Of a stretch of DNA of 58,780 bases, positions 1 to 58,780 are shown piece by piece; within the stretch, counting starts at the first letter, position 1; each line of letters starts with the position of its first letter. The notes beneath the pieces were generated by a model. The model saw only the letters and a list, made by a program, of their open reading frames with translations, was not told the origin of the DNA and searched no databases. Source of the stretch: a virus. Lineage: Duplodnaviria > Caudoviricetes. The position numbers and the translations under genes were made by a program. The stretch spans positions 1 through 58,780 of IMG/VR virus record IMGVR_UViG_3300008459_000049; one strand, written 5' to 3'.

Positions 1-1074
1 ATTATAATATAAATTTATTTTTTCTTTTGACTGTTTTATACTTAAATTAATTTGATCTTTTAATTGTTTTAATATTTCATTAGTTTTGTCAGAGAAATTA
101 ATTTCTACCCCATATTGATAATAGCAATTATTTGATACATTAAAATCTGTGGCAATAAAAGTTTTATAATTTGTGTATATTGATTCTTCTGAGATATTTT
201 CTTGTAAAACAGTATAAGCTTTTGCATCTTCAAAACCATTATTCTTTTTTTGTTTTTGTTTTCTTAGCAGTTTTTTATTTTGTATTGTGACTATACCAGA
301 AATAAGCTGAGAAGAACTTCCTCTTATAAATTTTTTATATAAAGAATTATCATATATAAGCTGATCATAATTTAAGTTAAAAAATAATCTTATATATCCA
401 TTGTGTTTTGAAGTATAAAGATTAGAAAAATAACTACTTTTTAATTTTTCCAATGGATTTACACGAAAAGAAAATTTTTGACTTAGTGCGCTTCGCAGTT
501 CACTTGAGACAGATACTGATTTACCTATCTGCCTATAATCAAATATTTTATTTTTATCAAAATATCTATCTTGTATAATTCCATTTTGATCTATAATTGT
601 ATATTTGACAAGATTGCCACAAAAATCTTCATCGCTAACAAAATCTGAATCTATGTTCAGATTTCTTATATATTCATCTTTATCTATATAAAAAACCGCT
701 CCAATAGAAAGAAATTTATTTTCTTTTAAAGTATTTTTATCTATAAAATTATATCTAAATTTTGTTTTATATAATAATTTATCTGATTCTTCAAAAAGAT
801 CGCAATTATCATCTGAGATTATAAAATTGTTAGCTTCTATAACAGAATTAATTTTTTTGATAGTATATAATTGAGCAAGATCTTCTTCCATACCATATGA
901 ATTTATTAAAAATAATTTTAATTTTATTTTGTTGTCTTTTATTATATTTTTAAAGCTTAAAGGAGTTGAAAAGCTAACTTTTATTAAAACATCAGTCGCT
1001 GATGAATCAAGTGTTACATTTTCAAGTTGCACACTTGGAAAAGTTTCTACAGGTAAAGGTGGCAATAAATACAT
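1..1074 (-). CDS. Partial hypothetical protein (runs off left edge), probably virion-associated
   Basis: ATG at 1074 (in-frame TTG at 1080) downstream of GGAG. The frame was open where I translated it (start region and window edge), and it is absent from the ORF track, consistent with no stop in the window. Begins MYLLPPLPVETFPSVQLENV. Confidence 0.7.
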   Translation of the reverse strand, partial: MYLLPPLPVETFPSVQLENVTLDSSATDVLIKVSFSTPLSFKNIIKDNKIKLKLFLINSYGMEEDLAQLYTIKKINSVIEANNFIISDDNCDLFEESDKLLYKTKFRYNFIDKNTLKENKFLSIGAVFYIDKDEYIRNLNIDSDFVSDEDFCGNLVKYTIIDQNGIIQDRYFDKNKIFDYRQIGKSVSVSSELRSALSQKFSFRVNPLEKLKSSYFSNLYTSKHNGYIRLFFNLNYDQLIYDNSLYKKFIRGSSSQLISGIVTIQNKKLLRKQKQKKNNGFEDAKAYTVLQENISEESIYTNYKTFIATDFNVSNNCYYQYGVEINFSDKTNEILKQLKDQINLSIKQSKEKINLYYN

Positions 1075-1104
1075 TAACAATATTCTCCGAGTAATTTATG
1101 CTGT

Positions 1105-2067
1105 TTATGGTTCACAATCTTCTTTGGTATCTTCTGTGGTGACACCTGCAACGCTGTCTACTGCACCCGCTACTCCATATACCACTCCATCTTTCTTTAA
1201 TCTAACGCTGGCTGGTAGCATTTCATCATCAACAAATATGTCAAAAAACCATTCTGCGTTTATTGGTATTGGAAATTGATTAAAATTTTCACTATTCAAA
1301 TAGTCATCTAATAATATATTATTTTTAATGTTTGTTGGTTTTTTATCGAAATAAAGCTGATTCCATATTTTATACTTTTTTTCATCTGCTGTCCCGGCAA
1401 ACATTGTTTTTTCTTGTTCTTCAAAAATTTCTATTTCAAAATCATGATTTAAATTTTGGGAATTTTTTTCTTCTATGTTAAAATAATAATATAGGCTTTC
1501 TGGATCTGCTTCTAAAAAGAATTGTTTATCATTATCATCTATAAAACTCTTAAAAAGAGTACCAACAGGCTCTTCTGTTATAAAAATTCTATAATAATTT
1601 GATTTCATATTTATTTGTGGAATATTGATTTTTGTTCCGTTTTCTATATTTCCCTCAAATAATTTTACATTATCTATAGCTCCACTGAGTACAGAAATAT
1701 TCCATGCAGGATAATAGGAGGAATCTACTTGAGAAGTTCCTAGCGGAAAAACATTACTCATGTTTGTTTCTCTGTTAGCAAAACTATGAATAAAATTATT
1801 TTTAATTTTTTGATCGTTTTGTTCTTTAATTAAATTTTCAACTGTACTAAAAAAACCTTGCGGCTTATTAGACGGTGTATTGTTTAAAATTCTTTCTTGA
1901 GATGAATTTTGACTCTCCGAGATATTTGCGTATCTTGAATCGTATAATATATCATCATCGTAAAAAGCATAATATTGTGGAGCAAATTTACCTTTTGAAA
2001 GTAAATGCTTTCCGTATTCAGTTAACTCTATTTTTAATACTTCTTGCTTATCGTCAAAAAAAGACAT
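1105..2067 (-). CDS. Putative virion structural protein (baseplate/tail-associated)
   Basis: 320-aa ORF. N-terminal LTEYGKHLLSKG..YYAFYDDDILYD resembles the LTxxG..LA.G motif of tail-collar/baseplate proteins. Lies within the baseplate operon. Confidence 0.5.
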   Translation of the reverse strand: MSFFDDKQEVLKIELTEYGKHLLSKGKFAPQYYAFYDDDILYDSRYANISESQNSSQERILNNTPSNKPQGFFSTVENLIKEQNDQKIKNNFIHSFANRETNMSNVFPLGTSQVDSSYYPAWNISVLSGAIDNVKLFEGNIENGTKINIPQINMKSNYYRIFITEEPVGTLFKSFIDDNDKQFFLEADPESLYYYFNIEEKNSQNLNHDFEIEIFEEQEKTMFAGTADEKKYKIWNQLYFDKKPTNIKNNILLDDYLNSENFNQFPIPINAEWFFDIFVDDEMLPASVRLKKDGVVYGVAGAVDSVAGVTTEDTKEDCEP

Positions 2068-2074
2068 TAACTAT

Positions 2075-5000
2075 TTATCCTTTTTTAAATTTACTAATAG
2101 AAATTCCAGCTTCAACATTAACTAGTTCAACAAGAGAAAAGAAATCATAAGGCCAGTTATAAGAATATTCAGGTCTTTGTGCTTGTGAAGAGTTACCAAA
2201 CTTGAAAACAAATTTTTTGTCATCTGCATTTGTTTCTGTTAAATCATAATAGCTAATATTAGCATTTTGTTTTACTTTAAACATCTTTAATCTAACATCA
2301 TCTGGTAAATTTTTACCATGGAACATTTCGTCTTTTGATAAATCGTGGTCAATAGTAACAGTATCTTCTTCCACATTATATGAACATTTTGGCATCAATC
2401 CTTGCCATATATCACTTAAATCTTCTGTATCAAGTGTTTGTTTAAATTCAAAAATATACATAACAAACGGATCAATGCTTTTATTTTTTAACCAATTTAA
2501 ATGAGGAGGAATGACATATTTTGTCATAGATCTCATTAATTTTATAATACTGTTGTTTTCATCAACCGAATCAGAATATAATCTTCTTTTTATATCTTCA
2601 TAAGAGGTATTTGAAAACGCATCAAAATCTAGACCACCAAGAACTTTTTTGATAATTTTTCTGTCTATTCTGAAATAATAACCACTAGTTGGTTTTAAAG
2701 AATTATTATCTCTTGTATTAATAAAGTCTTTTAGATTTTCTCCTCTTATGTATGGTACTGTTTCTGCTGTTGTTCCATTTGGTTTTAAATGGTTTTCTAC
2801 ATCAGTATACGGAATTATTACAACAGCTTCTGATATAACTTTATTGTCTCCAAGTGCTCCTATTTGCTTAGGAGTGCTAATTTCAAATCCACAAAGATTA
2901 GCTAAAGATTGTACATTAGCACCAGAAGGAGACTCTGCCAGACGTAAAGTTATACCAGTATCTTGTGTTGCTGGTTTTCCGTATGTTGTCCAAAGACCTT
3001 TAAATTTATATGTATACGCTCCGTCAGCATTATTAGTAACTAATGATTTTAATCCAATGTTGTCATCTAATTGTGAATCTGCAAAATTTATACTTGGTGT
3101 TTCAAACTTGGTTTGAATTACCCACGCATCTCCCATTTCCCCAGCAGACACAGTATTAACTTCATATGTATTTCCTTTAAACGTTGGTATATATTTTGTA
3201 GTTGTTTCAAAAAGATTTACGCTAGAATTTATAGTCATCATATTTTTATATGCAGGAGATGAGCTATAGTTATCAGAAATATTATTTAAATTTTTTGATC
3301 TTGATCTAAAAAGTAATTCTGCTTTTATATTTTTATATTCTACAGAACACGCTTCAATTATTTCTTTTATAGAATATTCTCTTGTGTCATTAGCGGTAAA
3401 AGAAATTCTTGCAATAGAATCTCCATAGTAATATGGAGGAACGTATGGTGCATACGCTGGAGTGTCTATAAATTTAAAATACAGATTATATGGAGATTTA
3501 GAAAATAAACTTGTAGCAGTCGCACTGTTTATTGTATTCCAATATCTGGATGGCGGGCCATATAATGAATCTACGGATGGTAATAATAAAGTTCCATTAG
3601 AAAAATTATTATTTATTGTTTTTAAATTTTCATAATACGGATCAGCTATAAAAGATTTATATCCGCTATCTTTTTCTAGAACTACATCCATTTTATATGT
3701 AATTCCTTTTTGTGCATAAACTTTTGTTTTATTTGAAACAAATTTATTTAATCCATTTTTTAAGAAAAAAGATGGAACTTCTGCTAAGAAGTTATGCATA
3801 GCTAATTGATAATTTGAATCTAAAAACTTAAATTTCTTTAATGATCCAGAGCCCATATTATATGATGGATAACTTAAGGAATCGTAATCAGAGCCGGTAA
3901 GAATATCCGATGTATAATGAGTTGGATTTAAGTAATATAGATTATTTTCATCTTGCTTTAAATTATCTGGAATAATTGAATCAAATTCAATAAGAGATTC
4001 AAAAGGTAATCTAAAATTAGGATCTTGTTCAAGATAATTTACTGGCTTATATTTATAGAATAATGTTCCCCACGACGCAGGATCAAAAGCTGAATTTGTT
4101 ATAAGCTCACTGTTTGAAGATGAATAAAACGCTGGTGGAATTACACCATCATATAAAACACTGCTGGTTATAAATACAGGCCAGTCAACAGCAATTGATG
4201 ATTTTATTGTATTTAATAAAATGCCTGGTGCGAATAGTGGCTGCAAAAGAGTTAAAATTTGTCCTTGTATTGGAGTATTATTTGATAATATATACTGAAA
4301 TTGATCATTTATATTAATTGAAGAAGTTATATCAGCATTTTTTAATATAAATGAATTTATAAAGTATTTACTTAATGTTGTTACTCTCTCGCTTGGATAA
4401 AAATCTTTCTTTGGCAAGAATTTCTTTAATCCAGAAACTTTTAATTTTAAGTGTTTAACTGAAACTTCGTTTTGATCATACTTTAAATTATTATCTGATA
4501 TAATATTAAAATTTAAAATATTTGTATTATTTTGGAACAATCCACCATCTATTTTTAAATAATTTGGTGTTACGATAGAATTAAAAGTGTTTGGTTTTTT
4601 AATATAATCTTTTATATAATCACTTATTGTAAATTCTGGAATTATAGAGTACTTTTGAGAAGTTTGCTTTAATCCTTCAAAGTATTCTTCGTATGAATTA
4701 AAAAATGGTTTTTTATTTGAAAGAGTATTTACTTCGTAAGTATATCCATCATTTATGATATAGGTTCCATTACTTTTCGTAAATATTGTTACAAGTGGAG
4801 TTTTATTTGAATATTTTACATCAAAAATTTTCATAGAACCACTAAAAGGAGGTATGAAATTATTAAATGTTAATTGAGGGTGAGGTATTAAAATATCTTT
4901 ATAAGATTTATAGCCCTCTACTAGATTTGGATATATATTTTTTTGGTCTTTAAGAGTTGGACCGTTTCTATGATTACGCAAATAACCAGAAAAAATAATA

Positions 5001-8000
5001 TATTTATCACTGTTTATAATGCTATTTATACCTTCAAATCTATTATAAGAAGCCCCGCTCCTTTTTTGAGATTTTCCAATATATGACCAACTAGTTCCAT
5101 CCCATCTGCCCATTCCATTCAAATCAACACCATCATTAGTGGCCTGAAATCCTCCGCCGGCATATATACCATCTGATCTAGAAAATAATGTACTGATTCC
5201 GTTATCTATACCCGTGCCGACACTTTGAATAGTTGCCCCATTCCATCTCTTAATATGCCCATACCATTGATCCCCTCCAATATAAACACCATCAGAAGCG
5301 CTTAATATGGTATATCCATAGGTTGCACTAATAATACCACCACCAGAACCTGTAAATTGAAGAATTCTAAAATCACTATCCGAGCCAGCTGGATATATCT
5401 GCACTGATCCTAAAAGTTGCCAAGTCGAAACAGAAGGATTAGATAAGCTACCCGTAAATTTTCTTAAAGGCGTTTCATTACCAGCTATACATGCAGCATA
5501 TAATCCATCAGAACCACTGATAATGCTATGGCAAGTAGCTCCATTTACTCCAACAGTACCAATGTTACTCCAACTTGATCCATTCCATAAGCGAAACTGG
5601 GATGTTGTTAGGTAATTAGGTGTCATACCACCTACTATTATACCACTCGAAGAAGATACAATAGTATTAGCTCCCCAATAAGTAATAAAATCGTCTGCTG
5701 GGAATAAGGAACCAGTTATATATTTCCAGGAAGATCCATTCCAGCGAGCAACAGAGCCAGAAAATGTGCCAACAGCGTATAAACCATCAGAGCAACTAAT
5801 CATTGATTTTACAAATATTTTTGGTGTTGAACCACTCATTGAGGCACTTAACGCTGTAGAAAGTGGTGAAAATTTTGATCCATTCCACAAAGTAATACTT
5901 GATCCAACAGAACTTGAAACAAAATCACCAGCAAAATAAATTCCTTCAGAACAGCTCAGTGAGCAAACTACCAAAGAAGATGTATTAAAAATACTAAGAG
6001 GTTCAATATTACCACTTATATTATAAAAATTATTGTTTTCAACATCATATAAAATAATATTATCAACTGGATATTCTATTTGATTTAAGATATTTGTTTT
6101 TTCTTCTACGAGTGAATTCTTATATAAATTACCTCTTATATAATCATTATAATTTATTGTATAAGAATATTGTGATGGCATAGAGGAACTTATGCTGCCA
6201 CTATATGATGTTTTTGCATCTGTTGAAAAAATAGACTCACGTGCAGAAGATCCTGAGTTTATAACTATACTACTAGTATAGTTTAAATTATATTCAGAAC
6301 CACCTCTATTATAAATATAAGCTTTAAAGTCTGGAACAGATGAAAAACTATTATTACCCATTTCAAATAAATCAATAGAGCTAGTTGATCTTGCTCTATT
6401 GGAAATATCATCTTTCCAATAAGTTCTTATATTACTAACAGATTGTTTTGATCCAAGATCATCGTAATTTGGTTTAAATCTTGTTTCTTTTAAGCCAACT
6501 TTTTCTTTTCTTGGAAATACCATTTCTTTATATTCTATATATTTTAGTAATGGTTTTTGAATAATATCGCTATTTTGTGCTTTTAAAATAAGATCATGAA
6601 ATTGCTCTGATGTTTTTGCAGACGTATTTAATGCTATTGATAAATTTTTATTTGCAAATTTATTTTTATTATTATCATACGAAGAAACTGCTTTTATAAG
6701 TTCCTCAGAGCCTAACATAGAGATATCATGATTCATTGGAATATTATATTCTATAGGTGGCTCTATGTGTTGTTTAAGAACACTAGTTGATCTTTTAATA
6801 AACTTTTGTGGTCTGCCAAAAATATCATAGAATGTTTGTGGCTCAGTTTCATGAGTGACTACTTTATTGGTTTTTCTGAAAGCATATACAAATTTATTAT
6901 CTTGATTTCTTATTTGTCTCCAGCTTGCACCTTGATAAGGACCATTCATATTTAATAAATAATTATTTAAATTAGTTACAGTAACGTTCATCTGATTAGA
7001 TGAAAAATCATAGTCTTTAATGACAGATGAAGTTAAGTTTAGTCCACTAAAATCTAAGTTACTAGCTGTATAGAATGAAGAAGATCCGTAAAATTCTAAA
7101 TTAGGAAATGTCGTTCCTATGTATCCACTTGCTTTTGGCTTATTTGTTAATGAATGGGTTATCCATAGGTATTGAGAATCGCTTCTTGGAATTTGATGAC
7201 TAATAAACCAGTTATCATAATCAGCTGATTGTGAACCATTTGTATCTATTTTATATCCAACATTTTTATTTATTTTATGATATGAAGGGTTCTCTTTATC
7301 TAAGCTAGAAGATTCACTTAGCCATCTGTTATATTGTCGTCTAACAATTAAATTTCTATTGTTTAATGAGTTATAAACAGAAAATTCTTCTGCTTCTGCA
7401 TCAAGAGCGCCACGGCTGTTTACTTCTGGGCCACCTGGAGCAGAAAATCTTTCAACAAATATTGTTTTTATAACTGGTCTTACTGGTAATGTACGATCCG
7501 CACTATTACTTGAAGTAATATTTAGGGAGGATAGAATTTCTGGTAAGCCTTTGTTATTGTTTGTACGACCAGAAGTTTGAAAATATTCGTATGTATTTAA
7601 ATAATTTCCTAATACTTTTGGCTTTTTATAAATTTGACCAGAGCCGGTAACTTCATCAAAAGCAAACTTAAATGTTGAATTTATTTTATTATTTGAAATT
7701 TTAACTGGAGATATAGAATCTACTGGATTTTGTAATAATTCAACTTTTAGATCATTAACCTTAGAAAAACCTCTGACAAAATCACTTGCATATTCATACG
7801 GCTTCCCAGACTTATAATCATAGGAAAGTGGTACTGAATTTAAATTTTTTGCTGTCTTTACTTTTCTTATTGTTTCTCTTGCTGTATCGACTTCTACAAC
7901 ACCAGAAGCTATTTTTGAGCCATCTTGTAGGGTAATTGTATCATTGCGTTGCAATCTATCTCTTAGCCACTTTAAGCCAGCTGAAACAGATCCATGTTGT

Positions 8001-11000
8001 GCTCTTTGATCCTCATATTTATATGAATTAAATGAAGAAAATGTTGCAACTGGGTCACTTCTTCTTGAAATTATTGGAAGTCTATTTTCATACTTATTTC
8101 TCTCTAACATATGACTTTCAATAATATTATTGAATCTAGAAGAAACCTCGGCAGATGCTGGGAATAGCTGCGAAACCATTATAAGAATAGAATTGTCAAT
8201 CCATTTAAAGAATTGAAGGAACTTTTCAAAATCAGGAGTATTTCCTACTCTCTCAAAGAAAAGATTTCTTAACCTTTCAAGGCTTTTATATTCTTTTCTA
8301 TATCTTTCTAGAGGTTCTCCTATTAAATTATTAAAAGAATTTATGGTTCCAAGCCAATTTAAAATTTGTGTATCAATAATTTGATACATGCTTTTTTCTA
8401 GAGAATAGAAATAGTTTATTGGTCGTGTTTCTTTAGTATAATTTACATCATCGCCAGTTCTTATTTGTATTAAATCGCTTCCATCTAGAGTTTCCCAATT
8501 CTTTTGTGATGCGTTATTAAAAAACTCATTATTTGCTATTGTTTTATCGCTTGGATAGAAATTAATACCGTAACCAGTGTGTCTATAATTTGCAATTTTT
8601 CCTATCCATCCATATGAATTATTTACTTTTTCATAACTTCCACTTGAGGCATCTTCTACAAATAATTCACCTGAGGAATTGGAAGATGAGATTTGATTAA
8701 AATCCCAGTTAAGCGTCAGCATGGACTGCTTAGAAACACCAATGTTATTTATTGCTGAGTTTTGTATATGTGCATTTCTTTCTGGATGCGCTGTACCAAA
8801 ATTATTTATATCATAAGCATGAGCTAATAATTCTTCGTCGGTAACATAATCAAGCCAATATCTTATAGAGCTTAATTTTATATTTGTTTTTGCAATATTT
8901 GTTTGAGCTTTATCATAATTTGTAAAATGAGCACCAGCAAATATTCTTTTGTTAACAGAGAGTGCGTTCTTTCCATATTGAACTGGGACAGAAGCTGATA
9001 TAGCGAACTTGTTTTGCACATAATCCGTTAATGTATTTATACCAACAAGCTCAATTATGTAAGTTCCATTATTGCCAACAGATGTATTATAGCTTGGATA
9101 ACTGTAGTGTTTTATTCTTACTGCAAGGTTCCATTTTTCATTTTCATATACATCAGTAAAATAACTAGAGGTCGCTGAAAATGGATATACGTTGAGAGAT
9201 GAATCTTTAAAAGATCCAGAAAGTTTGAAATAAACATCTTTGCTGTTATTATCTCTCTTCTGGGCAGTTACAGCGAAATTAAATTCATCATTCCCCCAAG
9301 AATAAATAGATTCATTGTTGTTGGCTGTATGTGCTCCAAAGAGAGAAACAGTTGAAAAATCCTCTAAAACATAGTTTGGATCATCATATTCTAGTTTCTT
9401 TGGAAAAATAATTTCTGCTTCTACAGTTATTGGAACAAAATCTAATTTTCCTTCAAGATTTCCACTTATAAAACCACTTGTACCAACATCCCCAGAGACA
9501 GTTTTCTGTATTATAAACCCATTATTATTGTCAACATTGCTAAAATCTAAAGTCTTTTTATTAACAACTGAATAGGAATATTTATTTTTTATTTCATATT
9601 CTGAGTTATTAGAGTAGATATTTAATTTGATTAACTCATCGTCTATTCCATAGCATCTCAATAGATTTCTAATAGACTTTTCCGTTCCTTTTGATTTATA
9701 GATATAAACTAAATTATTGTATATATTTTGATAAATTGCATTTTTTATATCATTAATTTTTTTATCATATTCCGTTGTTTCGTTTCTAGAAAGAAGAGTT
9801 TCTAGAAGGCTTGCATCATTAAATATTTCAAAATTTTCAAAATTATATGAAGAAAGTATCTTATCTATAAAAACATTTGGTTTTGTTGATTCTTTATAAT
9901 AATTAACGTCTTTTATTCTTGGTAGATTCTCAATTTGTAAATGTAAAGTGTCAAAATAACTTGACATTATTTGCAATAAATTCTCTAATTCTTCACTTTT
10001 GCTCTCTTCTTGTTCTTCCATAATCCAAGAAGGAATACTGTTATAAATGCTCGCATTATTATATTCATCCCACAGAGAGCCACTCTTAGAAGTATTTTCT
10101 AAAACGTCTATAACAAGTGGGCTACTTGAGTAAATAATTGGATCACTGACCTCTGAAAAATCAGAAGAATATGAATTTATAGCAGATCCAGTATTTCTTG
10201 ATGTCGATGAATAATTTTTTATTGTACCGTTAGAAATTCTTCCAGAATAGTCTAATACTTTAGCATCTATTGAGCTATTACCTGTTATACCTTCATTGAA
10301 TTTAAAATAAACACCAAGCTCAGTATTGGAATCATCTCTATTTGATCCACCGTCAACATTAGTAAACCAATATCTACCAATATCTCTTGAAAGCCGCTGC
10401 TCCTTCCAGAATCTAAATTCATCAAATGAGCCCGAGGGAGTTCCTAAACCAGCATATCCAGATGAGATGCCGCTTTCGTCTGCTTGCCTTGCACCAATCG
10501 AAGCTTTAAGTTTTGCATTGTTTGCTAAATTTATCTTTCCAACAGATGGAATAGTTTTTGTTACTTTAAGCTGTCCATCAATATATATTGATACATCTAA
10601 GCTTGAAGTTGTTATTGAGTTATTTTTAAAAGAAAATGCATAGTGATGCCATTGATTTGGCGTTGGAATATCGCAAGCTATTGCATAATTTGAAATACCA
10701 GAAGACCCAGATCTATAATCAAAATAAAAACTATTTTCTTTATTTAATCTGTTTATTGCTAATCTTGTATAATTTACACTAGAGGATAATTCACCGTTCC
10801 ATAAATCAAATAATGTATAAAAAGAATGGAAAATGGATGGAGAAACGCTAGAACTTGGAACATTATCCTTGAACCAAAACTCTACAGTATTTCCCTTATC
10901 TGTGATACCTAAATTTGATTCTCTGTTTTTACTAATATCATATATGTTAGAAGAATCAAAAGCATCTTTTATGCTGGAATATCCATTTAAAGAACTATTA

Positions 11001-11431
11001 GGGCCGCCAAATACTTCAACGTTTTGAATAACTGACGATGTACGATGATCGATTACGCCAGTCTTAATTCCAAGGTTTACAGCTTGAAGATTTATATAGC
11101 CAGTTGTTTTTGGATAAATATTGTCATAGACGTATAGGTCAATTTGTGTTGACTTATTTCTCCACTCTTGCTTCTCTTTTTTAGATCCATCATATGGATA
11201 TCTTTGATAGATGTTTTTAATTGCATCAACATAATATTTCTCTGCTGATCCATATCTAGCAAAATTAGAAGCAGTAGAAAAATCTACTTCTGGTAGATAT
11301 CTTCCAGAATCTTCTGATGATTTTTCTAAAAACTCTTCGGACTCAAATTCATCATAAATTTCTTTTGCTATTTGGGAGTTTACTACTTTTGTTGTTTTAT
11401 CAAAAAGATCTTTTAAAGACATTTTATCCAA
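2075..11431 (-). CDS. Giant baseplate wedge-like virion protein with LamG/ConA-like domains and beta-propeller repeats
   Basis: 3118-aa ORF (start may be ATG 11422). LamG-like motifs TVEFWFK, WHHYAFS, YIDGQL, GSFDEFRFW. YKSKGTEKSIRNLL resembles P2 gpI/T4 gp7 wedge proteins. Repeated GxYAxG..WNGSSW blades at about 5.0-6.0 kb. Confidence 0.65.
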   Translation of the reverse strand: MDKMSLKDLFDKTTKVVNSQIAKEIYDEFESEEFLEKSSEDSGRYLPEVDFSTASNFARYGSAEKYYVDAIKNIYQRYPYDGSKKEKQEWRNKSTQIDLYVYDNIYPKTTGYINLQAVNLGIKTGVIDHRTSSVIQNVEVFGGPNSSLNGYSSIKDAFDSSNIYDISKNRESNLGITDKGNTVEFWFKDNVPSSSVSPSIFHSFYTLFDLWNGELSSSVNYTRLAINRLNKENSFYFDYRSGSSGISNYAIACDIPTPNQWHHYAFSFKNNSITTSSLDVSIYIDGQLKVTKTIPSVGKINLANNAKLKASIGARQADESGISSGYAGLGTPSGSFDEFRFWKEQRLSRDIGRYWFTNVDGGSNRDDSNTELGVYFKFNEGITGNSSIDAKVLDYSGRISNGTIKNYSSTSRNTGSAINSYSSDFSEVSDPIIYSSSPLVIDVLENTSKSGSLWDEYNNASIYNSIPSWIMEEQEESKSEELENLLQIMSSYFDTLHLQIENLPRIKDVNYYKESTKPNVFIDKILSSYNFENFEIFNDASLLETLLSRNETTEYDKKINDIKNAIYQNIYNNLVYIYKSKGTEKSIRNLLRCYGIDDELIKLNIYSNNSEYEIKNKYSYSVVNKKTLDFSNVDNNNGFIIQKTVSGDVGTSGFISGNLEGKLDFVPITVEAEIIFPKKLEYDDPNYVLEDFSTVSLFGAHTANNNESIYSWGNDEFNFAVTAQKRDNNSKDVYFKLSGSFKDSSLNVYPFSATSSYFTDVYENEKWNLAVRIKHYSYPSYNTSVGNNGTYIIELVGINTLTDYVQNKFAISASVPVQYGKNALSVNKRIFAGAHFTNYDKAQTNIAKTNIKLSSIRYWLDYVTDEELLAHAYDINNFGTAHPERNAHIQNSAINNIGVSKQSMLTLNWDFNQISSSNSSGELFVEDASSGSYEKVNNSYGWIGKIANYRHTGYGINFYPSDKTIANNEFFNNASQKNWETLDGSDLIQIRTGDDVNYTKETRPINYFYSLEKSMYQIIDTQILNWLGTINSFNNLIGEPLERYRKEYKSLERLRNLFFERVGNTPDFEKFLQFFKWIDNSILIMVSQLFPASAEVSSRFNNIIESHMLERNKYENRLPIISRRSDPVATFSSFNSYKYEDQRAQHGSVSAGLKWLRDRLQRNDTITLQDGSKIASGVVEVDTARETIRKVKTAKNLNSVPLSYDYKSGKPYEYASDFVRGFSKVNDLKVELLQNPVDSISPVKISNNKINSTFKFAFDEVTGSGQIYKKPKVLGNYLNTYEYFQTSGRTNNNKGLPEILSSLNITSSNSADRTLPVRPVIKTIFVERFSAPGGPEVNSRGALDAEAEEFSVYNSLNNRNLIVRRQYNRWLSESSSLDKENPSYHKINKNVGYKIDTNGSQSADYDNWFISHQIPRSDSQYLWITHSLTNKPKASGYIGTTFPNLEFYGSSSFYTASNLDFSGLNLTSSVIKDYDFSSNQMNVTVTNLNNYLLNMNGPYQGASWRQIRNQDNKFVYAFRKTNKVVTHETEPQTFYDIFGRPQKFIKRSTSVLKQHIEPPIEYNIPMNHDISMLGSEELIKAVSSYDNNKNKFANKNLSIALNTSAKTSEQFHDLILKAQNSDIIQKPLLKYIEYKEMVFPRKEKVGLKETRFKPNYDDLGSKQSVSNIRTYWKDDISNRARSTSSIDLFEMGNNSFSSVPDFKAYIYNRGGSEYNLNYTSSIVINSGSSARESIFSTDAKTSYSGSISSSMPSQYSYTINYNDYIRGNLYKNSLVEEKTNILNQIEYPVDNIILYDVENNNFYNISGNIEPLSIFNTSSLVVCSLSCSEGIYFAGDFVSSSVGSSITLWNGSKFSPLSTALSASMSGSTPKIFVKSMISCSDGLYAVGTFSGSVARWNGSSWKYITGSLFPADDFITYWGANTIVSSSSGIIVGGMTPNYLTTSQFRLWNGSSWSNIGTVGVNGATCHSIISGSDGLYAACIAGNETPLRKFTGSLSNPSVSTWQLLGSVQIYPAGSDSDFRILQFTGSGGGIISATYGYTILSASDGVYIGGDQWYGHIKRWNGATIQSVGTGIDNGISTLFSRSDGIYAGGGFQATNDGVDLNGMGRWDGTSWSYIGKSQKRSGASYNRFEGINSIINSDKYIIFSGYLRNHRNGPTLKDQKNIYPNLVEGYKSYKDILIPHPQLTFNNFIPPFSGSMKIFDVKYSNKTPLVTIFTKSNGTYIINDGYTYEVNTLSNKKPFFNSYEEYFEGLKQTSQKYSIIPEFTISDYIKDYIKKPNTFNSIVTPNYLKIDGGLFQNNTNILNFNIISDNNLKYDQNEVSVKHLKLKVSGLKKFLPKKDFYPSERVTTLSKYFINSFILKNADITSSININDQFQYILSNNTPIQGQILTLLQPLFAPGILLNTIKSSIAVDWPVFITSSVLYDGVIPPAFYSSSNSELITNSAFDPASWGTLFYKYKPVNYLEQDPNFRLPFESLIEFDSIIPDNLKQDENNLYYLNPTHYTSDILTGSDYDSLSYPSYNMGSGSLKKFKFLDSNYQLAMHNFLAEVPSFFLKNGLNKFVSNKTKVYAQKGITYKMDVVLEKDSGYKSFIADPYYENLKTINNNFSNGTLLLPSVDSLYGPPSRYWNTINSATATSLFSKSPYNLYFKFIDTPAYAPYVPPYYYGDSIARISFTANDTREYSIKEIIEACSVEYKNIKAELLFRSRSKNLNNISDNYSSSPAYKNMMTINSSVNLFETTTKYIPTFKGNTYEVNTVSAGEMGDAWVIQTKFETPSINFADSQLDDNIGLKSLVTNNADGAYTYKFKGLWTTYGKPATQDTGITLRLAESPSGANVQSLANLCGFEISTPKQIGALGDNKVISEAVVIIPYTDVENHLKPNGTTAETVPYIRGENLKDFINTRDNNSLKPTSGYYFRIDRKIIKKVLGGLDFDAFSNTSYEDIKRRLYSDSVDENNSIIKLMRSMTKYVIPPHLNWLKNKSIDPFVMYIFEFKQTLDTEDLSDIWQGLMPKCSYNVEEDTVTIDHDLSKDEMFHGKNLPDDVRLKMFKVKQNANISYYDLTETNADDKKFVFKFGNSSQAQRPEYSYNWPYDFFSLVELVNVEAGISISKFKKG

Positions 11432-12848
11432 CCTTAAACTTAAATGTGTCTGGGAATTCTATTAAATTTATTCCGTCGTATCTAGCTAGTTTTATTCCAT
11501 AAGTATATTGTTCTTCTAGTAAGGACATATCTAAATCAAAATAATTTCCCGTTGAATCATAGGAAGTTTTTGTGTAAGCTAATGATCCAGTAGAATAATC
11601 TACGACAACATAATTATCGCTCAATCTAAAAATTTTGTAATATAAATCTTGTAAACATGTATTTTCTATTGTATTATATGCTTTTGTATATATTGTTGGT
11701 TGCCAATCAGTCTGTCTTGCAAAAATATTAAATCTCATAACTTCAGAATTAGTATAAGAGCCTTTATTATTTATTATATTAACTACATATTCATCTAGTG
11801 AATTTGTGTCACTATTTGTTCTCTGTAAAACATCTATAGAGCTATAAAAATAATTTCCGGCAGTACTAAACCATTGATCATATAAAACACTTGCAGTTGT
11901 ATCAACAATAATCTCAGCTTTATAAACTCCAGCAGAAGGGTTAGTTACTTGAACAAAATCTGGTGTTATTTCGTTTGTTCTTGCTTCGTTGGTGAATAAA
12001 CTTATTTCTACTGTTGGATTTCCTACAATATTTTTTAATCTTCCGTTTACTTTATTGTAGAAATAAATACACATTGTGTTATCGGAATCCGATAAGGCAT
12101 CACTTTTAGCATAAAAGTTGCCTCTATCATCAGTATTTATTGCTTCCCATCTTGCCTCTAGCGCTGGTCTACGAAAAAAGAATTCACTGCTTCTTGCTGA
12201 GAATTTTTTTGTATAAAAACTTCTTTTTAGAGTACCATCCTCAAAAGAGCCAGAGAGTTTTATTAAAAAACCATTATTTGGAAGCGTACCAGAGATCCAC
12301 TCTTCAACAAGATCAGTAACGTCTAGATCTATATCTTCTATTCCTGTATCAAAATTATATTCTAAATTATATTCGCTATTTGTATAAGAGCCTGGTGTTT
12401 GCCATAATGATCCACTTTGTGCATATTGCCAAGTAGCACCGTTTCCATTGTCTACTGTTGACTTCCATCCTAGATCAGTGTAGTTTTCCATATCTAATCC
12501 ATAACCTTCATCCCAACTTTTTGTTACATTTGAAATATGTACTTTATAATTTTTTGGTAGAGTATATGGATGCTTTACGTTAAACATTCTTAAAAAGAAC
12601 TTCATACTTCCAGATTGTGGAACTTTTGAAATTGCTCTATCTGATATAATATTTTCTATTGGAAACTGTATAAGAATTCTACTTTTTTCTGGCTCAAGAG
12701 TAGCATTACTTAGTCTGTTGTATACAGAAAAAATCTCAAGCGAGTCTGCTGCGCCTATATTTGCGTCTTCAGCTCTTTCTATTAAATTATTTCTAAAGGC
12801 ATTTGTTATTGTAGTGTCTTTATTTGCTATATATCTTTTAATTGACAT
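11424..12848 (-). CDS. Virion protein with DNRLRE-like beta-sandwich N-terminal domain
   Basis: 474 aa. Motif pattern KDTTI..NIGAADSLEI..SRILIQF..WDEG.G..DVTDLVEEW..NNGFLIK..RPALE. Overlaps both neighbouring baseplate genes. Confidence 0.55.
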   Translation of the reverse strand: MSIKRYIANKDTTITNAFRNNLIERAEDANIGAADSLEIFSVYNRLSNATLEPEKSRILIQFPIENIISDRAISKVPQSGSMKFFLRMFNVKHPYTLPKNYKVHISNVTKSWDEGYGLDMENYTDLGWKSTVDNGNGATWQYAQSGSLWQTPGSYTNSEYNLEYNFDTGIEDIDLDVTDLVEEWISGTLPNNGFLIKLSGSFEDGTLKRSFYTKKFSARSSEFFFRRPALEARWEAINTDDRGNFYAKSDALSDSDNTMCIYFYNKVNGRLKNIVGNPTVEISLFTNEARTNEITPDFVQVTNPSAGVYKAEIIVDTTASVLYDQWFSTAGNYFYSSIDVLQRTNSDTNSLDEYVVNIINNKGSYTNSEVMRFNIFARQTDWQPTIYTKAYNTIENTCLQDLYYKIFRLSDNYVVVDYSTGSLAYTKTSYDSTGNYFDLDMSLLEEQYTYGIKLARYDGINLIEFPDTFKFKVG

Positions 12849-14647
12849 TATAATATTGTTCCTTTAATATCAGATACTGGAAACTTTAATTCCATAACTG
12901 CGTTTAATGGAACCTTTACGTATCTCTTGTCAGCTGTTAAATTTTCTTCTATATTAAAATTACTGAGAGAATAGTTTCCTCCGTTTTTTGAAGTTATTCT
13001 TACGCTAACAACATCAAGTATCGATGGGACTTTTTTCAAAGCAAGTAAAATATTGTTTACCATAAACGGTTCGCCAAACTCTGGTAATATAGAAAAATCT
13101 TTTCTTAATTGTTCTAAAGCATCTGATAAAGTATCATATTTAGACTTATCTGGTGATCCAATAGCTATAAATTCTATACCATAATTTATAATTTTACCAT
13201 CAAGTATATCTATTGTATCATTTAACATTTTACTCTTTTCTATCCAATGTTTTAAATTATTTTTAACAATTTGGTTTGAAGAAGTTAAAAGACCATCAGA
13301 ATCTTCCGATAAGACATATAAATTTAAATTTCTTTTAAGTGAATTTTCGTCTTTAATGACTGAAACTCTTTTTATAGATCCAAATTTTGCTGGCATAGCA
13401 TAGGATAATGCTTTATAGTCACTCTCTGTTACTGCTCTATTTTGCATAGAGAAAGAGTTTTTTATTCTTATTTTTAATTCCTCTGTATTAAAATCAGAGA
13501 CATCTCCAAGTATTGGAGATTCATTTGTTACTTCTACACTTTTTTTAACAACTTCTACCATATCTTTATTTAAGTTTTGTTCATCTTTAAATGAAAAATC
13601 ATAATAAAGAACCGTATTTAATGCATCTGTTCCAAAATTAACAGATTTAGTAGAATCATTTTTTCTGTAAACTATTGTTAAAATAGTATTAGATGGAGCG
13701 ATACCCAACTTATCATTGTTTAATAGTCTAGAGGGGTCAAAGGAATCGCTTGAAATATAATCTTTTCCATGAAGCTGTAAAATTGCTTTTGAGGGATCAG
13801 CGAAAAAATTATTATTTTCGATTTCAACTTCTGCACTTGCTCCAAACTGGAGGTATGTTTTACCGAGCAAAGTTTCGCTAGTAAACCTTCTTGGAACAAG
13901 GTATGGTTTTAGAATTTCTTTGGCTGTTTTTGAAGTTTCTGTATCTTTATTTGTAACTGATTTAAAGATAACATTTTGCGAGAGATAATCTACTTCATAA
14001 TAATCATTACCTTCAGAATCAGTTACGGTTAAAATTTCAACAATATTTGGATCAGAAAGCTCTATTTTTAGAAATTTTTGATATTCACCAATAGTTATTC
14101 TTTCTGTTTTAATATCACCAGAAACAACTCTTCCATATGCTTTTATACCATAATAGGTTGTTGAGCCGTTTCCATCATCTTTTATGGCTCTTTTTTCATT
14201 TCTTACATCATCAAACCTAACATCCTCATTTAAAATAAATCTTGTTCTATCGGAAGTTCCTAAAATTGTACCCTTTTTTAATATTGGAGCATAATTTAAA
14301 TCTGGACCAAGCCCGACTGAAACAGCTGGAACTGTTATATAAAAAGAAGCAATACCAGAAGAAGTATAACCATTGTTATACTTAAATCCCATTTGTTTTG
14401 CAATTTTTAATATATTAGAAAATTCTGAGGCTGTTTCTAAAAATGATTCATTCGCTTGATAATCCAAATAAAAAGATAATATGTCTCCAACATATGCTAC
14501 AGTGTCTAGCATTAAGGAGCCAAAACCACCCTCGTTAAAGTCTTTGTATGTATTAGGATAATATCTTTTAGCGTGCTCTATTAGATCGTTTTTTATTTTT
14601 TCAAAATCACGACTTGTATATTTTATTGGAATTATTTTTTTTGCCAT
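12848..14647 (-). CDS. Baseplate wedge subunit (T4 gp6 / baseplate J-like)
   Basis: 599 aa. YTSRDFEKIK..DFNEGGFG.LMLD..AYVGDILSFYLD.QANESFLETA and C-terminal QNRAVTESDY are typical of gp6-like wedges. Adjacent to the gp25-like gene. Confidence 0.85.
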   Translation of the reverse strand: MAKKIIPIKYTSRDFEKIKNDLIEHAKRYYPNTYKDFNEGGFGSLMLDTVAYVGDILSFYLDYQANESFLETASEFSNILKIAKQMGFKYNNGYTSSGIASFYITVPAVSVGLGPDLNYAPILKKGTILGTSDRTRFILNEDVRFDDVRNEKRAIKDDGNGSTTYYGIKAYGRVVSGDIKTERITIGEYQKFLKIELSDPNIVEILTVTDSEGNDYYEVDYLSQNVIFKSVTNKDTETSKTAKEILKPYLVPRRFTSETLLGKTYLQFGASAEVEIENNNFFADPSKAILQLHGKDYISSDSFDPSRLLNNDKLGIAPSNTILTIVYRKNDSTKSVNFGTDALNTVLYYDFSFKDEQNLNKDMVEVVKKSVEVTNESPILGDVSDFNTEELKIRIKNSFSMQNRAVTESDYKALSYAMPAKFGSIKRVSVIKDENSLKRNLNLYVLSEDSDGLLTSSNQIVKNNLKHWIEKSKMLNDTIDILDGKIINYGIEFIAIGSPDKSKYDTLSDALEQLRKDFSILPEFGEPFMVNNILLALKKVPSILDVVSVRITSKNGGNYSLSNFNIEENLTADKRYVKVPLNAVMELKFPVSDIKGTIL

Positions 14648-14665
14648 ATGTCTTCCCTCTAGACA

Positions 14666-15046
14666 TTAATTAGGCATAAGTAATAAATTTATCTGATCTT
14701 CGTTTTGGAAATTGTTTATATAATAACTTATTTTTAAGTTTATTCCAACTTCGCTATTAGCCATTTCTGATATTTCTATATTTGTAATTTTTAAAAATTT
14801 CATATAGTTAGCAACTTGACTGTTAATTCTTGAAATAATTTGTGTATTAACTTCTTTTACTTTTTGTTCAAAAAGATATTTTTTTATTCCAACACCATAA
14901 TCAGGCAGCATCATCCTTTCGCCTGGATTGGTTAATAAAAGCATTTTAAAATCCTGCTTTATTGATTCAAGAGCTGTTTTGTTCATCGTGAACAAACCAT
15001 CTTGAGAATCTTTTATTAGTGGCAATTTTGGTGAGTATCCCTGCAT
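14666..15046 (-). CDS. Baseplate wedge / sheath initiator, gp25-like (GPW_gp25)
   Basis: 126 aa with the LLLTNPGERMMLPDYGVG signature. Implies a contractile tail. Confidence 0.9.
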   Translation of the reverse strand: MQGYSPKLPLIKDSQDGLFTMNKTALESIKQDFKMLLLTNPGERMMLPDYGVGIKKYLFEQKVKEVNTQIISRINSQVANYMKFLKITNIEISEMANSEVGINLKISYYINNFQNEDQINLLLMPN

Positions 15047-15057
15047 TTTATTTTTCC

Positions 15058-18000
15058 TTACCAGTCATTTGAATAATAATTTGGAGTAAAATCATCTTTT
15101 ATTATTTTTATTTGTGGTGCTGGTTGAGCTGGTGGATCTGTCCAATCAGCAGATTCTCGACCTTGAGGCTGTGGTCCTTCTTCTGGCATATAAAGTTGCT
15201 GCTGTGGAGGTGGTTCTGCTAAATATTCATCTAGAGAAGCCGCTCCAGCAGGTTGTGAAAGCGGACCAGCTGAAGTTATAACTTGCGTAATTGGACCATC
15301 TGAAAATATTTGTCTTTCTATCATTGGACCAGTTCTTCTAGATTCAACATTATTTATATAATAATTATTTTTATCTAAAATTAATTTATCTTCATTTTTT
15401 ACGTCAGAACATTCTGTATTACTATCATTTTCAGCTACTTGCTCAAGTTCTTTATTTTTCTCTTTATCGCTTTCATCTTGATACCACAAACCAGAAAGAT
15501 AATAAATAGTATTTAATGGATTAAAGCAAAATACTGGATTGGCTGTTGCTGTAGCAATAGTTGCCATAGGTAATCCTATACCTGGTATCGTTATGGAAGA
15601 AATATCAGGAATAATTGTTTTAAGAGCCTTATAAGTACCAGAGCTTATGGCAACGTTTGGATCTGATCCTTCTATAAATCCTTTTACTATATCAAAAGGA
15701 GTTTTAATTAAAGATTGTAAAATAAATGTTCCAACAATTGAAAATGGATTTGAGTTTTCTATCTCTTGTTGATTATTTGGGTCTGGTATAATTGGTTGCC
15801 CACCAGATGTAACAATTTTAGCTGTCTGAGTTGATAGTTTTTTAGTGCCGGTAAAAGCCACCATTGTTTCTGGTTTTGTCATCCCAGAAAAAACATTTGC
15901 CATAAATAAAATTGATATATATTTTTTTATTGGAAAAATATGCTCAAATACTAATCTAAAGATTGGATTGCCGTCATTAAAATCATTAATATCGCCTTCG
16001 AAAATTAATAATTTTTTATTTTTAATAAAAGGAGTTTCTGATGCAAATTCTTCAAAGGCATTATTTTGTACATATGACTGCGGGGCCGTCTGTATGCCTT
16101 CGTATGTAGCTATTAAAAATAATTGTTTAGTTTCATCACTATATTCAAAAATATTATTAAAGTTTATAATATTTGATAATTCTTTATAAGAATTCCATCT
16201 TTTTAGACCTATTTGGATATCCGCGTATGGAGGAGAGTTTTTCATCTCTCCTAATTTATTATTTGTATCCTCTAAAATTCTTTTTGCTAATTTTGGAAAT
16301 GAGTGAACAGTTAATTCATTTAAAATAAAATTTTTAAATAATTGTTTTTTCTCTTCTTTGCTTAAATCTCTTTTTTCTAAATCTTGTTTTGTATAAATTC
16401 TTTCAAGATAAGACATGAGAATGTCGTAATATGTTTTATCATGCAATTTTAATTCTATTTCAACCAAAGAAGATATAAAATCTAAAGTTAAATTATCATC
16501 TCTTAATACTTGAGGATCAAAATATCCAAAAACACCAAGTCCTCTTAGCATAATATCATCTATAAACATTCGTATAGTTAATTTATGCAAAGAAGATAAA
16601 ATAATATTTTGATTATCGTCAGTTTCAAGATTTTTTAATTCAGAAGATGAAATAGATTTATTCTTAGTAATATGTTCAGACATAACTATATCACTACAAG
16701 AAGATTTTTTCTTGCCGTCAATAGCTTCGTTTTTTAAATCATCTATATCAAGATAATTTGGTCTGACTTTACAAGCAATCTGTTTATCAGTCTGTTTTAA
16801 TTTTATTTGAAAAAAATCTGTATATGGAACAACTATTGGTTTTGGTGGACTTTCTTTGCTTTCTTTATTTTTTGCATCTTTTAAGATTACTTCATTTAAT
16901 TTTATAGTATCTAAAAATATATTTTCTCGCAAAACAGAGTCTGCAATAGATGTACGTATTTTTCTAGTTACATTTTCATACTGCTTGTCTATTTCGTATA
17001 ACTGAAAATTGTCGTTTAGTTCTATATTCTTACTTATAAGAAATTTTTCAAAAACCTCTTTTAAAATTATAAAATTATTATTTACCCCAGCACCTTTAAC
17101 AATTTTTTCAACTTCAGAGTCAAGCACGGAATAATCTTCTATCTGGATAAAGCTTTTTAAATTATTTTGTATATTTAAGCTCCAAAAGCTTTTCATTCTT
17201 CCGTCATCCGGAAAATCACCAGTTATTATATCTTTATATAATATATTAAAATCTGGGTATTTTATTGTTGATTTAAATGCAACTCTATAATAACCTTCCA
17301 CTTTATCATAATGGCTTATAGTTTCGTTTAATTTTATAATTAATTCATCAGAAAGCGCCGTAGAAGTTTTACTTGCTACGACTTTATTCATTTCTCTTAT
17401 AAATGATTCAAAGTTAGTTCTTTCGTCTTTTATAAATTTTGCGACAGATAGATAAGTAGAAACTCCATTTTTTTCTAAATAATCAACATCGATAGAATTT
17501 GGACTGTCGATTGCTTTTAGGAAGTCATCTATTTTTGATTCAACTTTTCTATTATCTTTAATTCTTGCAAAGTCATCTAGTTTTGCTAATTTTTTAAATA
17601 TAGCATTCCAATTTGAGGCTGGGTCTTCCGCATATTTCATGACTATATCGGTTGCAGTATATAATAAATAAATATCAAATAATCCAAAAAAGCCAGATAA
17701 GAATAATTTTAAGTTTTCATTAGCTATATTAACATTTTCTCTTAAAATGCCATCAATTAAATTAATATCAAGTTGTTCTTGTAATTTTCCACTTATAGAT
17801 ACTTTGTGATTTAAACTGATATCTTCATAAATTTGATATTCTGTATCTTGCTCTGCTATTTCTCTATTTGTTATTTTATTTAAAATATTTTTAAATATAT
17901 AGTGAGGCAATATTTCTGATTCTTGGGCAAGCTCGTTGTCTTGCTTTAAATCATCTTGAGTTGGTTTTTTAGCTTGAATTTGTAGATCTTTGAATTCTAA

Positions 18001-21000
18001 TAAGGTAGGGCTTTTTTTTCTAACAGAATAAAGAGTCTTTTTCCAAGTGTTTGAATCTGAGTCAAAAGATTCATAGATATCATCTACTACTGAGTTCATC
18101 ATAGACTTAAAAGAATCAACCCTAATAGTTGGATCTATTGCCCCAGGTGTATAAGTTCCATCATCATTTTTTTTACACAAAGCACTTGGAAAATTAGAAA
18201 CATCAAAAGGAGTGTCTGAATCTAAAAATTTTAATATTTCTTCTACATCTTTTTTTTCTTTTTCTTTTAAATCGTTTAAAATAGCTTCAACTACTTCAGA
18301 TGGTAAACCTTTATTGCTTGCTATTATCTCTCTCGCCTTTTGTTTTGTACCGTCGTCGCATTTATTTTCTGGATTATTGTTCTCTACTTGCTGATCTGGG
18401 CAAATACTTTTTAGTTGAGTTTCTCCTAAAATTGTAGCTATTTTAGAAAAAAATAATTTAATATCATCATGTGAAGTTAATTTTTTAGAAATATCAGGGT
18501 TTTTAATTCTTATTACATTTAGTATTTCATCATAGACATCAGCATTTGCATTTTTACCATTTAATAATTGACAAATCTCTCCAGTTGTTAATAAACAAAG
18601 AAGATTAGAAACAAGATCTTTTATTTTATCTCTAGCTTGTTTTTTATCTTTTTCATCTATATCTCCAAATATATCTTTTAATAGACTATCAGCGTTTTCG
18701 TTTTCAAAATTAGGAGAATTACTTAATCCATCTAAAAGTGCATTATTCGGTAAACCATTTTGCGCCTCTTCTTCATTTTTTTGATCTAAACAATTTTTTA
18801 TTGCTAATTTAATTAATGCTTCTGAAGTCTTATTTAATATATCTATAATTAATTTTACAAAATATTTTTCTAAATCGGAAATAAGGTCAGCATTTGGATC
18901 ATAAATAGGAATTTCTGGTAGTTTTAATTCATTAAACTTTTTTAATACTTGTGTAACAAATGGATTACAAACAGAAGAATAAATAAAATCTTCTAGGGCA
19001 CTTTTTGCTTTATTGTATTTATTTAATAAATCACTTAATGTTTGTGCATCTACGTTTTTTGTAGTACAAGCAAGACCAGCAGCAAGAAGGCCAACTATAT
19101 TTGCCTCCTTTCCAGCGTCTATATAAAAATTTGCATATTGAACAGGTGAAGCGTCCGCTGGTGGCTTTTCAAAGCCAAATATTTTACTCCAAGGGCTACC
19201 TAAATCTACAGACATATTAACCAATGCTTTAGATATTTCTGACCCTTCGAATTTAATTTGTGCTTTTTTATCTTGTTTTATTAAATTATTCCATGTATCG
19301 TAAGCAGAAACTATATCGCTTCCAAAATATTCATGAATTTTTTTACCTTGTTCTATTGTAGGATTAATATTTTGCTCTATGCATCTTCCAACATCTAAAG
19401 GCAATGCTGTTATAGAAGTTATTTTAGGATAGTGATTAGTTTCTACCCAGTTAGAAAAAGTAATTTCAACCCCTGCTTTTTTTATATCTTTACCATCAAA
19501 AACACTACCAAAATTTACAGCAGAAGAATAAAGATCAGTTAATTGATTTGATATAGGAGAAAAAAATTGATCTTGCGGAATAGAATTTTTATTAATACTT
19601 TTTATCCACTCACTAATTTCTTTATCATTATAAAGAGTTTGATTAAACTGTGTCAGCGAAAATATTTTTTTATCTACATTTGGTCTATATTCGCCATTTT
19701 TTTCTTTTAATTCATCATAAAAATTTCCAATAGATTGGATTTCTGATAGATATTGCTCTACATATTTTTGTTTAAATTTGCTAATATATCTCTGATAAAT
19801 ATAATTCGTTAATGTTTTTGCTTTTACACACTGTTCTTCAAAAAATGAAAAAAGACCATTTGAAAGCCTAATTTTTTTACCATTAACATCATAAAACTCA
19901 ACTAAAGAAAGATTTTTTTCTTCATCAAATTTAAGAATTAATTTTCCATTCCAATGAGGCATTCTATCAAAATAATTTGAAAACCCTGAGCCACTCAGCA
20001 GATTCCAATAATTTACCCATCTTTCATTCGAACGATCTTTTATTTTTTGTGATTTAAAAAAAGATAAGTCAACTAAATTTGTTGTTTCTTTAAATTGCTT
20101 TATTCTAATATTAGAAAATATTAATTTATTTATCGCTTCATTGAATTCGTCTACTTGCTTTTTACTTTTCAATGGATCAAAGCTGACTTCTGATGGTTCT
20201 ACTCTCCATGTTCGGCTATTATATATTATACTTGTGGCATCTAATATAAGTTTTATATCGTTACAAAGAGTGTTGAATTCTTCATAAGAGCGAAAAACTA
20301 TTTCTTCAAATTTTGGTTCCGGCGGTGGTGTTTCATCGCCATCATCACCTTCATTAGATTCCGCAGTTTGCTCTTGTACCCCATTAGATTCAACGTATCT
20401 CATAGGAACAGATACAACAATTCTTATTGTTGAACACCCTCTCATTGGGACAACAATTTTTTCTGCTACTGCAAAAATATAATATTTATCTTGAAGAGAC
20501 TTCACATATTCTTTTGAAGATTGTTTGCCGTTTTCTTCAAATATAAGCGATAAGCCACCAATAATAGCTTCTTCCATTATTGAATCAAATTGACTATTAT
20601 CTATTTTTTCTTTTTGTGTATCATATAAAACTGCATATGTTCCATTTTTTTGATCTATAATAGGAACATTTATTTTTTGTGAATACCAATCTATTTCATC
20701 AGCAGATTTATTTTTTGCATATACTTCACTATCATTTACTGGGCAAGATTCCCTTGTTTCTTTATAGAGTGGTACAATCTTTTCAGTCTGTACATACCCA
20801 ATTTCTCCAGTATTAGCTTTTTTTACCTTATCCCAAGAAAAATTGAACCCAACTCTTTCTTCTAATACAACAAGAGGAGAGTTTATATCCAAAGGTTCAG
20901 CCAAAACATTATCTTTATCTGGTTCTACATCTGATGGAAAAAAATAAGCACCCTCAACTGACACGTGTTGTGCAACAGCTGGGATTAGTGGTCTTCTTAC

Positions 21001-21018
21001 GTTATCGTAATTGCTCAT
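15058..21018 (-). CDS. Large hypothetical virion protein (hub/tail-associated)
   Basis: 1986-aa ORF between the spike and gp25-like genes. Appears largely helical, with scattered Cys and a Pro/Gln-rich C-terminus. No family recognised. Confidence 0.5.
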   Translation of the reverse strand: MSNYDNVRRPLIPAVAQHVSVEGAYFFPSDVEPDKDNVLAEPLDINSPLVVLEERVGFNFSWDKVKKANTGEIGYVQTEKIVPLYKETRESCPVNDSEVYAKNKSADEIDWYSQKINVPIIDQKNGTYAVLYDTQKEKIDNSQFDSIMEEAIIGGLSLIFEENGKQSSKEYVKSLQDKYYIFAVAEKIVVPMRGCSTIRIVVSVPMRYVESNGVQEQTAESNEGDDGDETPPPEPKFEEIVFRSYEEFNTLCNDIKLILDATSIIYNSRTWRVEPSEVSFDPLKSKKQVDEFNEAINKLIFSNIRIKQFKETTNLVDLSFFKSQKIKDRSNERWVNYWNLLSGSGFSNYFDRMPHWNGKLILKFDEEKNLSLVEFYDVNGKKIRLSNGLFSFFEEQCVKAKTLTNYIYQRYISKFKQKYVEQYLSEIQSIGNFYDELKEKNGEYRPNVDKKIFSLTQFNQTLYNDKEISEWIKSINKNSIPQDQFFSPISNQLTDLYSSAVNFGSVFDGKDIKKAGVEITFSNWVETNHYPKITSITALPLDVGRCIEQNINPTIEQGKKIHEYFGSDIVSAYDTWNNLIKQDKKAQIKFEGSEISKALVNMSVDLGSPWSKIFGFEKPPADASPVQYANFYIDAGKEANIVGLLAAGLACTTKNVDAQTLSDLLNKYNKAKSALEDFIYSSVCNPFVTQVLKKFNELKLPEIPIYDPNADLISDLEKYFVKLIIDILNKTSEALIKLAIKNCLDQKNEEEAQNGLPNNALLDGLSNSPNFENENADSLLKDIFGDIDEKDKKQARDKIKDLVSNLLCLLTTGEICQLLNGKNANADVYDEILNVIRIKNPDISKKLTSHDDIKLFFSKIATILGETQLKSICPDQQVENNNPENKCDDGTKQKAREIIASNKGLPSEVVEAILNDLKEKEKKDVEEILKFLDSDTPFDVSNFPSALCKKNDDGTYTPGAIDPTIRVDSFKSMMNSVVDDIYESFDSDSNTWKKTLYSVRKKSPTLLEFKDLQIQAKKPTQDDLKQDNELAQESEILPHYIFKNILNKITNREIAEQDTEYQIYEDISLNHKVSISGKLQEQLDINLIDGILRENVNIANENLKLFLSGFFGLFDIYLLYTATDIVMKYAEDPASNWNAIFKKLAKLDDFARIKDNRKVESKIDDFLKAIDSPNSIDVDYLEKNGVSTYLSVAKFIKDERTNFESFIREMNKVVASKTSTALSDELIIKLNETISHYDKVEGYYRVAFKSTIKYPDFNILYKDIITGDFPDDGRMKSFWSLNIQNNLKSFIQIEDYSVLDSEVEKIVKGAGVNNNFIILKEVFEKFLISKNIELNDNFQLYEIDKQYENVTRKIRTSIADSVLRENIFLDTIKLNEVILKDAKNKESKESPPKPIVVPYTDFFQIKLKQTDKQIACKVRPNYLDIDDLKNEAIDGKKKSSCSDIVMSEHITKNKSISSSELKNLETDDNQNIILSSLHKLTIRMFIDDIMLRGLGVFGYFDPQVLRDDNLTLDFISSLVEIELKLHDKTYYDILMSYLERIYTKQDLEKRDLSKEEKKQLFKNFILNELTVHSFPKLAKRILEDTNNKLGEMKNSPPYADIQIGLKRWNSYKELSNIINFNNIFEYSDETKQLFLIATYEGIQTAPQSYVQNNAFEEFASETPFIKNKKLLIFEGDINDFNDGNPIFRLVFEHIFPIKKYISILFMANVFSGMTKPETMVAFTGTKKLSTQTAKIVTSGGQPIIPDPNNQQEIENSNPFSIVGTFILQSLIKTPFDIVKGFIEGSDPNVAISSGTYKALKTIIPDISSITIPGIGLPMATIATATANPVFCFNPLNTIYYLSGLWYQDESDKEKNKELEQVAENDSNTECSDVKNEDKLILDKNNYYINNVESRRTGPMIERQIFSDGPITQVITSAGPLSQPAGAASLDEYLAEPPPQQQLYMPEEGPQPQGRESADWTDPPAQPAPQIKIIKDDFTPNYYSNDW

Positions 21019-21028
21019 TTATCTTCTC

Positions 21029-21925
21029 TTAATTCAGGAAATGGAAAGTACTATTTATATAGCTTCCGCCAGTAGAAAGTAAATATTTTAATTTATGATT
21101 AATCATTCTAAAGTTATGCGCCGTGATCGCTTGATCGACTTTAAAATTTAATCCAAGTTCATTTGTTTTACCAGATAATATTAACTGCGGAGATAAAAAT
21201 GTTGGTTGTCCATAGAAAGGCGTTGGATGTGTATGCTTTGCTATTTCTCTATTAAAATCTCTTTGAACTTCCATAAAAGCCTTAACTATACCAGACAATT
21301 TGTTAATTTGATTTACTAAATCCGTTAATTCATCTACTAGAAATTTTCCTTTTGGGATAGGCTGAAGTTCTTGCTCTCCAGCGCTTGATATTAACTGTAC
21401 ACCATAATTTGCATCAGGTCTTTCATTATTTGATAAAATAGCGTCAGTTGTTGTTACTAATTTCATAGAGTTTCTTGATATAATTCTTATATCATCAGAT
21501 TTTAATACAATAGCAGCTCTAGCTCTTGAAGTGCCACTTTTACCTGGTGGAAGATTAAAGTTTGAATCTGCATCTGTTTTTTGACTAATATATACTCTTG
21601 ACGCATCAGAAAAAGGATTTGGATTTATTTTATTAGTTATAGTTCTTGCGTCTATTGCTGATAGTCTCCCAACGACTATATCGATCATAGAATCTTTACT
21701 ATGACCTCTTCCTCCATATCCAGAACCTAAGTCTCCCGGCCTATCTCTTCCTAATACAATATAAGAATTATTTTGACCTCTAAAAACAGTTTCGCAGTCT
21801 GCTTTATTGAACGTTGGATTATTCCAAGGTTCACTTAAAACAGTACATGAAACACCTATTTCAGCATTATAATCATAGGTTCCATTTATATTTTCTTCTA
21901 AAGGGGGTCTTAAGATAGCTACCAT
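21029..21925 (-). CDS. Baseplate central spike C-terminal-type protein (gp5C/gpV-like)
   Basis: 298 aa. Beta-rich repeats (GQNNSYIVLGRD, AIVLKSDDIRIISR) and an HTH (HxH) metal-binding motif near the C-terminus, as in phage spike tips. Baseplate context. Confidence 0.6.
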   Translation of the reverse strand: MVAILRPPLEENINGTYDYNAEIGVSCTVLSEPWNNPTFNKADCETVFRGQNNSYIVLGRDRPGDLGSGYGGRGHSKDSMIDIVVGRLSAIDARTITNKINPNPFSDASRVYISQKTDADSNFNLPPGKSGTSRARAAIVLKSDDIRIISRNSMKLVTTTDAILSNNERPDANYGVQLISSAGEQELQPIPKGKFLVDELTDLVNQINKLSGIVKAFMEVQRDFNREIAKHTHPTPFYGQPTFLSPQLILSGKTNELGLNFKVDQAITAHNFRMINHKLKYLLSTGGSYINSTFHFLN

Positions 21926-21928
21926 GCC

Positions 21929-23164
21929 TTAAACATCCTCAATTGGAAAGTCAGGTTTTGTTGCTGCGTCTGGCTTATAGTTATAATGCCATGGTTCATT
22001 TACATTTGCTGATCTGCCGTTGTTTGCATCAAATCCAAATTTATATGAATTTTGGGATAGCCATTTATAACCTGGTGATTTCCACGCTATACCTAATTCA
22101 GCCGGTTTACCGCGCTTTTTATTATCGATATAATCGGCAATCTTAGGAAGTCTAGCATTATCACTTTGATCTGGTCCGCTTACGACATCAATCGCAGCAT
22201 CATTCTCATGCGGGCTTTTTCCAGGTAAAGCTGCTGCTGGTCCTTTCGGACTTTTTTTAACCCATGCAGAGGATTCTTGTCCTTTTGGAGAATTTTTTTC
22301 ATCTACTAATGATGGAGAAATTTTTGACGATGGATTAAAATAGTCATTATGAATAGATTTTTGTTTATATATATCTCTTGTCATTGAAGACCAAAATGGA
22401 ATATTTGCATTATGTATTTTTGCTGCCACTATGGCATCCTTAAGAGGAACAAACGCATCATATACTTTCTGGGAGGCCCACATATCATCACCTTTACCAT
22501 TTTGTCCCAATTTAATTATTTCAATATCTGGCTGTGGATCAAATTTAATATGTGGCGTAATCATTCTTTTTTGCATACCACTTATATCTTGTGTTGCGGG
22601 TTTTTTACCAGAAAAATTAGATGTATCAGGTAAACCACTTGTGCCGCCGGTTCCTCCTCCACCTGGATTACTACCATTTCCAGTAGGCGCTGCACCAACT
22701 TTATTTAAAACTTTACCGTCTTTATAGGTTACAAGATTACCAAATGTAACGTTTACAATATCGCCAACCGCTGCTTTTTCTTCAAAAAAGCCTTGTGGTT
22801 CATAGACAAAATCTGGATATGTGTCTATTATTTTTTGATCTTCTGCTGTTGCTTCATTTCCAATTTTATTTGGTATAGGTAAATATGGGAATACTTCTGG
22901 TATTCTTACCTTATATGTTACCTTTGTATTACCAAAAAATTGAGACAAGAAAGAACCAGATGGATTAGTTTCCTCTGTTATTCTTAACACTTGTCCTTTA
23001 AAAAACTTAATGCCTTCTAGGCAGTCATTTTTAAAAATATTGCTTGCTATTTGAGCTACAACGCCATTTAAAGTGGTTGTTTTTCTGTCTAAAGTTGGAC
23101 CTAATTTGTCCATAGTAACAGAATTGACTTGAGAAGTTTCAAATTGGTAAAGATTAATAGCCAT
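21929..23164 (-). CDS. Tail-associated lysin: gp5N/OB-like domain plus M15 (VanY-like) zinc peptidase
   Basis: 411 aa. N-terminal GQVLRI..KVRIPEV..VGDIVNVTF, then a Gly-rich linker, then R..KQ, PGKSPHE..AID, WL..NSYKFGF, EPWHY motifs of the M15B family. Confidence 0.75.
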   Translation of the reverse strand: MAINLYQFETSQVNSVTMDKLGPTLDRKTTTLNGVVAQIASNIFKNDCLEGIKFFKGQVLRITEETNPSGSFLSQFFGNTKVTYKVRIPEVFPYLPIPNKIGNEATAEDQKIIDTYPDFVYEPQGFFEEKAAVGDIVNVTFGNLVTYKDGKVLNKVGAAPTGNGSNPGGGGTGGTSGLPDTSNFSGKKPATQDISGMQKRMITPHIKFDPQPDIEIIKLGQNGKGDDMWASQKVYDAFVPLKDAIVAAKIHNANIPFWSSMTRDIYKQKSIHNDYFNPSSKISPSLVDEKNSPKGQESSAWVKKSPKGPAAALPGKSPHENDAAIDVVSGPDQSDNARLPKIADYIDNKKRGKPAELGIAWKSPGYKWLSQNSYKFGFDANNGRSANVNEPWHYNYKPDAATKPDFPIEDV

Positions 23165-23167
23165 TAA

Positions 23168-23467
23168 CTATTTTTCCTTGATCATGTCAAAAATATCATC
23201 CCTTTCTCTTGATGATAGGGTATCTTGGATGCCCTCTTTTTTCTGAATTATTCCGGCAATTTTAACTAATTGTTCGTTACTTCTTTGTAGCGTTTCAAGA
23301 TATTTAGTAGCTATTTCACCAAAATCTTTATGTTTATATTTATCATTTGAAACAGACATTTCATTGACAAGTTCTAGCAATAATTTATTTGCTACTGCTC
23401 TATCGTTCTCTATGTTTTTTGTTGCGTCTGATAAATACGCTTCTAGAGATTTAGATTCTTCGCTCAT
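23168..23467 (-). CDS. Hypothetical helical protein
   Basis: 99-aa ORF, ATGA-coupled to the upstream gene. Confidence 0.6.
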   Translation of the reverse strand: MSEESKSLEAYLSDATKNIENDRAVANKLLLELVNEMSVSNDKYKHKDFGEIATKYLETLQRSNEQLVKIAGIIQKKEGIQDTLSSRERDDIFDMIKEK

Positions 23468-24147
23468 ATGTTTCCACTATCCCATTCTTTTTTAAAAGCT
23501 TCGTATTTAATTCTAAATTTCTTTAGATTGCTAACGACTTGCTTTGTGTTAAGTCCAGTTATTTCTCTAATATATAAATAAATAGCTTTTTTATTAAAAA
23601 TTTCTATATTTGGACTGTCTTTAAAAAGTATGATTATGGATTTATAGATTTTTTCTTCATTTTCTTTCATCTTTTTTGAGTCCCAGACTGTCACTTCTCT
23701 CTCAAATGCAGCCCAAAACTCCTCTTTTTCTCTTGACGATATATATGTATCTTCATAAACTAAATTTTCTTCATCTTTTGAATTTAAGATATCTTCAAGA
23801 TAAACTTCTCTACGATTATTATTTTTCTTAACTTTATGTATAAACCAATTCTTTGTAATAACAGAAAAATAAGAAAAGGCTTTAGACCCTTTAGACGTAT
23901 CAAACTTGTCTAAAATTGTCGTAAGCCAGACCTTACATTCGTTTTTTAAATCTTCTATGTTTGGTAAACTATTAAACTTATATGTAAATACAATTTTATC
24001 AACCATTTCGTTAAAAACTGGTTGTATGTATTCTCTATATAAGAAATTTTTTCTATTATAATCTATAATAGAAGCATATTCTAATATTGCTTCTTCATGA
24101 ACCTTTGTAAAATATTGCTTATCCTTCTCTTTGGGAATCTGTGTCAT
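23464..24147 (-). CDS. Phage RNA polymerase sigma factor-like protein (probable late sigma)
   Basis: 227 aa. YFTK..EEAILEY and KFDTSKGSKAFSYFSVITKNWFI correspond to sigma region 2 (cf. KFDPxKGxxFSTY) as seen in large-phage sigma factors. Confidence 0.7.
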   Translation of the reverse strand: MTQIPKEKDKQYFTKVHEEAILEYASIIDYNRKNFLYREYIQPVFNEMVDKIVFTYKFNSLPNIEDLKNECKVWLTTILDKFDTSKGSKAFSYFSVITKNWFIHKVKKNNNRREVYLEDILNSKDEENLVYEDTYISSREKEEFWAAFEREVTVWDSKKMKENEEKIYKSIIILFKDSPNIEIFNKKAIYLYIREITGLNTKQVVSNLKKFRIKYEAFKKEWDSGNI

Positions 24148-24436
24148 ATTCTCTGCTCATTTGTTCCTCTTTAACCATAATTGTTTTCTTATAACCACGG
24201 CAAAGATCAATAACCATTTTTGTATTATTAACTGTCGCTATCATTGTTTCGTCGCCGTAATACATTTCCATTTCTAGCATACTTTGTAGGTTTTTACTAT
24301 ATTCCTCAAGTAGCTCTTGAAGTTGATCAACATTATTGACGCCATAATTTAATTTTTCAATAAGCTTGCGAACATACCAAAAAAGTATACAATTTATAGT
24401 TAAGGATAATATTAATAATAAAATTAAAAAAATCAT
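24119..24436 (-). CDS. Membrane-anchored coiled-coil hypothetical protein
   Basis: 105 aa. Hydrophobic N-terminal helix followed by a heptad-like region. Confidence 0.55.
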   Translation of the reverse strand: MIFLILLLILSLTINCILFWYVRKLIEKLNYGVNNVDQLQELLEEYSKNLQSMLEMEMYYGDETMIATVNNTKMVIDLCRGYKKTIMVKEEQMSREYDTDSQREG

Positions 24437-24687
24437 TTATATTCTCTATTGATTGATTGCTTTTGATCTAATAATAACTTTCTATTATCTTCTATTGCTT
24501 TACGAACTCTTTCTCCAGCAAGATCACGTTCATTTTTTTGTTTGCTATAAGCTGTCAATAGTTGCGGGACTCTTTTTAGAGAGTTTTCATTGTTACATTT
24601 ATCACAATTATGTAATTCTTCTGTTATACTATGAAAAGTATCGAATTCATTTTCACATACTTCGCATTTGTAGGTATAAGCAGGCAT
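24433..24687 (-). CDS. FmdB-family zinc-ribbon protein
   Basis: MPAYTYKCEVC...CDKC pattern. Confidence 0.75.
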   Translation of the reverse strand: MPAYTYKCEVCENEFDTFHSITEELHNCDKCNNENSLKRVPQLLTAYSKQKNERDLAGERVRKAIEDNRKLLLDQKQSINREYK

Positions 24688-24854
24688 TATTCATCCTTTA
24701 AAAAGATTTGTTGTGGTGGGTTTTCTACGTATAGTTGCCCATCTTCTACATAAAACTTCATATCTCTAAATGTTGGAACAATATCACTTTCTTCCATGAG
24801 ACTTTTTTGTAGTGCTACCATTACACAACTAATTGCTTGATCTGATAATGTCAT
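24687..24854 (-). CDS. Small hypothetical protein (55 aa, below ORF-track cutoff)
   Basis: MTLSDQAISCVMVALQKSLMEESDIVPTF...KDE*. GAGGA upstream. Fills the gap exactly, with a TAATG overlap onto the next gene. Confidence 0.65.
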   Translation of the reverse strand: MTLSDQAISCVMVALQKSLMEESDIVPTFRDMKFYVEDGQLYVENPPQQIFLKDE

Positions 24855-24855
24855 T

Positions 24856-25803
24856 TTATTTTCCTCTTATGTTCGGATATGTTTGCTTAAACCAATTACA
24901 AGTTATTTCTAATCCATCTTCTAAAGACGTATACCACTCTTCTTTCCATCCTAAGTCTAGAAATTTTTTATTAGAGGTTGGTTTACGTACTTGGCCTTTT
25001 GGTTTTGAGATGTCGTATTTAATTTCTCCATTATACTCTAATTTTTTACAAATTAAAGCTATAACATCTTTTAATTTATATTCTTTAGTGCATCCAATGT
25101 TAATTGCGTTACCTTTGTAGTTAATATCTAATAAAAATTTAATAGCTTTAGCAATATCTTCTGAAAAGGTAAATTCACGATAAACTTCTCCATCGCCCCA
25201 TACTTCAAATGATGATTTATTATTTATCTTAGCTTCCCAAACTTTACGAATTAATGATGGTATAACATGTCCATCATTAAGATCAAAATTATCATATGGC
25301 CCATACATATTATTTGGTATTACTGATATATATTCTGTATGAAATTGTTGATTTGCTGCTCTTAATTGGACATCAACCATTCGCTTTGCATAAGCATAAC
25401 CAAAATTAGAATCATGCGGAGGTCCATTGTGTAATTGGTCTTCCGTTAATGGATAAGTTACATACTTTTGATCTGGGTATATGCACGTTGATAAACAACA
25501 AACTAATTTTGGAACATTTGCACCAATGCAAGAAGAGATAACATTATTGTTTATTTCAGAATTTTCATGATAAAATTCTGCAACGTATTGCGTATTGGAA
25601 TTAACTCCTCCAACTTTTCCCGCAAGATGTATTACTGTATCAATTTTTGATACATTTTGTTTTTCTTCAAAAGAATTAAAATATTTAATTGTTTCTATCT
25701 TATTTTTTAAATTAACTTCTTTTTTTGTAGGGTATATAGAATTTGGTAATATTTTTTTAAAAGCATTACCTAAAAGACCAGAACCGCCAGTTATTAAAAT
25801 CAT
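24856..25803 (-). CDS. fcl: GDP-L-fucose synthase / GDP-colitose synthase (Fcl/ColC-like)
   Basis: GGSGLLG, HLAGKVGG, STCIYP, YAYAKR, HVIPSL and VWGDG..REF motifs. Confidence 0.88.
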   Translation of the reverse strand: MILITGGSGLLGNAFKKILPNSIYPTKKEVNLKNKIETIKYFNSFEEKQNVSKIDTVIHLAGKVGGVNSNTQYVAEFYHENSEINNNVISSCIGANVPKLVCCLSTCIYPDQKYVTYPLTEDQLHNGPPHDSNFGYAYAKRMVDVQLRAANQQFHTEYISVIPNNMYGPYDNFDLNDGHVIPSLIRKVWEAKINNKSSFEVWGDGEVYREFTFSEDIAKAIKFLLDINYKGNAINIGCTKEYKLKDVIALICKKLEYNGEIKYDISKPKGQVRKPTSNKKFLDLGWKEEWYTSLEDGLEITCNWFKQTYPNIRGK

Positions 25804-25815
25804 TTTATTTCCTTT

Positions 25816-26646
25816 TTAAAAATATACTACATGATTATCATAAAATTTATAATTTAAGTGATTACATAAAAATAAAGCAATTTGTGAAACGTTGCTATTA
25901 ACTAATAACAAGCGATTACATTTAGATAATATACATGTTTCCAAAATCATATTTTTTAAATGTAAATTTTTTTGTTCAATATTAAAATTAGCAGATAAGT
26001 AATGTATTCCTTCGCTATTATTTGGGAATGTTTCTTTCTTATCATAAAATAAAAATTTATTTTTATATTTTTTTATAAAATGATCATAAATTTCTGTTTC
26101 ATCACTTGTTAGAAATACATAATCATAATCATCTATTTCTTGATCTACTACGCTATAAATATATTCTAAATTTAATTTATAAGATTGATTTGCGCCATGG
26201 CCACTAGCACCTAATTGATCACGACCTCTTCTATGTATTCCTAAAATTTTTTTTCCCTCAAAGTTTTTTAAGAAAGTATTTAATTCTTTTTTTATATCCG
26301 ACTTAAGAGTAAAAAATTTATTATAAATGTATTGGTATTCTTTAATGTGCTGGTTGTCTCTTAGCTTTTCTAAAGCAATTTGCATATTAGGATACTCCCA
26401 GCACCCCAATTCAAAAGGATTTGTTTTTATTATATAATTTTTATCAATAGAATCAATATTATTAATAAATGGCTGTTCTAATACTAAATCCCATATATTT
26501 TGATCGTAATTACCATATAAAATATTTTTAATATCAATATAACATTGCATATTATTTTTAATACAATGTTTTATCATAGAGAAAGCAACAGTAACATTAG
26601 AGCCAAATCCAACATTTCTTTCTTCTAGAAGATGAATTACGTTCAT
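25816..26646 (-). CDS. Fucosyltransferase-like glycosyltransferase (NodZ/GT23/GT11-type fold)
   Basis: GFGS near the N-terminus. LGIHRRGRD, VFLTSD and LSKCNRLLLVNSNVS match GDP-fucose-binding motifs I-III. Confidence 0.7.
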   Translation of the reverse strand: MNVIHLLEERNVGFGSNVTVAFSMIKHCIKNNMQCYIDIKNILYGNYDQNIWDLVLEQPFINNIDSIDKNYIIKTNPFELGCWEYPNMQIALEKLRDNQHIKEYQYIYNKFFTLKSDIKKELNTFLKNFEGKKILGIHRRGRDQLGASGHGANQSYKLNLEYIYSVVDQEIDDYDYVFLTSDETEIYDHFIKKYKNKFLFYDKKETFPNNSEGIHYLSANFNIEQKNLHLKNMILETCILSKCNRLLLVNSNVSQIALFLCNHLNYKFYDNHVVYF

Positions 26647-27572
26647 ATTTTATACCTTTTATCTATTTGTTGTGATATTACGGAATAAACATGCTGATCT
26701 GAAATAAATGGACTTCCAGAAATTTCTGCTTTTATAAATAAATCACGATTTTTATCTACCCAAAAAGCATTTGTAATCGTATTATCAAAACATATAAATA
26801 TTTTTTTATCATTTAAATAATTTTCTTCAGTTTGACAATAACAATATACGCCAGAAGATCTACCAACTATTATATCACAATATGTACTTAAAAAAGAATT
26901 TTCATTCATATCATTTTCATTGATATTTATAATATCAGTAGTAAAAAATATATTTTTTTTATTTAAAGAAATTAAATAATCAGTTTTTTTTGTTACAAAA
27001 AAATTAATATTTTTATACTTTTGAGAAAGTAAATATATTATTGGATCAAAATTAAAATTTTGTACTTGTCCTGAATGAACATCTTGGTTTACAATTAAAA
27101 TATTATTTTTATGTATATTCATAATATTTCGAATACCATCAATATTTTCATAATATTTGTAGTTAATTTTTGGTAAATAAAAATTTTTTTCTTCATACAT
27201 ATGTTCTATTTCTAAAAACTTATAAATATCAGAAAATAAATTATAGTATGCATCAAAAGTGCAACCGCCGTAATTGGTCACATAATGCATGTTATTTTGT
27301 CCAATCCACGTATTAATATAAATATCGCCATCGTTCTTGAGTATTGCTTCATTTATTCCTATTCCATAAGGAAATAAAGTAGATTTTTTAAATGTAATAT
27401 TTGATAAATCTTTTAATAATTTGCTAGAATTATGGTGTTCATAATAATATTCTACATTTTTTATTTTATTTACAATATCACTTACAAAAGATCTACCTAA
27501 GTGTATATCACCATTATGAAATGAATTAAAAAATATTATTTTATTCATATTATTTATCTTTATGTCCTTCAT
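26643..27572 (-). CDS. Putative glycosyltransferase (GT-B-like)
   Basis: 309 aa. HNGDIH near the N-terminus and LSTYCDIIVGRSSG resembling the GT9/GT11-like C-terminal motif. Cluster context. Confidence 0.45.
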   Translation of the reverse strand: MKDIKINNMNKIIFFNSFHNGDIHLGRSFVSDIVNKIKNVEYYYEHHNSSKLLKDLSNITFKKSTLFPYGIGINEAILKNDGDIYINTWIGQNNMHYVTNYGGCTFDAYYNLFSDIYKFLEIEHMYEEKNFYLPKINYKYYENIDGIRNIMNIHKNNILIVNQDVHSGQVQNFNFDPIIYLLSQKYKNINFFVTKKTDYLISLNKKNIFFTTDIININENDMNENSFLSTYCDIIVGRSSGVYCYCQTEENYLNDKKIFICFDNTITNAFWVDKNRDLFIKAEISGSPFISDQHVYSVISQQIDKRYKI

Positions 27573-27897
27573 ATAGCTTAACTGATTCTTCTAATAGGCT
27601 TTTGTTGTTTTTTATAGCATCGTCTAACATAATATTAATCGCTTGAACAAATTTTGGTCTTTTTTGTTTAAAACAAATGTCTATTTTTCTTTTTATGTTA
27701 GCTATTTCAGAATCAAGTTTACTTAAAGCGCATTTATCTTCAAGCATCCACATTCTTATGTGTAAAATAACTAATTTTTCTATTACTTCGCCAATATTAT
27801 CAGTATATACTAAATCTTGTATTTCTGGTATGCTTTTATTTTGTAAAACATTATTTACTTGTTCTTTTATGCATTCTTCTATTTTTTGTCCTACCAT
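27550..27897 (-). CDS. DUF4254-like small helical protein
   Basis: DNIGEVIEKLVILHIRMWMLED pattern. This family is commonly found in glycan clusters. Confidence 0.5.
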   Translation of the reverse strand: MVGQKIEECIKEQVNNVLQNKSIPEIQDLVYTDNIGEVIEKLVILHIRMWMLEDKCALSKLDSEIANIKRKIDICFKQKRPKFVQAINIMLDDAIKNNKSLLEESVKLYEGHKDK

Positions 27898-27900
27898 TTT

Positions 27901-29055
27901 TTATTCCTCATATTTATTTAATATGTCAGTTACTGTTAATATATCTTCTTCTGACATGTGTGGATTATTTGGTAAATAAATTGCATTATTGTTTATAATA
28001 TCTGCATTTACTAAATTAGTAATTCCGTAATCTTTTATCCAAAAAGGCTGCTTACCCATTGAACCACATATTAATGGTCTTGTTTCTATTCCATTATTTA
28101 ATAAATCTTCAATAACTAAATTTATATTTTTTGAAATAAAAGGAAATGCAAAATTAGAAACAAATTCATGTTTATCATCTAAAATCCATTTCTTTTTACT
28201 ATATTTGTTATACAAATTAAAATTATTTCTTCTTGTAGAACAAATTTCATTAAGTTTAAATAATTGAATGTTTCCTAATTTTGCTTGCAAATCGGTAGCA
28301 CGAAAATTAAATCCTGGATAATAAAAAGTATATAAAGCTTTAAAATCCGAGACATTAAACTCTTTTCTTAAGTTTTCTTTTTTATTTTGTGATAAATCTC
28401 TATCCCATCCATGAGATCTTAGGGAAACAATTAGACTATTTAACTCTTCATCATTTGTACAAACCATTCCACCTTCTATAGTAGACATATGATGTCCAAA
28501 ATAAAAAGAAAAAGTACTTATATCGCCAAAATTACCGGTTTTTTTACCATTATATATAGTACCTATACTTTCACAGGAGTCCTCCAGAAGAAGACAGCTG
28601 TTTTCTTTACATATTTTGTGTATTTCTTCATAGTCATTACTAAAACCTAAAACATTTACTGTCACTATTAGTCCCGGGTCGTGTTGTGTAACTAATTCTT
28701 TTAGGTGTTTGATATCCAAACCAAGATTATTTAAATTACAATCACACATTATAGGCTCATAGCCTAATTGAATAGCAGGTGCTATAGTTGTCGCCCATGA
28801 AACAGCAGGTACTATAACTTTTTTATTTTTTAACTTACCAGAAACCATTAATGCATAATATGCTAATAAATTAGCAGAAGATCCAGAATTAACATAAGTA
28901 GAAAATTTTATATTATTCCATTCACTCCAAGATTTTTCAAATATTATAGTTTCTGGTCCTTTAGTGAGTTGTGGGTTATCTTTTAACCATTCTATTAATA
29001 AATTAATATCTGCTTTATCAATAGTATCTTTTACGAGTGGTATTTTATAAATCAT
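27901..29055 (-). CDS. colD: ColD-like GDP-4-keto-6-deoxymannose 3-dehydratase (DegT/DnrJ fold)
   Basis: NSGSSANL and LEDSCES motifs. In FSFYFGHHMSTIEGG, His replaces the Schiff-base Lys. Has RSHGWDR rather than the Cys-rich Fe-S motif of E1/AscC. Confidence 0.72.
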   Translation of the reverse strand: MIYKIPLVKDTIDKADINLLIEWLKDNPQLTKGPETIIFEKSWSEWNNIKFSTYVNSGSSANLLAYYALMVSGKLKNKKVIVPAVSWATTIAPAIQLGYEPIMCDCNLNNLGLDIKHLKELVTQHDPGLIVTVNVLGFSNDYEEIHKICKENSCLLLEDSCESIGTIYNGKKTGNFGDISTFSFYFGHHMSTIEGGMVCTNDEELNSLIVSLRSHGWDRDLSQNKKENLRKEFNVSDFKALYTFYYPGFNFRATDLQAKLGNIQLFKLNEICSTRRNNFNLYNKYSKKKWILDDKHEFVSNFAFPFISKNINLVIEDLLNNGIETRPLICGSMGKQPFWIKDYGITNLVNADIINNNAIYLPNNPHMSEEDILTVTDILNKYEE

Positions 29056-29803
29056 TTAAATAATCCTTAAGAAGAACATCGTAAGTATAGCATGTTTTAT
29101 TATCTAAGAAAAAAATATTTTTATTATATTCATATTCTTTAAATTCTACTAGCTCATTAAAATTTAAATTTTTTTGATTATAAATGTCAATAATAAAATT
29201 TTTAATATCTACCGTATATCCTGATCCTATTATACGACTTTCTGTTGTTTTTTTTAATTCATTTGCTACATAATTTGCATGCAATAATTCTCTTTTTATA
29301 TTTAAATTTCCTAATTTTATTTTTTCATTATTTTTTATAGAATAAAAAATTTTTCCAAAAAGAAAGTCTTTACTTCTATATGAAGAATTAAAATTAAAAG
29401 GATAAATTATTTTTACGTTTTCTTTTTTTTGCAGCTCTAGAGTAATTTTTTTTTTAGAATCTGTATAGTAATTTTCTTCATAATTCCACGGAGTATTAAT
29501 ATTTATAGAACCATTACACTTGTTCCATAATTCCGTTGTAGACAGATAAAGTATTTCATTAGCATTAATTTTATTAATTATATCTAATGTTAGATTATAA
29601 TTAATATCATAAAAATTTTCTTTATATAGTATATTATTTGCAAATATTGTTCTTTGTTCAGCAAATAGTATAAATACTTTATTCCATCTATAATTAAAAA
29701 TTTCACTAGAAATATTTCTAGCACTTATCCTAATATAATCTTTAGGCAGATAATAGCTTATTTGAGAAGTATCTCCAATTATTAAATTATTAATAATATT
29801 CAT
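29045..29803 (-). CDS. Divergent SDR epimerase/dehydratase-like protein
   Basis: LST..YYTDSKK (YxxxK), FNFNS, and FLFGKI..LGNLNIKRELLH resembling Gmd. The Gly-rich NAD motif is degenerate (IIGDTSQIS). Confidence 0.55.
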   Translation of the reverse strand: MNIINNLIIGDTSQISYYLPKDYIRISARNISSEIFNYRWNKVFILFAEQRTIFANNILYKENFYDINYNLTLDIINKINANEILYLSTTELWNKCNGSININTPWNYEENYYTDSKKKITLELQKKENVKIIYPFNFNSSYRSKDFLFGKIFYSIKNNEKIKLGNLNIKRELLHANYVANELKKTTESRIIGSGYTVDIKNFIIDIYNQKNLNFNELVEFKEYEYNKNIFFLDNKTCYTYDVLLKDYLNDL

Positions 29804-29824
29804 CTTTTAGCCAATCTATTATAT

Positions 29825-30505
29825 TTATTGTTTTGGATTAAAATTTATTTTTTTTCGTTCTTGAAATAATTTTTCATCATGTGATAATTTATCTGGTGTT
29901 TCATTTTCTGCGTAAAGTTTATCATATGTTATTGATCTATTGAATGATGGTAATTCATGTTTAATAATACAGTAATCAATATATTTTAATTTATTAATAG
30001 ACGAACAGTATTCAGTATGCTCATTATCGCACCACCATGATTTATATTTTGGATAATAAATATATCCAATTGAATCATAGTATTTTTTACCAATTATAGA
30101 TTGAGTATTTAAGTCTTTTCTATAGCCATCATAAAACCACAAACAACCGTCTAGATCTGGGAAATATTTTTCCATTTCTTCTTGAATTTTTAAATCGTAG
30201 TCTTTAACGATTGGTATCATATCGTCAGCTGCGGATATTAATACATCCCAATTAAAATTAATTTTATTAATATCTCTGTTAATGGCATCTATTTTTGTTG
30301 TTCTCTTAGAAAAATAGATTTTTAGATTATCTATTTCAGATAATTTCTTTATTGTTTCTTGATTATTCATAGAAATATCATCAAAATCACAAGATATTAA
30401 AAACAAATATTCATTGTTGCCAGATAATAAATTAATATATTTTTCTAAAGTAGAAAAAAATTGCTGTTGTCTACTTCTTGTAGGAAACTTTATTAAAAAT
30501 TTCAT
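29825..30505 (-). CDS. GT2-like glycosyltransferase
   Basis: IKFPTRSR, CDFDD, KIDAIN, SAADDM (DxD-like) and WWCDNE motifs. Confidence 0.7.
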   Translation of the reverse strand: MKFLIKFPTRSRQQQFFSTLEKYINLLSGNNEYLFLISCDFDDISMNNQETIKKLSEIDNLKIYFSKRTTKIDAINRDINKINFNWDVLISAADDMIPIVKDYDLKIQEEMEKYFPDLDGCLWFYDGYRKDLNTQSIIGKKYYDSIGYIYYPKYKSWWCDNEHTEYCSSINKLKYIDYCIIKHELPSFNRSITYDKLYAENETPDKLSHDEKLFQERKKINFNPKQ

Positions 30506-30508
30506 ATT

Positions 30509-32491
30509 TTATCCTTGTAAAGTTTTAATTAAGTTCTTAAACTCTTCATCTTCATCTGGGAAGATTGCTAGTCCTAATTTTTCTCTTAAAGTTTGCTTTT
30601 TTTGAATTTGCTGTAAATTTTTTACAGGAAACTCTGTATAAGAGTCGTCGTTGTGCCAGACTAAACTATTTTTATTAAAATGAATTTGATAATTACCTTT
30701 TATTAAGTCTAGTGAATATTGTACATCTTCAGGTATTCCGCCTTCTTTATCAGAAAATACTAATTTTGTTTCGTCCCACTTTACTTTATCAAAAACATCT
30801 TTACGTACCATAAAAAATGCAGACGATTGATATAACGATCTATCTGCCGCATCGTGATCATATTCAACTAATGTATGTGGAGTTAAAGTTGCTCTATCCC
30901 AATATCTTGTTCCGTCTGGAGATAGAACTCTATTCCCTAAGACTTCCCAAGAATTATTAAGACTGTGCTTTATGGTACTATCTAACCAATCTTCCGATAA
31001 AATCACATCATCATCGCAAAATACAATATTTTCATATTGTGCTTTTTCTGCTGCTGCATTTCTTAGAGCAGCAACTTTTCTTGAATGTGCCTCTTGTTTT
31101 TTGTCTAATATTGATATTCCTTCAATATTTTTAAAATTATCAACATCACCAGTAATTATAATTTCGTATGGAATACTATACCATTTCTGTTTTTGTATGC
31201 TCTTAATAGTTAATAATGTTTTTTGTATTCTTTTACCATTAGTTGGTATACAAAAGCTTAAACCAGTTATAGGTTTTATTTCTAGTGTTTTTGGTTTAGA
31301 ATAAAAACCCAAAGAATAGAAAAATTTATCACAAACTTTTTCTACAGTAAACTCATTTCTTATCCAAACATTTAATTTCTTTGCCCAACTTTTAAATCGT
31401 GGATAGTCTTTATATACTTCACGCATACGTGATTTTAATGAACTTGACAGAGGATATGCCCAAGAGGTTCCCTCTTCAAGAACACCCTTCCACGAATGTT
31501 CTTTTGCAATTGGCTTTAGTTCATAATCGATTTTTCCAAACATTTTTTTATCTTTACCATTTTCATCTTTCATGGTAAGGAAATCAAGATGACCACTCCA
31601 ATCAGTTGCAATTACTGGTATTTCACTATATGCCGCCTCAAACATTGGGAAACCAAATCCTTCACCGTGAGTTGAAGAAACAAAAGCTTTGATTTGAGGA
31701 TGATTATACAGAGAATTAATTTCATCCTCTGACATATATCCATGTAGAAGAGTAACTGTACATTTGCGATCAGATGGAAGAGTAGACATTAGCATAGATA
31801 TATTTTTTTCAACAGTATCTCTATCCATAATTGAATCGTTTGTAATATTAATTTTTAACACTAAACCAACTTCTTCGTTTTTAAACTCTTCTACGAAGTT
31901 AGTAATAGTTTGTTCGAGATTTTTTCTTGGACCCCATTGACATATAGCTAGAAAATTAAAGTCATGTTTTAGATTTAATTTAAGATCAATTATTTTTCTA
32001 TCCTTAACTGGAAAATGACAAACTTCTATTGGAGTAGTAACTTTAAATTGATTATTATTTTTATCTCCAAATACTGTATTGATAAATGAAGATTTTGCGT
32101 GTTCACTTATTACAATAATTTTATCCATCTGTTGGCTTGGTTCTAGCCAAGATGGAGAAATAAAGTTTGTTTCAATTCCGGCAGTATATCCAATATTTGT
32201 AACTGCCATTTTTTTCCATTCATTTGGAATTGTAATCTGTAATGAAATATCAAAATTAGGATTATTACCAGTTTGCTGTAAATACGCTTGTGTTTTTGCG
32301 GATAGTTGGCTAACATATTGTACTTCTTCTTGCTGATCCACAATCCAGCCAGTATTTCCCCAATTCGTTCCAAGAAGAAATATATCAAATTTATCTTCAT
32401 GGTTTCGAAGAGATCTTAGTGCAAAACGGCACATTTCTCCATAACCACTTCTGCTTAAAATTGGTCCAGATATAACTATTTTTTTCTTCAT
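30509..32491 (-). CDS. Bifunctional glycosyltransferase, GT4 fused to GT2
   Basis: N-terminal SGYG..RKN..GEGFGFPMFEAA..PVIATDWSGH (GT4). C-terminal SFCIPT..RNAAAEKA..VFCDDD..EDVQYS (GT2). Confidence 0.85.
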   Translation of the reverse strand: MKKKIVISGPILSRSGYGEMCRFALRSLRNHEDKFDIFLLGTNWGNTGWIVDQQEEVQYVSQLSAKTQAYLQQTGNNPNFDISLQITIPNEWKKMAVTNIGYTAGIETNFISPSWLEPSQQMDKIIVISEHAKSSFINTVFGDKNNNQFKVTTPIEVCHFPVKDRKIIDLKLNLKHDFNFLAICQWGPRKNLEQTITNFVEEFKNEEVGLVLKINITNDSIMDRDTVEKNISMLMSTLPSDRKCTVTLLHGYMSEDEINSLYNHPQIKAFVSSTHGEGFGFPMFEAAYSEIPVIATDWSGHLDFLTMKDENGKDKKMFGKIDYELKPIAKEHSWKGVLEEGTSWAYPLSSSLKSRMREVYKDYPRFKSWAKKLNVWIRNEFTVEKVCDKFFYSLGFYSKPKTLEIKPITGLSFCIPTNGKRIQKTLLTIKSIQKQKWYSIPYEIIITGDVDNFKNIEGISILDKKQEAHSRKVAALRNAAAEKAQYENIVFCDDDVILSEDWLDSTIKHSLNNSWEVLGNRVLSPDGTRYWDRATLTPHTLVEYDHDAADRSLYQSSAFFMVRKDVFDKVKWDETKLVFSDKEGGIPEDVQYSLDLIKGNYQIHFNKNSLVWHNDDSYTEFPVKNLQQIQKKQTLREKLGLAIFPDEDEEFKNLIKTLQG

Positions 32492-32492
32492 A

Positions 32493-33737
32493 TTAAAATT
32501 CCTTTACAGTCCAAGATGTATAATTTTTTCTAGTGTCCCACGATCCATGTTTTTCATGAACTTCTTTCATTATTCTATCCCAGTTTTTGCAGAAGTTATC
32601 AAAGCTAAAATTCTTATTTACGAACTCACAACCTTTTTTACCAAGTTCTTTTCTTTCTTGTCTACTCATATTATGAATATACATCATCGCATCAACAACA
32701 TCTTTGTTGGACACTCTGTCTTCATAAATATATGGAACATCTTGGCTGCCAATAACAGCCTTTGATGCTGGTTCTATAAGAACTCCAAATTGTGTTTCTC
32801 CGTCAGTTAATTGATCCTGTATACCGCCAGTTTTATTTCCTATAACTGGCGTTCCGCACGACAATGATTCAAGAACAGAAAGACCAAATCCCTCTGCATC
32901 ACTTATGTTTATTGTGCAATCTGCTGCGTTGTAGAATTGTGCCATTACTTGCTGTGGTACTTTTCCAGTAGAAAGACCAAAATTTTCTTTTGTAAGACCT
33001 AACTCTTGAGCTATTGCTTGTAAATCTTGTCCGTTTGGATCTTTTGGATCAGTGTGCATTAATAGATATGCCTTATCATGCCCAACTTTATCTAGGAATT
33101 CTTTATACCACCATACAACGCTTCCACTCATTTTTCTGCGTGCATTTCTATTTGTCCAAAAAAATAAAGTTTTATTTGTGTGCATAAATTGCTTGTAATC
33201 TTCTACTGGAAGTGGTCTAAAAATTTCTGGATCTACTGCATGTGGAAGATATTCTTCTTCTACTTCTGGCGCTACAGTTCTAACGATATCACTAGTTAAT
33301 TTACTAATTGTAACAATTTTATCATTTGATAGATAAAATTTACGATTAAATTTTGGATATGGATAGTTGTCCCATACGTGATAATAAACAATAGGAACAT
33401 TACAACGAATCTCTTGCTCAAAATTCCATAGCCAAGTCCAAAATCTTGGATCTGTCATAATCCACATAATATCTGGCTTAAAATCTCTTATAAAATTTCT
33501 AATCATGTCTGGGGTTCCGTAGCCATCTACAGGAATTAAAGTTAAATCTTCTCCCCATTGTTGAAATCTTGTTGGTCTATAATCATTATGTTTAATAGCC
33601 CCACCAATATATAGAATTTGATAATCGCCAGTTTTTAAGAGAGAATCAACCATAAATTTACTTTGACCACCAACTCCAGAAGATGAAAGATAATGATCAG
33701 AAATAACAATAACTTTTATTTTTTTCTTATCTGACAT
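32493..33737 (-). CDS. GT4 glycosyltransferase
   Basis: SGVG, RNARRK and EGFGLSVLESLSCGTPVI motifs. Confidence 0.88.
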   Translation of the reverse strand: MSDKKKIKVIVISDHYLSSSGVGGQSKFMVDSLLKTGDYQILYIGGAIKHNDYRPTRFQQWGEDLTLIPVDGYGTPDMIRNFIRDFKPDIMWIMTDPRFWTWLWNFEQEIRCNVPIVYYHVWDNYPYPKFNRKFYLSNDKIVTISKLTSDIVRTVAPEVEEEYLPHAVDPEIFRPLPVEDYKQFMHTNKTLFFWTNRNARRKMSGSVVWWYKEFLDKVGHDKAYLLMHTDPKDPNGQDLQAIAQELGLTKENFGLSTGKVPQQVMAQFYNAADCTINISDAEGFGLSVLESLSCGTPVIGNKTGGIQDQLTDGETQFGVLIEPASKAVIGSQDVPYIYEDRVSNKDVVDAMMYIHNMSRQERKELGKKGCEFVNKNFSFDNFCKNWDRIMKEVHEKHGSWDTRKNYTSWTVKEF

Positions 33738-34707
33738 TTATAATTTCCTTTTTTAGGTCATTATCATACATTATTTTTGCCAATTCTTTAATTGTAGTTT
33801 TTGGTTTCCAGCCAAGTATTCTTTCTGCTTTACTTCTATCGCCTTGTAATAGCGGAACTTCACTTGGGCGCTTGTATTGTTCATCAATAACAATATATTG
33901 CATTAAGTCATACCCAGCAATTTCAGAAACGCAAGATATAAATTCATTGATTGTATAAGTTTCTCCGGTTGCAAGAACATAATCATCTGCAACATCGTGT
34001 TGCAGCATCATCCACATTCCTTCAACATATTCTTTTGCATATCCCCAGTCTCTACGCGCATCAAGATTACCAAGTCTTAATTCTTTTTGTAGTCCTAGTT
34101 TTATTCTTGCAGCTGCTTTTGTAATCTTGCGAGTTACAAACTGTTCACCGCGACGTTCGCTTTCATGATTAAAAAGAATACCAGAGCAAGCAAAAAGCCC
34201 ATAAGCCTTACGATAATTAATCACAAGATTATGAGCAGCTACTTTTGCACAAGCATATGGGGAAACTGGTGATAATGGTGTTAGCTCTCCTTGTGGTACA
34301 GCACTATTATCTCCAAACATCTCACTGGTGCTGGCTTGATAAAATCTTGTCGATGGAGATATATTTCTTATGGCTTCAAGACAATTTAATGTTCCATTAG
34401 CATTAATATCAAAAGTGCTTTCTGGAGAAGTAAATGAAACGCCTACGTGGCTTTGCGCTGCTAGATTATAGAATTCATCTGGTCTATATTTTGCTATAAT
34501 TCTCCATATCGAAGATGTATCAGAAATGTCTCCATTTTCCAATATTACATTTTTATTGTCTAATAAATGTTCTATATTAAAAAATTTTTTATCCTCCATA
34601 GAAGATCGCCTTACAACACCAACAACTAGGTAACCTTTTTCTAACAAAAATTCTGTTAAAAAGCTTCCATCTTGTCCATTTATTCCAGTTATAACAGCAG
34701 TTTTCAT
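33727..34707 (-). CDS. gmd: GDP-mannose 4,6-dehydratase
   Basis: ITGINGQDGS, YNLAAQSHV, QASTSEMFG, SPYACAK, GILFNHES, FVTRKIT and GNLDARRDWG motifs. Start placed at MKTAV (34707). Confidence 0.95.
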   Translation of the reverse strand: MKTAVITGINGQDGSFLTEFLLEKGYLVVGVVRRSSMEDKKFFNIEHLLDNKNVILENGDISDTSSIWRIIAKYRPDEFYNLAAQSHVGVSFTSPESTFDINANGTLNCLEAIRNISPSTRFYQASTSEMFGDNSAVPQGELTPLSPVSPYACAKVAAHNLVINYRKAYGLFACSGILFNHESERRGEQFVTRKITKAAARIKLGLQKELRLGNLDARRDWGYAKEYVEGMWMMLQHDVADDYVLATGETYTINEFISCVSEIAGYDLMQYIVIDEQYKRPSEVPLLQGDRSKAERILGWKPKTTIKELAKIMYDNDLKKEIINVR

Positions 34708-34718
34708 ATTTTTGTTCC

Positions 34719-35492
34719 TTATGGGCAATGCACTGTATTTTTATACTCACAATATGTGCAATTAAGTTTATTTTTTGGATAATTCTTTTTGTTAATATTA
34801 TATAAAGCTTTATTTAGAAAGTTAAGAGCATTTTGGATTTTTTTAGGACCACTTGTAACTCTAAAGATTTCAACTTGATTTTTTTTAGCAGTTCTTTTAA
34901 GAAGAGCAAAATATGTTTCTATGTTCTTTACATCTACGCCATGCTTTTGTGCATAGAAATGTTTATAGAACGTTAATTGATAAGTAGTAATCTTATCACT
35001 TTTTTTCTTTGCATCCCATCCCCAAGCACAAGATTTCCAATCAATAATATGGATTTTCTCATCTTCAGTTTGAATAATAAGATCTATGAAGCCTTTAAAA
35101 TTATAACCAAGATCTGGATCTTGTTTAATAGACTCATAGATGTCCTCTTCTGCTGCGAGAACTTTAAATTGTCCAAATTTTTGTTTAAGAGAAGGAATTA
35201 CTTTTGTAGATAAAGTTTTTCCTTGTTCAATCATATCAATGATTAATTTTTCATCAACCTTTTGATTGTTTTCTTTTAGAATCTTTATCTCTTCATTAAA
35301 TTTATTTAAGAAGATTTCTTGTTCATTAATATTATCATCTTGTACTTTTAGTTCTGCGGCTTCATGTAAAGCTGTACCAAAAGCAGTATATTCAGATCCA
35401 GAATATACATTCACTCTATCTTCATATGATAATTTATATTTAAACGGACACTCGTTCCAAACTTTAAGCGCTGAAAAAGATACATGCGACAT
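34719..35492 (-). CDS. PD-(D/E)XK nuclease, Cas4/AddB-like with Fe-S staple
   Basis: ECPFKY, FGTALH, GFIDL..IIDWKS, YQLTFY and C-terminal CTYC..C. Confidence 0.85.
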   Translation of the reverse strand: MSHVSFSALKVWNECPFKYKLSYEDRVNVYSGSEYTAFGTALHEAAELKVQDDNINEQEIFLNKFNEEIKILKENNQKVDEKLIIDMIEQGKTLSTKVIPSLKQKFGQFKVLAAEEDIYESIKQDPDLGYNFKGFIDLIIQTEDEKIHIIDWKSCAWGWDAKKKSDKITTYQLTFYKHFYAQKHGVDVKNIETYFALLKRTAKKNQVEIFRVTSGPKKIQNALNFLNKALYNINKKNYPKNKLNCTYCEYKNTVHCP

Positions 35493-35512
35493 AGTTACTC
35501 TCCATGGTGAAG

Positions 35513-35541
35513 ATTATAACTTATGCCGCCTTTTTTGTCAA
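35513..35541 (-). promoter_or_regulatory. Sigma70-type promoter for the Cas4-like nuclease and downstream glycosylation genes
   Basis: TTGACA-17-TATAAT, a perfect consensus. Confidence 0.8.
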
Positions 35542-36204
35542 CTTAGAAATTTTACTAAATAATTTAGGGCTTATTTTACTTAAATACTCTCTATCGCCAT
35601 TATAGAAATATTCAAAACCATTTGCATAATATTCTCTTAATGATGTAGTTCCATATGCTGATGGGAATAGACCTGTGCATATTTGATTTAATCTATCGTA
35701 TCCAACTACATTATATAAAAAATTATCAAATTGCGGATTATATTCTAATCTAATAAAAGCCATTGGATCTTCGTATTCAAGCTCTTGAGCTTTTAAAATA
35801 GACCTAAGCTTTTTTCGTTTTCCAACGAATTCTGCTGCTAGTTCGCTATCTCCATAAATTGATTCTCTATACATCTCTTCTGTAGAGTGTCCTAATTCAT
35901 GAATTATTGCTTCATATAAGCTTTCTTCTGTTAGATTTTGGCTAGATATATAGATCGCACCTCTTAGGTATGCAGACTGTACTTGTCTTAAGTCTAATTC
36001 TTCAAACTTGCCAACATAAATGTAGTCTAAATCTTTAAATAGCTTTTTTGGTATATTTTTTTCTATTCTTCTACAAACATTATGTATGTCTACAGGTTGT
36101 TCAATATTATGTTGTAATAATAAAAGTATGTCTTTAAAAAGAAAATATTCTTTTTTATTTTTTTTTGCTTGTTTGTTTGAATTTGCTATTGCATTAATAT
36201 TCAT
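35521..36204 (-). CDS. Putative zinc metallopeptidase (HExxH)
   Basis: IIHELGHS with downstream SLREYYANGF as a possible third ligand. Confidence 0.55.
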   Translation of the reverse strand: MNINAIANSNKQAKKNKKEYFLFKDILLLLQHNIEQPVDIHNVCRRIEKNIPKKLFKDLDYIYVGKFEELDLRQVQSAYLRGAIYISSQNLTEESLYEAIIHELGHSTEEMYRESIYGDSELAAEFVGKRKKLRSILKAQELEYEDPMAFIRLEYNPQFDNFLYNVVGYDRLNQICTGLFPSAYGTTSLREYYANGFEYFYNGDREYLSKISPKLFSKISKLTKKAA

Positions 36205-36491
36205 GATTTCTTTCTTTGTGATTTTTTAGGTCTATCAGATTCTTCTTCAAAATCAGCAACAGCTTGCTCATATCCACGAATAAAATTTTCTTCTGCTACA
36301 GCCATAAGGAACTCTGGAAACTCCTCTGCAAGAACATCAACAATCATTTCTACGGTTATATTTCCATCATTAGATTTTACTTTATTTCCCACATAATTTA
36401 CCAGCATTTGTTTTAGTGGATTTTCTTTTTGAACAAAAGATTTTAAATCTTCATTTAGAAATTGCTCTTGTTGTACTTGTTTCGCGTTCAT
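36201..36491 (-). CDS. Hypothetical protein
   Basis: 96-aa ORF with GAGGA RBS, coupled to the downstream gene. Confidence 0.65.
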   Translation of the reverse strand: MNAKQVQQEQFLNEDLKSFVQKENPLKQMLVNYVGNKVKSNDGNITVEMIVDVLAEEFPEFLMAVAEENFIRGYEQAVADFEEESDRPKKSQRKKS

Positions 36492-36500
36492 TTTTTCCTC

Positions 36501-37835
36501 TTATAAAACTTCAGCAGCTAGGCTTGCAACTGCGCTTCTTTCACCACGTTGTAGCGTTATATGACCAGCTAATTCAAATGGCTTAAATTTTTCAACTGCA
36601 TAAGTTAAACCGTTGTTTGTTGCGTCTAGAAAACTTGCGTCAATTTGTTGAATATCACCAGTTAAAATAATCTTTGTATCTTCACCAACTCTTGTAATTA
36701 TAGTTTTTAATTCGTGCATAGTTAAGTTTTGTGCTTCATCAATAATAATGAAAGCTTTTGAAATTGAACGACCGCGAATAAATGTAAGAGCCTCTACTTC
36801 GATTGTTCCATTCTCAAATAGCATTTCAAGATTACGTTTTTCTGGCATTAAGAATTCTAGGTTATCTTTAATTGGAGCAACCCAAGGAGCCATTTTTTCC
36901 TCTAGAGTTCCAGGTAGGAAACCGATATCGCGTCCCATTGGTTCTACTGGTCTTGAAACAACAATCTTGCTGTATAGCTCGCCTTCTATAGTTTGTTGTA
37001 GAGCGGCTGCAAGGGCAATTAGAGTTTTACCACAGCCAGCACTTCCAACTAGAGAAACAATTTTGACATCTGGGTCCATAAGAAGATCAATAGCAAATTG
37101 TTGTTCTTTGTTTTTAGCATGAATACCCCAAATTCCTCCATCGTTCTTTTTTACTTTTGATAATGGATGGTTGTAGTTTTTAAATTTGCATAGAGCAGTT
37201 TTTTTCTCATTTGCATTAGACACAAGCATTATGTATTGATTTGGAAATAGACAAATATTTTTTTCCTCTAGATAGATTTTTTCTCCAGAATAAAAACGAT
37301 CAATAATTTCATCATCAACAAGATGAGAAGTAAAACCAGTATAGATCTCTTCTACTTTTTGTACTATTTGATTTGTAGTATAATCTTGAGCTTGAATACC
37401 TAATGCATCAGCTTTAACGCGCATGTTAATATCTTGAGATACAAGATAAACTTGCTTTGATACATCGCTTTTTTGTTCTTCTGCTCGCATTACTGCTTTA
37501 ACTGTTGCAAGAATTTGATTATCTGGGTCTTGAATTGACATCTCTGGAGGTAGAGTATTTTGACCATAATCCATTACTGTTAGTAGACCTTTACGTCCAC
37601 CAATTTTAACACCTTTATCAAGCTGACCTTTCTCTCTTAGAGAATCAAAAATACGGATAACTTGACGAGCATTTGCACCTACACCATCTTGACGTTTTTT
37701 GTGCTTATCAATCTCTTCAAGAACCTTGAGCGGGACAACAATGTCATTGTCCTGAAAAGCATATACAGCATTAAAATCACTTAAAAAAACATTTGTGTCA
37801 ATTACATAAATTTTCTTGTTTTTAGCTTTTGCCAT
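36501..37835 (-). CDS. phoH: PIN-domain PhoH-family ATPase (PhoH2/YlaK-like)
   Basis: PIN motifs VIDTNV..VLEEID..DNQIL..SQDINMRVKA. Walker A GSAGCGKT. Also IGFLPG, IRGRS, IIDEAQN and GDIQQID. Confidence 0.93.
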   Translation of the reverse strand: MAKAKNKKIYVIDTNVFLSDFNAVYAFQDNDIVVPLKVLEEIDKHKKRQDGVGANARQVIRIFDSLREKGQLDKGVKIGGRKGLLTVMDYGQNTLPPEMSIQDPDNQILATVKAVMRAEEQKSDVSKQVYLVSQDINMRVKADALGIQAQDYTTNQIVQKVEEIYTGFTSHLVDDEIIDRFYSGEKIYLEEKNICLFPNQYIMLVSNANEKKTALCKFKNYNHPLSKVKKNDGGIWGIHAKNKEQQFAIDLLMDPDVKIVSLVGSAGCGKTLIALAAALQQTIEGELYSKIVVSRPVEPMGRDIGFLPGTLEEKMAPWVAPIKDNLEFLMPEKRNLEMLFENGTIEVEALTFIRGRSISKAFIIIDEAQNLTMHELKTIITRVGEDTKIILTGDIQQIDASFLDATNNGLTYAVEKFKPFELAGHITLQRGERSAVASLAAEVL

Positions 37836-37848
37836 TTTTGATCCTTAT

Positions 37849-37881
37849 AAAAAAAGGCACCGATGAAATTACCGGTGCCTT
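37849..37881 (-). terminator. Intrinsic terminator
   Basis: AAGGCACCG / CGGTGCCTT stem followed by a T-tract on the minus strand. Confidence 0.7.
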
Positions 37882-37907
37882 CATCTTACTATATTTAGTC
37901 TGAAAGT

Positions 37908-38459
37908 TTAATTTGTAGCATTATATTTAATAACAAAATCGTTCATAATTATAGAACCAGCCACAGCAGCATTGAGGCTTCTGACAGAACCATACTGCTC
38001 AATATAAACAAACTTATCACATATCTCCAATGTTTCGGGCGTAATTCCGATACCTTCTTCGCCCAATATAAACAGGACAGGCTTATCATATTTAGCATTA
38101 TCCAAAGTAATAGCAGACGGCACAGTATTCTCAATAGCCACAAGCTCGTAGTCCTCTTTTAGCTTGAGCAATTGGTCGCGTGTTGATAGATGGATCACAT
38201 CAGTATAATTGTGTGTTCCAACTGTGCCACGACGATCATAATGCTTACGTCCTAAATAGTATACGGCCCGTGCATTAAACGCATTAGCTGATCGAATTAC
38301 TGTACCAATATTAAAATCCCCAGCAAAGTTTTCCATACACACTGCATAAGGAAAAGACTTCGACTGGAGATCTTTTTTAATTAATTCAGTTGTCCAGGAT
38401 GTAAAGCGGTCGTTCTTATACTTATCAAGAATGTTTCTGTTGTCTGTGGTGTGCATCAT
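37908..38459 (-). CDS. SpoU/TrmH-family RNA 2'-O-methyltransferase
   Basis: NIGTVIRSANAF, ILGEEGIGI and RSLNAAVAGSI SPOUT motifs. Confidence 0.9.
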   Translation of the reverse strand: MMHTTDNRNILDKYKNDRFTSWTTELIKKDLQSKSFPYAVCMENFAGDFNIGTVIRSANAFNARAVYYLGRKHYDRRGTVGTHNYTDVIHLSTRDQLLKLKEDYELVAIENTVPSAITLDNAKYDKPVLFILGEEGIGITPETLEICDKFVYIEQYGSVRSLNAAVAGSIIMNDFVIKYNATN

Positions 38460-38465
38460 GCAGCT

Positions 38466-38494
38466 ACACTACCATGCTATTTTTTTCGCGTCAA
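38466..38494 (-). promoter_or_regulatory. Sigma70-type promoter, likely giving a leaderless SpoU mRNA
   Basis: TTGACG-17-TAGTGT with extended TG. ATG lies 6 nt after the -10 and there is no SD. Confidence 0.6.
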
Positions 38495-38629
38495 GAGAAT
38501 ATAAAGGTCTTCTAGTAAATCTTGAATATAGCGACTAATATTTAAAAAGATTTCTATCAATATTCCTGCTGTCATTACACCAAGAGTAATACCAACAGAA
38601 GCAGCACCAGCTAATAATATTAAGTTCAT
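38477..38629 (-). CDS. Small membrane protein (50 aa)
   Basis: MNLILLAGAASVGITLGVMTAGILIEIF...TRKK*. Fills the intergenic gap. Confidence 0.5.
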   Translation of the reverse strand: MNLILLAGAASVGITLGVMTAGILIEIFLNISRYIQDLLEDLYILLTRKK

Positions 38630-38636
38630 TTTATAA

Positions 38637-38843
38637 TTATCTTTTTATATGATCAGTAAATGATTTAACAGCATTTAGAACAAAATTTTCAAAATGTTCT
38701 TGTGACCACTCTTTTAATTCAAAGGCTTCTAAATACAAATCTTTAAATTTATCTGTTGCTTCAAAAATTATTTCTGCTGATCCATCTTCATTTTCTTTAA
38801 TCTCTAAACATTTTATTTCTTTTAAAAAATCATGCTCTGTCAT
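38637..38843 (-). CDS. Hypothetical protein
   Basis: 68-aa ORF, ATGA-coupled. Confidence 0.65.
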   Translation of the reverse strand: MTEHDFLKEIKCLEIKENEDGSAEIIFEATDKFKDLYLEAFELKEWSQEHFENFVLNAVKSFTDHIKR

Positions 38844-39028
38844 TTTCTACCCGCTGTTATATTTTTTGTGACTCTTATTTCTTTATTAGAATATGTCCAG
38901 ATCTCGCCATTATGTAAAACACATACAAAATAAAGATCAGATTCTAAACCATAATCAATAAGAATCTCCGCGTAGCCTTTGCCACGCGGAGACTCAATTT
39001 CTAATGGTGGATTTAATTGCAACATCAT
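38840..39028 (-). CDS. Small hypothetical phage protein
   Basis: 62 aa, LQLNPPL..PRGKGYA..IDYG.E.DL. Confidence 0.65.
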   Translation of the reverse strand: MMLQLNPPLEIESPRGKGYAEILIDYGLESDLYFVCVLHNGEIWTYSNKEIRVTKNITAGRK

Positions 39029-39054
39029 TTTGTTTTATTTGATGTTCTGTATTG

Positions 39055-39095
39055 GTGGAGAAGAGTAAATTTGGTGCAAATTTACTCTTCTCCAC
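39055..39095. repeat. Perfect 19-bp inverted repeat, 3-nt loop
   Basis: GTGGAGAAGAGTAAATTTG-GTG-CAAATTTACTCTTCTCCAC, 10 nt downstream of the tRNA-Ala CCA. Confidence 0.95.
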
Positions 39096-39105
39096 TATTT
39101 ATTAG

Positions 39106-39184
39106 TGGTGGACCATTTCGGTAACGCTCCGAACTGAATTTCTGCGTGCAAGGCAGACGACCACACTATGCAGTCCCATGGCCC
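39106..39184 (-). tRNA. tRNA-Ala(UGC), non-canonical D/T arms
   Basis: Acceptor GGGCCAT/ATGGTCC with G3:U70 and an ACCA end. Anticodon arm TCTGC-CTTGCAC-GCAGA. T-arm TTCGG-AGCGTTA-CCGAA lacks the TTC loop. Confidence 0.75.
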
Positions 39185-39199
39185 AATAAAGGAATAATT

Positions 39200-39739
39200 A
39201 TGAAAACTATAACACAAACTTGTAAAGAATGTAAAGAAATTTTTCAAGCTCAATTACGTGAAGTAAATAGGGGCAATGGAAAATATTGTTCCTTAAAATG
39301 TTCAAGAATTGGCGTTGCTAAAACTCACTTAGCGCGTACTGCTGAAATTAATAAACCTAATGTTGAATGTGCTCACTGCCATAAAATGTTTTATAAAAAG
39401 GTATCTAATAGAAACAAATCTAAGTCTGGATTGTATTTTTGTTGTAGAGAGCATAAAGATATCTCTCAAAGAATAGGAGGTATAAAAGAAATACAGCCGC
39501 CTCATTATTCTTTAGGTAAACATTGTTACCGCGATATTGCATTTCGTAATTATCAACATCAATGTGCAAAATGTTTTTACTCAAAAATTCCAGAAATTTT
39601 AGAAGTTCATCACGTTGATAGAAACAGAGAAAATAATTCTATTGAAAATTTAATAATTCTATGCTCTAGATGTCATGATGAAGAACATTTTTTAACTAAA
39701 ACTGGTAAATGGGGTCAGAAAGAAACATTTACCAGTTGA
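39200..39739 (+). CDS. HNH homing endonuclease with N-terminal Cys-rich zinc-finger repeats
   Basis: ATG 39200 after AAGGA. Repeated CxxC..YCSxxC units, then CAKC..LEVHHVDRNRENNSIENLIILCSRCHDEEH. Antisense to its neighbours. Confidence 0.88.
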   Translation: MKTITQTCKECKEIFQAQLREVNRGNGKYCSLKCSRIGVAKTHLARTAEINKPNVECAHCHKMFYKKVSNRNKSKSGLYFCCREHKDISQRIGGIKEIQPPHYSLGKHCYRDIAFRNYQHQCAKCFYSKIPEILEVHHVDRNRENNSIENLIILCSRCHDEEHFLTKTGKWGQKETFTS

Positions 39740-39750
39740 GCTATATCCCC
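39730..39750 (-). pseudogene. Orphan 5' fragment of a canonical tRNA (Ala-like)
   Basis: GGGGATATAGCTCAACTGGTA is an acceptor 5' strand plus D-arm start typical of bacterial tRNA-Ala. No anticodon or T arm follows. Confidence 0.6.
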
Positions 39751-39757
39751 ATATTTT

Positions 39758-39973
39758 TTATTTAGTCAAACATTGTACTGCAAATATATCTTCGTCTGGA
39801 TTTGCTGCAAGAACCTTACAGACATAATTGTTTATTATGTTCTTTTCTACGTATTCTACTTTTTTAGAGTTAGCATAAGCTGCTGATCCAGCTAGCAAAC
39901 AAGCAACTAAAATAACTACTGTCCATAACTTTTTTTTTGATTTTGGTTCTTGAGCCGTTTTATTTTTTACCAT
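39758..39973 (-). CDS. Small exported protein
   Basis: Basic N-terminus, hydrophobic stretch, AYA cleavage-like site and a Cys pair. AAGGAG RBS. Confidence 0.6.
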   Translation of the reverse strand: MVKNKTAQEPKSKKKLWTVVILVACLLAGSAAYANSKKVEYVEKNIINNYVCKVLAANPDEDIFAVQCLTK

Positions 39974-40002
39974 GACTACTCTCCTTAAATTAAGTAGTCA
40001 TG

Positions 40003-40188
40003 TTAATTTGGTAAAGCAGGTAAATTTGGTAAATCAGGTAATTTGCTATTTTCTTGTTTTTGACAATTTTTTTCTACACCAACAACCCTCTGAGAGATAA
40101 TTTTATATGTTCCGTCTGGCTTGTATTCAACTTCATTGCAGACATTTAAACAATTTATTATTAAACAGATGATTGTTGTAGTTGGCAC
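40003..40188 (-). CDS. Hypothetical small protein
   Basis: 61-aa ORF (GTG start) with LPDLPNLPALPN repeats at the C-terminus. Confidence 0.4.
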   Translation of the reverse strand: MPTTTIICLIINCLNVCNEVEYKPDGTYKIISQRVVGVEKNCQKQENSKLPDLPNLPALPN

Positions 40189-40306
40189 TTCATTTCTTTC
40201 ACAAAAAAAACACGTTTTTATTAGGAACGTGTAAACCTACTGTTATCGTACGTCTAACAGCAAATATCATTATTTGGTAAATGACCAAGGTTAACGACAG
40301 ACCTTT

Positions 40307-40381
40307 TGGAGCGGGTGATCGGATTTGAACCGACAACAAACAGTTTGGAAAACTGTGACTCTACCGTTGAGCTACACCCGC
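40307..40381 (-). tRNA. tRNA-Gly(UCC)
   Basis: GCGGGTGTAGCTCAACGGTAGAGTCACAGTTTTCCAAACTGTTTGTTGTCGGTTCAAATCCGATCACCCGCTCCA. Canonical cloverleaf with encoded CCA. Confidence 0.95.
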
Positions 40382-40387
40382 ATTTTA

Positions 40388-40633
40388 TTACTTAGCGTTT
40401 TTCCAAATTTCTTCTATTTCACGAAGAATTTGCTTATTAAATGAAACACTAGTTACAGTACCTGTACTGGTTGATACGTCAGTTGACGTTTCAGTTTGAT
40501 CTTCTACAACCACTTCGCTTCCTGTTTCTGTTGAAGTTTCAGTCATGGTTGTTTGATCAACAGTTGGATCGTTCACGCAACCAGCAAAAAACGCTAGAGC
40601 ACTTGCTACTGCAATTACAATTACACTTCTCAT
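40388..40633 (-). CDS. Putative lipoprotein, Thr/Ser-rich
   Basis: Signal peptide ending FFAGC (lipobox-like), followed by a low-complexity T/S/E segment. Confidence 0.65.
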   Translation of the reverse strand: MRSVIVIAVASALAFFAGCVNDPTVDQTTMTETSTETGSEVVVEDQTETSTDVSTSTGTVTSVSFNKQILREIEEIWKNAK

Positions 40634-40651
40634 TACATTTATCCTTTGTCG

Positions 40652-40840
40652 TTATTCGACAGCTATAATGTCCTCAGTTTTCATAAGGACTTTTAGTACG
40701 TCATCCAATGACGGCGAGGATGTTTCTTCTACAGACACGGTTGATTCACAATAATTTATCTCTTCGTTTTGATCGCTGTTATTGAAGTTACTAACACAAG
40801 CCGTACAAATTACTGACAATACAAAAATAATATTTTTCAT
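40652..40840 (-). CDS. Putative small lipoprotein
   Basis: MKNIIFVLSVICTAC, lipobox-like. Confidence 0.5.
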   Translation of the reverse strand: MKNIIFVLSVICTACVSNFNNSDQNEEINYCESTVSVEETSSPSLDDVLKVLMKTEDIIAVE

Positions 40841-40843
40841 AGT

Positions 40844-41446
40844 TTACTCGATAATTTTATCTACAAGACCATACTTCAAACAAGTTTTTGAATCTAGATA
40901 TATATCTCGTTTTAAAATTTCTTTCAAAATATTTTTTGGAATTTTTGTATATTTTGTATAAATTTCATTTATTGCATCCATCATAATATTACAATTATGC
41001 ATATCATCTTTCATTTCTTCAAACTTACCCCACATACCACCAGACAATTGATGAATTAGCATAAAAGAATGTTTTGTTATAAACCTTTGTTTAGCAACAA
41101 CACTCATTAGTGTAGCTGCACTTGCAGCTGAACCTTCTACTATTGAATAGACTGGAAATTGTTCTTTGCTTAAGAGATCAAGTGTTGCAAAACAATCAAG
41201 TAGACTACCGCCATTACTATTAATATGTAAATTAATATTTGGATTAAAGTCTGGATAATTATATCCGCATTTGATTACTTGAAATTCTGATCTAAGTGAA
41301 TGAATTTTTTTATTTAAATCTAAAATAGATTTTTTAGAAACTGATGTGTAAAAAAAGATATCATTACTGTTTTCTTCTAGATCATTTGATTCGTCACTTT
41401 CTTCGTCTAATTTAATTGGTTGCACATTTAATTGAAATTTATTCAT
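40844..41446 (-). CDS. ClpP-like (S14) serine protease
   Basis: INLHINSNGGS, GSAASAATL, FMLIHQ and RDIYLDS..CLKYGLVD motifs. Confidence 0.88.
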   Translation of the reverse strand: MNKFQLNVQPIKLDEESDESNDLEENSNDIFFYTSVSKKSILDLNKKIHSLRSEFQVIKCGYNYPDFNPNINLHINSNGGSLLDCFATLDLLSKEQFPVYSIVEGSAASAATLMSVVAKQRFITKHSFMLIHQLSGGMWGKFEEMKDDMHNCNIMMDAINEIYTKYTKIPKNILKEILKRDIYLDSKTCLKYGLVDKIIE

Positions 41447-41455
41447 GTGTCACCA

Positions 41456-41689
41456 TTATTTCTTAGTTTTCTTTGAATTAGTTTTTTGTTTTTCTTTTGG
41501 TGAATCATCAGCTACAACTAGCCTACTTTTTACAACATACAGCGTGCCACCGGCACCGCAACGCTTAACTTTGACTTGTAGAGTACCAGAAGAATCACCC
41601 AGCAGCAAGGCTTTTTTTAGGGAGGATGCCTCTTCGTAAGAAGAAAAATAACGTTCGTTTTTCCATGGATTACCAGTTAGTTGGTGCAT
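41456..41689 (-). CDS. Hypothetical protein
   Basis: 77 aa with AAGGAG RBS. TTGACA-17-TATAAA promoter at 41717-41745. Confidence 0.65.
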   Translation of the reverse strand: MHQLTGNPWKNERYFSSYEEASSLKKALLLGDSSGTLQVKVKRCGAGGTLYVVKSRLVVADDSPKEKQKTNSKKTKK

Positions 41690-41731
41690 GTTGTCTCCTT
41701 TGACGCTCTAGAAACATTTATACATCAAATT

Positions 41732-41950
41732 TTATTCTTTGTCAAGCTCAATATTTTCTGTTGGCTCTGTTTGACATATACAATAATTTCTAGAAAGCTC
41801 TTCAACTAATTTCCTAGGATAACATTTTTGCCTACAATCTGTTAAATGTTGCTGTATTTTATCTGAGTCTTTTTTAATTATAAAAGCTATTCCAGTAAAA
41901 ACTAGAATAGCTAATAATATAACAATTGTATTTTTTATTCGGTCACTCAT
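41732..41950 (-). CDS. Small membrane-anchored Cys-containing protein
   Basis: N-terminal TM helix, CxxxC..CxC. Confidence 0.6.
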   Translation of the reverse strand: MSDRIKNTIVILLAILVFTGIAFIIKKDSDKIQQHLTDCRQKCYPRKLVEELSRNYCICQTEPTENIELDKE

Positions 41951-42007
41951 GCCCTTTCCACCTCAATATAAATAGTCAGATTAGCGAAAAGGAACAGAGC
42001 AAGAAAA

Positions 42008-42595
42008 TTAAGCAACCGGAAGTGATTGTTCTAATAATTTTTTAGCAACTTCAGAATATGCCATACGTTGTTCTAAGTGTAGTTTTGCTTCGCCATTAAC
42101 TCGACGTGTTATTTCACTTAAATTCCAAGCGTCAGCTAGAGGTAACAGTCCACGGTCTTTAAAATATTGACAAGCAACTTTAACTGCTACTTCTGGTGTA
42201 GCTGCTAGTTCTGGGTTGGCTATTAAATCAATTCCAAGTTTTTTACTATAATCTGCATAATTTGCACGACCAGTTAATTGTAAAATTCCACGTCCAATAA
42301 ATTTTGGACCATCACCTTTTTGGTTATTTCCTAAATTTTTTCTACCTTCATATAGTGTTCCAGTAGGTTCATTTGGATCTTTTACATTTCTTTTATTCCA
42401 TTTACTTGGTAATTCTACATCATATTTTAATTCACCAGATTCAACTGCTACTTGTCCAAGAAAAGCAGCCATTCTTTTTGGTGTATCAATAGAATATTGT
42501 GGCCATACTTCATTAAATGCTTTAGTATAAAGTTTAATTTTATCTGGTTTGCAGTTTTTAAATATTTTTTTTAATTGTTCTTCTGTTATAAGCAT
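42008..42595 (-). CDS. GH19 (chitinase-like) endolysin
   Basis: RMAAFLGQVAVESG, YEGRKNLGN..GDG.KFIGRGILQLTGRANY and ITRRVNG motifs. Confidence 0.9.
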   Translation of the reverse strand: MLITEEQLKKIFKNCKPDKIKLYTKAFNEVWPQYSIDTPKRMAAFLGQVAVESGELKYDVELPSKWNKRNVKDPNEPTGTLYEGRKNLGNNQKGDGPKFIGRGILQLTGRANYADYSKKLGIDLIANPELAATPEVAVKVACQYFKDRGLLPLADAWNLSEITRRVNGEAKLHLEQRMAYSEVAKKLLEQSLPVA

Positions 42596-42603
42596 TTTTT
42601 CTC

Positions 42604-44499
42604 CTATACTCCCGTTGCACCAGTAAGTATGCTTTTTGCTAAATTAGATAATTCTATTCTTTCCTTCAATGCACGTTCTCCACCATTAATTGCTATTGAT
42701 ATAGAAACTATATCCCAATTATCTGCGTATGTTAGCATTTTTTGAGATCTTCCGTTGAGTCCCCAAACTTCACACGAAGCAAGAATTGAAACTCTTAAAT
42801 CACTTGCTACTAGATCTGGGTTAGTTACTATGTCTATGTTTTTATCAATTTTTTGCAAAAGATTATTTACTTTTGTATAATTATCCCTTCCAGTTATTTG
42901 AAGTAATCCTCTGCCTTTATATTTAGGGCCATCACCAGGTTCTGTATTTCCTAGTCCTTTTTCTCTACCTTCATATAAAGTTCCAACTGGTTCGCTTGGG
43001 TCATTTATATTTTTTTTATTATATTTACTTGGCAACTCTGTAAGATATTTAAATCTAGATTCTGCGCCAGCTTGTCCTATAAACGCTGCAACCCTAAATG
43101 GGGTATTTATACCATATAGTGGTAAAATTGCATTTAAAGACTCAGTATAAAAACTTATTGTTTGTGAAGATAATTCTGGAAACATTTTTTTAAATTGTTT
43201 TTCTGTTATTAATTTATTATTGTTTGCTGACGCTGATTTAAATATCGCATCAATACCAGCTCCCAAAAAAGCTCTAGCAGTATTAACCGCACCAACAACA
43301 CCAGAAAGAGTCTGGCTCATAGGATTAGCTTGTTGACCAACAACATTTAAAATTCTTCCACCAGTAAAATTTGATAAGTTTTCAAAAGTAACTTCTACTA
43401 TTGCTCCTACTTGTATATCTTGAAAAGCTGGAAACAATGGATCATATACAAAATCTGGATATATGTCTATTATTTTTACATCATTTTCATTAGTATCAAA
43501 ACTTGAAGGTATTGGAAGTGTTAAATGAACTTCTGGTATTCTAACTTTACATTTAATAACATCGTTACCTAATAACCTTCCAAGAAAAGATACTGAGTCT
43601 GTGCTTTCTTTATCGGCAGTAATTTTTTGCACCCTTAATACTTGTCCTTTAAAATTATCTATACCTTCTAATGTATTATTTTTATATAATATATTTTGAG
43701 CTGCGTATGCAATAACTCCATTAATTGTTGTTGTTTTTCTATCTAATGTTGGCCCTAATTTATCTATAGATGAATAATTTTGTCTTCTTTCAAAATCACC
43801 AATAGGTATTGGTTTAGGAGGTATAATTGGAACAGAAGAAATAGGTGGATTTCCAAACTGAGGCTGTACGCCAGGACTTATCACTGATGTAGCTTGAATT
43901 GTATTTTTTTTTGGATCATCAACTGGTTTAGCAATTTCCGCTTCAAATAATTGTAAAAATTTTGCTGGTGCTTCAATGTGAATCCAATCAGTTAATTCAG
44001 CTTTTCCTCCTTTTTCAATAACTTGCTTTCCGAAGACTGGTTGGTTTTCGCCTAATTTTTTATTTTTTCCTCCCCATTGTGAGGGATTATATGTCATTCT
44101 TATTCTTGATGCTACACTTTCAAAACGTTCAAGATTAGGATGTACAGATGGATCAATTAAACCAATATATGAATATTCGTCTGATATTTCATCTCTTATA
44201 TCTTGTCCTCCTCCTGAAAAACCAAGGACTTTTATATCGGATATTTCTATATTATATTGTTTTGCTGTATTTTGTCCTATAGAGATACATTCCTTAATTG
44301 AAGGAGTCATTCCATGATTTTTATAAATTATTATAACTTTTTGTTTTAAAGAAGCTGGTGTGAATTTTTCCATTCCAACTTTATCAGCGTTAGCGACAGA
44401 AGTGACACCACTAACAAAAATAACAAGTGGTATTTTTGAAAATGTATTTTCTGGAAATGTAATTATTACATTATTTTTTATTTCTTTTTTAAATGCCAT
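42604..44499 (-). CDS. Three-domain lysin: alpha/beta-hydrolase-like, gp5N-like (paralog of 21929-23164 N-terminus), GH19
   Basis: VLGFSGGG nucleophile elbow with LIDPS and a later His. Central DKLGPTLDRKTTT..FKGQVLR..KVRIPEV..YPDFVY. C-terminal AAFIGQAGAES..GDGPKYKGRGLLQITGRDNY. Confidence 0.78.
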   Translation of the reverse strand: MAFKKEIKNNVIITFPENTFSKIPLVIFVSGVTSVANADKVGMEKFTPASLKQKVIIIYKNHGMTPSIKECISIGQNTAKQYNIEISDIKVLGFSGGGQDIRDEISDEYSYIGLIDPSVHPNLERFESVASRIRMTYNPSQWGGKNKKLGENQPVFGKQVIEKGGKAELTDWIHIEAPAKFLQLFEAEIAKPVDDPKKNTIQATSVISPGVQPQFGNPPISSVPIIPPKPIPIGDFERRQNYSSIDKLGPTLDRKTTTINGVIAYAAQNILYKNNTLEGIDNFKGQVLRVQKITADKESTDSVSFLGRLLGNDVIKCKVRIPEVHLTLPIPSSFDTNENDVKIIDIYPDFVYDPLFPAFQDIQVGAIVEVTFENLSNFTGGRILNVVGQQANPMSQTLSGVVGAVNTARAFLGAGIDAIFKSASANNNKLITEKQFKKMFPELSSQTISFYTESLNAILPLYGINTPFRVAAFIGQAGAESRFKYLTELPSKYNKKNINDPSEPVGTLYEGREKGLGNTEPGDGPKYKGRGLLQITGRDNYTKVNNLLQKIDKNIDIVTNPDLVASDLRVSILASCEVWGLNGRSQKMLTYADNWDIVSISIAINGGERALKERIELSNLAKSILTGATGV

Positions 44500-44851
44500 C
44501 TTCTTGTTTTTTACTTATAAGATTTTCTACTGTTTTATATTTTCTTGATAAAATAAAAGCTCTTGACATATCAATTCCAAGAAATCTACTAAGCTCTCCT
44601 TGGTCTTCTGATATAGATACTCCAAATTTTAGTACTGATTCTTTAATAATATTGTCTAACATTCTCCAAATGGGAAACCCAGAAACAACTGTTCCAAGGG
44701 ATCTATATGCAACTTCTAATTTAAGAGCAATAATATCTTCTAATGATATTTGACCTAATAATAGTTCAAAATAATCATTACTTTTATTTTCTTCTCTTAA
44801 TTTTTTAGAGATAGAATATGGTTTAAATTTTTTATATTTTCTTCGTGTCAT
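44489..44851 (-). CDS. Hypothetical protein, possible C-terminal HTH
   Basis: 120 aa. The ELSRFLGID segment resembles a Fis-type HTH. Confidence 0.45.
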   Translation of the reverse strand: MTRRKYKKFKPYSISKKLREENKSNDYFELLLGQISLEDIIALKLEVAYRSLGTVVSGFPIWRMLDNIIKESVLKFGVSISEDQGELSRFLGIDMSRAFILSRKYKTVENLISKKQEDGI

Positions 44852-45119
44852 TATAGATTCCTAGTAGTGCATACCCAGCAATATCTTTCCAAGGGCTTTC
44901 TCCAAAGGCATCTTTTTTTGTAGCTATACGAAATAATTTATCAATTACTCTAATAATAGCAAGAGCGTCCGTATACTGTTCTGGTTTAATACCTTCAGGA
45001 TATAGGACGCTCAAGATTTTATGACATTCTGAAAAAGAATTGCCATATGCAGCATTTTTTTCGTCTACTAATTTACCAATTTCTTTAGCTAATTTTTCAT
45101 ATTTGTTTGAATTTTCCAT
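44832..45119 (-). CDS. DUF1599 / nucleotide-modification-associated domain 1-like protein
   Basis: KNAAYGNSF..IRVIDKLFRI..ESPWKDIAGYALL pattern. Confidence 0.65.
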   Translation of the reverse strand: MENSNKYEKLAKEIGKLVDEKNAAYGNSFSECHKILSVLYPEGIKPEQYTDALAIIRVIDKLFRIATKKDAFGESPWKDIAGYALLGIYNDTKKI

Positions 45120-45149
45120 GGTCAGACTATAGCATGGACTCTATATTTT

Positions 45150-45398
45150 TTAAACCTGCTTCTTTTTTTTACTGGCCTTAACTTCGTCTTGAACTTCTTG
45201 TACTGTGTCTTCAACTACATCTTCTTGTTTTTGTTCTACAGTTTCTTCTTTTATTACTATTGGTTCTTCTTTTACTATTAACTTTTTTTGAACTTCTTGC
45301 TTTACTTCTACTGGTTTTTCAGTAACTGCTACTGGTTCGGCAATTAGTTTATTAAGCATTTCTATTCTTGCAAATTTTTTACGTTTATGAGCGTTCAT
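45150..45398 (-). CDS. Hypothetical charged low-complexity protein
   Basis: 82-aa E/K/V-rich ORF with AAGGA RBS. Confidence 0.55.
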   Translation of the reverse strand: MNAHKRKKFARIEMLNKLIAEPVAVTEKPVEVKQEVQKKLIVKEEPIVIKEETVEQKQEDVVEDTVQEVQDEVKASKKKKQV

Positions 45399-45417
45399 AT
45401 GATATTCCTTTCTTATT

Positions 45418-46311
45418 TTATAATTCCGGAGCTGGTTCTTCTAATGAGCCTTCTTCGCCACCAGCAGTTGGTTCTTCAGCTGGAACCCCAGCTGCTGCTT
45501 CTCCGGAAGAAGCATTTAATTCGCCTTCTTTTCTGCTCTTTTCATCTTCGTATTCGGCAGTTGTTGGCTCAGGAACAGAAATTTGAAGTTCGTCTTCAAA
45601 CTTGTCAAAATATAATTTAAGGTTCGTTATAAGATAATCGTAAAATAAATTACGGTCTTCTTCGTTGGCTAATAATGAATATGCTTCACGAATTTGTTTT
45701 TCTACACGTTTAAATGATTGTAGAGCAATATTACGACCAGTTTCATCTTCGCCTTCAATTGGTACGAATTTTTCTTCTGGCTTTTCTGATTTTACTTCTT
45801 TCTCTTTTGATACTTCTTCTTTTTCTTTACGATCAGCTTTAAGAGGGATAAATTGTGGATCTTTCTCGGCATCACTAATTTTTACATTTACGCCTTCTTC
45901 ATCTCCTTCCTCTTTTAATTCAACTGGAGCGGAAGTTGGTTCTTCGGCAGATTGCTGTTCTGGCTTACCAGCAAAACCACCGGCTTTAAACATAAGAGCA
46001 ACAGGAGAAAGTAAGTTTTGAACGCTTTTTATAATATGCGCCCTAAATGATTTTCTTTGTTGGACATCAGTTCCTAATTTTTTATAATATGATTTTAATA
46101 TAGGAACAACTGTTTCTAATAGATCAGCAAGGACGTTGATGCCGGTAGACTCATGAGAAATAACATCATCAGATTCTTTAATAATTTGACGAATCATTTT
46201 TCTTAGTTTATATTCATTTAAAAAATTTTCTTTTAATTCTTGTTTTTGTTTTTTCTTTTCTAATCTAAGAAAATTTTTTATGTGTTCTCTTAATAAATTA
46301 ATTTCGTTCAT
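45418..46311 (-). CDS. Hypothetical acidic protein, candidate head-internal protein
   Basis: 297 aa with several L/I-x-E motifs in the N-terminus and an acidic tail. Confidence 0.55.
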   Translation of the reverse strand: MNEINLLREHIKNFLRLEKKKQKQELKENFLNEYKLRKMIRQIIKESDDVISHESTGINVLADLLETVVPILKSYYKKLGTDVQQRKSFRAHIIKSVQNLLSPVALMFKAGGFAGKPEQQSAEEPTSAPVELKEEGDEEGVNVKISDAEKDPQFIPLKADRKEKEEVSKEKEVKSEKPEEKFVPIEGEDETGRNIALQSFKRVEKQIREAYSLLANEEDRNLFYDYLITNLKLYFDKFEDELQISVPEPTTAEYEDEKSRKEGELNASSGEAAAGVPAEEPTAGGEEGSLEEPAPEL

Positions 46312-46565
46312 TTTTTTTCCTCTTGTTTTTTCTTAATTAGTGGTCCACTATATCCAACGGCACTAGCTGCTACACTCATCTCTTCTAGTTCTTCTTCTTT
46401 TACATGTTTAAAATATTGTACTTGTTTCTCTCGTTTTTTTGCACCGCTTCTGCTGCGGTAACATCCTAAATTTCTACCGCTTTTAGCGACCAGACAAAAT
46501 TTATTACCACGTTTTTTTATTGTTTCTTGTAATATTTCTGTTATAATATTATCTATGCTGTTCAT
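46308..46565 (-). CDS. Small basic hypothetical protein
   Basis: 85 aa, ETIKKRGNKFCLVAKSGRNLGCY..AKKREKQVQYFKH. Confidence 0.65.
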   Translation of the reverse strand: MNSIDNIITEILQETIKKRGNKFCLVAKSGRNLGCYRSRSGAKKREKQVQYFKHVKEEELEEMSVAASAVGYSGPLIKKKQEEKK

Positions 46566-46696
46566 TTTTTTGTATCAACATATACCGTATAAGGTTTATT
46601 AGATGGAATAGACAACGGACCAGGAATAGTTACAATTTTTATTTTATTGTTTACTGTGGTGGATTGATTAGTATCAACTATAAATTCTCTTGGCAT
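46562..46696 (-). CDS. Small hypothetical protein (44 aa)
   Basis: MPREFIVDTNQ...VDTKK*. Fills the gap with an ATGA overlap. Confidence 0.45.
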   Translation of the reverse strand: MPREFIVDTNQSTTVNNKIKIVTIPGPLSIPSNKPYTVYVDTKK

Positions 46697-46701
46697 TTAC
46701 T

Positions 46702-47334
46702 TTATCCTTGGGTAAATCTTTTTAGTAATTCTTCATAAACTTCAGTTTCGTGTTGATTCATTCTATCTTTTAATAATCTATCTTTTTTTTGAAATAATTG
46801 TTCATAAGGCATAGAATCTTCTTTTTTTGTTTCTTCTTTTGTATCTTTAACAACAACTTTTTTTGATTCGCTCATAACAATTTTATCCTTTTCTTTTGTT
46901 CTTTCTAATTTTTTGCCATCACACCAATCACGGAAAATCATATTTCCTCGCTCAAAAGCTTCACGTTCCATTTCACGAAGTCCTTCGTCATGCGAAGCAT
47001 AAGCTGGATCGCTAGCTGTCTTACTTAAATCTAACCGCTCTGTATCACCTCTACAGTTTTGTTCATGATGAACAAGCTCATGCGCTAACGATCTTAAAAC
47101 ATCCTTTGGGTGTCTCTCTGCTGTATACAAAAATATTTGTTCAGAATGTGGATCATAAAATCCTGTTTTCCCAAATATATCATCAGCATTTTCTAAATCT
47201 TCTTTTAAAAATATTTTTGGTTTTCTATCTATCTTGCGGAGATGCTCACAAGCATAATTATATAATTCTTTTATATATTTTTTTAGCTCATCTTTAGATA
47301 TTTGTTCTGTTAACAAAAACATATATTTTTCCAA
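46702..47334 (-). CDS. Putative zinc metallopeptidase (HExxH)
   Basis: TGFYDP..DVLRSLAHELVHHEQ..EMEREAF. Confidence 0.65.
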   Translation of the reverse strand: MEKYMFLLTEQISKDELKKYIKELYNYACEHLRKIDRKPKIFLKEDLENADDIFGKTGFYDPHSEQIFLYTAERHPKDVLRSLAHELVHHEQNCRGDTERLDLSKTASDPAYASHDEGLREMEREAFERGNMIFRDWCDGKKLERTKEKDKIVMSESKKVVVKDTKEETKKEDSMPYEQLFQKKDRLLKDRMNQHETEVYEELLKRFTQG

Positions 47335-47393
47335 TAAAAAAACTACTTATACCTTTTAGCATAAGTAGTTTCAAAAAATATTAAATGTAAATT

Positions 47394-47531
47394 TTAATAA
47401 ATATCTATTATTAGAACTGTTTCATCTTCTTTTTTTATTTCTTGCTGTTTTTGCAGCCAAAGCTGATATTCATAGCTGTTGTCTGGTAGTTCTAATTGGA
47501 TTTCTGCTAACTCTGAATCTTTATTTTTCAT
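47394..47531 (-). CDS. Small hypothetical protein
   Basis: Start re-placed at MKNKDS after GGAGGA. Confidence 0.55.
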   Translation of the reverse strand: MKNKDSELAEIQLELPDNSYEYQLWLQKQQEIKKEDETVLIIDIY

Positions 47532-47590
47532 GTTAATTCCTCCAAAAAAATACCGCCTATAATATCTAGGCGGCAAAAAAATGAAAGGAA

Positions 47591-47776
47591 TTAAGCTCTC
47601 GGCATAATAGAGTAAAATTTATCTATTCCAAATTTTTCTATAAATTCTTCAAACTGATCAGGATAATCTTTAAGAATATATAATATAACTTGCAATTGCT
47701 TTTGTTTGCTTGCTTTATGCATTAGATATGGAATACTATCCATAAAATTTTGTGATAACGGTGGTTTTTGAGACAT
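47591..47776 (-). CDS. Hypothetical protein
   Basis: 61-aa ORF in the operon. Confidence 0.55.
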   Translation of the reverse strand: MSQKPPLSQNFMDSIPYLMHKASKQKQLQVILYILKDYPDQFEEFIEKFGIDKFYSIMPRA

Positions 47777-47787
47777 ATCTATCCGAT

Positions 47788-48351
47788 TTAAAAAGTATAA
47801 AATTGAAAGTCTATTTTTTCATCAACAAGCCGTTGCCAAACTTTTAATGTTCTATGACAATCAACCAGAGCGGTATGTGTTCTTCCATCAGAAGAAATTT
47901 TATAATGTTCACACAATTTATCCATTGAAGTGCTTTTTATAACTTTTCTTTCAACAAGAGTTTGTGCCATTCTTTTTGTATCTATGTAATTTGGAAATTT
48001 TGGCGGAAGATAATTTAGATTAACAAATGATTGTTTTATAAACCTTAAATCAAAATTAAGATTCTGACCAAGCATTAGATCACAGCTTTCAATAGCAAGA
48101 CGTATTTGTGATACACACTTAGAAAACGGCACAGAACCACGCCATTTATCTTTTGTATATCCATTTATACGCAACGCTTCAGGGCTAGCAGATTCAATTC
48201 TTTGAGGAGCGATAAGAAATTCACGCTCTTCAAGAATTTTTATTGAATTATCTGCTTCGCTTAAATTAACGATTATATATCCTAATTGAATTATTTCATG
48301 TTTTAGGATATCAAGCCCTGTTGTCTCTGTGTCTAATACTATTATTTTCAT
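47788..48351 (-). CDS. DEDDh 3'-5' exonuclease (DnaQ-like)
   Basis: VLDTETTGLD, GQNLNFDL and HTALVDC motifs. Confidence 0.9.
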   Translation of the reverse strand: MKIIVLDTETTGLDILKHEIIQLGYIIVNLSEADNSIKILEEREFLIAPQRIESASPEALRINGYTKDKWRGSVPFSKCVSQIRLAIESCDLMLGQNLNFDLRFIKQSFVNLNYLPPKFPNYIDTKRMAQTLVERKVIKSTSMDKLCEHYKISSDGRTHTALVDCHRTLKVWQRLVDEKIDFQFYTF

Positions 48352-48860
48352 CTATTTAACCAAAATTTCCAACTTGGATGTAAGTAGTTTTCATTATAAA
48401 AACCCTTTATTTCATTTACAAAAGGCAGACTATGCGGCTTTTTTGGCTGCTTTAGCAGCTTAAAACCAACATCCTTAAGAGTCTTGTCAGCCTTTTTTTG
48501 ATTACAAGATTCGCAACAAACTACAACATTATCCCATGTTGTTTTACCGCCATAAACTTTTGGATTGATATGATCAAGGGTAAAATTATTTATATTAATC
48601 TGCTTTGCACAATATTGACAAGTACCCTCATCACGCAACCAAACATTTTTTCTTGAGAATCTAACAGAGTTAATTTTTTTACCTCTTGTTGTTTTCATAA
48701 CAACAACAGATGGAATCTTTAATGAAAAAGATGTAGAATGAACTTCTGTATCATACTCCTCAAGAGGGATGATTTTATTTAAGAACAATAGACTAATTGC
48801 CTTCTGCCATGAAATAGTGCCAATCGGCTCATAATTAGAGCCTAAAGTTAAGACCCGCAT
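48348..48860 (-). CDS. HNH endonuclease (McrA-like)
   Basis: RDEGTCQYC..TLDHINP..GGKTTWDNVVVCCESCNQKK. Start re-placed at MRVLTL after AAGGAG, because the upstream ATG overlaps the -10 of a TTGACG-17-TATGAT promoter (48880-48908). Confidence 0.88.
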   Translation of the reverse strand: MRVLTLGSNYEPIGTISWQKAISLLFLNKIIPLEEYDTEVHSTSFSLKIPSVVVMKTTRGKKINSVRFSRKNVWLRDEGTCQYCAKQININNFTLDHINPKVYGGKTTWDNVVVCCESCNQKKADKTLKDVGFKLLKQPKKPHSLPFVNEIKGFYNENYLHPSWKFWLNR

Positions 48861-48912
48861 ATTCAACTCCTTGCCAATTATCATAGCATCAGCGATCCTC
48901 TACGTCAACAGC

Positions 48913-49143
48913 TTATTCACTAACTTTGGGTATAAACTCTTCATTAACATGTCCACATTTGGCGCAGCCAAAAGTTTGGACGGGAAAATTAACTTCACGA
49001 CCATTAGGTGACATAAGAGCAGAAACTTTTTTTAGCATAAAAACGGGGCTAAAAAATAAATTACCGCAACCATCACATTTGTAATCAGTTGCGGAAGCAA
49101 CCGCTTGCTTAGAAAGTCTTGGGGGTGAATCAGATAAATCCAT
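48913..49143 (-). CDS. Small zinc-ribbon protein
   Basis: CDGCG ... CAKCGH. AAGGAG RBS. Confidence 0.7.
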   Translation of the reverse strand: MDLSDSPPRLSKQAVASATDYKCDGCGNLFFSPVFMLKKVSALMSPNGREVNFPVQTFGCAKCGHVNEEFIPKVSE

Positions 49144-49258
49144 ATTAAAACTCCTTTGTTTTATCTATATTAGAACAATTTAGTACAAAATTTAAGGATT
49201 TTTAAATTTAACAACAAAATATTCATAATATATAGTCGGCAACAAGGGAGACAACCAT

Positions 49259-49816
49259 ATGCCAACAAAAATTTGCACAGCATGTAATATAGAAAAAAGT
49301 ATAGAAGAATTTCATAGAGTAGAAAAAGGTTCAGAAAAAAGAAGAGCGCAATGCGTTGAATGCAAGAGCAGCAAGTGGAAAACATATTACAGCAACGAAG
49401 AAAATAAAATTCATCACCTAAAAACAAAAAAAAGTTATCGGGAAAAAACCCGAAACTCAGAAACGCATATAATTATGCGTCTTATTGACCAGTCAAAAAA
49501 ACGTGCAAAGGAAAAAGGATTCCAGCATACAATAACACAAACAGATATCCAGTTACCAAAACACTGCCCAGTATTAGGCTTAAAATTAGTCGCAAACAAG
49601 GGCGAAGTATCCAGCAATTCATATTCGCTTGATCGCGTCAGATCAGATGGCGGATACACACCAGATAATATACAGGTTCTATCTTTTAGAGCAAACTCCC
49701 TAAAAGGCGATGGAACATGCGAAGAGCATCTAAAGATAGCAAGTTATATAAATAAGGAAGAAAACCCGTTTAAACGGCTCGTAAACGCGTTTAAAGCGTT
49801 TATCTTGATGCTCTAG
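49259..49816 (+). CDS. Free-standing His-Me-finger/HNH-like homing endonuclease
   Basis: N-terminal KICTAC..EF..CVEC finger. CPVLG..SLDRVRSDGGYTPDNIQVLSFRANSLKG. GGGAG RBS. Antisense insertion. Confidence 0.75.
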   Translation: MPTKICTACNIEKSIEEFHRVEKGSEKRRAQCVECKSSKWKTYYSNEENKIHHLKTKKSYREKTRNSETHIIMRLIDQSKKRAKEKGFQHTITQTDIQLPKHCPVLGLKLVANKGEVSSNSYSLDRVRSDGGYTPDNIQVLSFRANSLKGDGTCEEHLKIASYINKEENPFKRLVNAFKAFILML

Positions 49817-49818
49817 GG

Positions 49819-50646
49819 TCAATCACCTAATACGCGATTAAAAAGGGTGTCAGCTTCTTTACGCAAGATTTTATAGATCTTGTCGGTGGATTCAAAATTA
49901 TCCTCCATGAATTTGTCACCCTTTCCCTTCATGCTCTTAAAAGTAGGAACAAGCTCTTTGCTATAATAAGCTTTGTTAACCGAATCACCAACTTCGGGAT
50001 GACCAACAGGAACATCGCAATCATCCACTTTTGTTGCTGTCCGATGATCAGGAGGAAGATCCATTTGCGTTACAATATTTGGATCGTTTCCCTTCATATC
50101 CTCTGCGGAAGGTTTTTCAAAGGTTGGTGTTCCATCTTTGTTAAAATGGGTTGTCACCTTGCCCTTCTCTTTTGAATCAAAGCTTTTCCACATACCAGCC
50201 GCCGAATTGGAGACAGAGAAGCGATCTGGCATAACAGGACGACCTTTTAGAGAAGCATATGCAAGACCTAATTTATACAGCAATTTACCATAACCACGTC
50301 CAACATACTTTTCATGCATAGCAGATGATGACATGTTGATTGCATTAAAACAGGGTTGCTTAACCCAGCTATCTTCAGAAAGAGTTATTGCACCAGCAAG
50401 AAGTGGTTGTGGATAATTTGCAGCATTCACAAACCGCATCTCGTCACCAACGATAATACGGTTTGGAATCTTGCCACCCGGTGGTATTTTAAAGTAGCCG
50501 CGTTTCTTATCTAAGATAGCGGAAAAAGTATTTAAATCGACAAGAAAGAAGCGACTCTCATCACTTGTATCAACAAGAAGCGCAAGATTCTCTGTTTGAA
50601 CAGGTTTTTTCTTGGCTTCGTTTAATTTTATCCTAATTTTGATCAT
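49819..50646 (-). CDS. GNAT-like acetyltransferase-domain protein
   Basis: HEKYVGRGYGKLLY (acetyl-CoA motif A) and SVSNSAAGMW. Start placed at MIKIRIKLNE (50646), just after the CTATTTATA motif. Confidence 0.55.
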   Translation of the reverse strand: MIKIRIKLNEAKKKPVQTENLALLVDTSDESRFFLVDLNTFSAILDKKRGYFKIPPGGKIPNRIIVGDEMRFVNAANYPQPLLAGAITLSEDSWVKQPCFNAINMSSSAMHEKYVGRGYGKLLYKLGLAYASLKGRPVMPDRFSVSNSAAGMWKSFDSKEKGKVTTHFNKDGTPTFEKPSAEDMKGNDPNIVTQMDLPPDHRTATKVDDCDVPVGHPEVGDSVNKAYYSKELVPTFKSMKGKGDKFMEDNFESTDKIYKILRKEADTLFNRVLGD

Positions 50647-50741
50647 GCTATAAATAGAACAACACCACAAGAAACTCCAGAAATTTTATCCGGAAATTTT
50701 TGTGGGGTTGTATATTTTGGGGAAGGGTGGGTGTTGTTCTA

Positions 50742-51095
50742 TTATTCTTCGTTAACGGTATCAGAATCACCAGCACTTTTTGAATGAGCGCTGCTTAGAT
50801 ATTTATATATACTTTCTAGTTGATCAGATAATTCTTTTATTTTTGCTAATGTGTCTTTTTTAGCTCTTTCGTTTTTTACATATACTTCAATTACCGAACC
50901 AATTTCTGCTCGTAGATCCGCAGCAACATTTGCAATATTAAATATTGTTTGTGTAAAGCGTGGTAATGGACCTGGTGCATACCTTCTAGTATCTTGATCA
51001 TAATTTGTGTAACCACCACCCATGAATTTGACATCATGCACTTCTTCTAGCTGTTCTACGATTAACTTGCGTAGGTATTCTTTTGTTATTTTCAT
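50742..51095 (-). CDS. Hypothetical protein, candidate head-internal protein
   Basis: Start re-placed at MKITKEYLRKLIVEQLEE. Confidence 0.55.
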   Translation of the reverse strand: MKITKEYLRKLIVEQLEEVHDVKFMGGGYTNYDQDTRRYAPGPLPRFTQTIFNIANVAADLRAEIGSVIEVYVKNERAKKDTLAKIKELSDQLESIYKYLSSAHSKSAGDSDTVNEE

Positions 51096-51096
51096 G

Positions 51097-52131
51097 TTAT
51101 AATCCCTTTTGTAAAATTCTTTTAACTGCACCTGTTACAAGATCAACTCCTCCATCATTTGCTTGTATCTTTTTTGTAACCTTTATCAAAACTCGCGCAA
51201 TGGATTCTGGGTCATTTTTATGAGCAGCATCAAGATGTTTCATTGCGTCACGAACGTCATCCGCTGTTAAATTTTTTGCTAATTCGGGTGCTGATTTAAC
51301 CGCACCAGCAACAGATGTAACTGCATTAGAAACTTGTCCAGCTGCATCGCTAGCAGCATTAACAGCAGAATGGAACACATCAGCAAATGGATTACCAGCC
51401 ATTGTTGCTTTGCCTTTTGCAACAGAAATAGCATCAGATAGAACTCGATTTACCAATTCACTTGTTGTGGCATCTAGTTTTTTATTAGTTGTAATCATGT
51501 CAACAAGTTTGTTTGCAATGTTTGCATCAATACCGCTTGTTTGTTGGAATGAGGTATCTTTTAATACATCTATAACCGCTTTTGCATCACCTGTTAAATT
51601 TGCAACATCGCCACCAACTTGACGAACGGCAACCTCTGCATGGGCAGATGAAATACCGTATTTCCAGACAAGATAGGCAAACGCAGCAACCGATATAATT
51701 TTTAGTAAATCTTTTATTAAACCGTATGCAGTTGGGTGACTCTTTTTAAAAGCGGAGATAAATGAGTCAATCTTCTTGCAGAATTCAATTGCTTTACGAC
51801 CAGCGGATTTAGCTAGTGAAAGAGCTTTTGAGAGCATCCCTTTTACTTTTTCTACAACTGCACCTTTTATTTTTGAGAAGGTTCCCGATATGCCACCAAG
51901 TGCTTCATTAAGAACTTCTGGTGATTGGGATTCAAGCCATCTTAGGTCGTTGTTAATTGACTCAGAGAGGACTTGAACGTATTCCCTAGTTGATATATTT
52001 TTTGCGTTGTGTTCGGTGATCAGTTGTGATAGGGTAACTGTGCTGCCTTCTGAAAGTGGGATTTTTGTTGTATCTGTTTCTTTTATGAAAGTTCTCCACT
52101 CTTTCATAATTTTTTTCATGTTTGTTGACAT
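51097..52131 (-). CDS. Ala-rich helical protein with a central hydrophobic segment, candidate ejected protein
   Basis: 344 aa. N-terminus rich in IKE/LSE/ITE/LNE. Hydrophobic IISVAAFAYLVW segment. AAGGAG RBS. Confidence 0.55.
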   Translation of the reverse strand: MSTNMKKIMKEWRTFIKETDTTKIPLSEGSTVTLSQLITEHNAKNISTREYVQVLSESINNDLRWLESQSPEVLNEALGGISGTFSKIKGAVVEKVKGMLSKALSLAKSAGRKAIEFCKKIDSFISAFKKSHPTAYGLIKDLLKIISVAAFAYLVWKYGISSAHAEVAVRQVGGDVANLTGDAKAVIDVLKDTSFQQTSGIDANIANKLVDMITTNKKLDATTSELVNRVLSDAISVAKGKATMAGNPFADVFHSAVNAASDAAGQVSNAVTSVAGAVKSAPELAKNLTADDVRDAMKHLDAAHKNDPESIARVLIKVTKKIQANDGGVDLVTGAVKRILQKGL

Positions 52132-52399
52132 TTATATAGCTCCTTTGTGTTTCTATAAATAGTATCTCGTAAATAAGAAATCTAGAAAAATGGCCCGTAG
52201 TTTAAAAATGCCCTAGCTCTTGTTTTTGAAAAAAATCTTTTTATCAAGCGAATAGTTTTCCGGTATTTTTTTATTCTATATTGACAAGGGGGGAAGGGGG
52301 AGGAGGGGGTGGCAGCTTTCAAACTTTTTTGAAAGTTCAAAAACAAAAAACAAAAACAAACAAAAACTTTTGTTCCAGCCGAAAACTTTTTAGTTTGAC

Positions 52400-52427
52400 A
52401 AAAGAAAAAACCCGCGCTAGGCGGGTT
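52400..52427 (-). terminator. Intrinsic terminator closing the early-type region
   Basis: AACCCGC-CTAGC-GCGGGTT followed by TTTTCTTTT on the minus strand, right after ORF 52434. Confidence 0.75.
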
Positions 52428-52433
52428 CCTTCC

Positions 52434-52694
52434 TTAGAGGTTAGCTGTTGGATCAACGCGAGGCGGTCGATCCCCGCGTGACGGTCCCCATTCCATTCGT
52501 TCCTTTATCTTTGATAGGTCTTCATTCCTCTTGTCTGCAATCGCTTGTAGGTTCTCCCGCTTGTATCCCCAACAAACAACCCCGTCCACCTTATCTCCCA
52601 CCATACTGATTAGTGCATATTGATTATACTCACCATCAGTCTTGAAACCAAGGGTGCCTGCCTCTTGCCTATCTACTACATTATAACGTGCCAT
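52434..52694 (-). CDS. Hypothetical early protein
   Basis: Start MARYNVV after GGAGGT. Confidence 0.7.
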   Translation of the reverse strand: MARYNVVDRQEAGTLGFKTDGEYNQYALISMVGDKVDGVVCWGYKRENLQAIADKRNEDLSKIKERMEWGPSRGDRPPRVDPTANL

Positions 52695-52695
52695 G

Positions 52696-52812
52696 TTAAC
52701 CTCCAAAGGTAAGAATGAATGCGGTGATAACGGAACCGCTCAAAGCTCCAAGTGCAAGGGAATAAAGAACAAGCTGGCGAACTTCCCGATCATTGTGCGT
52801 ATAGGTGATCAT
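52696..52812 (-). CDS. Small membrane protein (38 aa)
   Basis: MITYTHNDREVRQLVLYSLALGALSGSVITAFILTFGG*. GGAGG RBS. Confidence 0.6.
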   Translation of the reverse strand: MITYTHNDREVRQLVLYSLALGALSGSVITAFILTFGG

Positions 52813-52886
52813 GTTCCCTCCAAGATCATCCGACGTGCAGTTAGACGAACCCGCTTGACAGCAACCCGCTTGCTGAACCGCTTCAT
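52809..52886 (-). CDS. Possible 25-aa Arg/Lys-rich peptide
   Basis: MKRFSKRVAVKRVRLTARRMILEGT*. ATGA overlap with the next gene. Weak RBS. Confidence 0.35.
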   Translation of the reverse strand: MKRFSKRVAVKRVRLTARRMILEGT

Positions 52887-52914
52887 CTTTCGGGATGAAT
52901 CACACCAGAAGAAC

Positions 52915-53142
52915 TTACCAGTCATAATCGGCCTCCGCACGAATGTCGTCAGCATAATCCTTACGCAGCTTCACCGCAATTTCGTAGTGTTCAAAAACCT
53001 GATGCCAATCAGCCAGTTCGTGGTTCTTCACTTCGGTCATAAAGTCACCAAACTCCTCACACTCAACAATCCAATCCCATCCCTTGGTGTAGTTCTTGCG
53101 AGCGTGCTGCTGGAGGGCATCAAACATTTCCTGATGGGTCAT
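52915..53142 (-). CDS. Hypothetical early protein (paralog of 56123-56359)
   Basis: ALQQHARKNYTKGWDWIVEC vs ALMEYGRLFYNEGWDELVES. Confidence 0.7.
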   Translation of the reverse strand: MTHQEMFDALQQHARKNYTKGWDWIVECEEFGDFMTEVKNHELADWHQVFEHYEIAVKLRKDYADDIRAEADYDW

Positions 53143-53248
53143 CTTGTCTCTCGCTTGTTGGTGTCGGTCAGTTCCGACTCAACGGTTATCTCATGGATGG
53201 CTGCGGAGTGCAACAAAAAAAGAGCAGGTCGATTGTTGTTTTTTTCTC

Positions 53249-53334
53249 TTGACACCGGGAAAAGGAGATGATATACTGAACGAGCCGCCGCAGCGCGGCG
53301 GCCAGATTTTACCACAAGCGGTTTCTGCTGTCAA
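53249..53334. promoter_or_regulatory. Convergent promoter cassette 1
   Basis: Plus strand TTGACA-17-TATACT (53249-53277). Palindrome GCCGCCGC-AGC-GCGGCGGC (53284-53302). Minus strand TTGACA-17-TAAAAT (53334-53306). Confidence 0.8.
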
Positions 53335-53374
53335 GAGAAAAAAGCATCAAGGGTTGGCGATGTTTGACGCAGTG

Positions 53375-53418
53375 CAATGGGGATTGCAAGCCATTGTTCC
53401 GACCTACAATCCCCATTG
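53375..53418. repeat. 12-bp inverted repeat
   Basis: CAATGGGGATTG ... CAATCCCCATTG, flanked by TGCAA motifs, just downstream of the wHTH-like gene. Confidence 0.85.
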
Positions 53419-53428
53419 TTGCAATATG

Positions 53429-53794
53429 TTACTCCTTACGGCGATTGGCGTTCATCGCCTCACGACGCTCCCACAGATCACGCGCAAGCTCGCGGTCCAC
53501 ATCATGCCCACGCGAGAACGCGAGGATCATGTCAAACGCCTGAGAGGTAACAGAATCGCCACCTTCGGTCTTAGGAGCGGGCATCGAACCAGCGGGCCAG
53601 CTTCCACCATCACGACCCTTGCGAGTCTCCAGAACGCCCGTATCATGGGCGAACTTGATAAGGGAAGCGTTGTACTTCCCAACGTGCTGCATCACACCGC
53701 GAGGACAACCGCTGTTGTTGGCGGTGTTATACTGGCGAACGAACTCCACCAGAGCGTCGATCTGAGCCACGTCGATCTGCACCTTGTCACCCAT
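53429..53794 (-). CDS. Winged-helix-like DNA-binding protein, paralog A
   Basis: GVLETRKGRDGGSW resembles the Rrf2-type wing. C-terminus closely similar to 55221-55583. Start MGDKV after AAAGGTGG. Confidence 0.6.
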   Translation of the reverse strand: MGDKVQIDVAQIDALVEFVRQYNTANNSGCPRGVMQHVGKYNASLIKFAHDTGVLETRKGRDGGSWPAGSMPAPKTEGGDSVTSQAFDMILAFSRGHDVDRELARDLWERREAMNANRRKE

Positions 53795-53918
53795 AACAGC
53801 ATCCACCTTTCATGGAGGCGATCCATTCGCCTCACCGCAGCAGCATCACCGGCTGCCGACTCACCTTTTATCTCACACCAGCAGGAAGAGTGCAACCTTT
53901 TTTTTGCTCTATCGGCAG

Positions 53919-54000
53919 AGTGCAGTTGCAATCCAGTTGCACTTGCAAGGCGATTGTAGTTGTCACCAGGTCCCAAGTGCAACTGGATTGCAACTGCACT
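53919..54000. repeat. Perfect 27-bp inverted repeat, 28-nt spacer
   Basis: AGTGCAGTTGCAATCCAGTTGCACTTG ... CAAGTGCAACTGGATTGCAACTGCACT. Confidence 0.95.
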
Positions 54001-54027
54001 TCTCTGCCGGTGCGTGTTCTTTTTTTG

Positions 54028-54116
54028 TTGACACCGGGAAACAGGTGTGGTATACTGAACGCGCCGCCGCGCTGCGGCGGCTCGGGCATTATAGCATATG
54101 CCCGAAACCGCGTCAA
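54028..54116. promoter_or_regulatory. Convergent promoter cassette 2
   Basis: Plus strand TTGACA-17-TATACT (54028-54056). Palindrome GCCGCCGC-GCT-GCGGCGGC (54063-54081). Minus strand TTGACG-17-TATAAT (54116-54088). Confidence 0.82.
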
Positions 54117-54125
54117 GCGTTTTTT

Positions 54126-54311
54126 TCAATCCTCGTAGTTGTCCCAATACTCGGTGCGAGTAAGTGGCGCACCGTTTGCATATTCGTCCTCCATCTCCGC
54201 GATCCGCTGTTGCTCCCATTCGTCGCAGTCGATGCAGAGGTTCAAAACGTTGTTGGACTGATAACCCTTGTGGAGTTCAGACTTGCAGCTTTCGCACTCG
54301 AAGGTTTCCAT
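54126..54311 (-). CDS. Small acidic zinc-finger protein
   Basis: CESC..CIDC. GGGAG RBS. Confidence 0.7.
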   Translation of the reverse strand: METFECESCKSELHKGYQSNNVLNLCIDCDEWEQQRIAEMEDEYANGAPLTRTEYWDNYED

Positions 54312-54383
54312 CTTGTTCTCCCTTTCGGCACCGTGCCGATGATCCTTTGTATCGCAGAGCGGATCGCTTGTCCAGCTTTTTTT

Positions 54384-54488
54384 CTAGAACGGACCAACAA
54401 TATCTTTGATCGCAGAGTAGACAACAGCACCTGCAAGGCCGATTGCCGTCATGCCACCAACAAACAGAACGCAGTAGATGATCGTCAT
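54384..54488 (-). CDS. Small membrane protein (34 aa)
   Basis: MTIIYCVLFVGGMTAIGLAGAVVYSAIKDIVGPF*. GAGGA RBS. Confidence 0.6.
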   Translation of the reverse strand: MTIIYCVLFVGGMTAIGLAGAVVYSAIKDIVGPF

Positions 54489-54495
54489 TGTTTCC

Positions 54496-54582
54496 TCAGT
54501 GGTCAAGAGTATACAGCGCGGCAGCAGTGATTGCAACAACAATGATGGTGGAGAAAAGGATATTCAGGATTCGGTCGCTCAT
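54496..54582 (-). CDS. Small membrane protein (28 aa)
   Basis: MSDRILNILFSTIIVVAITAAALYTLDH*. GGAGG RBS and its own promoter at 54609-54637. Confidence 0.6.
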   Translation of the reverse strand: MSDRILNILFSTIIVVAITAAALYTLDH

Positions 54583-54719
54583 GTGTGGCCTCCGTTGTTG
54601 ATGATGTAGTTATACACGACGGGGTTGGAGCGGTCAACTTTTTCTTTTGTTCTATCCGCAGGATTGACGCGCTGCGTCTGGTGGAACAGGAAAAGGTGGT
54701 GGTGGTTGTTCTTTTTTTG

Positions 54720-54817
54720 TTGACACCGCTTGCTGGTTATGGTATACTGGGCAAGCCGCCAGCCAGCCGCCCGCTTGCGGGCGGCTCGATTATAGCATAA
54801 TCGAGAAACCCTGTCAA
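54720..54817. promoter_or_regulatory. Convergent promoter cassette 3
   Basis: Plus strand TTGACA-17-TATACT (54720-54748). Palindrome AGCCGCCCGC-TT-GCGGGCGGCT (54765-54786). Minus strand TTGACA-17-TATAAT (54817-54789). Confidence 0.82.
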
Positions 54818-54868
54818 CATGAAAAAGAGCGTGAGCGTTTTTTTCTGGAACGCTCAAAACCAGATACT

Positions 54869-55099
54869 CTAGCGTGCGAGAGTATGCGTCACATTCCTGA
54901 CATGAGCGTCAACCATTCGCATCATTCGACCGCTGCGGATCGTACCCTCGGAGCCGTTGTCGTTGACATAAACATAAACCTTTTTCTGGCGCTTCGCCCA
55001 TTCGCGGATTGCCTTGACGGTCTGAAACTCATACAGCTTGCCACTCTTTTGAGCGGCGGTGGAACCCTTCGAACGGATAATGCGTTGTGCGATAATCAT
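54869..55099 (-). CDS. Small basic hypothetical protein
   Basis: 76 aa. GAGGA RBS and a 5' hairpin at 55116-55134. Confidence 0.65.
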   Translation of the reverse strand: MIIAQRIIRSKGSTAAQKSGKLYEFQTVKAIREWAKRQKKVYVYVNDNGSEGTIRSGRMMRMVDAHVRNVTHTLAR

Positions 55100-55220
55100 C
55101 TTTTCCTCTTTTCTGTCGGCGCACCGTGCGCCGAAACTTTGTATACACTACAGGTTTTTTTGTGGAGAGTCAAGCGAAAGAGCGGGGGTTTTTTCTTGGG
55201 AACCCCCGAAACCCTTTCGC

Positions 55221-55583
55221 CTACTCGCCCTTACGACGATTGGCGTTAAGGGCTTCCCGCTCATCCCAAAGGTCGCGGGCAAGCGAAGGGTCGATATTCT
55301 CACCGCGACTGAAGGCAAGGATCATATCGAAAGCGCGAGCGGTTACACTAGGCGTGGAATCCTCAGTCTGGGGAACCTCACCGAACGGGAAAACGCCCCC
55401 CGTCTTTCCCTTCGTCTTTTCGACCATGCGGGTTTCCACCGAATAAGCCAGCTCTGCGGGAGTGAACCCAAGAGCATGAACAATATGCCCAGAGGGGCAA
55501 CCGCGACCATTCACCTTGACGTACTCCCGAACTGCAAGAGAAAGAGCCACAACGCGATCACCGTTCACAGTAGCCTTCGCCAT
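55221..55583 (-). CDS. Winged-helix-like DNA-binding protein, paralog B
   Basis: MVEKTKGKTGGVFP wing. SVTARAFDMILAFSRG..LARDLWDEREALNANRRK is shared with paralog A. Confidence 0.6.
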   Translation of the reverse strand: MAKATVNGDRVVALSLAVREYVKVNGRGCPSGHIVHALGFTPAELAYSVETRMVEKTKGKTGGVFPFGEVPQTEDSTPSVTARAFDMILAFSRGENIDPSLARDLWDEREALNANRRKGE

Positions 55584-55830
55584 TCGCCTATCCTACCTTT
55601 CGCGCTTTCGCGCCTTTCGTTTTGTGGCTTGCGGGAACCATTCCCGCTCACCGTCTTACCCACTCTTTATACCGTGGAACCCGTCCCGCTGTCCAGTCTT
55701 TTTTTCGACCCCTTGCTTTTTTCCTACCGTGCCGCGTCACCCGTTCACCGCGTCACCATTGTCTTTTCTCATATCCCGCCGGGGATTGCAAGCGGTTTTT
55801 TTTGGGCAGATCCAGGAATCGCTTTCTGCC

Positions 55831-56079
55831 TTATTCCCAATCCCATTCGGCGGCTGGCAAAATGCCATTTAGATCATCGCCATAAACATATTTGAGCAAA
55901 TGGGGCTGAATCTCATTCACCGAAACCGATCCGATCTCATTCTCGAAACCGTTTACAAGTGCTGTCCGAATATCGCTTCGGTGCTTATTGTCAATAAAAT
56001 AATATTCCCATCCATTCTTTAGAATGGCATATCCGTGGACAGTTATCCGCTGATTGCCATTCCGCATAATGCGAGACAT
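55831..56079 (-). CDS. Hypothetical early protein
   Basis: 82 aa with AAGGAG RBS. GWEYY..ALVNGFENEIGSV. Confidence 0.7.
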   Translation of the reverse strand: MSRIMRNGNQRITVHGYAILKNGWEYYFIDNKHRSDIRTALVNGFENEIGSVSVNEIQPHLLKYVYGDDLNGILPAAEWDWE

Positions 56080-56122
56080 ATCTCTACTCCTTTGTGGATA
56101 TTCTTTTTTTGTTTCTCTCTTG

Positions 56123-56359
56123 CTAGTTTATAGCAGACTGTCCATGATGATCTGGATTGAATCGGTTATTGAAAAAGACGATTGCGTCATCCAGCTTTGT
56201 GATATGATTGAAGAATAGGGTATTGAATATATCATCTGACGTATAACTTTCAACCAGTTCATCCCATCCTTCATTGTAGAATAAGCGCCCATATTCCATT
56301 AGTGCAGGAATCAAATCCTCTATCTCTATTTCCATTCTGTACTTATCGTCAATCTCCAT
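56123..56359 (-). CDS. Hypothetical early protein (paralog of 52915-53142)
   Basis: Start MEIDDK after GAGGA. Shares the Y..GWD.xVE motif. Confidence 0.65.
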   Translation of the reverse strand: MEIDDKYRMEIEIEDLIPALMEYGRLFYNEGWDELVESYTSDDIFNTLFFNHITKLDDAIVFFNNRFNPDHHGQSAIN

Positions 56360-56459
56360 TATTATTCCTCGCTGTTCTTTCCAGGAATATGGAGCATACC
56401 ATACCACCGATACCCGCGCAATGGTTTATTATAGGTATATTGAATATATCGGCATATCC

Positions 56460-56557
56460 AGCCGCCCTTTTAACCTATTATACCCGTACTAATATAGTAG
56501 GGTACTACTATATAGGTATAATAGGTTAAAAGGGCGGCTAGGTTAACCTATTATACC
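56460..56557. repeat. Perfect 25-bp inverted repeat plus a third partial copy
   Basis: AGCCGCCCTTTTAACCTATTATACC (56460-56484) / GGTATAATAGGTTAAAAGGGCGGCT (56515-56539). TTAACCTATTATACC recurs at 56543-56557. Confidence 0.92.
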
Positions 56558-56742
56558 TTATGTAATACATTGTTTGAGCACCCCCCACCCCGGTATTATA
56601 TTACCCACGATGGGGGGATTAGGTTACCGCTTATCCCCTAATGGTGTTCCCGATCCCAACACCATTGGCAGAAAGGGGGATGGGGGATAAGTGGATCTGC
56701 CCTATCACCGCAGATCACACAACGCTTTATATTATCCACTGT

Positions 56743-57417
56743 TTACTCCTTATGGGAGAAATACTTTTTCTGCCCTTCGGTCAAAGCCTTATTACCATGG
56801 TAAGTTAACCCAATCTTGATTGTTCCCTCGATAGCATTAACGTCAGTTTCTGAACCGTTTTCATACCCCGCACGGATACGATCATCATCCGTTGTGAAGA
56901 TACGGGAATGGGGCATATTAAGGTTTACAAGGTTATCGTGCTTTCCACCAAGGGACTGAGTGATACGGAAGTTTTCGGGCTTATTCCCAAACAGATCCAT
57001 ATTCACAGTCTTGGTATATGCATAAAAGATCATATGGGGAAGTGCCTTAGCGATATCACACCACTTGCGGTAATACTCCATATTGTAGAAATCACCTGAA
57101 TCATGGATACGGACAGTATTCACTTTCCGCATACGCTTCAAATCAGCGATTGCATTATCCACGAAATCGCTTTGGAGGGACATGGTGAGATTAAAGATAC
57201 GGGCATTAACCACATTAGAGAAACGGTACATACCCTGTTTCGCATAACAAGGATCACGACAAGCGAGAGCAGCGGGACAAGTATTATACTTTTTGCCATC
57301 CACCTGGAAATCATAATCAGCGGGGATACCGAAACCAACAATAGTGTAAACACCACCATTGTCCTTATTCAGCTTCTCATTACCGTTAGTCCACTTGAGG
57401 TAGAAAGGCTTTGCCAT
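56743..57417 (-). CDS. Gp88-family phage protein (Cys-cluster, radical-SAM-like)
   Basis: TCPAALACRDPCYAKQG, VRIHDSGDFY and FYAYTK pattern as in mycobacteriophage gp88-like proteins. Confidence 0.75.
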   Translation of the reverse strand: MAKPFYLKWTNGNEKLNKDNGGVYTIVGFGIPADYDFQVDGKKYNTCPAALACRDPCYAKQGMYRFSNVVNARIFNLTMSLQSDFVDNAIADLKRMRKVNTVRIHDSGDFYNMEYYRKWCDIAKALPHMIFYAYTKTVNMDLFGNKPENFRITQSLGGKHDNLVNLNMPHSRIFTTDDDRIRAGYENGSETDVNAIEGTIKIGLTYHGNKALTEGQKKYFSHKE

Positions 57418-57488
57418 TATCGTTTCCTCCGTTGCGGTGATGGTCGCTTATACCCCGGCACGCTTCCGTTGTCACGCCTTTTTTTAAG

Positions 57489-57752
57489 CTAAACGGGCAA
57501 ACCGCATTCCACAAAACGGTAGCCACGCTCTTGGAGGATAACACGCAAACTGTTTTGGTGGTTACTGGTAGTACAGGAATACCTATTCACATTCAAACGA
57601 TAGGGATCTCCGATATTATCAGGAGTAACAAGGATGATAGTATTATAGGAATAGATGTGAACACCGTCAGTCCAGATGGACTTATTCTTTTCCTTGTTAT
57701 CCCGAATGTTATTACGCCATGCCGTGAAAACCCGAATAGTGTTCTTCCGCAT
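57489..57752 (-). CDS. Hypothetical early protein
   Basis: Start MRKNTI after GGAGG. TDGVHIYSYNT..YSCTTSNHQ. Confidence 0.7.
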   Translation of the reverse strand: MRKNTIRVFTAWRNNIRDNKEKNKSIWTDGVHIYSYNTIILVTPDNIGDPYRLNVNRYSCTTSNHQNSLRVILQERGYRFVECGLPV

Positions 57753-57918
57753 AACGATACCCTCCGTTGTGTGCCGTTGTTCGATGGTGTGAATATACAC
57801 GACCGCACGCCCGCTGTCCACCCCATATTTAGGGCAAATGCAGGAACGGTGATAGGGATAAAGTTAAATGCTTTTGGGGCGGCTGGAAAACCCTTTATAG
57901 AAGCTCTTTAGGTGGTGC

Positions 57919-58113
57919 CTAATCTACTGGAGTTACGTTGCATACATCAACCCAACAATCATCCAGTTTCTCTAATGGCAGAAACCGCATATAGGCAATA
58001 CCTGTTTTATTTCTCAATCTAAGAATAATCCCATATGCATATCTGTCATTCTTATCTGCACTCCAAGCACGAATACGGGTTCTTGCCATCTGCCCAATCT
58101 TTAATGTGCTCAT
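57919..58113 (-). CDS. Small hypothetical protein (SH3-like beta-barrel pattern)
   Basis: 64 aa, LKIGQMAR..YGIILR..WVD. Confidence 0.55.
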   Translation of the reverse strand: MSTLKIGQMARTRIRAWSADKNDRYAYGIILRLRNKTGIAYMRFLPLEKLDDCWVDVCNVTPVD

Positions 58114-58319
58114 GAGTGTATCCTAAAATCCCATGTACGATTGTTAAATGCAGCAGAGGGATATGTAACGTTATTACTTAGATTCCATAAATCATATCTT
58201 TCATCTGTTACACTATCACCGGGATGTACCTTTAGTATAAACAGGTAATATATTTCATTCTTTCGATTAACATCTTTTGGATGCCCAATGATAATCTGTC
58301 CAGCTACTGGCTTTATCAT
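58110..58319 (-). CDS. Small hypothetical protein
   Basis: 69 aa, ATGA-coupled to the downstream gene. Promoter immediately upstream. Confidence 0.55.
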   Translation of the reverse strand: MIKPVAGQIIIGHPKDVNRKNEIYYLFILKVHPGDSVTDERYDLWNLSNNVTYPSAAFNNRTWDFRIHS

Positions 58320-58576
58320 AGCTTATCCTAGCATATATCCAACTTGGAGTCAAGTAGATATTAGGAACATATAGGGAAAGGGGATTGCTATTATATCCCT
58401 ATTCTCCCCAATCCCTATATGCTTATAACCCCTATTAACCCTTACGGTTTAGACGCCTCGCTCTACGCTTTTTACTTCCTAACTTCCTTCGACCTTTACG
58501 TGGGCGGTTCTTATGTGGATGTGGCATACGGGTATCACCTCCCTTCTATACTGGTATATAGGTATTGGGCATATTG

Positions 58577-58650
58577 CCAGCCGCCCGTAGGGCGGTAAAC
58601 CAATTATACCGTTATCCTTAACCTTTTTTCCGCCCCAAAGGGGCGGCTGG
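58577..58650. repeat. Nested inverted repeats related to the 56460 element
   Basis: Outer CCAGCCGCCC / GGGCGGCTGG. Inner hairpins CCGCCC-GTA-GGGCGG and CCGCCCC-AAA-GGGGCGG. Confidence 0.8.
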
Positions 58651-58780
58651 TTACTTGTAAAACATTGTTTAGACCCCCCCTACCCTACTGGAATATTGGG
58701 GCTTATACTACATATGGTATAGGGTCTGGATTGAACATAGGGTTTAGGCTAATACCCCCACTACATATAGTGGACTACCC

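Follow-up and report, generated by a model that had tools for sequence, protein, structure and literature searches.

What is the purpose of a strong promoter that faces the promoter of a phage gene at close range? The question is raised by three cassettes of ~95 bases in which promoters on the two strands meet on a GC-rich hairpin. The window, i.e. the whole stretch of 58,780 nucleotides that was analysed, is a 58.8-kb fragment of a freshwater myovirus with 30% GC, rated 32% complete, and the designation of its source as a jumbo phage in the original prediction is thus not established. Throughout, backward denotes the plus-strand (antisense) promoter of the window and forward the minus-strand (sense) promoter.

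Genomic setting of the cassettes

The cassettes are located in an island of 52% GC, between small minus-strand genes (Table 1). Two ORFs of this array (28 aa and 34 aa) were picked by eye from the sequence, and the 121-aa and 120-aa proteins are paralogues. The coding strand of the island is the minus strand, as indicated by ribosome-binding sites and by homologues of the minus-strand ORFs, and where the plus strand has ORFs behind the backward promoters, these are overlapped by supported genes of the minus strand; the earlier statement that no credible plus-strand gene lies downstream of the plus-strand promoters thus holds. The forward promoters are directed at the downstream small genes and the backward promoters, which have no gene of their own, at the upstream gene. 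The next start codons lie about 160-290 nt past the forward start sites, with more promoter-like motifs between, and a further such motif, recognised on reading the sequence, is present 35-130 bp behind each backward -35 in the window. The forward -35 of cassette 2 begins 10 nt past the stop codon of the 61-aa gene. An 8-bp GC hairpin likewise lies between another island promoter, on the minus strand at 55145-55173, and its gene.

Twelve ORFs of 52434-57821 were searched against PHROGs, and none of the nine at 52434-56407 matched a family; in Pfam, eight of these nine had no match and the remaining one a single sub-threshold match. Baseplate-wedge families (phrog_219, phrog_6 and phrog_43) were matched in the fragment, and no diagnostic T4 core gene was found within this 32% of the genome. 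Neither the island nor 20 kb of the window was matched in a collection of phages, and Rfam reported nothing at the cassettes of the window, the only matches being sub-threshold, microRNA-like and confined to two long palindromes.

Anatomy of the facing promoters and hairpins

The original prediction placed the cassettes at 53249-53334, 54028-54116 and 54720-54817, and all three are present there. In each of them TTGACA-17-TGnTATACT on the plus strand faces TTGAC(A/G)-17-TGnTA(T/A)AAT on the minus strand, the extended -10 TG being present in six of six promoters and T5-T7 or A7 tracts lying upstream. The six are the top scorers (11-12/12) among 27 sigma70-like sites in 52000-58780. Two further parts of the prediction are borne out by measurement: the -10 hexamers are separated by 28, 31 and 40 nt in cassettes 1, 2 and 3, respectively, and GCCGCC begins exactly 6 nt past TATACT in all three, a pattern found in the record three times in the forward and never in the reverse orientation, with no occurrence of a control pattern. 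The spacers, said to differ between copies, generally do so, except that the plus-strand spacers of cassettes 1 and 2 are identical over their first 8 bases.

Table 1. Coordinates of the features of the early-gene island (positions of the window)
Feature	Position	Strand	Description	Evidence
Intrinsic terminator	52404..52426	minus	GC stem + T6; ends the minus-strand gene array	read from sequence; not reported by terminator scan
Array of small genes	52434..55583	minus	ORFs of 120, 76, 28, 34, 61, 121, 75, 48, 38 and 90 aa
Cassette 1, backward promoter	53249..53277	+	TTGACA, 17 bp, TGa, TATACT; T7 tract just upstream	score 11/12
Cassette 1, GC hairpin (palindrome)	53284..53302	.	8-bp stem, 3-nt loop	-18.3 kcal/mol
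Cassette 1, forward promoter	53306..53334	-	TTGACA, 17 bp, TGg, TAAAAT	promoter scan
Perfect inverted repeat	53919..54000	.	27 bp, 28-nt centre; between cassette 2 and the 121-aa gene	repeat search
Cassette 2, backward promoter	54028..54056	+	TTGACA, 17 bp, TGg, TATACT; T7 tract upstream	promoter scan
Cassette 2, GC hairpin	54063..54081	.	8-bp stem, same as in cassette 1; loop complemented	repeat search and folding
Cassette 2, forward promoter	54088..54116	-	TTGACG, 17 bp, TGc, TATAAT; -10 within second 7-8 bp palindrome	
Cassette 3, backward promoter	54720..54748	+	TTGACA, 17 bp, TGg, TATACT; T7 tract upstream	promoter scan
Cassette 3, GC hairpin	54755..54785	.	9-bp stem at 54765-54786; extra GCCGCC half-arm before it, 54755-54760	
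Cassette 3, forward promoter	54789..54817	-	TTGACA, 17 bp, TGc, TATAAT; -10 within 9-bp palindrome	score 12/12

The central segments of the three cassettes form GC stems of 8-9 bp with folding energies of -18 to -25 kcal/mol, and the predicted starts of both promoters fall in or at the hairpin. In cassettes 2 and 3 the predicted backward RNA contains a second hairpin, which covers the forward -10, and folds better than shuffled sequences (z = -3.7 and -3.1); the corresponding values for the forward RNAs of the three cassettes are +0.6, -2.4 and -1.3. The hairpins do not resemble terminators: a terminator scan reported no site at them on either strand and the sequence past the stems is not rich in T. 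In the 260 nt behind the backward promoters, even a weak hairpin-plus-T site is lacking from all three units of the window and is present in only 5 of 15 units overall. The regions of overlap (53278-53305, 54057-54087 and 54749-54788) contain neither a ribosome-binding site nor a start codon.

Chance controls

The island (52400-56100) contains three facing pairs in which both promoters score at least 10/12, and 300 dinucleotide shuffles of it yielded none, the two strands of the shuffled sequences averaging 0.18 and 0.17 such promoters. Across the whole AT-rich window no facing pair was found beyond these three (100 shuffles: mean 0.37, maximum 3), and the closest relative described below, L006, has four against none in 300 shuffles. 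The facing pairs are not explained by chance. Bacterial genomes provided 44 places at which a forward promoter is combined with a GCCGCC hairpin, and a backward promoter within 70 nt accompanied none of the 44.

Conservation in relatives

Searches with the 121-aa protein or its alignment retrieved a single locus from the metagenome_contigs collection (L006), which is syntenic with the window, including the AT-rich flank, and carries five cassettes; they retrieved none from viral_contigs and genome_contigs, and 11 homologues were found on short ENA or Logan contigs. A search with a GP88-like gene gave 80 loci, in which the island proteins occur only in L058, L059 and, more weakly, L060 and L061. 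The first two, which were inspected in detail, are more distant viral contigs in which the 121-aa family, the 82-aa gene, the 90-aa gene and a GC-rich island are likewise present. Backward promoters number 4 in L058 and 5 in L059, seven of the nine starting on a GC hairpin, and neither contig contains a forward promoter facing the backward one. There the backward promoter is instead arranged back-to-back with a weaker forward promoter (9-10/12), ~73 bp apart. The backward promoter with its hairpin is the part common to all relatives, and the face-to-face layout is not the conserved feature.

The original prediction had allowed for relatives in which the plus-strand boxes are lost; the opposite was found. 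The backward promoter is kept in all five cassettes of L006; counted over four loci, it is found in 15 units linked to a hairpin, and it recurs in a variant contig that has, at cassette 3, TTGACA, 17 other bases and TATAAT. This contig comes from run X4, one of the four best DNA runs with the region among Logan contigs of lake and freshwater metagenomes, the cover being otherwise fragmentary; the search for sequencing runs containing the region yielded no RNA run. TTGAC, a 17-bp spacer and TGn recur in 17 of the 17 backward promoters listed, and backward promoters persist in relatives with about 39% protein identity. In three orthologous pairs of backward arms, 39 of 42 positions of the boxes and TG are identical, whereas the rest of the spacer agrees at 14 of 45 positions (Fisher p = 2e-9), in keeping with the selection on the promoters that had been proposed: the boxes were kept while the backward spacers drifted to near random. 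From their sequences both promoters look real and selected, and not a by-product of symmetry.

The hairpins are conserved in a different manner. The window and L006 together have eight cassette centres, each of which folds with an energy between -18 and -26 kcal/mol, and the outer GCCGCC...GGCGGC is present in each of them. Among 15 hairpins of the window and its relatives, counted by a script that pairs bases from the loop outward, stems of 9 kinds and loops of 11 kinds were distinguished, with pairing that survives CG/GC flips.

Other routes to relatives were tried and rejected. The 344-aa neighbour led to two loci, which match it over only 18 residues and lack cassettes. Pattern searches of viral_contigs gave two hits for the backward arm with GCCGCC, attributable to chance, three for the forward arm with hairpin, all unrelated, and none for the full centre pattern. 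A scan of all 80 GP88-like loci detected eight facing pairs in six AT-rich loci, none of them with a GC hairpin. Rfam identified only tRNAs in L058 and L059.

Gene shuffling at the cassettes

The block between orthologous cassettes (54139-54707 of the window, 1929-2856 of L006) has no blastn or tblastx match between the two and has been replaced. L006 also carries an extra cassette at the place of the 38-aa ORF of the window, an insert of ~135 bp that duplicates the hairpin of cassette 2, and one cassette that is split at its hairpin. The swap bounded by cassettes is based on this one close relative. No joints between cassettes were found in contigs from the four metagenome DNA runs, whose cover is fragmentary.

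Comparison with known elements

PeSL (promoter-early stem-loop) cassettes of the T4-type phages RB49/phi1, PST/T4 and nt-1/KVP40 are repeated intergenic elements of ~100 bp, with a near-consensus sigma70 promoter, an A/T-rich tract upstream and a G/C-rich stem-loop that lies just past the -10 in one subclass and overlaps it in others; they finish in the Shine-Dalgarno sequence and start codon of the gene that follows, have a single one-way promoter and are associated with mini-circle excision by recombination between neighbouring cassettes (PMC2839356; PMC4122927). The original claim that the cassettes correspond to no described phage element has to be qualified, since most of the features that define PeSLs are found here: a near-consensus sigma70-type promoter with an A/T-rich upstream tract in all six arms, a stable G/C-rich stem-loop in or beside the promoter, repetition between small ORFans of a variable region (three cassettes in 1.6 kb), and gene blocks between cassettes that differ between relatives by replacement, insertion or deletion. 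In cassettes 2 and 3 a second palindrome overlaps the forward -10, as the stem-loop of some PeSLs does. However, the cassettes described here do not end with the Shine-Dalgarno sequence and start codon of a downstream gene, a backward promoter is fused to the hairpin in every one of them, and the 32% fragment contains no diagnostic T4 core gene that would mark the phage as T4-type. The part of the claim that stands concerns the backward promoter and the face-to-face layout, which are absent from the consulted text of PMC2839356 and PMC4122927; PMC2839356 nowhere uses the words 'antisense' and 'bidirectional'. As a control, 100 kb of RB49 (1-50000 and 100001-150000 of 164018 bp) contained 108 coding-strand and 19 opposite-strand sites of at least 10/12, and one weak facing pair lacking both TG and hairpin. 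No phage report of paired facing early promoters on a hairpin was found in literature searches, and the supplementary figures and tables on PeSLs could show more sequences.

Facing promoters are known from other systems. In IS10/Tn10, pIN and pOUT face each other closely, the transcripts RNA-IN and RNA-OUT overlap at their 5' ends by a few tens of nt, one of them is a stable noncoding hairpin, and the overlap spans the site at which ribosomes bind the target and its start codon. The cassettes share the close facing arrangement and, by prediction, the overlapping 5' ends; their overlap, in contrast, is a palindromic GC hairpin with no start codon anywhere near, and conservation does not extend to the antisense body. 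Coliphages 186 (pR/pL) and P2 have face-to-face lytic and lysogenic promoters with transcriptional interference. The promoters of 186 and P2 each drive a gene set under repressors, 186 having a single pair about 62 bp apart. The cassettes are likewise convergent, but they form a tandem series of several pairs at much shorter distances, in which the backward promoter drives no gene, all supported genes being on the minus strand. Stem-loops at the 5' terminus, e.g. the ompA leader, stabilise mRNA, and the hairpin here lies at or within a few nt of the predicted 5' end of both RNAs; stabilisation needs only one promoter, however, and leaves the backward one without explanation.

Probable role of the cassettes and alternative explanations

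The reading preferred here, with a probability of roughly 0.55, is that these are PeSL-like boundary and shuffling cassettes of an ORFan-rich variable early island in an uncultured freshwater myovirus, each including a backward promoter that appears to be under selection. Both promoters would be used by the host RNA polymerase early in infection. With the usual 7 nt from -10 to start, the two start sites would be 15-27 bp apart, inside or at the hairpin, and because of this proximity a single polymerase would occupy a cassette at a time, a mutual exclusion that we infer from the geometry and textbook footprints. Each RNA would begin with a base-paired GC hairpin. The backward promoter would act as a boundary device, competing with the forward promoter and sending polymerases head-on into read-through from the upstream unit, so that the units would be insulated without a classical U-tract terminator. 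It would also yield a hairpin-capped antisense RNA, and the conserved cassettes of ~100 bp may, as has been suggested for PeSLs, also serve as sites of crossover at which genes are shuffled. Interference, antisense RNA and supercoil coupling are all candidate roles of the backward promoter, inferred from its sequence and position. The roles named in the original prediction, namely a polymerase sink, a switch, antisense RNA, an origin or a cruciform, are likewise hypothetical. Insulation by collision may be inefficient, since in phage 186 an elongating polymerase usually displaces a promoter-bound one, and there may be a cost, since in the absence of a canonical terminator behind the backward promoter its transcript may run antisense through the upstream gene.

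An unlikely alternative is that the cassettes are cis-antisense modules as in IS10, in which a hairpin-capped small RNA pairs with the forward 5' end or with the 3' end of the upstream mRNA and controls stability or processing. The geometry predicts transcripts that overlap by 16-28 nt, and the better-than-shuffled folds of the backward RNAs of cassettes 2 and 3 are in agreement with such a module, as is the occurrence of phage antisense RNAs with mapped start sites (PMC10914365). The overlap, however, lacks a ribosome-binding site or start codon, the backward spacer and body are as poorly conserved as noted above, the loops are of many types, and no defined 3' end was found. Such a picture is expected if selection acts on polymerase binding and not on the RNA sequence.

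Coupling of divergent promoters, in which firing of the backward promoter would leave negative supercoils that help to open the next forward promoter in the GC-rich island on freshly injected DNA, is considered rather improbable. The back-to-back arrangement in L058 and L059 is accommodated by it as well as by the boundary role, and the promoter-like motif behind each backward -35 of the window is in line with it. Geometry is its sole basis, however, and it explains neither the hairpin start of the backward promoter nor the strong facing forward promoter of the window and L006.

There is little reason to prefer a shared operator, with the GC palindrome binding a dimeric phage repressor, perhaps the predicted winged-helix paralogues of 121 and 120 aa, that would shut both promoters. 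The invariant outer GCCGCC...GGCGGC of the eight cassettes is compatible with such a site, and the 121-aa family has a predicted winged-helix fold (pLDDT 84.5) whose best structural neighbours are the DNA-binding domains of Rrf2/IscR, LexA and MarR. These Foldseek matches are weak (E 0.02-0.2; none of at most 0.001), though, and the stems differ in L058 and L059 and vary by compensatory flips, which favours base pairing over a fixed protein site.

It is very improbable that the head-on pairs are by-products without a role, made by recombination at the palindromic stem of opposed promoter-hairpin modules, even though the hairpin sequence is the same on both strands, one L006 cassette is split and duplicated at the hairpin, and PeSL crossovers were mapped to the stem-loop (PMC2839356). 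Against such an origin are the backward boxes, 17-bp spacing, TGn and T-tract, retained next to near-random spacers and still present in the relatives of low protein identity. Finally, N4-like hairpin promoters for a phage RNA polymerase, suggested by the GC hairpins with 3-nt loops between early genes, which resemble N4 early promoters, and by two giant unassigned ORFs of the window (3118 and 1986 aa), or RNA-primed replication origins or cruciforms, are scarcely credible, as neither ORF of this fragment matches a PDB sequence, Pfam family or PHROG, and hence no polymerase, the loops, which N4-type promoters would have conserved, are not conserved here (11 types in 15 hairpins), the cumulative GC skew has no turn at the island, and the flanking sigma70 boxes are left without explanation.

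Significance

PeSLs have so far been described as one-way promoter/terminator modules that also shuffle genes. A broader and tentative proposal, suggested by the sequences compared here, is that a host-type backward promoter starting on a hairpin is a selected, recurrent border device of early cassettes in uncultured large phages, which would replace a U-tract terminator by head-on traffic or promoter competition, or alternatively tune the units by local supercoiling, and which, where paired with a forward promoter as in the window, would form a toggle for one polymerase at a time. The cassettes are also possible compact bidirectional parts for synthetic biology. If the proposal is true in several uncultured lineages, it would bear on the insulation of densely packed strong promoters in phages and on the origin of antisense transcription in phage genomes, and phage early regions would be seen to use convergent and divergent polymerase traffic as a routine design element.

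Organisation of the facing-promoter cassettes

The original prediction described three cassettes in which a plus-strand and a minus-strand sigma70-type promoter face each other around a GC hairpin, and it proved correct in every particular. The plus-strand TTGACA-17-TATACT begins at 53249, 54028 and 54720, and its minus-strand partners are TTGACA-17-TAAAAT (cassette 1), TTGACG-17-TATAAT (cassette 2) and TTGACA-17-TATAAT (cassette 3). The -10 boxes are separated by 28, 31 and 40 nt, respectively, and GCCGCC starts 6 nt past each TATACT (three matches, against none for a control pattern). The coding strand of the island is minus and, therefore, the minus-strand promoter of each cassette is referred to as forward and the plus-strand promoter as backward; no gene lies behind the latter, as had been predicted.

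All six promoters carry the TG of an extended -10 (TGn) and are the top six of the 27 sigma70-like sites in 52000-58780, each -35 being preceded by a T5-T7 tract except in the forward arm of cassette 2, which has an A7 tract. The cassette centres fold into 8-9 bp stems of GC only, and a second palindrome of 7-9 bp encloses the forward -10 of cassettes 2 and 3. Facing pairs were absent from 300 dinucleotide shuffles of the island, in which promoters of the same quality occurred only about 0.18 times per strand. The facing cassettes are a real, non-random and conserved feature, and each contains two sites that are promoter-grade as judged by their sequence.

Features of the window and of the syntenic contig L006; the first nine rows follow the minus-strand gene order
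Feature	Window (strand)	L006
120-aa gene, then 76-aa gene	55221-55583 (-), 120-aa gene	
Cassette 3	54720-54817	1819-1916
28-aa, 34-aa and 61-aa genes		
Cassette 2	54028-54116	2879-2935 (forward half), 3051-3125 (backward half)
Perfect 27-bp inverted repeat	53919-54000	
121-aa gene	53429-53794 (-)	
Cassette 1	53249-53334	4095-4183
75-aa, 48-aa, 38-aa and 90-aa genes		
GC stem and T6 terminator, array end (by reading)	about 52404-52426	
Block between cassettes 3 and 2	54139-54707	1929-2856
Extra cassette		4626-4713
Second promoter-like motif	53187-53214 (-), 53868-53896 (-)	about 3250-3305, 4215-4260
Inverted-repeat/C-rich motif group	56460-56539, 56561-56590, 58656-58685	1-190
Polypurine tract at junction	52288-52312	about 5165-5200
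GC-rich island	52400-56100 (up to 58780)	750-5100
3118-aa ORF	2075-11431 (-)	
1986-aa ORF	15058-21018 (-)	
HNH or endonuclease VII-like genes	39146-39739 (+), 48348-48884 (-), 49259-49816 (+)	
Sugar-modification cluster	24856-35492 (-)	

Genomic context and gene content

The window is an entire IMG/VR virus record (58,780 bp, linear) with a CheckV completeness of 32%, and nothing similar to its DNA was found in the phages collection. About 52 kb has a GC content of 20-38%; the minus-strand genes of this part specify baseplate-wedge proteins, PhoH, a prohead protease, endolysins and nucleases, and also form a cluster for sugar modification. The GC content steps up at about 52.4 kb to 51-53% over 53-56 kb, followed by 41-44% to the contig end. 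The DNA runs containing the island come from lake or freshwater metagenomes. Two giant ORFs, probably encoding tail or fibre proteins, lie on either side of the baseplate-wedge genes and have no match in PHROGs, Pfam or PDB sequences. The sugar-modification cluster, with genes for nucleotide-sugar epimerases, one aminotransferase and three glycosyltransferases, probably serves to modify DNA or surface sugars. Three HNH or endonuclease VII-like genes probably encode homing endonucleases; two of these lie on the plus strand, which is otherwise empty.

None of the small island proteins has a PHROGs match or passes the Pfam threshold. These include the 121-aa and 120-aa paralogues, which have good ribosome-binding sites (by reading) and 11 homologues in a large protein collection, each paralogue with homologues in L006 and in the more distant viral contigs L058 and L059. 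Their predicted fold is a winged helix with two C-terminal helices (pLDDT 84.5), whose best but weak structural neighbours are the Rrf2/IscR, LexA and MarR DNA-binding domains.

Other repeats occur in the region. The perfect 27-bp inverted repeat (28-nt centre) lies within the 5' leader of the 121-aa gene, gave only sub-threshold microRNA-like matches in Rfam and has no equivalent at the corresponding place in L006. A second conserved promoter-like motif, recognised by eye directly upstream of several genes, consists of an A/T run, GTTGCA(C/A), ~15 bp, TGaGATAA(A/C), ~4 bp and GAGTC, and may represent a promoter class of lower strength or different timing, comparable to the PmSLs of phage nt-1. 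Elsewhere, a perfect inverted repeat of 25 bp, with GC at its ends, surrounds facing TATAAT-like boxes (TTAACC-17-TATAGT and TTAACC-17-TATTAT, each matching 9 of 12 hexamer positions) and is neighboured by a ~30-nt C-rich motif that is repeated twice, both elements being kept in L006. The junction of the island with the AT-rich genome is marked by a polypurine tract rich in G (in C on the coding strand) beside A-rich short repeats, and the tract is conserved in L006.

Related loci and gene replacement

L006 (6,241 bp), obtained by a protein-profile search of metagenome contigs, is syntenic with the island and its AT-rich flank, and the GC-rich island is therefore not an assembly chimera. It carries five cassettes built alike; four have both arms matching at least 10 of 12 hexamer positions (0 in 300 shuffles), while the fifth combines a 12/12 backward arm with a forward arm decayed to 9/12. 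Orthology was assigned from the flanks. The two halves of cassette 2 have separate orthologs, so this cassette is split at the hairpin in L006, by an insert of ~135 bp with duplication of the hairpin. In the stretch bounded by the orthologous cassettes 3 and 2, no blastn or tblastx match links the two contigs; this gene block has been replaced and the cassettes retained. L006 also has an additional 76-aa paralogue, and its extra cassette takes the place of the 38-aa ORF of the window. These comparisons indicate an association of the cassettes with gene replacement.

A GP88-like neighbour gene led to 80 viral loci, among which L058 and L059 combine a GC-rich island with a pair of 121-aa paralogues (~39% identity) and the 82-aa and 90-aa genes. 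No facing promoter pairs were found in these two, which have four and five backward promoters, respectively (T-tract, TTGAC, 17 bp, TGn, TAGAAT or TATAAT); seven of the nine start on a GC hairpin positioned after the upstream gene, and a weaker forward promoter lies back-to-back with the backward one, ~73 bp further on. Across the window, L006, L058 and L059, a hairpin (-17 to -26 kcal/mol) abuts 15 of the 17 backward promoters, and all 17 have the 17-bp spacer and TGn. The backward promoter with the hairpin thus forms the conserved core, and the facing forward promoter is specific to the window/L006 lineage. GC contrast is common to all four loci (~9500-14500 in L058, ~9500-16000 in L059): the early ORFan island has 50-58% GC and the phage genome around it 30-40%. 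Guesses at the cause are acquisition from a foreign source or avoidance of the silencing that acts on AT-rich DNA.

Selection on the arms and the hairpin

Backward arms were compared in three orthologous pairs (cassette 3/L006-1, cassette 2/L006-3, cassette 1/L006-4). The -35, -10 and TG are identical at 39 of 42 positions, against a near-random 14 of 45 at other spacer positions (Fisher p = 2e-9); in two usable forward-arm pairs the values are 27/28 and 23/30. The forward arm of L006-2 was excluded for its 16-bp spacer, as was L006-5, which is without ortholog in the window. A variant contig from run X4, a lake or freshwater metagenome, has TTGACA, 17 different bases and TATAAT in the backward arm of cassette 3. 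This pattern indicates purifying selection on the backward site for polymerase-contact elements and not for the transcript.

Fifteen hairpins comprise nine distinct stems and 11 distinct loops, with pairing preserved through CG/GC flips at every position. Thus, the hairpin is selected for the pairing of its stem, and the loop does not act as an element for recognition. As a control, 44 sites of bacterial genomes that combine a forward promoter with a GCCGCC hairpin, many of them ahead of Oscillospiraceae tRNA genes, were examined, and none had a backward promoter within 70 nt. Many Oscillospiraceae/Clostridia genomes have a consensus promoter, 2-6 nt, a GCCGCC...GGCGGC hairpin and then tRNA-like sequence (loci L011, L012, L015, L016, L019, L020 and others among L010-L053); this set, chosen by the promoter-hairpin pattern itself, suggests that strongly expressed operons for stable RNAs recurrently have a GC hairpin as their 5' leader.

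Probable function and comparison with PeSLs

Usually the transcription start lies 7 nt from the -10; at this distance the two start sites would be separated by 15, 18 and 27 bp in cassettes 1, 2 and 3, respectively, and would fall within the stem or at it. The textbook open-complex footprint is about -55 to +20, so the two polymerases at one cassette would exclude each other. Each RNA would begin with a paired GC stem, and a polymerase from the backward promoter would meet the traffic of the upstream unit head-on. On these grounds a boundary or insulator role combined with shuffling of the type ascribed to PeSLs (promoter-early stem-loop cassettes) is favoured, with a probability slightly above even (about 0.55), the boundary mechanism itself being doubtful. 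Against this reading, even a weak terminator limiting the backward RNA was found in none of the three window units and in five of 15 units overall, and elongating polymerases usually displace promoter-bound ones. A further point against it is that the back-to-back arrangement of L058 and L059 agrees equally well with a rival, divergent supercoil coupling. Other rivals are cis-antisense RNA, a shared operator for the ~120-aa paralogues with their predicted winged helix, a neutral by-product of recombination and, lastly, N4-like promoters or origins.

IS10 pIN/pOUT has close facing promoters with overlapping 5' ends, the switch promoters of 186 and P2 show interference, and 5'-terminal stem-loops stabilise mRNA; these resemble the cassettes in mechanism only, and each fails a defining feature. 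The literature search found no description of a paired facing-promoter layout.

PeSLs are described as ~100-bp repeats in hyperplastic regions of T4-type phages. They consist of a tract rich in A/T, an early promoter of sigma70 consensus and a G/C-rich stem-loop, which may precede the promoter, lie inside it or follow it closely; the cassettes flank ORFans and mediate their exchange, the mapped crossovers being in the stem-loop or next to it (PMC2839356, PMC4122927). The words 'antisense' and 'bidirectional' are absent from PMC2839356. The window cassettes share the repeat, A/T tract, promoter, stem-loop and ORFan exchange, but have two promoters instead of one and do not end in the Shine-Dalgarno and start codon of the next gene, as PeSLs do. 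PeSLs belong to T4-type phages, and the present phage, known from a 32% fragment bearing baseplate-wedge genes, is at most a candidate member of that group. In 100 kb of the 164-kb genome of the T4-type phage RB49, used as a control, 108 coding-strand and 19 opposite-strand sites matched at least 10 of 12 positions, and the sole facing pair was weak, lacked TG and lay on no hairpin. The cassettes are, by their sequence, PeSL-like elements of putative function, and what would be new in comparison with the known PeSLs is the selected backward promoter and the face-to-face layout that it takes here.
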